From contig NC_087245.1 of assembly GCF_037042905.1 (NCBI RefSeq), forward strand, positions 19,840,001 to 19,904,000: a DNA stretch of 64,000 bases, given 5' to 3'. A program made the position numbers and the translations under genes. The DNA is from Lytechinus pictus (Eukaryota). Positions within the stretch are counted from its first letter, which is position 1. Every line of letters starts with the position of its first letter. Shown here one piece after another: positions 1 through 64,000 of the stretch. The notes beneath the pieces were generated by a model that saw only the letters and a program-made list of their open reading frames with translations, searched no databases and was not told the DNA's origin.

Positions 1-17
1 TAGTCAAGTGTGTCTTA

Positions 18-290
18 CCGCCCTGTCACACGGTAAAAAAAAATCGTAATTTGAATGATGATTCCAGAGGAAAATAAGGCTAATGACGAATTTTTAGCAC
101 GTGTGAAACCAAACTAGAATCATGAAAGCTAATCACAATCGCAAATTTGAATTCTACTCCGGAGGCGAATTCCAGTTGAGTTTAACTCAAATTACGGTAC
201 GAATTTTCCATGTGAAATGTCCGATGATTCTAAAGAAGAATTGCAATCATCATTACAATGATGATTCAATATTCACGTGTGAAAAGGCCC
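18..290. mobile_element. PIF/Harbinger-like MITE
   Basis: Imperfect TIRs (CCGCCCTGTCACACG / CGTGTGAAAAGGCCC) flanked by TTA at 15-17 and 291-293. Confidence 0.55.
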
Positions 291-3037
291 TTAGATTCAT
301 GCTTAGATACCAATGCACACATGAAGTGTGGTGGAGTGTGTCCCCTCTAAATGATCTAGATAGTGCGTTGATGTGTCTTATACCACAGACTATCTAAGCA
401 CGATTTTTAGTCTGACTTAAATCTTTGTGAAACGCCCCCTGGTTGATAATGTATAAATATTGTTGTTTTCCATTCTGGAATAATGAAAAATATTATATGT
501 TGCACCTCTTGTCACCGATATTGTATGAAAATGCCTTTAGAATTTCAATTTAGTTTTTTTTTTTTGTATAAATGCCAAGTTAATTTTATACCATTTTGGA
601 ATTTGGATAATCATGGGGTTATGGTTATATTTGGCCTTGTAAACAATTTTTGTGCTTTTCTTGCTTTTCTATGGATGTTGTCATGTAGGAGTTTTTCACA
701 CACTCTATGTTAATATTTCTGTATTCTGGTTGTTGTGGTATTGTTTTCCATGTGTGTGGCTTTCTGTTGCTGCATAATAGTAAGATATATATTATGAAGA
801 CCAAAGAAAATCACCTTCTCCCTTGCTGGTATAGCATGTGATCAATAAAGAGGATTAACATTATGCTTTCGATGTAATTCTAGTTCTGGAGTGCTGACCA
901 CTGATGGTGAGGGATTTTTTTGTTACTAATGTAAAGTTGAGTGAGTGGTTAGAAAATCATCAATATGTCATTTTGTTAGTACAAAATCACTCAATGTCAT
1001 TGTTTGCTCTGTTGATCAAAGCATCACTGACTCTATTTTTCACCCTTTTCAACTTTGAACCCTTGTACATCTGGATAAAAGCACCTTGTGTGAATGGGGC
1101 CAGTTGTAAACTGTAGTTTCTTTATTATCCATCAATCTATCTAAATGTCTTTCTATCTATCTATCTGTCTATCCATTTATCTTATTGTCTTTTCTTTTGC
1201 CAGTTTTCTAGCTCTCTGTCTTCATTTCTGTCTATTTATCCATTATGTATCTCCTACTATCTGTCTATCAATCTTTCAACACATTCTTCTTCCAATGTGT
1301 AAATCGAGAGATCATATTGTCCATCTCTTTACTACATGTCCTTAAAGTCTTCAAATTCTATTCATCTCAACTTTTAAATTTCCTCTTTCTATTCAAACTA
1401 TTTTAACCTTTCAAGAGACGATATACTTTCTTGTTGATTTGTGAAATCTGAGCCTGTGTTCTTCTGCTCCAAACAATCCATTTGACGCTGTTTCCCTAAA
1501 CTATTTAACAATTATCTCACCCAACATTCCATTGAAAGACATGTAGATAGATTAATATACACACATCCACATGGTATTCACTGAACTTGTTAAATAAATA
1601 TCTTAAATCATTTGCCTCTCCTGGAAATAATGGCTAATATCAGTTCCCTTTTTTCACTGTAAACCATGGCCCATCGTAATATACTGCATTCTCTATACCC
1701 GCTTGCTTGATAAATGACTACTTTTTCCAAATAATTGTCCAAGAAAACAAATGTCTGTAAAAAGCAACAAAGGGTGTTATTTCTAATGACTTAAACAATT
1801 TTTGTTACTTTTTAAAGGACAATTAGAGGATTTCAAAATGGAGAAAGATTGTGTCAGTATGACTTTATCCACTCTGCGCACTGTTTTTTTTTTTTACCCT
1901 CCACTTACCAATTGTCATGGTTTAGAAAACTCTCTAATACGTCAAGTGTGTGCAATAGAAGTAGTTGATAATGATTATGGTCACTTTAACTTATTCACTA
2001 TTTTCTTTACAAAGTATTACCATGTTTTGCCCTGCTGCTTCTATTTAAGTACTACTAAGATTAAATGATCAAACAGGGTGCAATATGTATCCAAAAAGGT
2101 AAAAGAAAATAACATGAACAAGATTTTATTTAAAGAGGGACGATAAATAATGCAGGTGATGAACTTTTATAAAGTGGAATGTATTTGAAAAATTGTGGTG
2201 ATATGTAATTTGTGATGACTGCATCATGTTTGGTGACTTTGTGCATAAGTTTTTCAAAAATGCTTTATAGACAGTCCTAAAATATACATACATTGTAACT
2301 GTAATGTCGAAAGATATAATAATTTTGTGCACGTTACCTGCGTGATCATATTATGAAATAGTGTAAATTGTATGTTTTCAAAATTGTACAGCAGATTATA
2401 TGATATTATTAAAATGGCACATAAACAATTTAAGTATAAAATCAATGGCTAACCTTGTTTTTGTGTTCGTTGCTCTGGAAAACTTTGACTTGCATCATAT
2501 TTCAAGTAAGTAAAATAAAAGATATGTAGCATGAGGGTCGGAATGAAGTTGGTAGGGGGCTTATGGATTTAAATGGAATTTGTCTTTTCTACGAAACAAG
2601 GAGAGAGATTCTCTCCCACCACCCCTAAAGATCGTGGTATGACATAATTACAATTTAAATCACATTACCAACAATCAAAGAAAATCACAAATAGGGAAAA
2701 GAATGACATGAGACTGACTTAAGATAGAGGGATGATCATAAGTGGTCTTTGAAAAACTGAACCTATCAATAATTTTCTTAAAATAATTTAGATTGAATGG
2801 AGTTGTGGATTGTGCTTCCAAATCAAGAGTAATGATAAGAAAGGGGAAGGTAGAGGGAACAAGATTGGGTACATGAAGATAATGAAAGGGGTGGATGTGT
2901 GTGTGTGAGAGAGAGAGACAGGGAGAGCGATACAAAGAGAAGGGGGAGGCAGGGAGGTGAGAAAGAGTGAGGAACAGATTGAGGGAGGAAGAGGAAAAAG
3001 GCAGAGGGGCGGGTGCGGCGAAAGAGTAAGATAGATG

Positions 3038-4830
3038 CATAAGGGGGAATACAGCTTTTTCCTATGGGGGGAAATTCACCCATATTTTCCCCGATCGGCC
3101 GCTTGAAGTTGATTTTTTGTTTTTCCTTTGAAGGGGTATTCCTCATAGTCACTTTTTAGCTTTATTCTGATAAAACAACATAAATATATAATAATCTCAT
3201 AAGCCTTATTTAAATAATGCGAGCGCGAAGCGCGAGCTAAACATTCTGGGCAATGTTTGTGATCCTGAACAAGATGCGTTTGCAACTAAATGATTACTGC
3301 GAGAGCGAAGCGCGAGCAGAAATTGTTGATACATGTATACGTTTTGGTCTGATCGAAAAGCGACCTGTTGAGGACTGTTTGCAGTTACCCATGGAGACGA
3401 TACATATTTCAACAATCAAATAATGTGAGCGCGAAGCGCGAGCTAACAATTTTTTACATTCCGACCTAAAGAATGGTCATTCTAAGCACTTTTTATATTC
3501 ATGAACAGGAAAGGTATATAACAATTTATTGATGCGAGCGCGAAGCCCGAGAGGAAAAATTCGAGATTTAGACCTAAAAACGGGACACTATTCATGTTTT
3601 GTAAATAATGAAAAGGATGAGTAATTGGGGATCTTCTTACATTAATAATACAGGCGCGAAGTGCGAGCATAAAATTTCTGATCTGAAACTGGATAATAAT
3701 TTAAGTAAAGAACAAGCTGCGTATCTGAATAATCATGAGTGTGTGTGTTCAGATAAAGACCTAGAAAATATTCCGATCTGTAAAGGGTAAATTTAAGCAC
3801 CATTTCAAGCACTGTGCAAGAAAATTGTGAGATGGATATGGATCGCACTTAATAAAGAGCTGATAATTTATTATTCTTTTTATCATTATTTTGAGTTTTG
3901 ATCTAGGACCGGGACATTCTAAGGACATTTTGTAATCATATGAAAATAACGACTATCTTCCTATTCCTTTTCCTAAACGCAAGATGAAACATGTCGATAT
4001 TCCATTCTGAAAAAAGGAACAATTTAATTATTAGGAATTCATGAAAAATTTTTATTTATTAATCTAATAAGCCTAATGAGAGCACGAAATTTGTTGATGT
4101 TATGGCCCGAAAACTGGACATTTAAGCACTTTTTAAAAGTATGAATAGAATGAATGACTTAATATATTTTTTTATCAATATTATTGAGCGCAAATCGGGA
4201 GCCGAATTTTTTGATAAACTGTCATGAAATGGGTACAGTAGTTTGTTATAGATTTAATATTGAGATATACTAATTAAACTCACTAAACAAATGCGAGCGT
4301 CCAGCGCTAGCTGATACGTTTTGAAAATCAGACCTGAAAGGGGAATTTTGAGGATTTTATGGAATATATAAAAAGAATAGGTCCTTGACATATCAAATTT
4401 TGTGAGCGCGCAGCCCTAGCATAAAATGGTAATATTCAGACCATGAAACGAAAATTTTTACAGAGCACTTTTTAAAAATCAATTTAAAACAAAATAATGA
4501 AAGGTCGATGTCCGAGCAGAAATATGTTTTGTACATTGCCTTCAAAACTTGACATTTTAAGCTCCATATCAACCTATATTGAGCAAGATATCTATTTCAT
4601 CGAACAGGCAATGTGAGCGTAAAGTGCGAGCGAAATATGAGAGATGAAATATGAGAGATTTTTTAAATTCAAAGTCTTCCCCTCATCTCATCTCATTCGC
4701 TCGCCTTCCTCTTATTTTTCTCGTCTTTTTCTTCTCCTCTCTTTTCCTTTTTTTCTTTCTTTATTTCCCCTATTTCCCCCCTTTTTTTGCTCTGTCAATA
4801 AGGGGGGGGGGCGCTCTGGATCCGCCTATG
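3038..4830 (+). mobile_element. Non-autonomous DNA element (GGCGGATCC-terminus, hAT-like family) with internal GCGAGCGCGAAGCGCGAGC repeats, copy 1
   Basis: Ends in CTGGATCCGCCTATG; at least 9 copies of the internal motif; clearly homologous to the reverse complement of 7455-8967. No TSD found. Confidence 0.75.
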
Positions 4831-5009
4831 TGCATGGTGGAATGTTGGGGGTGGTAATGTGGACAATAGGACGGGTAATGAGCGCAAGAGTATATTCAAT
4901 GTATTCGAAAATGAAATATATTGCTCATGTTAGTTTTTTTAAAAACTTCCCTCAAATCTGCCACTGATACGATATAGGGTTTAGTGTTAAGTAAAAAGGG
5001 ATAGCCTAT

Positions 5010-5620
5010 ATGAGGACGAGTCAACCACAAGAAAAATTGTTATGCAAATCTTTCTATGTCCTTCATTAATATGAAATATTTTAATTTTCTCCACATTGTC
5101 AGGTAAGACAAAGTTTTATTCCTCACTTAACGTGTGGAATTATCATTATTCTAGCATTATAACAATACTAATAATGAAGTTCTAATAAAGCGTATTTCAG
5201 ACCTGCAAGGACTCTCAATGCACTTTACAAAAATGGAATTATACAACTTAAGTAATTTCTTAGAATAACACTTATACAACATCAACATTGATCAATTACA
5301 TACGACATAAAGTATAGTGAATGGTTTATTTGAATACATTTTGTGGTTCAGTCAAGTTGATCATTATTGTCAAATCTTTAAAAATCAAAATATTGTATGA
5401 TTCAAACAATTAAAAAAAGTGAGTGATCACGACCTTCTCAGTTGCATATCACTGAGTTGTGCAAATTAGGCTAATTGTTTTGTGAAAAATAAGCAAATCT
5501 TTAAAAGTAATAACTTTCTTATTTTGCATCCGATTTTGATGAAATCTTCACTATTATGTTTGTTTCATTTTTTTTACTAATTCAATTAAATCGATATTTT
5601 CGTGGGTAGATTTGACCTTT
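5010..5620 (+). mobile_element. Truncated Kolobok-type MITE, same family as 9627-10202
   Basis: Shares internal blocks with 9627-10202 (e.g. CCGATTTTGATGAAATCTTC) and ends in GGGTAGATTTGACCTTT. The left boundary is approximate. Confidence 0.55.
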
Positions 5621-7454
5621 TAGGTAACATTTCTTTTATTGTCTTTCTTTCTGCAGATTCTGTCAACCGAGAATCTCATCACAGGTATCGTGTGATTTTT
5701 TTTCTTTCTTTTTATATCCCTTGGATTGCATGACTACAGATAGACCCGGAATAAATCACTCGTGTTGCAAGTTTTACAAATTGATAACAAAACGTCAATA
5801 ACAAAAACGGAGCTTCTTGTTCAGATAATTATGATGGCGCTCTTCAATATGCACAGAACAGAGCCGGGGTGCAGACGCTGTATCGCATACTTTGGTTTAA
5901 AAAATGTCGGATCCCGGGTGTCGGATATTTTATATTTCCATGAAACTCGACTAATTCACTATCCCTCCTTTTTCAGGGGGCAAAAGCAAATATACCCTAT
6001 GATGCAAACAAAGTAAAAGTTGTGGCTTAAAAGTCTGTTTGTCGAACACTCACAATCGACCCCCCCCCCCATATAAAAATCACTTAATTTTGGACAGTAA
6101 GAAAAAGTGATAATGTAATTTTCATTTACAGGCCCATTGACTAAACTATTCTGTGTTTTATATAGGTCCGTCATGAAGAAAAATAAAAAGACTAATAATT
6201 TACATATAGGATTTGGTTGTCATCAATATTGCTGTTTCAGATTTGTGAATTATCTTATTGTCTCTTGCAGATCGTATTTCAACCGTTGTATTTTTATCAA
6301 TTCTGTTGGACTGTCTCATACAAAAAAAGAAAATTGTGCGAAGTTCCAAATGATGGCGCTATTGCAAATAATGCGTGGTGCACGTTAATCGTATTTTCGG
6401 TTGTGTTTGCCCGTTTGACTTGAAAATATAAATGGGGAAATCCCTCATTGAATACAAACACACACAACCATGCAAAACCACTTGTTCAATATTCTTTCCC
6501 AGGGAAACCTTCCATACTGACCATCACAGCTTTCCTTTGAATTATAAATTCCTCTTTGATTTATATCATCCAACAGAAAACTTCTTGAATATCTTAATGT
6601 GCTGGAGACGTTTGAAATTATGGGGAGATCAATTGCGGCTTCGCATTAAATTCAATTAAAAATTCAGATTCATCTCAGTTTTTCTTTAGTTTCACTTTAG
6701 TTTTGAGTTTTTTAGTTTACACACAGCTTTTATTTATGTACTTCAATTTCATCCATTATTACTAAATCCTCTCACTCGAATTTTCATTTGTAACCTTAAC
6801 TCCTTTTAACGATACATAGAACAAGGTTATTCACCACACAGTATCGATACTAAATAAGGCACCCCCCCAAAAAAAAAATACATGGGAATTTTTAACTTAC
6901 ATTATTTTTGCTTGACTGACAAACTGCACGGGATCGGGAACGCCTCGTTGTTGGTTATGGTGATCTCGATGCTACATTCATGATTTTAAATTTTCAGCCA
7001 TAAATTTGTGCTCAGCAAAAACCTGAAATATCCATCACATTTAGCTCGCAGACCAATAAATCCTGGTTTATGTAAAGTAGAGTTGGCCTATGCAGCTAGA
7101 GCGGTGAAGTTAAAATGCCAGGTGAGGCAATCCATCCAACTACAAAAATGCTTCACCTGTTGGAGCTCTGCAAATCGAATTGGATCACGTCTACCACCTT
7201 GATACAATCACGGTAAACAATAGAAAGAATTTCTTTTTTTCCTGGAAACTTAGTACAAAAAGGCTCGCAGCTTCTCAGTTTCGCATTGAGCTTGCCTGAT
7301 ACGCGCCATTGAAAACGAACTTGCCAAAATGTCATAAAGGGCTCTGACTGCATTCAACTTCGGGGGGGGGGGGGGGGGGCACACTTCCGTGAACCGGCGA
7401 TGTGAGGTCGCCCCTTTCGTGTAGCAAACTTTTAGGTTGTCGAGAGCAATTTAA

Positions 7455-8967
7455 GGCCCGGCCCCCCCCCTATTGGCGGAGCAAAAAAAGAAAACAGGGG
7501 AAAGAAAGAAATAAACGGAAAAGAGAGGAGGAAAAAAAGTGAAGAGGAAAAAAAAGTAAATAAAATAATGGGAGGGTGAGACTTGGAAAATAAAAAAAAA
7601 AAATTTCTTGTCACTATATAATAATATTTCGCTCGCATTGCATGCTCGATGAGACACACTGTACATATCTTGCTCAATAGGCTGGTATGGGGTTTAAAAT
7701 ATCAAGTTTTGAAGTCAATATACAAAACATATATGAGCTCGAACATCGAACTTTTTATTTACAAACTGATTTTCAAAAAGTGTCTGTAAAATGTCTGTTT
7801 TATTGTCTGAGTATCAACATTTTTAGCTCGCGCTGCGCGCTAGCATTATTTGATTTGCCAAGTACCTATTCTCTTCATGTATTCCAGAAAGTTCTATAGC
7901 CCTTTTCAGGTTTGATTGTCGAAATCAGCTAGCGCTGCGCGCTCGCAATTTGATTGGTGAGAAATGTATTTTTCACAAAGAAATATCGGAATATCAAATA
8001 TTTTCAGCTCGCCCTTTGCGCTCGCATTATTGATTTTCATGATAAAAAATGTATTCAAAATACTCAGATTCTAGGTCTAAATCAGGGGCGGATCCAGGAT
8101 TTTTCAAAGGGGGGGCACATTTTCGCGAGGAAAAATTTGACAAGCAAAAAAAATTGTGCCTCTCAAAAGGTGGGGGGGGGGGGGGCACGGGCCGGCTGCC
8201 CCCCCCCCCCCGGATCCGCCAGTGGTCTAAATCTAAAACATGCGAACGCATATTTATTGAGATACGCAGCTAGTTCTTTATTTAAAACATGCTTAAATCA
8301 TTCAGTTTCAGATCAGAATATCCAAAATTTTATTCTCGCGCTTCGCACTCGTATTATTAATGTGGGAAGATCGATACCCAGTAACCGATTCTTTTCATGA
8401 TTAATAAAACATGAATAGAGTTTTGGGGTCTAAATCTCAATTTTTCCGCTCGCGCTTCGCATTGTTTAGTTATATATCTATCCTGTTCACGATTACAAAA
8501 AGTGCTCAGAATTCAAATTCTTTAGGTCGAATGTCGAAAAAATTTCAGCTCGCGCTGCGCATTATATTTGATTGTTGAAATAATTATGTATCGTCTTCAT
8601 GGCTAACTACAAACAGTTTATAACAGGTCCATTTTCGATCAGGCCAGAACGTATATTAAAAATTTCTGCTCGCGCTTTGCGCTCGCAGTAATCATAAAAT
8701 TACATACGAATCTTGTTCAGGATCACAAACATTGAACAGGATGTTCAAATTTCATGACAAAATACATGAAATTTCAAAAAAAAAAAATTAGCTCGCGCTC
8801 ATATATTTATATTGCTTTATAAGCATATAGCTAAGAAGTGACTGTTGGGACTACCCCTTCAAATAAACAAACAAAAATCAACTTTGAGCGGCCGATCGGG
8901 GAAAATGTGTGTGAAAATTTTCTTTCCGCCCCCCCCCCTCCATTGGCGAATGCTGGGTCCGCCCCTG
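7455..8967 (-). mobile_element. Second, inverted copy of the 3038-4830 element family
   Basis: Repeats read GCTCGCGCTTCGCGCTCGC. 8870-8910 is close to the reverse complement of 3075-3125. Ends in GGGTCCGCCCCTG. Confidence 0.75.
8083..8224. mobile_element. 142-bp hAT-type MITE nested in the larger element
   Basis: TIRs CAGGGGCGGATCC / GGATCCGCCAGTG; perfect 8-bp TSD GTCTAAAT at 8075-8082 and 8225-8232. Confidence 0.9.
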
Positions 8968-9626
8968 TAAAAGGTATATGCTTAACATTTGAACACGATC
9001 AGTAAACAGTACCAAAAAAACAATTAAGACCAAAAGAAAACCATAGATCATGGGCCATTAATGGATGGACATTCGACACGTTTCTTCAATCGAATGAGTT
9101 CCGTCGCCTACATTCTTCTGTTTACATAACGACTGCATTAGTATTCTCTTTTATGTTAGCGACAGACGATTAGATCGTCCTTTTGGGATCTCTTTCGATT
9201 GTGTTCTTTTAAATAATATTTTGGAAATCATGGGACCAGCAACATTAACAAGCAGATAATATCTATAATATGAAACAATGAAACATCGATGTGCACGTTT
9301 TCTCACACCATTAAAACCTTATTAGAAAAGTATTTTCTTAATGAGCCCCATTGCGCCCATGCGTTTTATCGCCGGAAACTTAAAAGGAGTGTTTTTAAAT
9401 AATGATTACTTTAGAATTATGATATCTGCGACGTTACAATTCCATGTGTTGAATTATTTCTTCCTTAAAAAGACCCAACTTGATCAAAATACTGTGAAGA
9501 TACCATTGCTCGAAGAATTATTTCAAGGTGAAAAAGAAAAATACGATGATGCGCACATCAAAGGATGGGGCTCGATCAGAGGTCATGTGCCATTATTGAG
9601 GATGGTAAGTTGTTATTTTTCATCAA

Positions 9627-10202
9627 AGGTCAAGGCCACCCAAGACAAATGTTGACTTTAGTCAATAGAGGAAAATCAACCAAGCATAACACTGAAAGTT
9701 TAATCAAATTCGGATGTAAAATAAGAAAGATATGACATTTAAATATTTTGCTTAGTTTTCATAAAACAGTTATGCACAAGAGAGACCCAGTGATGTCCCT
9801 CTCTCTTTTTCTTTTGTTTTTTTATTGTGTGAATTATACGATATTTCAATTTTTACAGAATTGACAAGAAGGACCAACTTGACTTAACCACAAAATGTTA
9901 ACGTAGTTGTAATTCCACATTGTTCAGGGATAAATTAAATTTTGTTTCACATGATAATGAAAATGGAGAAAAAAAAAAAATCTTATTTCATATGATAAAG
10001 AAATAGTGAGTGGGTGACGTCATCAGTCCCCTCAATTGCATACCGACGAGAATGTAAATATCAGGGTTCCTTTAAATTAAGCAAAATTTGAAATGCCATA
10101 TATTTCTTATCTCACTTCCGATTTGGATGAAATCTTCGGTGTTGTACTTGTTTTATTTTTCTCTATTCATTCAAATCAACTTTTGGTTGGGTTGGACTTG
10201 TC
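9627..10202 (+). mobile_element. Degenerate Kolobok-type MITE
   Basis: Starts (TCAA)AGGTCAAGGCCACCC and ends GGGTTGGACTTGTC. Architecture resembles 29799-30392 and 5010-5620. Confidence 0.6.
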
Positions 10203-10949
10203 AATAACACTTTTGTTAATAAAGATTTTGGATAGCCACATTTATAAGGTATCTCCTATCAGTTGTTTCTCAATTCTATACAGGGTACATCTTAAGCCCC
10301 CTTTGTATCATAAAGCTTGCAAGAATCTTGGTTTCTTGCATTTCTTCAATCATGTATCATCCATAGAATTTACACCTTCGACAACATTTTATCCCTGTCC
10401 ACCCCAGATACACAACTCCTTTTACCGAGATCTTGAACCTACCCATATCTTATTTACCCCAGTTTGTTTTCCCTCTTCTCCCCATTACAATCCATCGTCC
10501 GCCCTTCCCCCTCTTTGGGCACTTTCTTTTCAATCTGTCCATCTCTTTCCCCCTCTATCCTTCTTTTCCAATGACATTATTGTCTCTCTTCCTTCCATAT
10601 TCTTTTTTCTCTGTCTTAATACCACTCTCTCTATAATCATACCTTATGTGATCTCCACCTTTTCCCCAATATTTTTGTATTCTTCTTCCTTTTCTCCAAC
10701 ACTTCTGTCCATTATCTTCCGTGTGTGCCTTTTCTTCTATTTTATTTCTTCATTTATAACTTTCCCACTCTCATCCACTAGATCAGTCTTTTCCCTCTCC
10801 TTTCTATTTCTTTTCTCTCCCTCATAACTTGTCTACACAGTTATCAACCAGCTGTTATTGAAATAAAATAAAAACAACAAAAATACTAACAATAAATAGG
10901 ACAATCAACATATGTTCCAATAATCTAAAAAAAAAAACACAAAAAACAA

Positions 10950-13900
10950 CCAAAACAAATACAATGAATAAAGAAATCAAAGCTGCAAGAACTCGCATGT
11001 GATTGCATTTCTTCCTCTTTTAATTTCATTCTCAATACAATTCAGGGAAACTAAGACGACAGAAAATAAAATAAAACAAGAGAAACATTTGGAAACATAC
11101 AGAAATAAATTCTTTCCCAATAAAGTTTGCTTATGCAAAGAGAAACAGCAGTGATACATTTAATACTTACATAGAGAAAAATAATTATTGATAATCAACA
11201 ATATTAATTGTTATGCTTCAAAATCATGGAGTTTAAATGAAATACCCATCAAACTTCCATAATATGGACAATATTTAGTGATAAGTATTTGATTTCTATT
11301 CTGTTGAATGTCTAATTTATTCTAATATTTCCAAAATATTATATTTACAAACAGAAATATGTTTTCTCAGAACATAATTAAGCTCCTCATGAGATGCAAT
11401 TCATTTGAATATTTCTGACAAACAAATAATAACATGGTGATTTCAAACCACTTGGTTCGTCGTACGGGACAACTAATGCAGAAACACATAAAACTTGATG
11501 CATCAAAACATGCATAGGAAAATACACTCACATTTTTTACAATCTTTTAAATTTGTCTTTTTTAAACATGTCACAAATTTCAGCTGGTTTTAGAATCTTA
11601 TTTCATTTCTATACAGTCGTACATAAGCATTCTTCACGACACAACGACACACTAAGACATGGTTTAGACTAATAGGACATAAATCAAAACTCCAGATACA
11701 CTCAAATTCAGTGTCCACAGACTAACAATGGCTGCTTCGTGAATGAAAGCCATTTATTTGAGGTGCATTATTCTACAGAAGCTAACATGCCCCTTTAACT
11801 GAGGGCAATAATTGCAAATGTCAATAGGCAACATTTGGTCAAATGAAAACACTTGGCTAGTGCATACCAGAGGCTGCCCTAAACTTTTAAACTCTTTGAG
11901 GTAAACAGTCAGCAATTATTTTTTTTCTTTTAAAATTCAGTAATTTACAACATTTTCATCTGGCAGTTTACACATTGAACGACACACAATTGGCAGAAAA
12001 TGCAAAAATACATGTTTTCAGTCCATGTAATACAACTGGCAGAATTAACCCATAAAATACATTTTATACAGACAATGCACCCTTGTAACTTGAATGGACA
12101 AATAAAGGTGCATGTACAACAACAACAACAACAAATCGAGAAAGCTCTGCCAATCTCCATGCAAAGAGCATAGGAGAGCGTGAGCAAAAAGAGAAAAAAA
12201 ATATTTTAGTACAATTTATAAGTAAGTTTTTGCACTGTTCCAATTCAACGATCTCAAGTGATGCATCTACTATAGAAAATTGATTTCTTCTTTTCTTCTT
12301 TTTTTTATACACTAGACACACTCAAGATTCTGTAAATTGTCAAAGCACAGATTACGTACAGGTAGTGGCAAAAATGCTTAGATATTCATATTTACATCCA
12401 AGATCACACAGATTTCTCTTTTTTTAAGTTTTAACTCTACATGATCTATACATTCACATTCAAAATGCCTGAGATTATATTTCAGATAATTTACAAATAG
12501 TGGCTCGTGTCAGAAGGTGTGTATTCCTTTGTGTTCAGTGATTAACACGTCAAACAAAGCTCGGCATCGGCAAATCAATTACATAAACGACCATGAATCA
12601 GAATTTTTACCTTCCACACAATATATCCGACCCAATTCATCCCACCCATCTCCTTAATAGCTTCTTTCAAAAATGTATATACCTCACATCAAATTAAACA
12701 AGGGGCTACTATTACACAACATCACATTATACACTGCTATTATTCAAGATAAATCTATATTAATACATCATCGACTGTGTTTAAAGACTCACAAAACCAA
12801 TCTCTTTTTTTATGGTATTAAAAAATTATCCAGCAGCATTTGTGTAATTGAACTGTTTATAACAATGTTAATAAAGAATAAAAATAAGCAGGACATTAAT
12901 TCACATAACAAACTATCAAAATCAGAGTGAAATTCACTGATGTTACCAACTGGTTTAATTCGATTTCTTTTTAAGATTATCATCCGAATTAGCAAAATTG
13001 CGTAAATATGAACTGCATATTTCCAAGTAACAATAATACACTAGGAATGTTTTAATTTAAAAAAAATCCAGGTGAGTTATAAAGAAATTGTTTTATTAGT
13101 GCTCATTTGGCAAAGAAGCATGTTACAAGATAACACAAAGATGAAAGATATAAATCTATTTTGTCAAAATATGAAAAAGACTAAAATGGTAGTGCAGTCC
13201 TTGACTTTTTAAAATTGAGATTGTTTAAGGAGAATAATATGCAATATATTTCAATGACATCTTTAAGATATGCATGATATAAAAAAAGTTAAATGATCAT
13301 AAATGTTGGGTTTCATCCCTTTGAGTTAACAATAGATTCTGTGCATTTCGTGATAACAAGCCACATACATATGCCGTATATCTTTATATATTACAGTGAG
13401 TTATTACATCTTATTCAATGGTAAGATTCAAGAACCATCATCTATACAATCACAAGCACATCACAATTTAGGCAGTCCAGTCTACAGATCTGCAAGTTTA
13501 ACTTTAGAGATAAGGGGAAGCATTCGTTATTTCAGCTACAGTAACTCATATATTTCATTTTACTTTCTTTTACAACACGCAAGTGTTTTCTAGTTGAACT
13601 AGGAAAGAGTCTTCACAATGACAGAGATAATGATTTTAGAAACTTCCTTTTCCATTCTGACACAGCTTAATTTCAATAATCACAGGCATACTCAAATCAC
13701 ATGAACGTGATAAAGAAATGGAGATACAAATTTGGCAAAATGGGAATCACTACAAAAAGCGTCTACCCAGCAAATATTTCAGTACGTATACCTAGGGTTT
13801 TCATGTGTAAAACATGTTTGGATAACAAAGTTATTTCACTCTAATATATTTCAAAAGAAAAAAACACCTCATAAAGAAATATTGTGCATCTTATTTAAAG

Positions 13901-16492
13901 TGCTGATACATGACAAAACATGAATTCAAAACAGCATCTTATTTGTTTAGCAAGAATAAAAATTGTTGGCAATGATAAGAAAAAAATGAGTTGAAGTATT
14001 ATTGAACAAAGGTGTATTACTTAGTTTACTAACAATAAAAATATAGTGATGAGCTGTTAATGTTCATTGATTGCCAATTAACTTTGAATTAAAAATATGT
14101 ATAATTTTCTAAGCATTTACATACATCATCCGTTGCAATATCAACCCCTCCGTGCTGTCATCATGAATAAAACTGTATTATGATATCAAAAGTCATGTCA
14201 AAGTTGTATTTTAATAAATGAACTGCCAAAAAATATTGTCCATGAGATTGAGTGACCCTCTTCATTTTCATGTCTTGACAAATACACAGAAATTCTTTGG
14301 TGAATTTATCAAAATATAAACAAATATTTACCTTTGTCTTGACAGGGATTTTACAATACAAAATTTGAATTAAGAATGGCAAAGTGACTAAATATTCAAG
14401 TCATTTGATAACAAAGAAAGGACTTTGGAACATCCACAAATTAAAGAAAAAGTGTTATCATTTTCACCATGACCATGTTTTTGTTTTCAAATAAAATATA
14501 TATCAAGAAGAAATATTCTATATTTCCTTTTGAAATCCCATTTTCTTTAAAGTAGTTGATACTGATTTAAGTGTTACCTACATAAAATAGAAAAAAAATA
14601 TAATTAATTTGGTTCAGAAAAAAAATGAATCAAATTTAAAATGGCAAAAATATCATTACTTTCTCGATCAAGTATTAAATTCAAATGTGTGATACAACAA
14701 TAGAAATTTCCTGAATAAGTTACAACATTCTTTTATCTAAATTCAGTGAGAAATTGTGTGACAAAAACCAAGGAAGTATACAACCTCCATGCATTAACTC
14801 ACAAAGAACAACTTACAATACACATTCGACTACAAAGGCTTTTTCAATTTTTGTCCACTCTGTTATAAGCTACAGTTACAAGCTACTATAAAAGTGACCC
14901 TGGTCTCCATTAACCTATTCAATGCAAAACGTATGATGCTATCACACACAGAATTATTACTCAATCTTTCATTTTTGTATTATACAAATTAGCTGCAGGT
15001 TTAAGCAAAAATTATGGATAGTATCAAAATCAAACAAAATAAGAAATATCATGACTCAAAACATCATCGAGACATGTGTTTTTAGAGTCATATTGATTGA
15101 AAAGGATGTTTAATGCCATGAATATGCAAGGAAAAAGTCTAATGGTGCCTTATATCTTTTTATTCATTGTTTGGAATATGGCAAACACCTCAAAGTAATT
15201 ACTTTCAAACCTATAAAAAAAAACAGACACAAAAAATATTTTGAAGATTAAGGAATCAATTAAATAAAACAAATTAAAAAGATAGTTATTGATCTAAAAT
15301 TTTGAGTCACTCAAAAGCACAATAATAATAACAACTCAGTCAACAATTAAAATCAATGTATCCACTGGATATTATGATACAATTCATTACATACATCAAA
15401 TCCATATGGATGCTACTTAGGTTTGTTAATTTGTTTTGCATTGGAGATGTATTTTCCAGGCAGTTGTACTCTGTATATGATTTATTGGATATTTCTTCTA
15501 TTTCAATCTCGTTTCCGAAAATAAAGATTTGCGATTCTTTTCAACATCATAAAAATATGATAAATAGCTTCTAGAGCTACTGGATAGAACACTTTCAAGG
15601 AAAATAAAATTTGGGGGAGAATTCCATCAGGCAGTATTTGATAATTTGATCCTCTTATTCATTTCATGTAATATACATTACAATGTTGCGATATGAAGAG
15701 TATAAAATGTTTTCACCCAGTAAATCCTATATTTTCACAATTTGGGCCATACACAAGTCAATTTTAATTCCAATATTCTTTCTGTTGAATAAGTAGAATA
15801 GAATAGACAGTAGAAGATGATCATGGCAGTTGGAGAACTACTATGAAATTGATTTCGCTCAAATAAAAAAAAAGTTTTGCAATCCCCTCAATAATAATGA
15901 TGTAATTAAAATTTCCTAAGTAAGGACATAGTCAAATGATTGAAAATTTGAAGAAGGGTAAGATTGTTTTACAGTAAAAAACAATAATTTAATTGTCTAT
16001 GGTAGATGATAAGCTTAAAATCAAATAGATAAAAAACCCATTACTGGTATGAAATAATATTGTTTTATAAACCATGAAAATACTTTTTGATCACCCAAAG
16101 GGGGTTAAAATACAATAAAATTAATCATTCTGAGAGTTGCCTAATAATTCTTAGAAATGCCATGATGACCATTTCTAACAGATATAAATAAGCAAGACTT
16201 TGTAGGATAACCTCTTTCTAGCAAAAATTACAAGATACACGAGCATTATCTTTATTCAAGATATAATTTTTTTCTGTTCCATCAGAAGAAAAAAACCGGT
16301 AAAATGTAAACGCACCCATTTACAATTGTGATAGCTGCCACAAAAAAGATATATTCATCTTGGCAGTATTGTCATAATGAGTATCATATGCAACACCATT
16401 CTCTGCATACACATATAAGTATCAACTGAAAATCTCAAAAAATAGACAAAATTTAGTAAATTCTGATATATCCTGGATGAGTTTGGACCACG
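10950..16492 (-). other. Probable long (~5.5 kb) 3' UTR of the nuclear receptor
   Basis: AT-rich stretch with no recognisable transposon directly downstream of the stop. Minus-strand ATTAAA at ~11018-11023 and ~11159-11164 is followed by GU/U-rich sequence (10861-10980). The end point is uncertain. Confidence 0.45.
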
Positions 16493-16761
16493 CTAACTGC
16501 TCTCTGTAGCATCTTCTTTATCCAGATCAAAGATTTCGGCGTGGAGGGGCGGAAAGCTGACACCAGGTTGGCGTATCTTGAGGTCCATCAGGCGGCGCGT
16601 GTGCTCTGGACTGATCTCACGTAGCTTGGGGATGGTCGTGAGTAGCCTGAAGAAGAGCTGGTCGTCATCCGGGTGGTTGTCGCTGATCTCCAGCTGTAGG
16701 GCCTTGAGGAGATCAAGCTGGACTTCCCTAATCAGCTTACGGTTCTTGAGACCAGGTCGAT
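16493..16761 (-). CDS. Nuclear receptor last coding exon: LBD helices 9-12 and stop
   Basis: ctag acceptor; (D)[14 protein letters not shown]...[23 protein letters not shown]...[20 protein letters not shown]; TAG at 16495-16493. Confidence 0.95.
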
Positions 16762-19700
16762 CTAGATGATGATGAGGGGAAGAAAGGGCGGTTGGTGAGC
16801 AAATGAAAGTAATGTTAATCTAAAAACTGATTTTTGAATAAAGATTGAAACATAGTTCTGATCAAGACAGCCTCAGAGTTATTTTGATGGTGCATTTTGA
16901 TTCACCTAACAAGCATTTGCTGAAAGGCATTGAAATAACTATAACTAAAGCAATTTCATACCATTCAGTTAAAGATCACTTGCACTGCATACAGTTAAGA
17001 ATAACAGGGACTGCAAACAAATGATTTGCCTGACCTTTCAACTGCTATTTGTTATACACATATCTTGAGTGTGAGGGTGCTTGAAGAACAATCATTGTGC
17101 AGTGGACCATTTGAGACCTGCCATCTTAAAACCAACAATAAGTCCCCCATAATGAATTTTGAAAGTTTTATAGGCTTTATAATGAGAAAACAAAGTTTTG
17201 GTTCGGGGTTCATTCAAGCATGAGATGTGCACACTGTGCAAGCTCAGTAAAACTTCCAATCAGTCCCCCCCCCCCAAAAAAAAAATGTCAAAGAAATCCT
17301 TGTATCTTGTATTTCATTTAATTTAACCATTTAAAATTTTGACAGTATGAAGAATTACTCTTTCAGATGAGGTAATTTTCTAATACTTGCTTTTTGAAAA
17401 CCAAATTACTATTTTGGCTATTACAGGGAACATTCCCTGGTACTAATAGTTGGTTTTAGGGGCGGCTGGTCACATTTAAAAATAATATTTTCTGTAATTA
17501 GTTGGCCTGGGACTTTCGGGTATTTTTGATTTCGGGTACTCGTGGTCATTTTCGGGCGGGTACCCGAAAATCATGTCGCATGAAATAATTATGACTGGTA
17601 AAAAAAACCCAATAGGTGACGTCATCCAGCCACTGCGCCACAAGCAAACTTTATGAATGAAAATATAGTAAGCATGCACAGTGCAAGCCTCCCGTGCCCC
17701 ACACAGTATTCCATCAAAACAAGTCTGCAATAATCACCTCGTACCAAAATCGACCTAGAATTCCACTTTCCTATATTTCATATTAATTATGAAAGGTATT
17801 CTCGGAGGATCTGTTTTCTCACCGATACCACACAGGTAAGCAAATTTTGATTACTTATTGCTTTTCCGTAAAAATCTTACAAAGTAGCGTCGATATTACA
17901 TCGTGTTCGTGAGTTTGTAGAATCTATCGCTAAGCTACGTTACATGCACAAAGTCAATTGATTTCCGGGTAGTTTCGGAGTGCCGAATGCGCCAGCCAAT
18001 CACGATTGTGTTACCATAAGGTATATCACCAATCAGAACCGCAATGCATCATGGGATCAAATAGGGGGCTGTTAGCTAGCTCTGCGCACGTGCAGAACTA
18101 GCTAACAGCCCCCTTTTCGATCCCATGATGCATAGCTATTCTAATTAGCGATAAACCTTCTTTACGGTTTATGATGAACTGAAAATGGTAACACGAACGT
18201 GGTTGGCTAGCGCTTCGAACGTATATGCTCAAGCTGCAAAAGAAACATGGCGACGATCGAACGATCTCGGTCACATCATCACTTGAAAAACTTGTATATT
18301 TATGGATACTTCGAGGGTAATTGGTGAGATTCAAAATGAGACTTGTGTACTTTTGTGATGAGTTACAATCATGTCTTACACTACGCAATACAATACATAT
18401 ACGTTATACTGGTAAGCAATTTTCGGGTATCGGGTATTGATTTTTCTACCCGGGTACCCGAGGCTTCCGGGCGGGACCCGGGTTTTAGTCCCAGCCCTAG
18501 TAATTAGGATACAGTTTGAGAGCTGACAATAACTAAACTCTCACCTGCTGACATGATGACCACTGCGGACATCAGAGCATACTCGCTGTCATCCAGCATC
18601 ATTCGATTGACCCTCTGACCAAAGTCAAAGAGGAGATCAAACAGGTTGCCCATGGGCATCTTGTGGGCGTCGACCAGGCTGAAGGTGTCCCCCGTCGTCC
18701 ACCAGTACACCGTGTTGGTTGCCACGTCAACGACGGTTGAGAATCGTATCGTTAATACCTGCGAGGAAGAGGGAGAAGGTATGAAGTAAGATCTTCGAAC
18801 TAGAGGTCAGGATGAAGAGGAGAGGAATGTCTGATTATGGTCTGACCTCATCTCTTGAAAAGTTCGGACACTACTTTACAAAAACCTGTAATGTTAAATC
18901 ATGGATCCTACCACGTAGAATGGTCCACAGTTAAAGGTCATTTGTTGTTTCCATGGTATTTTGCATTGGCTTATATCCGAAATATTTCTTTCTGTTTTAA
19001 AAGATGACAACAAAATGAAATAAGATTGGAAATTACGGCCTTATAGGTAGATCAGATACAGAGTATAAGATGCAGGTGGCTGGAGGACTTAAGTGATTAA
19101 CAAAGGTGTCTGGATAAGTGATTTCCTGATTGCATCAGGTTGTATCTTCAATCTTTAATGATTAATATAGGAACTTATTTTATTCTTAAATTTAATTAAA
19201 ATAAGATGTTCGATATATCATGTAGCCATGATAAAAATTGGGGTCTTACTTCACCAGTTTCATTTAAAAAATGACAAATGAGGTTACGTTAAATTTCATG
19301 AGAAAATATAATTTCATTCAAGCCAGGTGATTATAGGAAACACACAAAACAGATCTCCCTAAGAAATTGGTAAAAAGGCACTACAGTATGAATAATTTTC
19401 TTTTTAAATTATCTTAATTTTAGAATATTTATTGTGCTCTTACTTCAAATAGTCCTGTCTTGATGAGCGTGATCTGATCCTCTCTGTCCAGTTGCTTAAA
19501 GCCAGGGATCATCTTACTGAAGTTGACAATCCTGGTGATTTGACTGGTGAACTTGTTGGAGAAGAAAGTCCACATCTTCTGACCATCGATGGGGCCGTCA
19601 GCAGGATCCAACTCCCTGGGTGGGATGGGACTGGTGGGGAATCCTGGAGGAGGATCGCACTTGCTGCAGTCATGGTCGTACTTGGAGTGTAACTGCAAAG

Positions 19701-22700
19701 TTATTGGTTTGGGGGAAAAAGCAAGGTTTTATTGTAACAGTTGACTGTTTGGGATAAAGAAATGGGCATAATGTTGTTTGATGTGAATGCCATTGGAGTC
19801 ATTCCTTACTTTCTGATTCAGTGATATAATGAGATCTCAGCTATGAACTAGCCTTCTTTGTCTATCCAGGAAAATTCTGTTTTCTTCTTTGCTTAAATGT
19901 AATTACTGACTGGCAAAAAGCTCATACAGTAAATATTATTGCATTAAATGTATATTTTATGTAATTTGGAAATGACACATACATAAAAAAAATCAGAATA
20001 CAATCAGGTAGTATGTCATAGATGGATAATTGAAAGAGAACAGAAGAGGAAGGTCAAAAGGAGTTAAATAAGAAATATGATGGAAGTGATGTGGAAGAGG
20101 TTCATCGTGGTGAAGGATTGAGTAGCAGAAATAACCAGTTGTCTCACGATGTACGTAGAATGTACTACGTTTGATACATCGTGAGAAAACTGGTTATTTC
20201 TCCTACTCAATGATGGAAGTCTTAGACAAGTTGGAACTGGAAAAGAGAAACATGCAAGCAGAGACCAGATTCAGATGGAAGTCAAGAACTTTAATATTTC
20301 TGTTTGATACTCACCCTTCCATTAAGTTCTTCATCTTCTCCAAGCTGAGGGAAATATCGTTCCCTCAAGAATTTAATTCTTCTGAAGGTATAATGGCAGG
20401 TGTCGTGGTAGACCTTGTTGACATCATGAATGATCTTCTCAAGCTTTGTCTTCATCTCTGGCGTGATGGGTTCATTGGGGTTGAAGTTTTCCAGCATCCC
20501 ACTTCTAGGAGTGTCAATCTTTGGTTCATCCTGCAGCCCAGGTTCCTCCTTGATGAATGGCTTGTGGTTCTGATGAGGAGATGACGGCGACTTCGACGGA
20601 TGAAGGGATGGAGAGAAGGACGGCGACCTCTCGGACTTATCGGGGTCTGGCGTTGACCGGACTCTTTGATGGAGCGGGTTGTGAGGAGATTTGGGATTGA
20701 GAGGTGAATGGTTGCTCTTGCGATCCATGGAGGCGGCATGGTGCATTTTGGCGTTGTGGACCATGAAGGGACTACCCATGGGGGACATGGCCATGGAGAG
20801 GTGAGGGGGAGAGGCTGGCATGAAGGATGAGGAGATTGCAAGAGGAGGTCTGGTCATGGCAATAGGAGACCAGGGTGAACCCAGAGGTGAATGGGAGGGC
20901 AGGAATGTTGCCGGGGACATACCCTGAGGGAAGGATGAGGGAATTTGAAAAAATTGGCCACTGTGGCCCTGAAGCGGTGAATATGAAGTGATCTGCTTGC
21001 CGTGCGGGAGTGGGAATTCCTCTAGTGACTTGCGTCGCTTCATTGACACCCCGTGCGCGTATTTCGAAGATGACGGGGAATCTCTGCTATCTGATCTGTT
21101 ACTCTTCTCTTCGTCATCATCGCGATCACGATCGTCCATATCTGCATCGAGGTCTTTCTGATTGTCAATCACCACTACTGTTGGACTTGGCGGTATAACT
21201 ATATCCCTGTGCCCTTTTTCTCCTTCCCTCCCTTCCCTGGAGACGTCTTTAGGTATTAATATAACAGGTTGTCCTGATCGTAGCATCTTTGAGATGGTAG
21301 ACATAGGTAGCCTGCTGTACGCAGCCTCATCTACCTCCATGGCGGTGGGCGGCTCATTACTATTAGGGGCACTTTCTGTGCGGTACGTACAATGCGAATA
21401 CTCCTCCTCAAACTTATCAAACTTACTCTGGGGTACGTTCGGTGAGGTGTCTTGCCTCTGTGCAGTGTTATTACCCGGTGAACTCAATTTGACAGCTGAA
21501 TACAGATCGACGCCATTGCCTCTGGGATCTCCTGCCCTGAACGGTGGGGTTGATAAACTTGTGATTGTCGGTGATTGCATGGCACTCTGCTGCATGGTGG
21601 CTGATGGGCACGTGTCTTGACAGCCCGTGACTGATGATCGTCGACTGTGGATCGGTGGTGGGGAGCCCTCAGGTGGTGTTGAGGTTTCGTTAAAGGCAGG
21701 AGGGTCTCGTTCCTGACCCCCTTGCTCGAGTTCTTGTTTGATGATGGTGGAGATGGAGCGCATGTGTTCCATGACCACCTGTGGATTGACTTGCCCATCT
21801 CCTCCCAACATGGCTGCCATGGGGAATCCCCCCATTCCACCTCCCATAGAAGGATGGCCATACATGGCACCCATGCCTCCCATAGGCATACCACCCATCC
21901 CTGGAGGCATATGGTGCCCTAGCATCGCTCCCTGAGGTCCACCTGGATGGTTCATGCCTCCTGGTGGCATTCCGCCTGGTCCGTACTTCCCTTGGGCAAA
22001 CAGGTCTGGATGGTTGCTATAGAAACCAGCTGGCTTCACTGTCATGTCCCCCTGATTACGTTGTTTGGCGATGGTCTCATGCATCTTCTCTATCATCCGT
22101 TTTGATCTCCGACCTAATCTGGATCCTGCATTCAACATAAAAACACAGAAAAGTGCAAAGAAACAATTACCAAATAAATCCCAAGACAAAATCACACATC
22201 ATTTGATGTGAACCTCAACGATTACTTTTCAGAAGTCAATATTTAAAAAATATTGAATGAGTAAAGGCAGGCAATTTCTACTGACATGGCAGACCAAACA
22301 AACATTTTTAACATCAACCCATAGCCATTTGAAATTGGCCATATACAAATTGAAGTCTCAGAGATTTACAGAAACACAATGTAAAAGGTTTAACAAAAAT
22401 GAGCTGCTTGAAACTTTATATTGACAGAAGGCTAAGAAACCAATTGCTTAAATATCTCTGCAAGACTGGGTAACAAGATATCATTGAATAATTTCTTTTG
22501 ATTACAAAAAATATCTATTTATATGAAAGTGGGATTATCCTTTTCTTCAAGTTCTTGGGCTCCCTCACTCCCCACTTACATTTTGTTCATATTAGGGAGT
22601 TGATTCTCAGCATACCTTCTTTAAAGAACAGAATACACATTGCACATTACTCTATTACTTGATAATTGACCTTAAAGTGAGAAATATCCAGGTCTCAGAT

Positions 22701-25700
22701 CGGAAATTCGAACTTAATGGGTGTGATTGTCGCCCCCTTGGTTCCGATTATTGTGCATTCCTAGACATTTCCTCTTCCAATTGGAAGTTAATTGGGGCTG
22801 CCCATGCTCGGCATATTGAATAGCTCAATAAAGTGAGAGGGATCAGGATTGGACATTCTATGGGTAAGTTACACTGCTTTGAGAATGATTGTGATGGGTG
22901 TGTGGGTGTGGGTGTGTGTGTGTGTGTGTGTGTGTACAAGGGGGGGGGGGGTGGACTCCTCAGATGCAAAGCATCTATTTCAAAGAATGATATCATATTA
23001 ATAAAACAATTTAAAAACAACAGAGAAATTTTTAGGATAGTAGGAGATTGTTCCTTCCCTTGTATTTTAAAAATAATATTCTTAGAAAGCCCATATATGT
23101 GATGAGAGTAGCATTGTTTTTTTTTCATTTGCAATAATTACACAAAGAAAATTTATTTTTTTCCTTATGAAATGCAGCTATGTTAATACAATTATAAAAA
23201 AATGAAAATTTCTAAAAATCAATAACTAATATGTAACAAAAAAGACTCAATAGAAAAAAGAGAAAGGGACTCTGGGAGGATAAACTGATTATAGATGGTA
23301 TGATCGACAATACTTAATTTAGATTAATATCTGTCAAAGATAGGAAGGTTTAACTATAGATCAAAAAGGTCAATTTGAAACATCTATATTAGAAATGAAA
23401 AAGGGAGAGGAGACAGGGAGAGAGAGAGAGAAGAACAACCTTAGAATAAGAAAAAACAGCCGACTTAAATGAAGGCAGACAGACAAACCGAGAGATGAAT
23501 AGACAAACAAATAAGGGAAGATTTGAAAAGTAAACCTTGCATTGCTGTTAACCCGAGACGCATCAATACAACCCCGCCTCACACATCCATCGACGGGACC
23601 GGTCTAAACCCTAGATGACGTATCTTTGATGGATCTCTGACTAGCGTCTCCTGATTGCTCCGATATTAACCCAAGATTGACCAGTAATCAAGGCATACGC
23701 AGCCATCACCCTACTAGCTACTTTAATCAATTTCCAAACAAGAGACCAAGAAGTTGGGAGGAAGGGAGATCTAAATTGGATGTGAAAACAGTCGCATTGG
23801 CCTTCACCTCCATTATACGTCTGACTCAGTTTGCTTTCCCTTTCTGCTTTGTTTCTCAGATACCATACTTATGACCCTGGCCTCTACCCATCTCCTTCAT
23901 GTCTTGCCACTTGTCTGATATTCTTTATAATTTTAGTCAAATTTTCATATTTTCATAATACATTCAAATTAAACAACATCGAAATTCCCAAATATTGTCT
24001 AACCTTCTTTACTGATTATGCAGATCAAGTAATCAAATAGAATATAACCGAAATGAAAATCGTTAGAAAAAAAGGATTTTTTATGTATCAACTTCCAGCC
24101 CCTTCATTCACAAATCTACTCCTTTACCTTCTCAATATACATGTATATCACTCACAATGAGAAAGATTCTATTTTCATGATTCACTACCCTTGTACTAAT
24201 TGTAAATACTACTCCCCAATCTTCCATTCCAGTCCTAGCAATATGTATCATTCTTTCTGCTACATTCTCCTCCCTCTATGCATCATACATCCATCTACAT
24301 CAGTTCTGCAATATTATCCCTCATACACTCTTTCCTCATCTATTCATCTCCTCCCATCATCCTTTTGTCGGCTACTTTCTTGACCGTCTCCCTCTCGGGT
24401 CCCGTGGCTGAAGATTGACCAGTAATAACGTTGTGGTCCATCCCAGTGGCTCCATTGGTAATTTGCAGTGGGAGTCGAAAGGAAGGGTATCTAAATTGGA
24501 TGTGAAAACACAGCGCATGGACTTTGCTGGAGCAAGCATTGTCATCTCATCTTATGATCATTTTCTCTTCTAATCATATGATATATCTTACACAATTTTT
24601 TTTTATACCATTGGATGCACGCTTAGCTTACATGTAAGATGTAACAATATAAGTTACCCTCTTCTTTCTCTTCCCATTCTCTCATCTTCTTTTTTCTCTC
24701 TTTGTTTCTCTCTCTTTATCCATCCCTTTGCATTTCTCTAATCTCCCTCTCTCTGTTTTTTCCTATCTCATGCTTTTTACAAACTTTACAAAACGCAAAA
24801 AGTACAATTTACCCCACCATTTTGCCCCATTTCTGTGACTTTGAGAATGAGGAATTGTTCATTACCTTAAACCCATACAGTGGAAAATTGAGTTTTCATC
24901 GGGTAATTATGGCTCACTTCTCCTATTTACTCAACACTTTACTATCTCCAAGGTTTTTTTATGAGAATGATGATTGCAATAATCCATAATTATAAAAAAA
25001 AGACAATGGCAATATCACTACTTTTATCACTACCTCATGATGGCAGCTATTACTACAACTAATACTTCTACTACTTCTTCTACTACTACTACCACTAGGT
25101 CTATTATCACTACTTTTCTCTCTAAAAACACAGTAGAGAGTAAAGTGACAGCGTTTTCCACACTTTTTAAAAAGTGTTTTCATTTTTTCTTCTACTTTTT
25201 CGACTTCTACTACTCTCACTACTACTACTACCACTACTACTACTCTCACTACTACTATTACAATTAAGATTTAAGCAACATTCGCACAGCAATGCAGCAA
25301 ATTCCCTCTTTACAATCCCAAAATACAATATTATACAGCAACATGGCACTCGGCCAAAGTAATTTATTTAGATTGTTCTACTAATTTATCCCCTTCTGAC
25401 AATGAATCTAAATGTCGGTTGTACATATGTAATCATGGCCATTACTGGAGCCTGCAAAATAATTCCCTTGAAAAAATAATTACTCTAATCTAAATTCTCC
25501 AGACAACTTTCATTTGGCATTCTTTTAACCTTCATTTTTTTACCAAGATAATATATGCAATATACAAATTCCTCTGAACTGGGGGGGGGGGGGGGGGAGA
25601 CAATAGGTCCTATCATAAATATTGTATAAGCTTTAAACTGGTATATATATATGAATTATCAAGGTCATGTGATAAATGAGTGTCTTAAAAATATTACAGA

Positions 25701-28700
25701 AAATAATTCTGTCTGACAACTTCATAAAGAAAATTCGGAGAATGATTTTACAGTAAAAGAAGCGGTCATATACATTTCATAAACTCTCACATGAATAGTA
25801 GAACTTCAGATACCATTTCCTAACTGTACAATGCCACGGTTGAGACATACAGTACCTCGCACTTTCGTAGGTATATATACATAATATATATATATATATA
25901 TATATATACAGTCCATATGCAACTGACCATGAATCTGTAACTGTTAACACACTTGTTTTCCTCTCTTCATCTATTTTATCTTTCCTTCTTTCCTCATGCA
26001 TAATTGTAAAAGTCTTTTAAGTTTGCAATTCTCTATGTATTAGAGTTGGATTGTTTTGCAATGTATATTGTATTAATATGGATGCAGCAAATAAAAGAAT
26101 GAATAAATGAATATATTTAAATAAAGTTTCATTTCAAAGCTTTCTCTTAATCTCTCTTTATGCTTCACTTAACTTGTTTTGTTAATCAGCATGTAGAAAC
26201 TCAAAATTCCTCTATAACTTTTCATAATAGGTTTTAATTTTTGTATACTTCACCAACAATTATCCGGTATGTGTGAACATGCAAGAAATTAATGGGTGTG
26301 ACCTTGATATTGCTTGCCATATTCATTCATTTTGTGAAGATTGATGGCACCCTGTACATTGTAAATACATTACAAATATACCCATATTAAAATTTTTAAT
26401 ACATCAAATATTTTATATTATTTCCAAGACTTGACATAGGGTTCTAAATATCCATACAAACCTATAATAATCACTTCTTTTTACGATGCTCATTTTAACA
26501 ATTATGGGGTGGAAATTTATGATGGCTTTAGCAGAACAGCTCTTACATGATCTGTGTTTAAAGGAATAAAATCCTGCTCAGTCTAAATTAACCTCAACTG
26601 GGTTGAGTGCAGTACAATGGGTATGGATTTCTTACTGAAGGGAATTAATGCATACATTAGGATTTGAACCCATGACACTCTGATTAAGAGATGTGAATTA
26701 AAACCACTTCACCATAACATTTATAATGATTGTATGATGGTGTGTGTTATTGTTTCTTAAACTATATCCAAACAAAATATGGTTGCTCTGATTTAAGAAA
26801 AAAAAATTGTTCATTTACCTGAAAATTTAATCAGATATACACCCATATTTCATTATCTATGAACCTCCTTGCTTTCTTAACATTTCATTTATGTTACTAA
26901 ATATTATACTTAAAATTTCTTCTGGGGATATACAATGTGTATCCTACTATTTGCTTGCTTTAAGATAGCATGTTTTCACCTAATTTGTAACGGCAAGGAA
27001 AAAGGCACCACACCAGAAGCTCAATGGTTGGATAGACGGATAATTATAAATAAACACTGTAAAAAACCAATTCTCTGAGAAGAATGAAGTTATTGGTGTG
27101 ATAATGTACCAGTACGCAATTAATATATAATGCAAACTTGTATCCTATGCATTTGTTTCTGCTGTCTAATACTGCACAATTTTGGGATAAACAGGCCAAG
27201 TGGGACTCTAATAATTCCCATAATTGTAATTACTGAACAGCTCTATTGTCTATAGAGAATGATCGGACCCTTTCGGGATCAACCCATGCACGAATACTTT
27301 GCTTTAAGAGCGATCTGCAGATGGCAGGTACACGGAACAATCCACAATTACATTTAATTTCACAGACAAATGAAACTCCCAATGGCCTTGAGTGAAAAAT
27401 ACACATGGGTAATCAAGAGTGTAGAATGTTTTCTGCTTTTGAATGTTATATGTTAGCAATTAATCTACAGCATGTGTCCCAAAACTTTTTTTTATTTTGA
27501 GTTGAAAAACCGAAGGTTGGTCTTGTCCGATGCTAATCACCAGAGAGCTAATGAATTCTTTGTCGCTTCGTCAATGCCGAGGTCAATAAAAATATTTGGG
27601 ACTTTAAAGGATACATGCTATTTGTGAATAACCTCTACTTGCAATAAAGTAAGTGTGTAGATAATCTGAACATGTATGGTAGTGGATCGTATTACCGAAC
27701 ACTTTTCATGAATTCAATCATATCAAACACATTATTCTCATAAAATTCACCAAACTTTCACCATGAATACACAATTACCTACAAAATATAAATATGTAAA
27801 AAATTTGCCAAAATTGTTTTTCATTTTAATTATATATGTTTTAAATCGGACCCCTCTTCGCATGTGAAATATTTTGGTCACTTGAAAAAGGTATCGTATT
27901 ACCGAACGTGTGTTTTCTATGGGAAAAGTTGAGAAAACAACAAGATTACTGATGAGCTATTTTGACCATATTTTATTATTTTTAGAATTTCAAGACTTTG
28001 AAAATGTGTTTTCGACCATTTTTCATCACCTTTCTATTCAAGTTCCCTTTGGAAGGGTGTTGCAAACTTTTGAGCGTATGAAATTATTTTTTGATGCATA
28101 CGATACGCGCGTTCGGTAATACAAGGCCGATTGGTAATACAATCACTCACTATACATGTGAAAGTCTTTGAGCAAAAACCTAAAGCACATCCACATGAAA
28201 CTCCAAAAAATAAGTCTGACATAGCAACACACTTTTTTTGTGCAAATTTGATCCAAACGTGACTCATAGATTAAATAAATATATATATATATATGGATGT
28301 TTCTAGGTGCCCAATTTAAATTGTAAACGCATAAATTGTAATATTCTGTTGAAGCATTCTATCGTTCACTTCCTGGATGTATTCCTCTTTTAGAAAATGA
28401 ATTAAAAACATATCACAAGTCACCTATGTTTTCTTGTGAATGAAAAAGGAAAACAAAAATACTTTTCCATGTTTTAAATACTGGTGGTTATTACAGGTCA
28501 CTGGAGACATGAACAAACTATGAACTAGTCTATTGTTAACAATGAAATATTTTAATGCACACATCTTTGTTAAGTCATTAAGACTTTTTACTCTGCTTAT
28601 GAAAATAATTTTGCCAAAATTCATAATGTCATTTTCAAGCATCGAGTATTTGTCACAAATTCAGGTATTTGTTAATACATTATTTCTAATAGCAAGGAGG

Positions 28701-31700
28701 AAATCTAAAGGCCTATATCAATATACTGAAAAATTTTGATTAAAGTATCTGAAGTCAAGTTTGAAACTCCCCCTCTTATTCAATATGGAGTATATTATTG
28801 TCATATACAAAATAATATTCTGCTCTAAACGTCAGTGATGAAATTTATTAATAAAGATTTCCCTTCTTGCAAGATAAAAAAGTTGTTAAAAATTAAAATT
28901 CCATTTGAACTTTGAAGTGTTAGAAATTTTGGAATTAACATCAAACGATCTACAACTCAATACTCCTTTCTTTATGAACATTCCCTTCAGTTCCTACATG
29001 AACGTCCATGACCCATTTTCACCTCTTTTTAATGACCACTTAAAAATACATTTCTTTTGAAATAGCTTCACACAAAACCCCTCTCATCTTAATGAAACAC
29101 TATTGTATCATGCTTTTGATTTGCAGCGCCAATTTAACTAATTTACACAACGACTTATTGTTAATGAAACAATTCATATTTCAGAGGAAATGTGAGCAAA
29201 GTCTGTGTCCTGAATAAGATAATTAATAGATGAGGTATTCTTCCATGAATTGGCTTATGAGATAATCAACAAGGTCGATTACTATACAAATAAAAAGTTG
29301 ATCAAAGAAACCAGGTGAAATGAAAGCTTGTAGTAATTAGTTAGTGTCTGATCATGCAGAGTACATTGTTACACATTCATAATAGAAGCAGCTTGTTAAT
29401 ATAAGTGGTTCTGGTGTAAGATTAATCTTTATATTACAAGTTATCAATTTGAAAGGTATTCATGAAAATTTAATTTTCTCAGGGGCAAAGAATTGGGGAT
29501 TTAGCTTTTTACACCTTAACGTCACAGCAATTAGCAGAGGTGTTGCGGCTCAGTGGAAAAGTCTCCTGACTTTGAACCACAAGGTCTGGGGTTTGAATAC
29601 TTCCGCAGCACTCGCGTCCTTTGGCAAGGCGTTTATCTACATTTGCCACTCTCCACCCAGGTGTGGTAAATGAGTACCCGGTAGGAAAGAATTCCTTGAA
29701 TGCTCGAGCACCCGAACAAGGTGGCCATGCTAAAACCGGGTTAAAAGTATGCACTGCTTAGATACATTGTAGTAATCACAATATATTTTAATTATTAAAG
29801 GGGAATCCAGCCTTGGCCATAAAATGTTGTGTTGGGAAGGAGAAAAATAAATTAAACAGAATGGTGAAAGTTTGAAAGAAATCGGACAAGCATTAAGAAA
29901 GTTATAGCTGCTTTAAAATTGAGATCACTAATACTATGTAGATTTCAAATTGGCAACTGAGTGAGTAAATTATGACAAGGGGCAAGGACAACTTTCCCAT
30001 AGGCCATGTACTTTATTATCAGGGATTTGTGGTTTTCTCCTAAGTACCCATTCCCCTGGGGCAGTAATCTAAATATTACCCAGGTAGTATATTGTTTTAT
30101 GTCCTCATGAAAGAAAAATATAATTTGAAATAAAACTTTTGGGAAAAATGACATTTTAGCCAAAATATATATTGGAGTTCATGGAAGAGTAGTCCTCGCC
30201 TTACATCACTATGACATCCCATATGCGGCCAATTTTAAGTCTCCATGGGTATAGTGATTACCAATATTTACAACTGTAAAAATTCATAACTTTCTTGTTG
30301 TTTGTCCAATATTGTTCAAACTTTCACCTATCAACTTGTCTGATTTTTCTTTTCCCTATAAAAACAAGTTTTTATTTGGGTTGGATTCCCCTTTAATAAA
30401 AAAAAATTATCCAAAAGATTAGTGTACAATTTCAACATGAATATGCCAATTTGAACACACCAAGTGTTATTCCAAAATCAAGAACTTTACAGTCATCGAG
30501 GACTGTAACACAAAGCTTGCTGTCTAATCACAAAGTTCTTTTGTACAATTAATTGCACATGATGAACAATGCAACTGATTTCAAACATCAGCCACATCAT
30601 TCAATTAAAACTTTGTGTAGCCAGACTCAGAACAAGAGGTAATGGCTTGGTCACAAATACCATTAATAAACACTATACAAATGCCGCACAAATGATTGTA
30701 AGAACAGTACAAGAACCATGTAAGGTTTTGTACCATTGAGAGACAATTCTAGAAGTCTTGAATTCTTACAATGATCGTAAGAACACCTGAAGTTGTTCAA
30801 AGAGGGCTGGCGTTCATATGAAATGAGATATGTATGGTGCTCTTACAAATGACTCATGGGGTTCTGTCTGGTAGTTCAGACAAACTCATTGCATATTTTA
30901 TGCTGACTTTGTTACAATTCAATAGGCCTTACTTCACTTCCATTTCTGAACCTACAGTTATGAATGAATGAAATATTCATAACACGAAAAAAAATTTACC
31001 AAATTCTGGATTTTATATGGCAAAACACTTTAATTATCATCTCAGACTGCTTGGTATTTTGTGTTAAACAAATGCTCTTTTAAGTTTTACGATTCTTGAA
31101 TCACCTAATAATAATAGGGCAAAAAATTTAAATTTTATTTTTTTCTCCGTGAACATGATCATTGGAGTAATTCTGCAAGTGATAGCAAACTTTATATTGA
31201 TTTCTTCTCATGATATTTATTGAAAAAGAACTTAACTTAGTAAAAATTAAAAGATATAATAAGATATATCTGATGGAGACAGAGTTCTTTATAGGCCTAA
31301 GTTTATTGGCTCCCCTTAATATTTTTACTATCAAAATTGTATTTCGTCTTCTTTTAACTCCTTATCTCTGGAGTATTTGTTATAAACAGAACAAACAAGT
31401 AACTCTCCCTTTTCAAATGCTATAACTTAGTTATAAAAAAATAATTGAACAAAATGATTTAGAAGAAATATTGCTTCCCTAATTTACAATTTCTGTATAA
31501 AGTCATGCGTGAGTCAGCATGCACTAAATACAAAAAAAATTAATTTAGAATTAAGCTCATTGGAAGAATTAGGATCAAATATTGTTAGCAAATGTATCTT
31601 CATAAGTTATATAAATATGAGAGACTATAACAATTTCATGGCTGAGTGAGTACACTTAATTATTAAAGTAAATGTAACAATTTTTTGTCATTCAAGATTA

Positions 31701-34700
31701 GTTTAAAATAAAAACATAATGGTATTCTGAAAAAGGGGGTTAACATTTTGTTCAGCATATTCAATATTTACATATTTTGTATTAAAGCACTGTTTAAGAT
31801 GGTTCCATGACATTTTCTCTGGCGACAATTGCTCAGATGGAAAATCTGCAGGTTACACCAAATACATAATCTCACCTCCATAACTAAATAAACCCTAATC
31901 CTTATCTTTACATTATTCTGAACCAAAAACTATTACAATCTTAACTCTAACCTCTATGCCCTCTGAGATATTAAGACCGGATCAATTGTCCAGGAGCAAA
32001 TGTCGTGCCACCCTAAGGTGAACTAAGTTGAACTGGATAAAAGCTTTTTGCAGTGTTCGGAAGTAAAAATGAATAAAAAATATTAATGTTTCATAATCAC
32101 TTAAATTTGTCATAACCGTGTAATAAAAGCTGTCACATCTTTGCTATTACCAAATCATAAGAAGCCTTCTTGATTCACCTATTTCATTTCTACCAATATA
32201 TTTTAATTGTTTATTTCCCATATAAACAATACAACTTAAATATCCCAATTCTAATTTCATTTTCAATTATGAGGCATTCACTAACATCTTTGAGTAAACA
32301 AATGAATGTCAATATATTTTGAATAAGCCTTTTGGAGAAGTCAATATGTCTGACTGCAGCATATTTTATCACCTAACAAAAAATATCTGTCTCCAAATTC
32401 ATCTACTATAAATCATGATTGTTTCCGCCATAAAGTGCTACTACATAGACAGTGGTTCTTGGTGATTGACTCAAAGGTCTTGTCATCCAGCTTGTTGAAA
32501 TGCAAAATTTATGAACCACTGCATTAATAACAAGTAACTTATTTAAAGATAAAAACAACAACAACAAAAAAGGATATACATAAAATGCATAAAATGATTT
32601 AAAAACATGAAATAAGAGCATTAAAGTATAGGTAAGTCAGCTACTGAGAGGTAAAAAAATGAAAGAGAAAGAAATCTCTGGGTACAGATGGGTTACATGA
32701 CTTTGTGACCAAAAAATGATGATGGGCACACAAACAGAAAAGATAAACGAGGGAGGAGTTTTGGATGATGTCATGAATAATTGATGCCAGGTTTCTCAAT
32801 TACGGCTTTTCATTAAGAGCCCAGCCTATGATATATTCATCAGGCGAAGTGCAACGAAAACCGGGTTCATGGTCGCCGTCGAAGGCTACTCTTTCCAAGA
32901 GCGGGAGGCCATGCTGTGTGGAGTTTGAGATCGGGTTTTCCAGACAACCTGTTGGTGAGTGTCCCGAGAGAGGGGCCAGTATGAGGCAACATGACATGAA
33001 ATTCACAGGAGCCTGACATTCCAAAGGGGAGAAATAAGACCAATTCCTTGTAAACTGGAGCTCCAACATTACTGAGTACTCTTACTTGTAATTCATGCAA
33101 ATAATGAACAGGGCATAAAGATTGAGCAGGATGTTAAGTCAGAGGCAATGATGCGAGTAAATGTAATTATGATGGAGGATGAAATATTGATGAAAATCAG
33201 ATATTAAAATTATTTAAAGGGGAAATCTATAGCTAACATTAAAGACCTTGTTGGTTGATCCAATACAAATGTGTTTACAGCAAAAAACATAATGATGAAT
33301 TGAGAATTCATTTTTGATGTGTCATGCTACACACACAGATGTATGTCCACATCAACAGCTATCTTGCATTGTATTTTTTCATATACCTTATGAAAAGATA
33401 TTGTTTTTTATAAACAAGATTTTAGACTTTTTATATCAGCAATAATGACAGCCAACATGAATAACAAATTACCACGCTTTTCCCCCCAATGATTCCCTAT
33501 TCATGGGACAACATTTAGTTGTGTTCTGAATAGAATTTGTGAAATATCATTTCATTACAAAAAGATCATCCACTGACATTGATTTTTCATCTTCACTTAA
33601 CAAGCTTAAACACAGGTCTTATATACAACAGAAAGATATAAAAGATGGTCGAAACCAACTATTTAATTGCTCTTAAACACCATCACTTTGAAAATTATAC
33701 CAAATGAAATGTAAAATTAAAGTGTTGTTCTATATTTCCTGAATGCTGCAGTCACATTACCCCTCTGGTGCCCGCATGGTGAGTCAAACACAGCTGTTTT
33801 ATTCAAACCACCTATATGTAGCTGGTACAAAAATGTTAACATGGCTGTTTTTTACTTGCGGTACTGCCACTGTAGGGGAAATGTGACGGCGCCATTAGGA
33901 AGTTAAGCCCAATTAGAATTATAAAAAAACACATGAGTTTGATTATTTTATTTGACAGAATTTGTATGATTTCTTTAGCACAAGGAAAGGTATATTGCAG
34001 GTGCATTTAATATTTCATCTTTCTAACCTTGATATAATGGCCATGAGACAATGAGAATTATTACATTTCAGCTGCAATCTACGGTAACAAACCAATATTA
34101 CTGATCAAATGAAATGAGGCAAATTTTCACCAGCATCAGTTAAGGAATTCTTGTATTTGGGAAAGTATCACCTTTTTCTTGCATTCACAATATAGACACT
34201 GTCTACTACAATGAGTTCCTATAACTATTTTTTCCTTCTTTATAAATCAATTATCAACTCTAGGTTAGCCTTTGTGACTTGCAAATTTTACTCTAGACAT
34301 TTAATTCTATAATTTTTACCTATAAAAATATTGACATAAAAATCACTGTTGGGTTTGGTTAAAAAGTCAGGAAGTAAACAAGAAATAATAACTCTTAATG
34401 AATAAATGTTTGAAATAAAATTTGTTCCTACTAAGAGCTTTGGAAAGTAAATGTTCAATTTACATTATCTATTTCTTCCAGATATTTTCAGTTCTGTAGG
34501 TTTTTAAAAGGGATAATGCAGACACATCTCAAATTTATCGTTCCGAAACAGTTGAATCAGTACAAAACAATAGAAACCACATCATCTATTATTCAAAGGG
34601 TACAAATGCCAGATGGATTTAGGAGGGGCAGCGCAAGAGTATTTTGATGTGAGTGTGGGGGGGGGGAACTGTAAGCAAGAGTAAATGAATTATAAATAAA

Positions 34701-37700
34701 ACAACAAGGTTGCTATATAGATATTGGACAACCAAGCCTTCTTCTCTCCCATACCCTTGTTTTCAGCGGTGGTTGCCCCCTTCCCCTACCTGACCGGTTT
34801 ACCAACATTGCATAGAAGTTGGCTTTAATGGGGATGAGAATAGATCATTAATTAACCATTAATACTATAGAATCATTTAGAAAACTCACATTTCCTTCCT
34901 ATTGGGTTATTTTCAGTCTTGCAGGGCTGCAGCGCTTTATTAAAACCATCAAAGTTCAGGGTTACAACTCTATCACAATAAATGTCAATTTAGACCGGAA
35001 AATTTTGTAATAAAGGCCAAGGTAACATCCCGACCCCTCCTGTCTTTTTCCTGTAAATGCTACTTGGATTTTAGTTGGATTTTTTTAGTCCATTAAAATA
35101 ATACGGGTAATTATCACATAAATCAGTGTCAACACCTCCAAAATGATGTTGAAACTGAACTAAATTGAGATTTACTCCAATTCATCTTGAACTATGAAAG
35201 TAAGCATCAACAACTTTGCTCTGAGCCAATCAAACGCAATTCGGCCCTCAGAACTTCTCCATCTGGCCAGTGACACTTTGCTGAATTTTTATTTTTTTAA
35301 ATCACTTATATGTCACTATATGAAACATGCCTCAATATTATTATATTGTGTGTCCACGCAACTGAAATAAAACTAATGGCAGTCAAAATAATATGGCTTT
35401 CAAAAAAAGTTCAGTGAGTTTTGAGTTGTTTCTGCCGGTTCTTCTTTGTTATTTGATGTCATAGAAGTCCCTAACTAACTCAGTCTGGCCAGCTATTGAA
35501 AAACAAAATTATGATTACTACTGGCTTTCACTGAATTTTGAAATCTGGTCTAAGTTTGCCTGTATTTTTTCATATAAAACTGTTATGAATTTTTTGGATA
35601 AAATTCTCACAAAATTAAATTGCACAAGAGAACATCTAGAACCCCTAAGCCTCAAGGGCCGTAAGTGGGACCTGTACGCCAGCAGCAAGGGACTTTCTGT
35701 TCCACACTTGCTCATAAGTTAAGGCATTACAAGTAGGGGTTATCTAAAGTGAAAGTCAGATAAACTAATCATACTGGTAGATTGGGTAGGAAACATCAGA
35801 ATGTTAAATCTTTGATCTTCTGAAAAGGTTCAATCATAAATTCATGATCGTTAACCAATGAATGAAATGATAAATACCAGCATAAAAATGGCTGGTGTAG
35901 GCCCCTTCATATAAATATAAACACTTTATAAGACTTGACTTTCATTTTTTTTACCGCACTGAAGTTGGTTGTTCTGTCGAGAAAGAAGAAAGAAATCAGT
36001 TCCAAAGCTTCGCATATTTTTCGTTACGCCCACAATGATCTGCTACAATTAGCTGCATTTTTGGTGAAAAGCGGCCGCAGAGCGCTGTCTGACCATCGCC
36101 TCTGCGCGAGCGCACCCGGCGCCCGTGCCGCCGGACTAGCTGCATGCACGTATGCCCGTTCCATAGGGATGCATACGCACTCACACGCAGGCAACCCGTT
36201 CCAAGGACCCTCGTTTTCACAAACATTTGTAGTTCCGAAGCCCGTTCCAAGGACCCTCCTTTTTACAATATGCCCGCTCCAGAGCCTCCGTTTTTTGTCT
36301 CGCCCACGGCACATACCTACCACTTTTTTGGCCGAGTACCCCCCCCCCCCCCCCCCCCCGGGACCTACTCGAGATGATCGGGGCAGAGCTGCCAAGTTGT
36401 ATTTTGCATTTTCAGTATTCTTATCCCTCAAAATCAGTATTTTTACCGTATGAGATATATATGCAGACCTGCCAACCTCTGGGAATGAAAAACTGTATTC
36501 TGTGATTAAAAAAAATGTATTTTTCCCTAAAAAAAGTGTATTTCATAATAAAATGCTTGGCGCACTCGCTCATCGCGGCGCTCAAGCTGCATTCAAGCTA
36601 AAATGCGCACTGCTCTTGCAGATGAAAAAAACAACATAAAAACATGTGTATATCTCCACCCTGGTTTTAACAAAATGATTGAAAAAAAAAACAAGTTACC
36701 TGAAATAACATTGATCTAATAACCATATTTGTGTATGTTTTATGAAATAGAGACATATAGAGATTATTTTTCTCAATAAATTACGATTTAGTAAAAAATA
36801 AATAAAAAAAAAGTATTTTCCAAAGAAAAAACGTACTGCCGTATTTTGGTTGCAAAAACGTACTAAATACGGCTAAAACATACTGGTTGGCAGGTCTGCC
36901 AGGGGCACGTTCATCAGGAGTTGCAATCAAACGTAACTTGATCAACCAATCAGAAGCCTGTATTTGGGACTTGCATTTGATTTTGTGAGTTGTGATTAAA
37001 TGTGACTCTACCTGCAACAGTCTCTAGGGTTTGAGATACATACTCCTCTACCTTGGAACACAAATGTTGTGACAAATAGATTGCAAAGCAAACATGACCA
37101 ATTATAAGCATTCATGAATCCGGGGGGGGGGGGGGGGGAATCAAATTATATTTTCATGGGGGTGTGCCTCACAAATTCCTGAAATGGGGGTCTAAGGAAC
37201 TGACCACACGGGTAATATACGGGGTCTTGGGAACTAAATATATACTGGGCAATGTGAAAAACAGGGTCTGCGGAACGGGATTGTGGTACAGTAGGTACGG
37301 TGCACGCTAGCACTTTGCATGTAGATGTGGGCACTAGCAGTGCATGGAGCTGCTAACGGAGGGAGTCGTGAAGCCATGCATGCAGCTCGCGTTGGACAAT
37401 TTTGGCAGGGCAAGGGAACTGAGGTGTTTCGTAACGGGGGTCTTGCGAGCGGGGCGGCTTCTGAATGGAACTTTTGTCATTCGGAGTATCTAGAGAACTG
37501 AAAGTTAGGTCTGAAAAAGGGGGCCATCAAAGCAGCACGTCCCCTTACCACCAATGAGTGCCCCCCCCCCCCCGGGTGTTGAATATGCATTTTGTTCAAA
37601 ACACATTCCAGTAACCAATGTGAATTGCCATTTCAAATGTGCAATTGATCACAAATCATTGTGATACAGGCCTACAGGGGCCTGGTCATCTACTTCTCTC

Positions 37701-40700
37701 ATCGGAACTGAGGACATAAGACAATCACACCTGCACGTTTCCAAATCATCCAGTTATTTCTGATCCAGCAAAACATCCCAATTTAGAACGAGCTGCAGAT
37801 AATTTCTAATGAAGATGCAATCAATTTTGTTTTTTCGATAAGCTTCGAATCTCAAGATTACAATTGGGAGTCAACTCAAGGCTTTTATGGAAAATAGCAT
37901 TGGTTTACAGCAAGTTTTCCAACCCAATTCTCAGGGGAGGACATGCCTCAAGCTCAAGTGAGAATCCCTGATTCAGAGTTTCTTGAACCCCAAGATTAAT
38001 CAGAGAGGACTAATTTGACTACAATCTTGAGAAAGGACAAACTCTGACTTTTGATGGGCTGACCATTTGACCATTGCTTAATGGTGGCCTCCTGAATTAT
38101 GCAACTCCCTAAATAAAGGGAAAGACAAAGAAAAATAAATGTGCTCCAGTTTACAGGAAAGGGGGTGTTAACACAATTTGTTTTAATCTTGGCAATATCT
38201 GGTGTAGCTACAATCATGGACCTATTGCTACAATAGAGTCATTACAATTCCTACACCCAGACAAAAATAATAGAGGATGAGAGGAGATATTAATTTCAAA
38301 AGATCTCAGGCGACATCAAATTACGTTTTAATAAACATTATCATCCACTTTAGAAAATATACAAAATACCAGCACAAGTATAGCTTGCGTGTACGTAAAA
38401 AGTTCAAGGATATGCTGGGTTGATTTTAACCTAATCGAATGTCAAAAAAGGTTTTTACTTTCAGTACAAAAATGACAAAACGAAATACTTTTTGTTATAT
38501 ATCAGTGATAGTTCTGAAAACATTTGTGTGTGTCTGACCATGCACTGGTACAACAATGTGACTAAAATGTCTATAAAACAAGAAAAGAAACAGAGCATTT
38601 GCTTACTACTACAAAAGAGTAGAGGAAAATGGTATAGATTTCAAAGAGAAACACTGCAGAAAGGGAAATTATGAAATATTGTTAATATGATTCCGACGAG
38701 GTGACTTGTGTCTTTGAGTAACATCATTCATTTTGTGTTCCAATCATACTTATTGTTTTTATTGCCCTTTTGGCATACTGTATGAAAAGTGGGAAGATTT
38801 CACATCAAAAAAGCCAAGAGATGAAGTAAAAATTTTTTGGGGGGAGAAGAAATATTTCCCTAATACAAGAGCTTGTACATGTACATCATTTATTAATTTG
38901 CTGACATTGAGGTGGTATAACCAGCATACTGATTAGACATGGTTCCAAAAGTCTGCGCCGCGTCTTTTAGTAGGAATCTTGCTAAGGAACTATTATGCTT
39001 TTCACACTGCACATATTTTCCACAACCCCGGATATTGGTGAGGCTCAGGGGGGAGGGGGGGGGGGGTTAAGCTTAGCCCACTTCGGTTTCACGCTATACG
39101 TTTTAGCAAAGTGGGTTAGCACGATAAATAGTGCAGTACTATCTGGCCCTGCAAAAAAGCAGGGTTAGCCGGCTTTAATATTGCGGTGCTAAGACATGCA
39201 GTGTGAAACGAAACCGGGCTAAGCGTTAGCCAATGACAGAAGTCAAAACTGCGCGTTAATCATACTCTGTGTGGCAAAATCATCGATATTCATGAGCTGT
39301 GCGATAGTCCGGTTTAAGGATAGTACGGGGTTAAGGAAATACAGAGTGAAAGGCATTGATGCATCTTTCACACAAGTTTTCTCAAATTCCCCATTGCTTT
39401 GTCTACGATGAAATGTGAAGATAAAAGATGAAAAGATGCTTTGCAGGATTGCTGTGAGTGAGACAGTGCTCTGACTTTTGCCTGCCTTAGGATTAGGGGT
39501 GGAGGCTTATGGGGTTGGAGGATGAGGAGGTTGGAGGATGCAGCATGGGTTGGTATGAGAGAGGGATTTTACGTACCATCTTTTGACATTCCAACGCCAA
39601 GACATTTTTTCCACCTGCAGAGTTGACACTGATTTCTCGTGTAGAGGGATATCTCACATTGTCCATTATTTGAACATGTGTAGGATTCATGTTGGTTGAG
39701 ACTCCGCCTGAAGAATCCCTGCAATGGATATAAAAATACATCAAAGAAAAGAATATATAACTGAAATAACAAGAATATTCTATTCTTATGTAGTTCATTA
39801 TACATTGGAACAGTGTCTATCAGCACGATCATTATTTAGGAAATTATTTGATTTGATTCAACTATCAAAGACAGTTGACGAAGAAAAAAAAAAAAAATCG
39901 AAATTGATATTGGAAAGAGCCAATGTTATAAAGTGTTTGGCATGCATCATTTTTAATTGACTATTTCTCCACTGAGAATGGCAATTTGAATGTATCAAAA
40001 ATTGACATACAAATTTGATATTTAGAAAAAAATTAGACTTCAATTCAATTTCAATTCAATTTTCATTTTATTCAATCATTTAAAAATCAATATACAAACC
40101 AAAATATATAAAAAAAAATCATACATGAATGTAACAGTATAGTGTAAAGTGACTTGAAATGCTACTTCAGGAACTTTTATGAAAATCAAAGACTTTACGA
40201 AGGAATCACATTCACACAGGGATAGAACAAAATAATGAGGTAATAGGGAAGACCCCAAGGCCATTACATAAGTTACTATTATAGTAACTTCACCCTCCAA
40301 TGGTACATTCTATGGAATCCTTGATTTTGATTGGCTGTTGATGTGACTATGGTAATTACCACTAGAAAGCAAGGTTATGATATTGGTATCTATTTGTGCT
40401 TAAAGGTGTGGTTCTGTTTGAAAATATATTTTGAATGAAACATATATATGAGAAGTGTGAGATTTTTATAATGAAATAATGCTGACAGTCGTGACAATGG
40501 GGGAAGGGGGGGGGCATATATTCTCTCAAAACAAAATCAAGGGAGTAGAATCAAACCACTTTTTACGACACTAACTTTTATAAATCTTATTTACAATTGG
40601 ACTCATCAAAATTTGTATCCTCCTTAAGTGTTTTCAGCTAAGTCTTGCACATTACTATATTTACTTCATATATATTGTACTCTTAGTGTAATCTTTGAAT

Positions 40701-43700
40701 TCCAGGTTTTGGGGAATGAAAAAAAGTTTGTTAAACTTTAAAAGAGAATGTAATACAATGATTCAACTCCCACCCACAATGCCATCACCACAATGATGTT
40801 AATCATTATTGTTACACATGTGGCTCTGGTTCTTAACAAACACATTCTTCTTTCTTTACCCAACAAGACATCCATCACTCTGAGCCTCCTACACACTTCC
40901 AGGTGTCACTTGCACAATACCACATTAACAAACACTAGGAAAATTGAAATAGAAAAGGTGCGATCGTTATCAGCAACCCTCTGCTTCTTGTGCGCATCCT
41001 TCTCTCACGATCCGTCATGTCGGACGGTAACCGGGCTGCTTCAAAGGCAACACGCTCCGAGGGTGTGAAAAACAGTTTCCTGTAATTGTCCTAAGATTGA
41101 ACTTCTAACGGCCTTCGATCCTCTTCCTCCGAGATTGCGATTTGGCCGCTGCTAATCCCGAAGATCAGAATTTTCTAATCCGGGGATGACGCTTCACATT
41201 TTTCCGTCAACAATTCAACGTGACAGAGAAAGGATACTTCTGTCAGCGGGCATTTATTTTGAGGAGTCTGCCAATCAGCGGGGATGCAAAGTGAAGGTGA
41301 TCACCTATTAAGGTAACATACTGAATGTATTTAACACTTACAAATGTACACAAACATTTACAGAAATCACGCTCGAAGCCCCTGATGTGTCTTGAAGGCT
41401 ATGGGGCTGACACAGCCAGAAGTTGGATGACATCCACTTTTAGGACTGGGCAGCTTAAACTCATATATCACGCTTCTCATATTACACTCTCCTACAAAAG
41501 TACAAATATTATGGAAAAATGAAATAAAGCTCTTTACATGAAACGACAGATCCTAACATGTACGAGTGTTTATATTGTCAAGAGTATGAGATTAAAGAAA
41601 ATGATAAAGCATGTTACAAAGCAATTTTCAGTGTCAGAAAAAAAAGCAATCAGTTTTCTACAAGAAATGGTGTAAATAAAGGAACATTCAGAAGAGTCCA
41701 TAATCCTTCAATAACTCAAAAAGGTAGTTGTAAATTAATCTTCCATTGAAACTGCATAACTATTATAAACAGTTTCAAAAGGTAAAAAACATGTTTGGGC
41801 ATACTTTGGGGAAAAAAAGAAAATCCAATATAAATGCCTAAAATTTAAAGAAAGTGAAGGAAAAAGTAAATCAGTGGTGTAACTAAAATGTACTGTGATA
41901 CCATCCTCAAAATGAGGAAATAACAAGTCCTCAAGGCAAATAAAAGATGATTTTCGATAGGCTAGCAATTAGATCTGCAGACTTGCTTGAGAGGCATGTA
42001 TGTTTTGCTGCAAAAAAACTGTATATGACCCTTCTCAGGTTTCTCTTATGCACATACTTGGTAGGAGTGGGACTTGAAAGGGAATGAGTAGTTATGAGTG
42101 CTCTCATATAAAGAAAATTCACTAGTTTGCTGCTTCTGAGCAAAAAGAGGGCAACTGAGAACATCAGAGATAGAGCATGAAAGATACTGAAAGATAAAGA
42201 TGGATAAAGTAACAAAGGGAGGGTATGAGAGGGGGAGAAAAAATATAGAAAAGGGCAAAAATTTAAAAGGCTGCATTTGAGAAAAACTGAAAGACAAACA
42301 CACACCCTCACAGAAAAGGAGACATTGACATTCAGAGAAAGCATTATATATGTGGGATGTTATGATGTATTTAATTCCAAATTCTGATTTGAGAACAATA
42401 TTGTCGTTCAAACTATTTACCACTGAATTCTGCAATTCATAAAACAAAAGAGGTATCACCCATTCTCATTAGGCTGCATATGTTAGGTTCCCGATTTCAT
42501 TTTGGGCGCTTTCAAACATAATGGATGGCACTATCAGTATTGATGATCATTAACATGACATTCACATGTTATTCACCACTTGTGATAGATTGCAACAGGC
42601 GATCAGTAACAGGTCATTCAGACAGACGTTATTGCCACTTGGAATAGGTAGCACGTTTATGCTTCGAATCAACAGCAGTGTGACCTATGATGAGGTGTCG
42701 CAATGAACATAGCACATTGTCCATGTTTACGTACAATATGCCACAATGAAAAAAAATAGTTCTCTGTTTCGTGCATGCGACCTAACCTTTACCAAGTTAC
42801 AACCAGCCATGATCAGTGACATGTTGCTGACATATTAAAACTGCGTGCTATCTATAGCATAAATGTGGCCGCGAGTGATGACAAATCTTGAATGGCAATC
42901 AATCACCATTCACGATAACGGAGTAAGACCATCCGAACGTGCGTTCTATCACCACTCACGATGGTACAGCGCCATCGATGTACAAATATTGTACAATTAA
43001 TTGTATCTGTAGGCTTGTGGCCACCGTCAAACAGTTACAAATGATAAATATCAATTACATCACTTCATGTTACACGTAATGGTCTTTTCTTGAGGCTGCC
43101 CCATTGCGTGTCTTATCTGGGGGCTTGGACAGAGATGATTTGTGCACTTTATTAACAAAATAAATATTTGAGAAGTATGTCAAAGTTCAAACGAGTCACA
43201 TGTTAATTATCACCTTGCTATCGGATCATCCATCTTTTTTTTTTCCTTGGAGAAGTTTCTCATCTCCCCCTGCACACATCTCTGACCACCGACAGATAAC
43301 TAATTGATGCTCGGGCTAAAAGATTAGCGAATTTGAGCGAGGGGAAGGAACTCACGTCACGGAAGGGAAATGGAATGTACAACTCGATTTCCAAGGAGAA
43401 CGTTAAGAGAGGCACACTTGAAGTGTGGGTGAGATGGTAACGCGAGAGGTGCTTGTATGTGATGCCAAATTGAACTTCGTTGAATGTTTTCCACCTTCCT
43501 CCTTCTCTTTCTGTATCTTGTTTCCTTTGATATTTTCCTTCTGTGCGACTCGTTATCGACATCCCTTGCATGTCGGCGAGTACCCCACGATACATTACTG
43601 CCTAACTTTCTGAATTTCTTCACTCGTTTTCTTGTCTTATATCGACTATTCTTTCTCCCTGGTTTCATCAATATATCCATAGTACTCTGAAAGAAATGTA

Positions 43701-46700
43701 AAGCTAACATACATTCAACAGAAGAGCCCATTCACAAGTAACACTAGTTTCCTAGTATAATGTATTTACTGCATCACTCTTTCAGGAATCCTGGGAATAT
43801 AGAGTCATAGTACAAGATATATGTAAGAAAACTCTCAAACATTCATAAAGAAACCAAAACGCTAACGTCACTTATCAGAGGAAATCTTGCAAACTGAAAT
43901 TAAGGTGATTGATTTGATATGCTTGCTTGTAAATCGTGTTTTCATAATAATTCAATTTTCTTTATACTGTTCTATAAATATTGATCATGCAAATGGCATC
44001 AGGTAAAATTGTAATGTCCTTTATGATGTTTTATTTTTGCATCAAGTAACTTGGATAGCAACTAACATTGGTCACTAGATAAGCAGACCATTACTTATGT
44101 ATTTATTCATTTATTTCCATTGTTTGTTTTAGATTTTAATATTTTAAGTTTGTATCATATTTTTCCCTACTCATTTATAATTTATTAATGTAAATAATTT
44201 CATTCTTTTATTTTCATTCTATCTTTGTCATTATTATAACTATTATAATTATCATTATCATTATTATTATCATTATTAGTAGTAGTAGTTATTGTATTAA
44301 TATTGTTATTGATAATTTGATTTTAATCATTATTATTATTATTATTATTTTTTTTTTTTTGGGGGGGGGGCACTCCTCATTTTCACTCAAGCCATGAATA
44401 ACTTGGATAATATAGGATTCCATGACTCAGACCTCCTTTTCATTGATTGCAAAGTCCTATAGGGGTAGTATGCCCCCCCCCCTGTTGGAATTATCAAGAA
44501 GAGTTAAGTGTGATTAAAGCTATCCTTTAATTCCCACATGCACACATTATCATGTAACCTCAATGATGTCTGAATACAGTCAGTGGATGCCCATTGAGCT
44601 TTATCTAACTAATGGAGTGAGGCACTGTATTCCAGGGTCTCGTCTTACAAAGATTTATCAGATCTATTGCAACTATGGAAGCCAGCAATGCTCACATCTA
44701 AAATGCATGTTTATTCCATTTTTTTCCTTCTAGATATGATGTATATACATACATTCATGGTTTTCTTGAAAATTTGGTGTGTTCGCCTTTGTTTACAAAA
44801 GACATTTTGCAAATTTCGTGTAGAAAAAAATTATGTCACTGATGGATTTCCATAGAGTTACGATTGATTGGATCAATCATAACACAGATGGGGCCCAGTA
44901 TACAACTTTAAGAAATGACTTAGAAAAGAGGAGACCACCAGAACGTTCCCCTTCCAGATGGAGGGACAAAATCAGAAGTGACATTAGACTCCCCCTACAG
45001 GGTAGAACTGAATGGAAAAGGATCACCTGTAGGAGAGCAAAGGGACCCACCGTCCGATGCAACCAAGCCAAGTCAACCTTAAGAGCGATTTTAAGTCATG
45101 CTTAAACCTTTGTGAAACACCCCCAAGATCTACTCAAGCGTGTGAACAGGACCAATGTCACCAAGGTGTTGAAAGAATAAAGTCACCTAATACCTTACAT
45201 TCTGACAGGTAAGAATAGAGGATAAAGTATCGCCGGGAGGACGAATCCAATGATTTCCCTGACGGCTTCAAAGCCACTATGAGCTGCGATAAGATTGTTG
45301 CTGGATTTAAAGGCAAACATGGCCAGGAAAATGGGTTTTAAAGTAAGTTACCTTAATACATCCCGGGCTCTACCGTGACCTTGCTTTTTCTTGCGTATTA
45401 ACAATATAGATGTGTTTATTGAAATATATCTTTTGTTTGGATAGATTAATGTTTTTATTTCTTGAAAGGATGAACTTGGGTAAGACTTAACGGATTTGAT
45501 TAGAGGTCAATTATCATCCTCGCATAATCTGTATGGATCATGATACAGGTAATAATGCCTTAAAGTAAACCCATCCCCAATCTTGTCCATTCTATTCTGC
45601 TATAGTATTGGTGCAACCCTTTAATAGATTCAAGGCAAGTGGAATGGGGGATTCAGATGTTTTTTTTGGTTAGACTGACTAATAATTTCAGAAAAGGCAA
45701 TACGGTGGTATCTACGAAAACCAGTGCCTATGGCGAGCACCAAAATTGCGCCCTCTTCCAAACTTTAAAACTAGAACTGGCACTGAAATTGTAGTAGTAG
45801 TAATAATAACGATAAAATAAATTGTGCTATCTATCTAGAAATAATCTATCCAGAGATGCCAGCCTTGTGCATTCAAAGAGTTAATCCTGCCAGGTACCCA
45901 TTCACCTCACCTGGGTTGAGTGTACCACATTGTGGGTATAGTTCTTGCAGAATGGCGTGGATTTGAACCCACAGACCATGACACCCTTCTGACTTTTGAC
46001 AAAGCTCGCTTATTTGATTATTTGAGAGATTAAAGTTCAAGGCCTTCTTCTTTCTTTTTATAACTTTACTAAATGGTGACAAGTCCATCTTAAAATTAAA
46101 AAAAATCTTCAGGATTCAAGTCAAGTTCACATATCAACTTGTCATTGATCACAGCTGATCTGGAGTAAATCTAAATTAATGTAATTTAGAGTGTATTGAT
46201 AAAAAATATTGCACTTGAATTTAAATTTAAGTAATTCAAAATTTTTGTTTTCAATGTATCTCTTTAATATGATCTTCAAAATAACTTTCTACATTATCTA
46301 CAAACCAGGGCTAATATCTATTCAGAGGCAAGATGATGCAGACTTTTGTTGTTTTTGTTTTTGACCATATCAGCATATTTATCCTATTCTTATCATGGTT
46401 TGCAAAAGTTCCTTCCAAAATCCAGAAAATTTATAAAAATTGGTTTGTGGTCGATACCTGGTCCTCCATTAAAGTTTCAAGATTCTAGTCCAATCAGCCT
46501 TCTATGCAATAAATCTTGAGATTTAAAAAGAACTCCATTTCCATCAGCCCAAGTGGAACGGGGGGGGGGGGGGATCACCATTATTGACAATAACCAAGAG
46601 TTCCTGAATGTAGCTCATAGCATATGGTTGTGTGACCTAGTAACTTCTGGTAGCTTGAAGGTAAGAATAGTATACAGCAAGAGGGATAACACAAGTAGCA

Positions 46701-49700
46701 AGTTAAATGATGGTTCCTCCTGGAAATGTAAGAAATGATTGAGAATGCGGTGAGAAAGCAAATGCGACTAGACCAGCGCTTGCTACAGTACAAGTAGACA
46801 AAAAGTTGTTGAGTCACACATCACTGAACAAGAAGCAGAATTTCTAGTTCAGTGCAAAAAGTGAAGGGCAAATTCAAGCTGTGTGTTACATACATCCAGG
46901 AACTTTTGGTTATTGTTGATAGCATGAATTCTCATTTTAGCATGGAAGCCTGACCATGGGCTGAAGGACTGGCTAACTTATTGGCTCCATTGAATAACAT
47001 CTGATGATGTGGTACCATGAACAAATTATCCTCAGCCTGAAGCCAGAAAAAATAATAACAAAAAGTCAGATCCCTGGACACCTACACATCCAAAATCAGT
47101 TCATATCAAGTTTAGATTGCATAAACTGCTACACAGTGATCAATTGCCCATACTCAGTTTAATCTGCTCTTAACCCATTGAAAACCAAGCCAAGCCTGGA
47201 TGTAGGCTGGGGTCTATGGAAATGGGTGTTACAGCATAATCAGCCAGTCCCCAATGGGTTAAAAAGTTCTAGAACTCCTTCAGTTCATATCCTGTTCAAT
47301 CCAAGACTGTCCATGGAAATCTTAAAGAGACAGAAAATGGCCCCTTCTCTGTTTACTCTTCCATCTGCAAACAACTTTTATCTTGTTCGATATGTTTTCC
47401 AGAATGTAGACAGAACTGGCTTAATTATGGTGGGGTATAGACTAATCTAGGTTTGCGTGAGCAGTATTCATATGAAAAACACAAAGGCATGCATCCCTAT
47501 TTTCTCACAGATGGATAAAGTGGTTGAATAACTTGACAGCAAGGTCATATAGTAGAATTAAGCCCTAGCACAACATTTGCAATATTGTCTACTTTGTTGC
47601 TATAGCCTCTGGTCATTCCTTACCTACAAAGGTGTGCTAATTTAAACCATGGTTTTAATCTGCGTTTTCAACTCTCTGTAGCTGAATATGGCAACCCTGT
47701 CTACTATGTTACTTTCCTGGGGCCTGTTATGTAAAGACTAACGATACTGTGGAAGCCTCGATTTTGATTGGCTACTGACTACTGAGCAGCTGAGAACTGT
47801 TAGTCTATTCACATAATGGCAAAGTTACTATTCCATTCTGAAACATACTACTGACGTTTACTAGACTTCTGATGTTGTCTGGACTTAAAGTAGCAGAAGA
47901 AGAAAATTTAATTCTTTTAAATCTGTTTTTATTCCTGAGAAAAGTGATAAAAGCTGGATATACCTCAAACAAGCAGCAATTGTCCTTTCCCCCATGTTGA
48001 ATCATACTATTATCCCACCCCTTCACACAATTCAGTACAACTTCAATTATCATGTTAGTCATTCCCAGACAATTTTAAAAGCAGAAGTACCACAAAAGGC
48101 AACAAATTAAACCTTGTTTCTTAGGGAGATTTTGGGGTGCATGTACCAACTCTTTTTTTGGGTAGAATCAAGGTTTTTAAACATGTATTTTGGAGTTGAT
48201 TAATGCATGGGCTTCAGAAAGCCTTTTAGAATCACAAAATAAAATTGAGTCCATATCTAAAAGCATCTCTGCAAGGAAGATAACCAGAAAAAAAATCCTG
48301 TTTGGCGAAAATGAAAACGAGTCTCCTCAAAATTGCAGAATCCCAACCATGGGGAATGTACGATATAAGAGCAAAATCATGATTCCATAACTTTTTCTCC
48401 TGCAACAATTAATCCTGCAGTAAATTGAACATATCTAAAACCAAACTTCAAACCCACCTCTAACCTTAACCCTAATCCTGACATTATTCATAACCAAAGA
48501 TCCTATCACAATCCCAACCCGTATCTTATACATATAGAGAAATTAGCAGAGGATGAACTGTTACAGAATAAAATGTTGTGTTACCAAAATTATAATTGCA
48601 TCAAATGTTTAAGGTAATAATAGACAATGAACTGATTTTATGAAATACTTAGACATTAATCACTATCATTTATGAAAGATGTATGCAAATTTGGTAATAA
48701 AGGGAGGTCTTGCTCTGCTGCGGATCAACGGTGCAAAGCATTAGAAAAATTAAGTGGGTAAGTTTTGTGTTCGGCAGTGTTTTGTTGATTTAATTTTAAC
48801 ACAGGCAAACAAATAAAAAATACACAAATAAGTAGAGAAATTTGTGCATGGTAAATTTTTAAAGGTGAGGAAGAAACCTTGTAATAAAAATGCCCAACTG
48901 TACCAATTTGTTTTCTCCTCGTCAAGAGAGTATCTATTGAACTGCATTGTCAGGTGGAGTTGTTTCTTCTTCTTTTACTACCACCACCACCACCACCACC
49001 ACCACCACCACCACCACTACTACTACCACTACTAACGCAGTTTATTATTAGATTATACAGTGCGTCCCAGAAAAACGAAACCGAGATTTAGCGATGATTT
49101 ATCATAACTTAATCACAAATACAATAGACAAATGACCTACCAATGTAAAGCTTAGAATCTCCTCTTTCATCCGATATTAATTAGATTATTCCTCATTCAC
49201 GCATGAGTGAGCAAAAACAATTTGAAGAAAGGATACCAAAAACTCATTTGGCGGGGGGGGGGGGGGTATCTGAATTTTAAAAAGAAAATCACATGCCTAA
49301 AAAGTTCAATATCTGCTCTTTAATTTGATACCTTAATCACAAAAAATGGTCAAGAAGTAAAAAAGTTACGTTCCCACGAAACAATGCTTGTATTTCCATA
49401 ATTTCATTAAATAAATGTGTTTTCACCGGTTTCCCACAGAAGCTATCGCATGGTTAACAAAAGACTTCATGCATGGCTGATCGTCAACAAAACGGAGTGT
49501 CGAGTGAGTTTGAACGCTAGCCTGTAAAACCTCTTCATTTTATGAAATTATTGAAATTCAAGCCTTATTTCAAATAACCAGAACTTTTTTATTTCATGAC
49601 CATTTTCTGTAATTGAGGTATCAAATTAAAGAGCAGATATTGAAGTTTTTAGAATTGTGGTTTTCTTTTTGAAACCCAGATACAGCCCGCCAAATGACTT

Positions 49701-52700
49701 TTTGGTATCCCCTCTTTGAATTGTTTTTGCTCACTCATGCGTGAATGAGAAATAATCTACGTAATTTCAGATGAAAGAGGAGATTCTAGAAGCTTTATAA
49801 TGGTAGGTCATTTGTCTATTGTATTTGTGATTAAGTTATGATAAATCATCGATAAATCTCGGTTTCGTTTTTTGTGGGACGCACTGTATAGCAAGTAAGC
49901 CAAACCCAACAACAAATTCTGCTAAAATAAAACTGGTCTAAAATTACTATGTAATTAGTCAATTTAATAACGAAGTGCTTGGATAGAAATTGGCCTTGAC
50001 ACGAGAGGGAGAAACAGGAGCTAGCTCGCTATGGTTACAATTATCAACAATTACAGAACTACCTTCATTTCAGAATACATTAGATTTGGTGATAACATTC
50101 TATGTGTTCATGATTTTAGAAGTAACAATGTACAACCCCTAAAATAGAAATGTCTTTTCTTTTTTTAGAAGTATCAGACAGCACAAGCTCTTTTAACATA
50201 TTTTTAATGTATAAACATGCATCTTCAATGCTATTATAACCTGTGATACCCCCTCCCCAATTTTAAATAAAACAGAATAAAAGGATTATAAATTGGTATA
50301 CAGTACAACAAATGTTGCTTTTAAATAATTGCATATTTGGGGATACAAAACAACATATGGTCCAATATGTACAAGTACTTTATCATTCCAAAAGAGTTGA
50401 CAACAAAGATTTACCAAAAATAGACTAGTTTCCATTAAGTGCCACACAATTGTCTCTGTACAATGTTTGACATGTGTAAAACAACATCTATGAAGGGCTT
50501 TGCTATCCCCATTGGTGTATGGGACATCTTAACACACCTTTTTAGTTTTTACACTATATAAACTTCTAGGACTTGAAATCAACAGTATCCAGCAGAATTT
50601 ATTTATTTTGAATCACAAGGATTCATTTCTATATCTCAATTTAAATTGAGATCCACAAGGTTTATAATTCAATCTTTAAATTTGAATCTGATGTTCAGCT
50701 GGGTCCCGTAACACAAAGGTTAGCGATTGATCGTACGCTTGATTTTCACGATTGATTGTACATTGTAGTCAATGGTTTTGTGTTACGGGCCCCTGATCAT
50801 TATTCAAAACCAATCTGGATTTATTCTTAGGATTTACTTTAAATCCTTGAAGCTAAGAGTGCTTGATTTATGCAACAATGCGTGTGCAACCCCAACCCAG
50901 CCCTACTAAATTGAAAATGAACCTGAAATAAATTTTGGATAAATATATGTATACATTTCAACATGTTCATGAGCTAAATGGAAGAATGATTAGTCTTACC
51001 TTGCAGCCTTCACATGAGTGTATCCCGTAATGAAAACCCGTTGATGTATCTCCACATACCATGCACTTTATGAGCTCATTCAGTTCATCTGTAATGATAA
51101 TGAAGAAAGAGAATTAAGATATTTACCATAACACCATTATGCAGATGTACATTCTTAATTAAACTGAGATTATTGGAATACAGACATTTTCAAAACATTG
51201 GCATATTTTATTTTGCATTATAACTTCAATTGGTATTGATGTCATTTGTGAAGTCAAGATAAGTTTACAGATAATATTAACCCATCAGAGGCTGAATGAT
51301 TATCACTATAAACATGTGTTCCAAAGCCTCAAGCCTGTTTATCTGTGGATTCAGTCTCCTATGGGTTAAGACAGTCTCAAGAACTCAGACCTGTGATGGA
51401 ACATGGCAGCTTCATGAATAAAAATAAACATCAAATAACAATGAATGAACACATGCAAACAAACAGGCTTAGAGTATATGGAGCTTAATTCATTGGTTCC
51501 AACAAAAAAATAAAAAGATGTCTAGTGAAACACGTCAATTGTAGGATCCATGTTCTAGGGCTGTGTTTAATAAACATGTTTTTACCCTAGTTGCTTTCTT
51601 ATGGCGACCGCACACCTTACGATTGGTCTGCCACCCGATTTGGGAATAAAACCTAGTAGAATTCGATGCTGATATTGAGACATGGAATATCTTACTGTGT
51701 AATGTTCGAAATCATCGTACGAATACCTATATTCAAATCTGTGACTATGCTATCATCCTTCTTAGAATAAAAGCAAATTTAATATCTAGTCGTAATGACG
51801 TCATAGCAGTCGTACAATTGGCTACGATTTGAAACTAAGTTTGCCTTTATTCCAAAATAAAGGCTTGCAATCTTTCAAAATGGTTATATTAGTATTCTTT
51901 CAATTAATTTTAATCTCAAATAAAATTACATGTTCCATTCACATTTTCAGAAAATGAGCAAAATGCGATTTGTTCCAAAATCGGATCGCGAACAGTCGTA
52001 AGGTGTGCGGTGGCCTTTAGAGATTCAGGTCAAATCATGGTGTGTTCAAGTGATAAATGATTATTAAACATGAACATCTTTCAAATCAAAATATGAAAGA
52101 CAGAAGAATTTGCATTTTCCAAGGGTATTCTGCAGAATCATGATTGTTAAAAATCGCTTGAATGCGATGGTCGTCTCAATCACGATTCAATGATGGACTT
52201 TCTCTCAATCCAAACATGCATAGCGTAAACCCCAAGTTGACCTGACCTAGTCTTCCTGGGTCAAAATTTCGCAGTACGATGTGCGGTGGATAGGCTTAAT
52301 CATATTATATGAAGGACAGTCTGAATACACCGCTTCCATTAATGAGTTTGATATGTGATTCACACCCCCTAACTCCATTCTGGCTCTCAATAAGATATAA
52401 CGAGACAGTTGCACAAACAGTGACATTTACTAACTGTACCCTCTGATATGGGTTGGGGTCATCACAGTCGATCAGAATGGAGGTATGGTATGAACATTAT
52501 CACCTCTCCGACTATACAAACGGTATCAGGTAAATTCATTATCTATCAATACAATTTGATTATTGCTATTCCCCTTTTCACCTTTCATGCCTTTTGTGGG
52601 GGTGAGGTAGTATTCTGCTAGATAACTATACACCATCATCTCATGATAATGATAGCTATAATTGGACAGTGTAAAGAAAATACAAGAGCGTTTTGAAGTA

Positions 52701-55440
52701 TCAGATCAATGATTATTTGTTTTGTGCTATTTTCCTTTGCTTCCCCCAGCAAATCAATTGACATGAGGACATAATTTTACTGAACGAACAGAATTCACCA
52801 TAAATTACCAATGAAGTTTAGTTTAATGAGCCAAATCTAAATGGCGCACTATAAGACGCACCTTCATAGTTTGGTTATTGTCCATGAAAAATGAATAAAG
52901 ATCTTTTTATGGGAGGAAAGAAGCAAAAATATTTTGATTTATAGCTAGTATTCCCCTACAATTTGACTTTGCATGACTGAAAATGTCAATGCAATGAGTC
53001 AGATCATTCTTTTATATCCATCAATTTCAAACACAACTTATCATTTATTTTTAGCACTGAGGGTGTGTCTTCATATTAAGGCGATGCTACATACTGCTAA
53101 AAAAGTATCATATCTATGTAAATAATTATATGAAATATTTTGAGAAGTTTGGTAATAATAGGAATGAAGGTTAACATGTTTTCTTTACACAACTGCAACC
53201 TGTGAGTTGATTTTTATATTCATGCGGTTATCTGGTGCACAGATTTTTAAGCACGGGTATTATTTTCTTAAACCGTTCACACCGCATTTCACGTCAAGAG
53301 TCATTTGTCAGTAAAGTAGCGTTTGAATAGACATAAATACTTCTGTCCAAAGAAAATGAAGATTCATTTCCTATTTCTCAATCTCCCTTAATACCCATTC
53401 AGCAAACCTAACCAACTTGAAAGAGGAAAATAATATAGATACAGATTTCCTAACTTTAGAAAGATGAAATTGTTTCATAGGGGAATTAGACAGGGATTTG
53501 TATGTGCCCACCTTTTGAAGAAGCGTTAAACACTCGGCTAAACTTTTAATCCAGGGATTGTGAAGCCACAAGAGAAGAAAATAGGGGCAATTCTGACAGA
53601 TTTAGTGAAAGAGATGTCTACTTTGTTTGTTCAAGTGAGTATGACGGTACTATCTATATCAAGTGTTCTTGCCCTTGAAATTAGAAAAAGCAGCTAATTG
53701 TGACACAACTAAGTTGTGACCTTGAGGAGAGAAAAGAAATTAATTTTGATTTCCTGAAAAAAGTTTTAATAATATCCTCCATCAAACCTATTCTTACCCC
53801 CTTTGTTCATCCTTGTGAATTTGTGTACAGGTTCCTCATGAATGATACTGAACAAACAGTTTGATAGTGAAAGGGGGCCCTCTATATGCGATATTATAAA
53901 AAAAAGATCATGCAATACTAGTATGCTGTAAATTATCACTTTAAAAGTTTCCATATCACATTTTCATTTCTCTTTATAGTGATGAATTATATAAAAAATA
54001 GGGCTGTAAATCTATATGGAGAAACTTCAAGCTTTCTTGATTTAAAATTGTCTGCATATATCGATATGCACTATTTTTTGTATATCTGAATGTTAATTTT
54101 TACAAAACTTAAAAACGCATCTAATTCTTAAAATTTTCCATCGATATAGATCAATACATATGTTTAGAAAAAAATGCATTTGTTCATGGAATAATCAATA
54201 TTGCTACTCATTTCAGAAAATGAACTGTTTAAATACAAATCCCACAAGCCACCAAAAGCTTGAAGTTTTTGAAATACATAAGAATTACGAAAACCACTAA
54301 AACCCCACAAAAATCCAACAATGTGCTGTAAAAAATCCTGCCATAACATTACTGAAATCTTTGGTCATTGAAATATATTATGCTATTTTGTAAAGCAACT
54401 TATTGAAATATCTTAACAATGACCATGCTTGTGGTTCATCAATAAGTCATCAAAACTTCAAAAAGATTAAGTATTTCTAAAAGTAAAAAACATTTTTTAT
54501 ACAAATAGCACAATGCAATATGAGTCTAATAAGTTGCATAGATAAATATTAAGATTTGAGAATGTTTACTATCTGTATTAGATTTTCATGAAAAAAAATC
54601 ACTCAATTTGATCTTCTTCTCTATCATTACCAATTGTATTGAATAATTTACCATTTTTAAAGTATAAAAAAGGTCTGTTAAGGCCGTCTGTGGCTGGACA
54701 ATAAAAGCACAGGAAACATTATTGATTTAAGTAAAGCAAATACTACTTTGTTCAGCACCTGCTTGGCTAGCCCGAGGGGCAACAAGATACGCAATGCTGC
54801 GTGTAATTCACAATGATCATTCAGTAGTGAAATTGGGCAGGCATACCGGTACCCCCTTTTCCCCCTTTTTATTTTTTACATTTTGAAATGTGATTGACAA
54901 ATGAAATCAAATGTCTTCTAAGCGGACTTGCTTAGACCTGCACCTGTACCTAAGTACCCCATTATGGCATTTAAATCTTGAGCATGATGGATATCGCCCC
55001 CATAACATTCACAAGACATAGATAGCTGCACAAATCACTCTGATTCTCAAGTTTTTTTGAAAAATAATGACCTTTTGGGATGGATGTAAAGATTTATTCA
55101 GAAAATGATATGTACACTATTCTTGTAATGAAATTTTATAGATTCGATCTATGAATTATCTTATATTTGCAAAGACATTGTGGATTCTTTTAACCCCTTG
55201 GATGCTGAATTCTCCTTATTCCCATAGACTTTGTACAGGTGCCACTCAGTTCTCGTAGCCTACGGGTTCAGTTCTTTTTACAGGTTATGCATATGATCCA
55301 TGATGCCCACTCATGAAAGAACAGAGAAGAGTAGAATGAAGCAATAATATGATAGGACTATCTGTTATTACATTACCTGCATGCAAGTAGGTCTTCATTC
55401 TCACCACTGCACCGTCACTGCGGTAGTAACGAGGGATCAT
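16493..55440 (-). CDS. Spliced orphan nuclear receptor gene, NR1 D/E/F-related (E75/E78/Rev-erb/ROR-like), ~945 aa; join(55440-55377 tentative, 51088-51000, 39718-39577, 22125-20315, 19692-19444, 18758-18545, 16761-16493)
   Basis: Two C4 zinc fingers (CMVC...CEGC; CSNNGQC...CQLC), LBD signature [26 protein letters not shown] motif and AF-2-like [10 protein letters not shown]. All introns are GT-AG with compatible phases (1,0,1,0,0,1). Exact orthology cannot be assigned without a tree. Confidence 0.93.
17502..18499. mobile_element. Non-autonomous hAT element (998 bp) in the last intron
   Basis: TIRs TTGGCCTGGGACT / AGTCCCAGCCCTA; perfect 8-bp TSD GTAATTAG at 17494-17501 and 18500-18507; subterminal CGGGTA repeats at both ends. 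Confidence 0.88.
18044..18133. repeat. Near-perfect inverted repeat (42-bp arms, 6-nt loop)
   Basis: Arms 18044-18085 and 18092-18133 match at 39/42; weaker outer arms extend to about 17988 and 18213. Confidence 0.92.
18545..18758 (-). CDS. Nuclear receptor exon: LBD helices 5-8
   Basis: 214 nt; cgcag acceptor, G|gtgaga donor; VLTIRFS...[29 protein letters not shown]. Confidence 0.95.
19444..19692 (-). CDS. Nuclear receptor exon: LBD helices 3-5 with signature motif
   Basis: 249 nt; tttgcag acceptor, GAA|gtaaga donor; encodes [43 protein letters not shown]. Confidence 0.96.
20315..22125 (-). CDS. Nuclear receptor exon: C-terminal extension, very long low-complexity hinge and LBD helix 1
   Basis: 1811 nt open frame within ORF 20291..22195; tgcag acceptor, AGG|gtgagt donor. 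[19 protein letters not shown] resembles ROR/E78-type helix 1. Confidence 0.94.
22893..22951. repeat. (GT)n microsatellite followed by poly-G
   Basis: Seen directly. Confidence 0.85.
23673..24510. repeat. Two diverged direct copies of a two-block module (23673-23790 and 24411-24510)
   Basis: Identical blocks AAGATTGACCAGTAAT (16 bp) and ATCTAAATTGGATGTGAAAACA (22 bp), with diverged spacers of 80 and 62 bp. Confidence 0.8.
25050..25262. repeat. Imperfect (CTA)n microsatellite tracts
   Basis: Seen directly; explains the poly-Y/T/V ORFs here. Confidence 0.8.
26572..26712 (-). mobile_element. Degenerate tRNA-derived SINE fragment
   Basis: ACCTCAACTGGGTTGAGTGCAG and GGATTTGAACCCATGAC are reverse-complement matches to the core and B box of the SINE at 29537. 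Confidence 0.5.
27680..28147. mobile_element. MITE-like element with ATCGTATTACCGAAC motifs
   Basis: Motif occurs forward at ~27686 and ~27894 and inverted (GTTCGGTAATAC, GGTAATACAATCACT) at ~28111-28147. Confidence 0.5.
29537..29790 (+). mobile_element. tRNA-derived SINE
   Basis: A-box-like CGGCTCAGTGG (29546-29556), B-box-like GGTTTGAATAC (29590-29600) and core CTCCACCCAGGTGTGGTAAATGAGTACC shared with three other copies in the window. Confidence 0.75.
29799..30392. mobile_element. Kolobok/T2-type MITE (594 bp)
   Basis: TIRs AGGGGAATCCAGCC / GGTTGGATTCCCCT; TTAA TSD at 29795-29798 and 30393-30396. The AG...CT ends argue against piggyBac. Confidence 0.85.
31801..32013. mobile_element. Short TIR element with internal CTAACCCTAA-like motifs; related decayed copy at ~48390-48585
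   Basis: GACATTTTCTCTGGCGACAATTG and CAATTGTCCAGGAGCAAATGTC form imperfect TIRs. Confidence 0.5.
35930..36362. repeat. GC-rich interspersed repeat ending in GAGTAC-polyC-GGG
   Basis: Internal direct repeat CCCGTTCCAAGGACCCTC x2; terminus resembles that at 37556-37576. The overlapping ORFs have no recognisable domain. Confidence 0.5.
36463..36899. mobile_element. TIR element (hAT-like termini)
   Basis: Perfect 15-bp TIR GCAGACCTGCCAACC / GGTTGGCAGGTCTGC; no TSD seen. Confidence 0.7.
37119..37576. mobile_element. MITE-like element with CCGGG-polyG / polyC-CCGGG ends
   Basis: Inverted homopolymer termini and repeated internal GGGGTCT..GGAAC motifs. Confidence 0.6.
38996..39355. mobile_element. 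Harbinger-like MITE
   Basis: Imperfect TIRs TGCTTTTCACACTGCA / TACAGAGTGAAAGGCA; repeated GGGTTAG motifs inside. Confidence 0.55.
39577..39718 (-). CDS. Nuclear receptor exon: second zinc finger ([47 protein letters not shown])
   Basis: 142 nt; ttgcag acceptor, G|gtacgt donor; canonical FFRRS, D-box and RNxCQxCRxKKC. Confidence 0.96.
44634..45124. mobile_element. MITE-like element interrupted by a LINE fragment
   Basis: Ends GGGTCTCGTCTTACAAAG / CTTTGTGAAACACCCC; a similar terminus (CTTTGTGAAACGCCCCCTG) occurs at ~423-441. Confidence 0.5.
44914..45073 (+). mobile_element. 5'-truncated RTE-clade LINE 3' end
   Basis: Translates to [19 protein letters not shown]...RTEWKRI, like the RTE ORF C-terminus (GKRxRGRPxxRWxDxI...DRxxWR); CAAGCCAAGTCAA tail; probable TSD CAACYTTAAGA at 44903-44913 and 45074-45084. 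Confidence 0.7.
45790..45975 (-). mobile_element. SINE fragment
   Basis: GGTACCCATTCACCTCACCTGGGTTGAGTG is the reverse complement of the core at 57546-57575. Confidence 0.7.
48980..49033. repeat. (CAC)n/(TAC)n microsatellite
   Basis: About 12 perfect CAC units; explains the poly-His ORF. Confidence 0.9.
49058..49886. mobile_element. Tc1/mariner-type fold-back MITE (829 bp, ~300-bp TIRs)
   Basis: TA|CAGTGCGTCCC...GGGACGCACTG|TA; 49058-~49367 is close to the reverse complement of ~49582-49886. Confidence 0.93.
50702..50792. mobile_element. 91-bp mini-MITE (Harbinger-like, CWG target)
   Basis: TIRs GGTCCCGTAACACAAA / TTTGTGTTACGGGCCC flanked by CTG on both sides. Confidence 0.7.
51000..51088 (-). 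CDS. Nuclear receptor exon: first zinc finger and P-box ([29 protein letters not shown])
   Basis: 89-nt exon with ttacag acceptor and AAG|gtaaga donor; canonical CxxC-GFHYG-CEGCK. Absent from the ORF track because it is short. Confidence 0.96.
51602..52016. mobile_element. PIF/Harbinger-type MITE
   Basis: TIRs GGCGACCGCACACCTTACGA / TCGTAAGGTGTGCGGTGGCC; TTA TSD at 51599-51601 and 52017-52019. Confidence 0.85.
55377..55440 (-). CDS. Probable first coding exon ([21 protein letters not shown]+D)
   Basis: ATG two codons after an in-frame TGA; 64 nt ending in CAG|GTAATG. This phase-1 donor matches the phase-1 acceptor at 51088. No homology support. Confidence 0.45.
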
Positions 55441-56720
55441 CGATCAATGGTTAGGGATGACAATCCCCACAAAACTTATTCCGCACGTGTCCTAGAATCC
55501 CCCTGAGGCACAAGCTTTCCCCCCTTTTCCTCTCTCCCGCCTATTTCAAAGCTCCCGGGTCATAATCACACACTCTGGATAAGGAAACATTCCTGCCGAC
55601 CGGGGACAAAAACACTAATCAGTCGCTGGTAGAGAGTGAGAGAGAGCGAAAGGGGATGATATGCCACTTCGTCATGCACAAGGAGACAACAACCGAAGGG
55701 GGTAATCTCGGTCGGGATGGCCCAAGAAACACCGATTTTGTTTACTATGCTGCGATCATGTCAGAGGCATGTCCACGTGGAAGTGAAAGACGGCAGAGCC
55801 CTTGGCTGACTGACAATAACGCCGCTGGAATGATCCATTCCTATCATAAAGTATCAACCAGGAATTAATCCATTTGTTTCATGAAGCTACAGGTACCGGT
55901 GGTATATGAGGCGTCCCCTCATTGCTCAATCGGTGGCAGTGGCAGGGCGGCAGCGTACCAATGCCAGTGACAAACGCTGAATGAAAGATCCTTAGAGAAT
56001 GACCTTGAGAATTCTACGAGTATATCCGAGTGTTGATGGACGCGGTCACAGATTAGGGAAAAATCCTGTGTTTAAAAAAGGTATAGTGTCGTTGCCAGTA
56101 TGTGGATAAGTGAAAAAAGAGAGATGTAGTGAGAAGAGATGGAGAGAACAAGAGGAAAAGATAGAGGGAATAGAAAGAATAGCAAGATATAAAAATGGGA
56201 AGGTGATATATTGAAGGAGAAATGTGTCAATAGAAAGAGAGCAAGGAGAGAGAAAAAATAGACAGAGAGGAAGAGAGAAAGTGAGTAAAGAGAAAGAGAG
56301 CTGGAAAGTGAGAGAGTTAAAAAGTGTAAAGAGAGTAAAATAGTAAAAGAGAGAAAGAGAACTTACAGATAGGGAGACAGAAGAGTAAAAATCTATGTAC
56401 CACTGAAAATAGAAAGACAGAATTGCACTAACTGGTCGATTGTATTTCCAATATTCACATAACATTACCACACACTTTTCCTCTCACCAAAAAGGAATGA
56501 ATGAAAAGGGTGAGGGAGAGGGACGATCAGGGGGAGAGAAAGAGAGAGGCCAAAGGAGTGTCATTGGATGACCGATGACTGAAGTGGGGGCTCAAAGTAC
56601 GTTGCTGCTGCTACCGTAGTAGACGAGCTGGGCGTACACGCTTGGGTAGTTGCGTGGGGAAACTTCACGTGGAGTGTGTTATCACGTTTGTCTCTCACGT
56701 CCAACACTGGCATGGCAGTG
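55441..56720 (-). promoter_or_regulatory. Candidate promoter / 5' UTR region with E-box cluster
   Basis: CpG-richer unique sequence upstream of the candidate ATG. CACGTG at 55484, 55774 and 56666; CACGTT at 56683; CACGTC at 56696. Long purine tract at 56100-56400. Confidence 0.45.
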
Positions 56721-57517
56721 GCTGGGTTGTTGCACTTGTTATTTCATGTCATTTGCAAGGCCATTCCAGTTCAAGGTTGAGTTTCTTGTTACAAAGTCAC
56801 ATGCACCTAGTTATAAGCTCTTCCTCTTTCATAGCATTCATTTTTTTTATAATGTCCACTTCAATTTTCATGAATTCATGGGTTCAAACCGAGTTCACTT
56901 CCAAGGAAATCACGTCAATAGTTGATATCAACAATGAACACATTTTACATTTGTAATTAATTTATCAGGGTCGATTACATGCAATCGGGGGTTTCTTATA
57001 TAATTTTATCTGTAAGTCATTTTGTATCAATTGTCTTCTTTCAGGCTACAAACCACAGAAATATATTAAAACACTGAATAGACCTTTTTTAGATGAAATA
57101 ATAGCAACTGTTCCTTCTAAGCTTTCTTCTATTCTTACGCTCTTTTGGCTCCTTTGGTGCAGTATTGATTATTGTTCACTACATCAGGTAAACCACATTT
57201 CTACTTTCAATTTTTGTCTACAGTATGAAAGTAATAATTGCTTGAATTCAAAGTTTGTGTAAATGCACTCTCATGCATATATATATACACAATGCTGTAT
57301 ATTTGATTTGGTCTTACTGCAAATCACTCATTTTCACTGTAAATAGGTTCAGTGATTTTTCATACAAAGAAGACTAATGCCATATCATATGCTCTACTCC
57401 TTTTCCACACCCTCTTCTCTTCACTCTCCCCCTCATCCTTCCTTCCTTCCTTCTCTCTCTCCCTCTCTCTTCTCACTCTGCCTGCTTATCTGATATTACA
57501 TATGGCGTAATTTCATT

Positions 57518-57700
57518 CAGCAAGAAATTTATCCATATTGTGCTGCACTCAACCCAGGTGAGGTGAATGGGTACCCGGCAGGAATTAATTCCTTGAATGC
57601 TCGAGCTAAAGCCGGGGTAATAATAATAACAAGGTGCCTCGGGATAGAATATTTCTAGATAGATGGTGCTATATAAATGCCTACTATTATTATTATTATT
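57518..57700 (+). mobile_element. SINE 3' half with (ATT)n tail
   Basis: CACTCAACCCAGGTGAGGTGAATGGGTACCCGG...ATTCCTTGAATGCTCGAGC shared with 29537-29790. Confidence 0.72.
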
Positions 57701-58866
57701 AAAAACAATAACTACAATATTTTAAAGAATTCACATTCTGTCACCATTTAAATCACCTCAATATACATGTGGTTAGAAAACTTAATTATCCTTATATATG
57801 CCAATGCATGAGAGATGAATTTAATAAAAAATATATATATTTAACAGAGCACCCAAACTGTTATTGAAAAAAATATCTTTATCTATTAAGAGTTCTTTGT
57901 TTTTTCAACAAGTACATTCATTTCTGATTGAAATAAAAATGACTGACCAAAAACATTTCATAACCACAGCACCCTAAAATAGGAGGAAAGATAAGTGAGA
58001 TTATGTCCTCTATTATTGACTCCATTAAAAGCCTCTGTGAAAGTGTTATTGCATGAACTATCAATCACTTACAATGATAATAATAATAATATGCTGAAAT
58101 AAACACTCTCAATACAAAATATCTCAAAAATAGTAAATTAATATCAAATGTGAAAATTTCCAGCTCACTAAAATATGTTCTATATCAGATATAAATTTTT
58201 CGTCTTTATATAATTTTTCTTCAACTTTTGTTTCACTATCAGAATCATTCTCGCTTTATTTACCATCATCATATCTCCTCTCCCCTTATCTGATTTCGCA
58301 TCAACAGAGGGAGGTAGACGCACTTGCTCCCCCGCCGCTTGGGTAACGGCAATAGAATTAGATTGATTTTTTTGGACAGAACGATGAAAACCCTGTCAAT
58401 CTACGGAACATAAAATGTCTGCTGGACAATGGATATGCGACTGTCGGCTGGCTCTTACGCCATCTCTACTGGAGGGTTTCAGGCAAAGCTCATCTGGCGT
58501 TTGGTTTCTTGCAGCTCAGAGCACTGCAGAGTTCAATGCAATGAGTAACTGCTCTTTTCGACGGCCTCTAACAGGTACATGCAATCATGGAAATAAAATC
58601 ACTCTGTGATTTCATCCTTCACCTTGTTGGTTGTCACAAAGGAGTCATGATTTAAAGACAGAAAATTTTATCTTCTTTATATCAAAGCCTGTCTAAAGAA
58701 TTTTTGAAAGGTTTGATATAAAGATAATTACATCAAGAAATTTCAAGCATGACAAGAGCTTTCATGACAATAAAAAGTGCATTCATTAGAAGAAACAAAT
58801 TATCAAGTACCATGTCCTGTAAGCTAGACAACTAGATGTTTTAATTGTAAATTTCACCCATGGATA

Positions 58867-59100
58867 CAGTTGTACTCAAAAGTTAGTGAGCCCCACCACA
58901 AAATGCTTTCCTTCAATGCTGAGTGTTGAATGTAAACAACAACACTACAATGTTTGACCAGCAAGATAAACAAACTTTATTGAATGTAATATATGTTATC
59001 ACCTGACTTCACAATGAAATATCTAAAACATGGCAGAACTTGAATGCTTTGAATATGTTCACTTTCAGGTGGGGTTCACTAACTTTTTTTAGCACCACTG
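58867..59100. mobile_element. Tc1-type MITE (234 bp)
   Basis: TA|CAGTTGTACTCAAAAGTTAGTGAGCCCCACC...GGTGGGGTTCACTAACTTTTTTTAGCACCACTG|TA. Confidence 0.85.
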
Positions 59101-62100
59101 TATAAGTTTTACTATTACATTATGCTCACTTGTGTATTATGGTAGAAGTATCAAAGTAAAATGGCATTTATTCAATAAACCACACATGGCAGCCCAAAGG
59201 CTGAACTACATGGAGCTTACATTGACAATGATTGAAATTTCAATCAAATACAATTTTATTAATATGTTAAATCACAATTTGGTTTCCTGTTTATTACTTG
59301 TATTTTGCAGTGTGTTCTATTTTTTGTTTATTGAACTCATTGTTGTTTGCAAGATATTTTGTTCATTCTACGCTGAGATTAATTCCAAATGATTGACAAT
59401 CTGAGAAAAAGGCATTACCGATACCCAATAATAAAAAGAAATAATGTCCTTTTGTACGATATAATGCTATAAAAATGTAAACAGAGGTTTCTGCCGGATA
59501 TTCTGGCGCTATATTGAAGAAAATATTAGCACTCCTTTCTGATCATTTGCATCAACCGTATTGGCCAAAAATGGAAAATCAGGCAAAATCTAAACCTTGA
59601 AATACAAGCAAATCACTCGTGAATAGCATTATCAAATTGGCAATAAAAGGGAGGAAATAGTATTGAGAAAAACAAAGATGCATTCATTTATATTTGGGAC
59701 AGACAATTTTCTCTTCATAGCAACCTCGAAATTGAGCTTATGGTGATTTTAAAATGAAAATTATATTATATTCATTCACTATAATAGCTACATCAGTATA
59801 ATATTGACGTTGATAAGTCAGTACATCCATCAGCATACCTCCGACAATGATGTCCGATGGAAAGGGAACTCTTCTTTTTAAATGTATCTGCAAGAAGGTT
59901 GCTGAATGATGCATCGACCAATGTAAACTACAGATTAAAGCCCTTCTGGCTCTGTGCAGGTGATATAACATACATTTCAAATGAGTGTCATCTCCAGGGC
60001 ATCTTATCCCTTGTATCCAATCCAATACAGAAGACGATGAGAGGGGGGGGGGGGGGCATGGACATGCAGGAGAAAAGTCGCCTCTTATGCCTTCAATAGT
60101 TAAATTTGATAAAGATCATGTCAGAAGAAGGGGTGGGAAATGGGTGGGGAAGGCATCTCGTCCCTTTTAACCAATCAAATTAAGATTATTATAGTCATGG
60201 TGGAGGGTGGTGGTGGGGGGGGGGGGTGCCATTCCATGCCGTGTCTTCAGTCTAATAAAGTAATAGAGATCATTCCAGTCAAGGAGGAAGGGGGCATGGG
60301 GATGGAAGGGGAGGGGGGGAATGGCTAGAATCCAGCCAAATAAAAATCACCAAGAGATGGAGAGTGGAATGCATAGGGGACTGGGAGGGATCTCATAGAC
60401 ATGATGGAAGGGAGGGTGGTGGCATGGGGCACCCCACCCTCCTGTAAGTAATAACACATTTTATTCATGCTGGACAGGAGGGTGGGGAACAGCGGGGGGG
60501 GGGGGGTGTTGGCAGAAAGTGCAACGTCCTACTGAGCATGTCAAGCTCCTCAAGTTTCTTCATTCAACCAACATAGGGGGCCTCTAAACCAATTCACACC
60601 ATCTGAGAGGAGCTTGAAATACTCCTCATACTAGCACTAATTACCCATTGAGCCTGTCATACTGTGGACGCAACAGCGGCCGTCGGACTATAACTGGTGG
60701 CAAAATTTACAAGAGAGGGACGATTGAATGAGAGAGTTATCAACATTAAGCCGTGATAATTGGATAAGAATTATTTATGCTACAACAACGTCACTTCTCG
60801 GAGTTGGATCTGGCTTCCCAGAACTGAGAATAGGTTTTCAATCAAACTGACAGAAAAGATTAGTGACTTCTGAGAAGAAAACAGTTGGAGAACATGAATG
60901 AAAATATTTTAAAGAACTTTTCCATTCAATGCAACAACTCTTCATATTATCCTATTGACAAATCAACATTAATTCAACATGTCAAATGTGATATCATGAA
61001 TACTTGCAAATTATTTACTATCAATAACTGGGATATATTCATTTGATTTGCTAGTTCATTACGATTAACTTGCACGCCGAATAAAAAGTACAAAATTTTC
61101 CTGCGTGCGCGCTGCATCTCCCTATGAACGCACTATCTCAAGATCATCGCGCAATTGGGCGTTATTTCTGTCAAAACACATTTCATTTTATGTGGAGAAG
61201 TAATTAATAGTTGTGTAAAATCACAATATAAAAAGAAAAGCCTATACAATTATTACAATCAGAGCACATGTACAATCAAACATTTTCTTCATGGACAGCA
61301 AAAATTATGATTTTTGGTGCTAGAATTAGAGGTGAACTTGCATGTTATAGTCACCATTTTATGTTACATTAATCATATATGTTGATTTTTTTTTCTTATT
61401 TCCAATTAAAATCAAAATTCCTCAAAACACTCAATGACCCTCTCCTCCAGTAACACTCTTCCAAGACATTAATTTCTGGTTGGACTCCCCTTTTACTTTG
61501 GATATTTAGGGGACATGGTGGTTTAAAGATGTAGAATTGAGAAGTTATGATTGTGCTATCATATCATCATCCACCACCATGAGATGTTGCCTCTTAGAGC
61601 ATCCTTATCATGTTCTTATCATTCCTATCTCTCTTCTCTGTCAGCAACATCATCTAAAGTTCATGTACTTTGCACAGGGGTGAAGGGAAAGGGGGGGGGG
61701 GGATACCTCACACAAGAAATGTACAAGAAACATTTTGACAACTGTGGCATTAAGAGCCAGAATATCTGGTGCTGAAGAGGAGACATATTCACAAAGAATC
61801 AATCTACCTGCCACTCTAAGAGAATGATTGGATATTGATTTACCAATGAGCAAACCTTCCTGTTGAGATTCGTGTAACATCTATTTAACCTTCAGACTAT
61901 TGAATATTGTGATTCCCATCCTGTTCCAGGAGCCAGTGGGTTAAACCTCTTGAGTTCTTCTGATTCTCAGGTGGATAATAGTCAACTGTCTTATAATGAT
62001 GGAATAAGAGTCGACTATTTTTAATGCTTAGAAAAAATTTCCTTGATTTATACCTCGAACCAGATTTCAATTCAATGAACAAAAATACTGTGATTCCATG

Positions 62101-63131
62101 AAATCATCGGGTATTTTTATTAATTAAAGATTAAACTTGAATGGATTATAGTTTTTAAAAGAATTTGTGGATGATTATCATTAGGTATAATCATTTATGC
62201 AGACTTTCCTATCAAGATATAAAGGTCATTAAATCATATCTTCAAAGATAGTTTCCCATCTAATGCCACCTGTTTGGCAAATATACAATGATAAATCATC
62301 CTTTACAAACTTCTCGGATGAAAAAAGCATTGTCTACAGTTTCAAATGGGATTTGAAAACTATTAGAAAGAACAGCAAGGTAATACAACTATTTAGCTAG
62401 GGTTATTCAATTGTAGAAAGTTAGAAAAAAATCCGTTTGATTTTGATCCATTTGTGCTTGGCTTCTGTTATGGAAAGAAAATATTTAGGAAAAAATGACC
62501 ACTTGCTTCGTTCGAAAACACAAAGGGAAGCATAACAAATAATTCCTGATGAAAAGACTGACCTGATTTTATCTTCAATTTTTTTTTCGTTGAAAAGAAG
62601 CTTTAAAAAGTTGATGGAGTGCAACAATAATTGTATATGTTGTGTAGAAAAGTAACAATATTGTACATAATGGTAACTATCACAGCTTATTCTATCACTA
62701 GCTTGAGTTTTCACTACTTCTAAAATGGCAAAAGCTAAACTAATTTAAAACCAGTTTAGCTACCACAGATACATGGCTGTATATTTGGAACTGCTGACTC
62801 AAAATCAAATAGCGATGGGAAACTACTGCTAGAAAAAAAAAAGATAATTCATGCTTTAATAATACTCGAAACCGACAAGATTTTTTTAATCATTATTTAA
62901 TTTGAAGTACATAAAAGCAGTTTCTTCTTTACAACAGTATCTGTTTTAGCTAAAATGAATGATATAAACTTGTACTTATAATAATTACATGTAGTTTTGT
63001 AAGATCAGTGAAAATTTTTGCTACATGATAATAAATTCTTCCATGATAATTACCGTTATTTACAATACTGTAAAAAATGATATGTACTCTAAGAACATTA
63101 AGTATGTTGGTAATGATATATCAGGAGTGAA

Positions 63132-63565
63132 TGACCTACAAAAAATAAAAATATACATGTACACCGAAAAAGCCCTTTGAGCCCTTTTATCTATATGATA
63201 AAAAGATAACATTGTATATGAAATTCCCATTTCATAGGTGACTATCCTGTCTGCTACAATAAAGTCACCTAACGTGATGATATCATGAAAGGCCTAAGGA
63301 ATTCATCAAGCTGAGAGTTATAAGTCATAGTACATTTAATTCTGTACGCAAATTTGTGTCCATACTTGTGAAACCCAGAGGATAAAAGTGACCTACTTGT
63401 CAGAAGAGATAGTAATAAAATGATTTGAGCTTCTATGTTTTATGTCCAATTTGAAAAGGCAGTAATCAGTTGAGACGGGGTTCTCAGACCTGAAAGAGGG
63501 GCTAAACATATTCCATGTCTCATACTTATCTGCTTATACTCAACTTCTGCCAGAGTGACCTATAT
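63132..63565 (-). promoter_or_regulatory. Cluster of three RORE/RevRE-type extended half-sites
   Basis: Minus-strand TTTGTAGGTCA (63132), CAAGTAGGTCA (63389) and ATATAGGTCA (63556). Confidence 0.35.
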
Positions 63566-64000
63566 GTCAATGTGGATAAGTGTAAGAATCATGATTTGAG
63601 CTGTGAAAATGTGACGTTTATTCGGCAAAAGTCATGCTTGCAGGAAGTGTATCTTTCACCTCAAATTTTCAGGAACACTTGATGCTTACACTATGCATAC
63701 ACTGACCCAATCATAACCAATATCGCAAAACTGCACAAATATCCAAGAAAAAAAAATTGAATCTATACAACGATTGGCTGATGACATAAGCATTACTAAA
63801 TCAGTTACTATCTTAATATGCATGTGTAAAGTAAAGTACATTGTACACAATGCCCAGAATAAAAAAGAAATACAATGCCAAAAACAACCACCCTAAAATG
63901 AAAAAAAAAAAACTTCTCATATACTAGGCTTAGTTTAAATTAAAAAAAAATAGATTCTCATTAAAAATAACATTTTGCATTACAAGACTGGTCAGGATAA

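Follow-up and report, generated by a model that had tools for sequence, protein, structure and literature searches.

A nuclear receptor gene of the sea urchin Lytechinus pictus, lying in a stretch of 64,000 nucleotides (contig NC_087245.1; hereafter the window, which contains 0 N), raises the question of how a receptor with a full LBD comes to carry a C-terminal extension (CTE) that reads like that of the knirps family (NR0A), whose members have no LBD. To our knowledge, no settled account exists of how the knirps family arose. The kni-box of this family comprises 19 residues adjoining the zinc fingers and is fully conserved among arthropods (PMC2774871, PMC7074177). An earlier note, made from the letters alone, proposed that the gene may be part of an invertebrate NR1 lineage, poorly characterised so far and close to the LBD-bearing ancestor of knirps. 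The explanation that we favour as a whole, with a probability of roughly 0.7, combines an NR1CDEF-type identity, binding to AGGTCA half-sites, an LBD nearest to Rev-erb/E75 and PPAR, and a CTE variant shared with other receptor groups.

The gene encodes a complete, expressed receptor. Seven exons on the minus strand (55440-16493; Table 1), with GT/AG at every exon border, join into a coding sequence of 2838 nt with 0 internal stops, giving a protein of 945 aa. The RefSeq model LOC121425969 (protein P0001) of Lytechinus variegatus has equal length, 10 residue differences, no indels, the same N-terminus and the same 39577/22125 junction. Read on the minus strand, AAAGATG/gtacgt closes the finger-2 exon at 39577 and tgcag/GATCCAGATTAGGTCGGAGATCAAAACGGATG opens the next one at 22125, dividing the Gly codon as G/GA. 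The peptide across this junction reads exactly as the earlier note had given it, and RefSeq, RNA contigs and orthologues all agree with the splice and its peptide. In Logan contigs from two runs, X1 (3632 nt) and X2 (8121 nt), the interval 20315/19692 is spliced out, and position 22125/6 is joined directly to the reverse complement of ...AAATGTCTTGGCGTTGGAATGTCAAAAGAT, with which the finger-2 exon ends, so that the spliced contigs of both runs use the 39577/22125 junction rather than another splice; their loose end at 19441 carries on into exon 6. The same junction is found in orthologues from four echinoderm classes and from hemichordates, and echinoids, asteroids, one holothuroid, crinoids and three hemichordates all retain the pattern GMSK[DE][GA]...[KR]M.

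Table 1. Parts of the receptor gene, in window positions
Feature	Position	Strand	Content
Exon 1	55377..55440	-	Start codon and first 21 residues (MIPRYY...LHA); ends in phase 1; donor gtaa
Exon 2	51000..51088	-	Zinc finger 1, P-box EGCK/G; Pfam zf-C4, E 4e-9
Exon 3	39577..39718	-	GFFRRS, D-box, zinc finger 2, start of CTE to GMSKD(G); zf-C4, E 6e-17
Intron	22126..39576	-	17451 bp, phase 1, splits Gly codon before SRLGRR; GT 39576-5, AG 22127-6
CTE, start of exon 4	22040..22125	-	GRIP-box variant R-L-G-R-R-S
Exon 4 remainder	20315..22039	-	Low-complexity hinge and LBD start (helix 1 region); RNA-covered
Exon 5	19444..19692	-	LBD helices 3-4; Pfam Hormone_recep, E 1.5e-5
Exon 6	18545..18758	-	Mid-LBD; Pfam Hormone_recep, E 5e-3
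Exon 7	16493..16761	-	LBD end: helix-11 His, AF-2-like PPLHAEIFD, stop; aligned with Rev-erb beta LBD

The protein has the C4 double-finger DBD and C-terminal LBD that define the nuclear receptor superfamily (Pfam; PF00105 and PF00104 are on record for P0001), and it contains CEGCKGFFRRS. Exon 3 was recovered in the genome search as G000:C1:19879581-19879721. Between the two domains lies a hinge of about 575-600 aa, and the remainder of exon 4 gave no Pfam match. In trees with TR/RAR as the outgroup, the gene nests among the NR1C-F groups. One clade unites the gene's ambulacrarian group with two spiralian groups and a second ambulacrarian group (P0054, P0055, P0152), supported by an SH-aLRT of 99 in a quick tree, by 95/78 in a careful concatenated tree and by 99/96 in an LBD-only tree. 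Within this clade, the gene's group joins the alpha-type spiralian group in the concatenated tree (71/68) and the second ambulacrarian group in the LBD tree (80/91). When the trees use the DBD only, the alpha-type group stays in the clade and the other two groups, beta-type spiralian and second ambulacrarian, fall outside it.

The two spiralian groups correspond to receptors described as NR1CDEF alpha and beta in Crassostrea gigas, a set that also takes in MgNR1DEF of Mytilus (Vogeler et al. 2014, PMC4070562); the correspondence is drawn from oyster primer peptides and not from deposited oyster sequences. The translated CgNR1CDEF alpha primers give peptides present in the C. gigas protein P0276, with an amplicon length off by 93 bp, and those for beta fit the C. 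virginica protein P0113 at 681 bp apart, against a published amplicon of 680 bp. The gene is monophyletic with the mollusc members in both the DBD+LBD and the LBD trees, and its SRLGRRSKR fits the CTE pattern of the group, [SK]-[LI]-G-R-R-[SP]-[KR]. Elsewhere in the clade, the CTE reads CKLGRRSKK in the second ambulacrarian group, SRLGRRPKR in the alpha type and AKLGRRSRK in the beta type (with flanks, ASRLGRRPKR and AAKLGRRSRKM in the oyster and Mytilus proteins, which are likewise full-length receptors). The alpha type further shares with the gene the D-box and finger 2 pattern CSN..CEI...TRN.CQ.CR.KKC. The gene is an NR1 orphan of an old bilaterian group, which bears the oyster name NR1CDEF, and is the sea urchin orthologue within it.

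We note two differences from the mollusc receptors. First, the hinge of the urchin protein is far longer. Second, the gene has Lys-Asp/Glu-Gly/Ala before SR and Ser rather than Pro after RR, and with these flanking residues the ambulacrarian branch holds the most knirps-like version of the clade's CTE. The NR1CDEF-type group is little studied and has so far been described in molluscs only; no paper describing deuterostome members was found in the literature searched, and the group was not found in chordates or arthropods in these searches. With a deuterostome member, the group ranks as an ancient NR1 lineage of bilaterians.

Could the gene instead be the urchin orthologue of canonical Rev-erb/E75, E78 or ROR, with a CTE that has drifted? 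We consider this very improbable. Rev-erb is the best solved match for both domains (Rev-erb alpha 1A6Y for the DBD, gap-free through the CTE; Rev-erb beta for the LBD, with 144 bits and PPAR gamma next at 113 bits), NCBI's automatic names for the crinoid and hemichordate orthologues are NR1D1/2-like, and a tree of the DBD core only joins the gene's group to an E75-type row (84/90). However, each union is rejected by the AU test, and each canonical CTE is distinct: E78 (NR1E; p 7.6e-38) reads SVRYGRVPK, Rev-erb/E75 (NR1D; p 1.2e-4) reads AVRFGR[IV]PK and ROR/HR3 (NR1F; p 7.4e-3) reads AVKFGRMSKKQR. This is in keeping with the poorly characterised lineage that the earlier note had proposed. Moreover, ambulacrarians have separate E78-like proteins (P0097, P0147), which cluster with E78 in the trees, and other NR1 genes (P0114, P0165), and a separate E75/Rev-erb-type gene lies next door. 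Finally, the CTE is fixed in about five echinoderm/hemichordate lineages and is therefore not the product of drift. The LBD had also been described as E78/ROR-like; this does not hold, since the LBD-only tree places it beside PPAR and E75/Rev-erb, away from E78 and ROR.

The neighbouring E75-type gene (C1:19833678-19839660, plus strand) stands tail-to-tail with the receptor gene and clusters with E75/Rev-erb in the concatenated tree (96/73). The receptor's LBD is nearest to Rev-erb/E75 and PPAR. This arrangement of the two genes, shown in this genome only, is what a local duplication of old date would leave; in Glandiceps, by comparison, an unrelated gene lies 8 kb downstream of the E75-like one. 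Rev-erb/E75 receptors share with the gene the CTE length, the R-x-G-R spacing, the helix-11 His and the intron positions. They differ in the CTE (GS-RLGR-RS in the gene versus AV-RFGR-[IV]P), and the inter-finger loop of the gene is one residue shorter than that of E75. The gene also retains an AF-2-like helix, which vertebrate Rev-erb is not known to have.

With the gene placed in the NR1CDEF group, what remains is the resemblance to knirps, for which real knirps-family genes retrieved from metagenomes served as the comparison set. Within the stretch GMSKxGSRxGRRS, 11 of the 14 residues match. Over the 17 residues after GM, the mean identity to knirps is 0.51 for the gene's orthologue group, the highest sampled, followed by 0.47 for the 2DBD receptors, 0.32 for E75/Rev-erb, 0.30 for E78 and 0.25 for HR3/ROR. 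The earlier observation that the CTE matches the knirps form better than the canonical NR1 forms is borne out by these values, and the likeness, judged by sequence comparison, is real. GMSK.GSR.GRRS is common to KNI, KNRL, EGON and Daphnia KNR-R1 and KNR-R2, and the D-box C.N.GQC of the gene resembles that of Daphnia KNR. The intron between CEGCK and GFF lies at the same place in knirps-family genes, and a phase-1 intron before SR.GRR occurs in some knirps lineages.

These similarities invite a stronger reading, namely that the gene is the closest LBD-bearing relative of knirps, a survivor of the lineage whose loss of the LBD gave rise to arthropod knirps. Besides the top CTE identity, this reading draws on two DBD+CTE trees, in which a 31-row clade holds knirps, the 2DBD receptors and the gene's group (96/97 and 97/87), and on three knirps-family genes (L069, L074, L085) whose intron before SR(L/Y)GRR agrees with that of the gene in position and phase. 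No arthropod member of the NR1CDEF clade was found among the named database matches, and a tardigrade alpha-type member (P0320) has a gene model without an LBD. We nevertheless regard this reading as improbable. In the same two trees, knirps pairs with the second DBD of the 2DBD receptors (100/100 and 100/99), and an exclusive clade of knirps and the gene is 17.4 lnL worse, a borderline rejection (p-AU 0.049). The identity of the zinc-finger core to knirps is mid-range for the gene (46%), below E75/Rev-erb (48%), 2DBD (50%) and PPAR (52%); without the CTE columns, this core gives no significant signal and an unresolved tree. The gene also lacks the P-box region EGCKSFFGR, the finger 1 sequence of knirps (GFHFGAFT; GFHFGA.TCEGCK) and the second half of the kni-box, which runs on as NWFKIHCLLQE. 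As for the phase-1 intron, it occupies an NR1-type position that the E75-like neighbour shares, and thus it does not set the gene apart. The proposed closeness to the knirps ancestor is therefore upheld as far as a supported common DBD+CTE clade, and it falters on the pairing of knirps with 2DBD, the borderline rejection of the exclusive clade and the lack of significant signal in the core. Membership of NR0A itself was rejected on two counts: the protein has a full LBD, AF-2-like helix included, and only the first half of the kni-box is matched, the NWFKIHCLLQ half being replaced.

The knirps-like CTE is also not peculiar to the gene: the GRIP-box variant extends across the NR1CDEF clade and the 2DBD receptors; being common to several receptor groups, it does not mark the gene as a knirps-family ancestor. 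The GRIP-box concept and its 2DBD variants have been described by Wu and LoVerde (2023, PMC10497141), and the second DBD of the 2DBD receptors was previously found to cluster near NR1CDEF alpha (Vogeler et al., PMC4070562). Its CTE, GMS(K/I)(D/E)GSRIGRQ(P/S)N, resembles that of the gene except for Gln in place of the second Arg after the GRIP core, and support for grouping 2DBD receptors with the gene's clade is 72/94 in the concatenated tree and 96-97 in the DBD+CTE trees. Their LBD sits elsewhere, with TR/RAR on a long branch in the LBD-only tree. Unlike these receptors with two DBDs, the 945-aa protein has one DBD only and is not itself a 2DBD receptor; the urchin 2DBD gene lies elsewhere, at C7:13.49 Mb (L025). 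Within the set sharing the CTE variant, the knirps family appears to sit with the 2DBD receptors, not with the gene.

A more serious competitor, to which we grant a little less than even odds, is convergence, whereby the knirps box and the gene's CTE arose as independent variants of the common NR1 GRIP box (R-x-G-R), and the DBD+CTE trees only restate the CTE similarity, aided by the very long knirps branch. The grouping indeed hinges on 23 CTE columns, and in a free search on the core only, knirps falls within HR3/ROR, its branch being 3.2 changes per site long. The core identity of knirps is flat across NR1 groups (42-52%), a union of knirps with ROR on DBD+CTE is not rejected (p 0.11), and in published trees the position of knirps within NR1 is unstable (PMC2774871). 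Arguing against convergence, forcing knirps+2DBD or the 31-row clade on the core only yields trees that beat the free tree by 2.3 and 4.7 lnL, respectively. Features outside the GRIP box, namely GFHFGA.TCEGCK in finger 1 and N-x-x-K-(x)-H behind the box, are likewise common to knirps and 2DBD, and the AU test rejects (p 0.03) a union of knirps and NR1H/I/J-type DBDs.

We tentatively suggest, as a possibility that is somewhat less likely than not, that knirps is an LBD-less offshoot of a DBD lineage that also yielded the 2DBD receptors and NR1CDEF. If this is true, the GRIP-box variant S-R-x-G-R-(R/Q)-(S/P) and the phase-1 intron that precedes it would both have been inherited, and arthropods, in which neither NR1CDEF nor 2DBD receptors were found in these searches, would have kept the truncated descendant only. 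The urchin receptor would then be among the few LBD-bearing relatives in which a knirps-type CTE can be studied. Among testable candidate relatives of knirps, the 2DBD receptors rank first, followed by the NR1CDEF group.

By analogy with the Rev-erb, ROR and NGFI-B structures, the DBD core of the NR1CDEF-type receptor would read an AGGTCA half-site, and the CTE would lie in the minor groove 5' of it. The CTE aligns gap-free to RFGRIP of Rev-erb alpha and KFGRMS of ROR gamma, and the spacing between the fingers and its R-x-G-R core equals that in Rev-erb, suggesting that the receptor would bind extended half-sites as a monomer or, on repeats, as a dimer. Which flanking bases are favoured may be altered by two clade-specific features, the Ser preceding the box and the Arg-Ser following it, and sea urchin embryos are a tractable system in which to study the effect of a knirps-type CTE on the recognition of half-site flanks. 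In NCBI, the urchin protein is listed as uncharacterised and its crinoid and hemichordate orthologues are automatically named NR1D1/2-like; with the present assignment, a conserved receptor annotated as 'uncharacterized' or mislabelled NR1D-like is both named and placed.

The receptor gene was modelled with seven exons, with GT/AG at every exon border, and its CDS of 2838 nt carries one stop, which is terminal, giving a protein of 945 aa. Pfam places zf-C4 in both finger exons and Hormone_recep in the ligand-binding domain (LBD) exons. The finger-2 exon, read on the minus strand, stops at 39577 with ...GGAATGTCAAAAGATG and is followed by a gtacgt donor, while a tgcag acceptor precedes the next exon at 22125, and a Gly codon is divided G|GA across the junction. 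The spliced product therefore reads the 22-residue junction peptide of the earlier note. A query with the large exon matched a RefSeq "uncharacterized protein LOC121425969" of Lytechinus variegatus (P0001, 945 aa), which shows 10 residue differences and 0 indels relative to our model, so the same junction is also used by an independent annotation.

Exons of the receptor gene (window coordinates) and neighbouring nuclear receptor loci (chromosome G000:C1)
Feature	Position	Strand	Remark
Exon 1	55440-55377	-	GT/AG model
Exon 2	51088-51000	-	GT/AG model
Exon 3, finger 2	39718-39577	-	GT/AG model
Exon 4, large exon	22125-20315	-	GT/AG model
Exon 5	19692-19444	-	GT/AG model
Exon 6	18758-18545	-	GT/AG model
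Exon 7	16761-16493	-	GT/AG model
E75/Rev-erb-type receptor gene	19833678-19839660 (L032:1678-7660)	+	0.3-6.3 kb left of window base 1
NR4A-type DBD (L026)	17.39 Mb		same chromosome
TR-type DBD (L022)	17.83 Mb		same chromosome
RAR-type DBD (L019)	18.88 Mb		same chromosome
E75-type DBD (L023)	19.83 Mb		same chromosome

RNA runs were mapped on positions 19300-22500 of the window (3201 letters), and two runs of one study yielded spliced contigs of 3.6 and 8.1 kb; all RNA evidence for the junction comes from the contigs of this single study. Beyond 22125/6 these contigs carry, reverse-complemented, the final 30 bases of the finger-2 exon; they leave out the intron 20315/19692, and beyond 19441 they pass into exon 6. 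Raw reads of runs X20 and X21, at sampled depth, cover intronic repeat only. The contigs of both runs thus show the 39577/22125 junction rather than a different splice, and the junction claimed in the earlier note, together with its peptide, is upheld by the sequence, by P0001 and by RNA. Within the intron between exons 4 and 5, the stretch 20087-20211 reaches a contig and read depth of about 240-640, vs. 8-39 on exons, and is flanked by many differing loose ends; it is a dispersed, transcribed repeat. A patch at 36000-38000 within the 17-kb intron has a G+C content of 0.44, vs. ~0.34 in its surroundings, and holds several Gly/Arg-rich minus-strand open frames, each 50-170 codons long; the patch is possibly what remains of a transposon.

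The window corresponds to G000:C1:19840001-19904000. The E75/Rev-erb-type neighbour, just left of it, and the gene studied lie tail-to-tail, with the 3′ end of the neighbour ~17 kb from the stop codon of the gene. The neighbour's DNA-binding domain (DBD) has a C-terminal extension (CTE), AVRLGRCPKKCKP, that includes AVRLGRCPKK, its LBD is Rev-erb-like, and its orthologues cluster with E75/Rev-erb (branch support 96/73). The final LBD exon of the neighbour, which ends ...NIFDGGK, shows no evident AF-2 motif. Both genes possess a phase-1 intron after GMSKD. Altogether, 2.5 Mb of one chromosome holds NR4A-, TR-, RAR- and E75-type DBDs and the gene studied (window, 19.86-19.90 Mb), resembling the THRA-NR1D1-RARA linkage of vertebrates. 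In Drosophila, kni, knrl, eg, E75 and E78 are all located on chromosome arm 3L. In the hemichordate Glandiceps, the gene 8 kb downstream of the E75-like gene encodes an unrelated Q/T-rich protein, so the adjacency was not recovered there; for the E75-like gene and the orthologue of the gene studied, only the listed scaffold lengths agree.

Orthologues bearing the CTE (GMSK[DE][GA]...[KR]M) were found in another echinoid, three sea stars, a sea cucumber, two crinoids and three hemichordates, and the ~30 residues C-terminal to the fingers are almost invariant across echinoderms. The CTE is thus strongly constrained, rather than an oddity of a single gene model. Among ~350 receptors, gathered by an exhaustive whole-protein HMMER search and two word-indexed searches and named via cluster look-ups, the CTE form [SK]-[LI]-G-R-R-[SP] is common to four groups: the orthologue group of the gene studied; a second ambulacrarian group of two hemichordates and a brittle star, with the P-box C[DE]GCKSFFSR; a spiralian group with GMSREASRLGRRPKR (molluscs, annelids, nemerteans, a brachiopod, bryozoans and rotifers); and a spiralian group with GMSRSAAKLGRRSRKM (molluscs, a brachiopod and a nemertean). 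Together they make up a single clade, which is recovered in a quick DBD+LBD tree of 84 rows (SH-aLRT 99), in a careful 80-row tree (95/78) and in an LBD-only tree (99/96). The clade adjoins PPAR and E75/Rev-erb, while E78 and HR3/ROR are clades of their own, each including ambulacrarian members.

The AU test rejects uniting the gene's group with any of three others, namely E78 (67 lnL worse; p 8e-38), E75/Rev-erb (46 lnL worse; p 1e-4) and ROR/HR3 (50 lnL worse; p 7e-3), which bears out the proposed membership in a poorly characterised NR1 lineage. Among solved structures, the top DBD is that of Rev-erb alpha, with a gap-free alignment through the CTE, and the top LBD is that of Rev-erb beta (144 bits), whose His aligns with the helix-11 His of the gene studied, followed by PPAR gamma (113 bits). 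The LBD had been described as E78/ROR-like; however, these best matches and the position of the clade beside PPAR and E75/Rev-erb contradict that description. The members of the second ambulacrarian group, P0054 and P0055 (hemichordates) and P0152 (the brittle star Amphiura), possess a short D-box and the CTE GMSK[DE][AS][CA]KLGRR, and their P-box resembles the corresponding region of knirps. No sea urchin copy of this group was recognised among the 30 DBD loci read.

Oyster CgNR1CDEF alpha and beta (deposited as EKC21910 and EKC29666) and MgNR1DEF (ABU89803) were reported as an unresolved "further novel group" nested among NR1C-F (Vogeler et al., PMC4070562). We tied these published names to our groups by translating the PCR primers of that study. 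The alpha primers encode AEANDRF and AVSTMR, and the C. gigas protein in the ASRLGRRPKR group contains both peptides. The beta primers encode NLHKEA and VINMGQ, and both are found in the C. virginica protein belonging to the AAKLGRRSRKM group, in which the primer sites are 681 bp apart vs. the reported amplicon of 680 bp (PMC4070562). This makes the gene studied a deuterostome representative of the NR1CDEF group, and no description of deuterostome members was found in the literature searched. The "unclassified" Biomphalaria receptors (BgNRU), reported near NR0A, were rejected as relatives, as their CEACKGFFHR is of a different type, outside the family.

The gene is intact, expressed and strongly conserved, with the P-box EGCKG, an AF-2-like PPLHAEIF in its LBD and a CTE whose R-x-G-R core is spaced as in the Rev-erb GRIP box (consensus RXGRZP, PMC10497141). 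By analogy with the literature on Rev-erb, ROR and NGFI-B, the receptor core is predicted to bind AGGTCA and the CTE to lie in the minor groove above its 5′ flank, which would result in extended half-site binding. The extra Arg, and the Ser replacing Pro, could change the favoured flank.

For comparison with knirps (NR0A, LBD-less), Daphnia KNR-R1 and KNR-R2 are printed in the supplement of PMC2774871, and knirps genes were obtained by scanning metagenome contigs with a degenerate DNA pattern encoding GSRYGRRSNWFK. The scan returned 80 loci (L034-L113), 35 of them with a complete DBD and the knirps CTE motif (kni-box); no second NR gene was found on these knirps-bearing contigs. Against six diverse knirps DBDs, identity over the 17-residue CTE is highest for the gene's group (0.51), followed by receptors with two tandem DBDs (2DBD, 0.47), E75/Rev-erb (0.32), E78 (0.30) and ROR (0.25), so the knirps-like CTE claimed earlier is real. 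Over the zinc-finger core the gene's group is mid-range (0.46; all groups 0.42-0.52, 2DBD 0.50). The 2DBD receptors (P0123, P0134, P0158, P0181, P0188 and P0192) share GSR.GR..N..K.H with knirps. Outside the GRIP box, GFHFGA.TCEGCK is also common to both, as is N-x-x-K-(x)-H C-terminal to the box; the gene studied has neither of these two.

In three knirps-family genes (L069:847; L074, minus strand; L085:1697), a phase-1 intron interrupts the Gly codon exactly before SRYGRR, matching the intron of the gene studied before SRLGRR. The E75-type neighbour also has this intron, so it is a mark of NR1 rather than of knirps and the gene studied. The same three genes carry IHCLIQ(D/N)Q downstream of the box. 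The Gly-codon intron is missing from most of the remaining knirps genes sampled, and many have an intron at CEGCK|SFFGR.

In DBD+CTE trees of 88 rows and then of 104 rows, with NR1H/I/J-type and NR2-type DBDs added, knirps pairs with the second DBD of the 2DBD receptors (100/100 and 100/99), and this pair falls within a clade (96/97 and 97/87) that also holds the gene's group together with the alpha-type spiralian members and a tardigrade protein. In AU tests on DBD+CTE, joining knirps with the gene's group only is 17.4 lnL worse (p-AU 0.049), with ROR 20.7 worse (p-AU 0.11) and with NR1H/I/J-type receptors 28.7 worse (p-AU 0.03). The grouping signal of knirps lies largely in the CTE columns. 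With the DBD core alone, a free search places knirps inside ROR on a very long branch; however, constrained trees with knirps+2DBD or with the 31-row clade score 2.3 and 4.7 lnL above the free tree, respectively. The core-only trees lack resolution, the free search having overlooked better trees, and the core columns speak neither for nor against the knirps grouping.

The knirps-like CTE is a trait of a wider receptor set, and among LBD-bearing receptors these data place 2DBD nearest to knirps, a placement carried by some 23 columns and a long branch; a statement of this link to the second DBD was not found in the literature examined. The suggestion that the gene stands near the LBD-bearing ancestor of knirps is supported insofar as its group lies in the knirps DBD+CTE clade, but knirps itself pairs with 2DBD, and an exclusive clade of knirps and the gene's group is borderline rejected. 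A tardigrade protein of Hypsibius exemplaris (P0320, 385 aa) has an NR1CDEF-alpha-type DBD with the CTE GMSRSASKVGRRPK, and its gene model ends in a Ser/Thr-rich tail in place of an LBD; either this is an ecdysozoan member that has no LBD, or the model is truncated.
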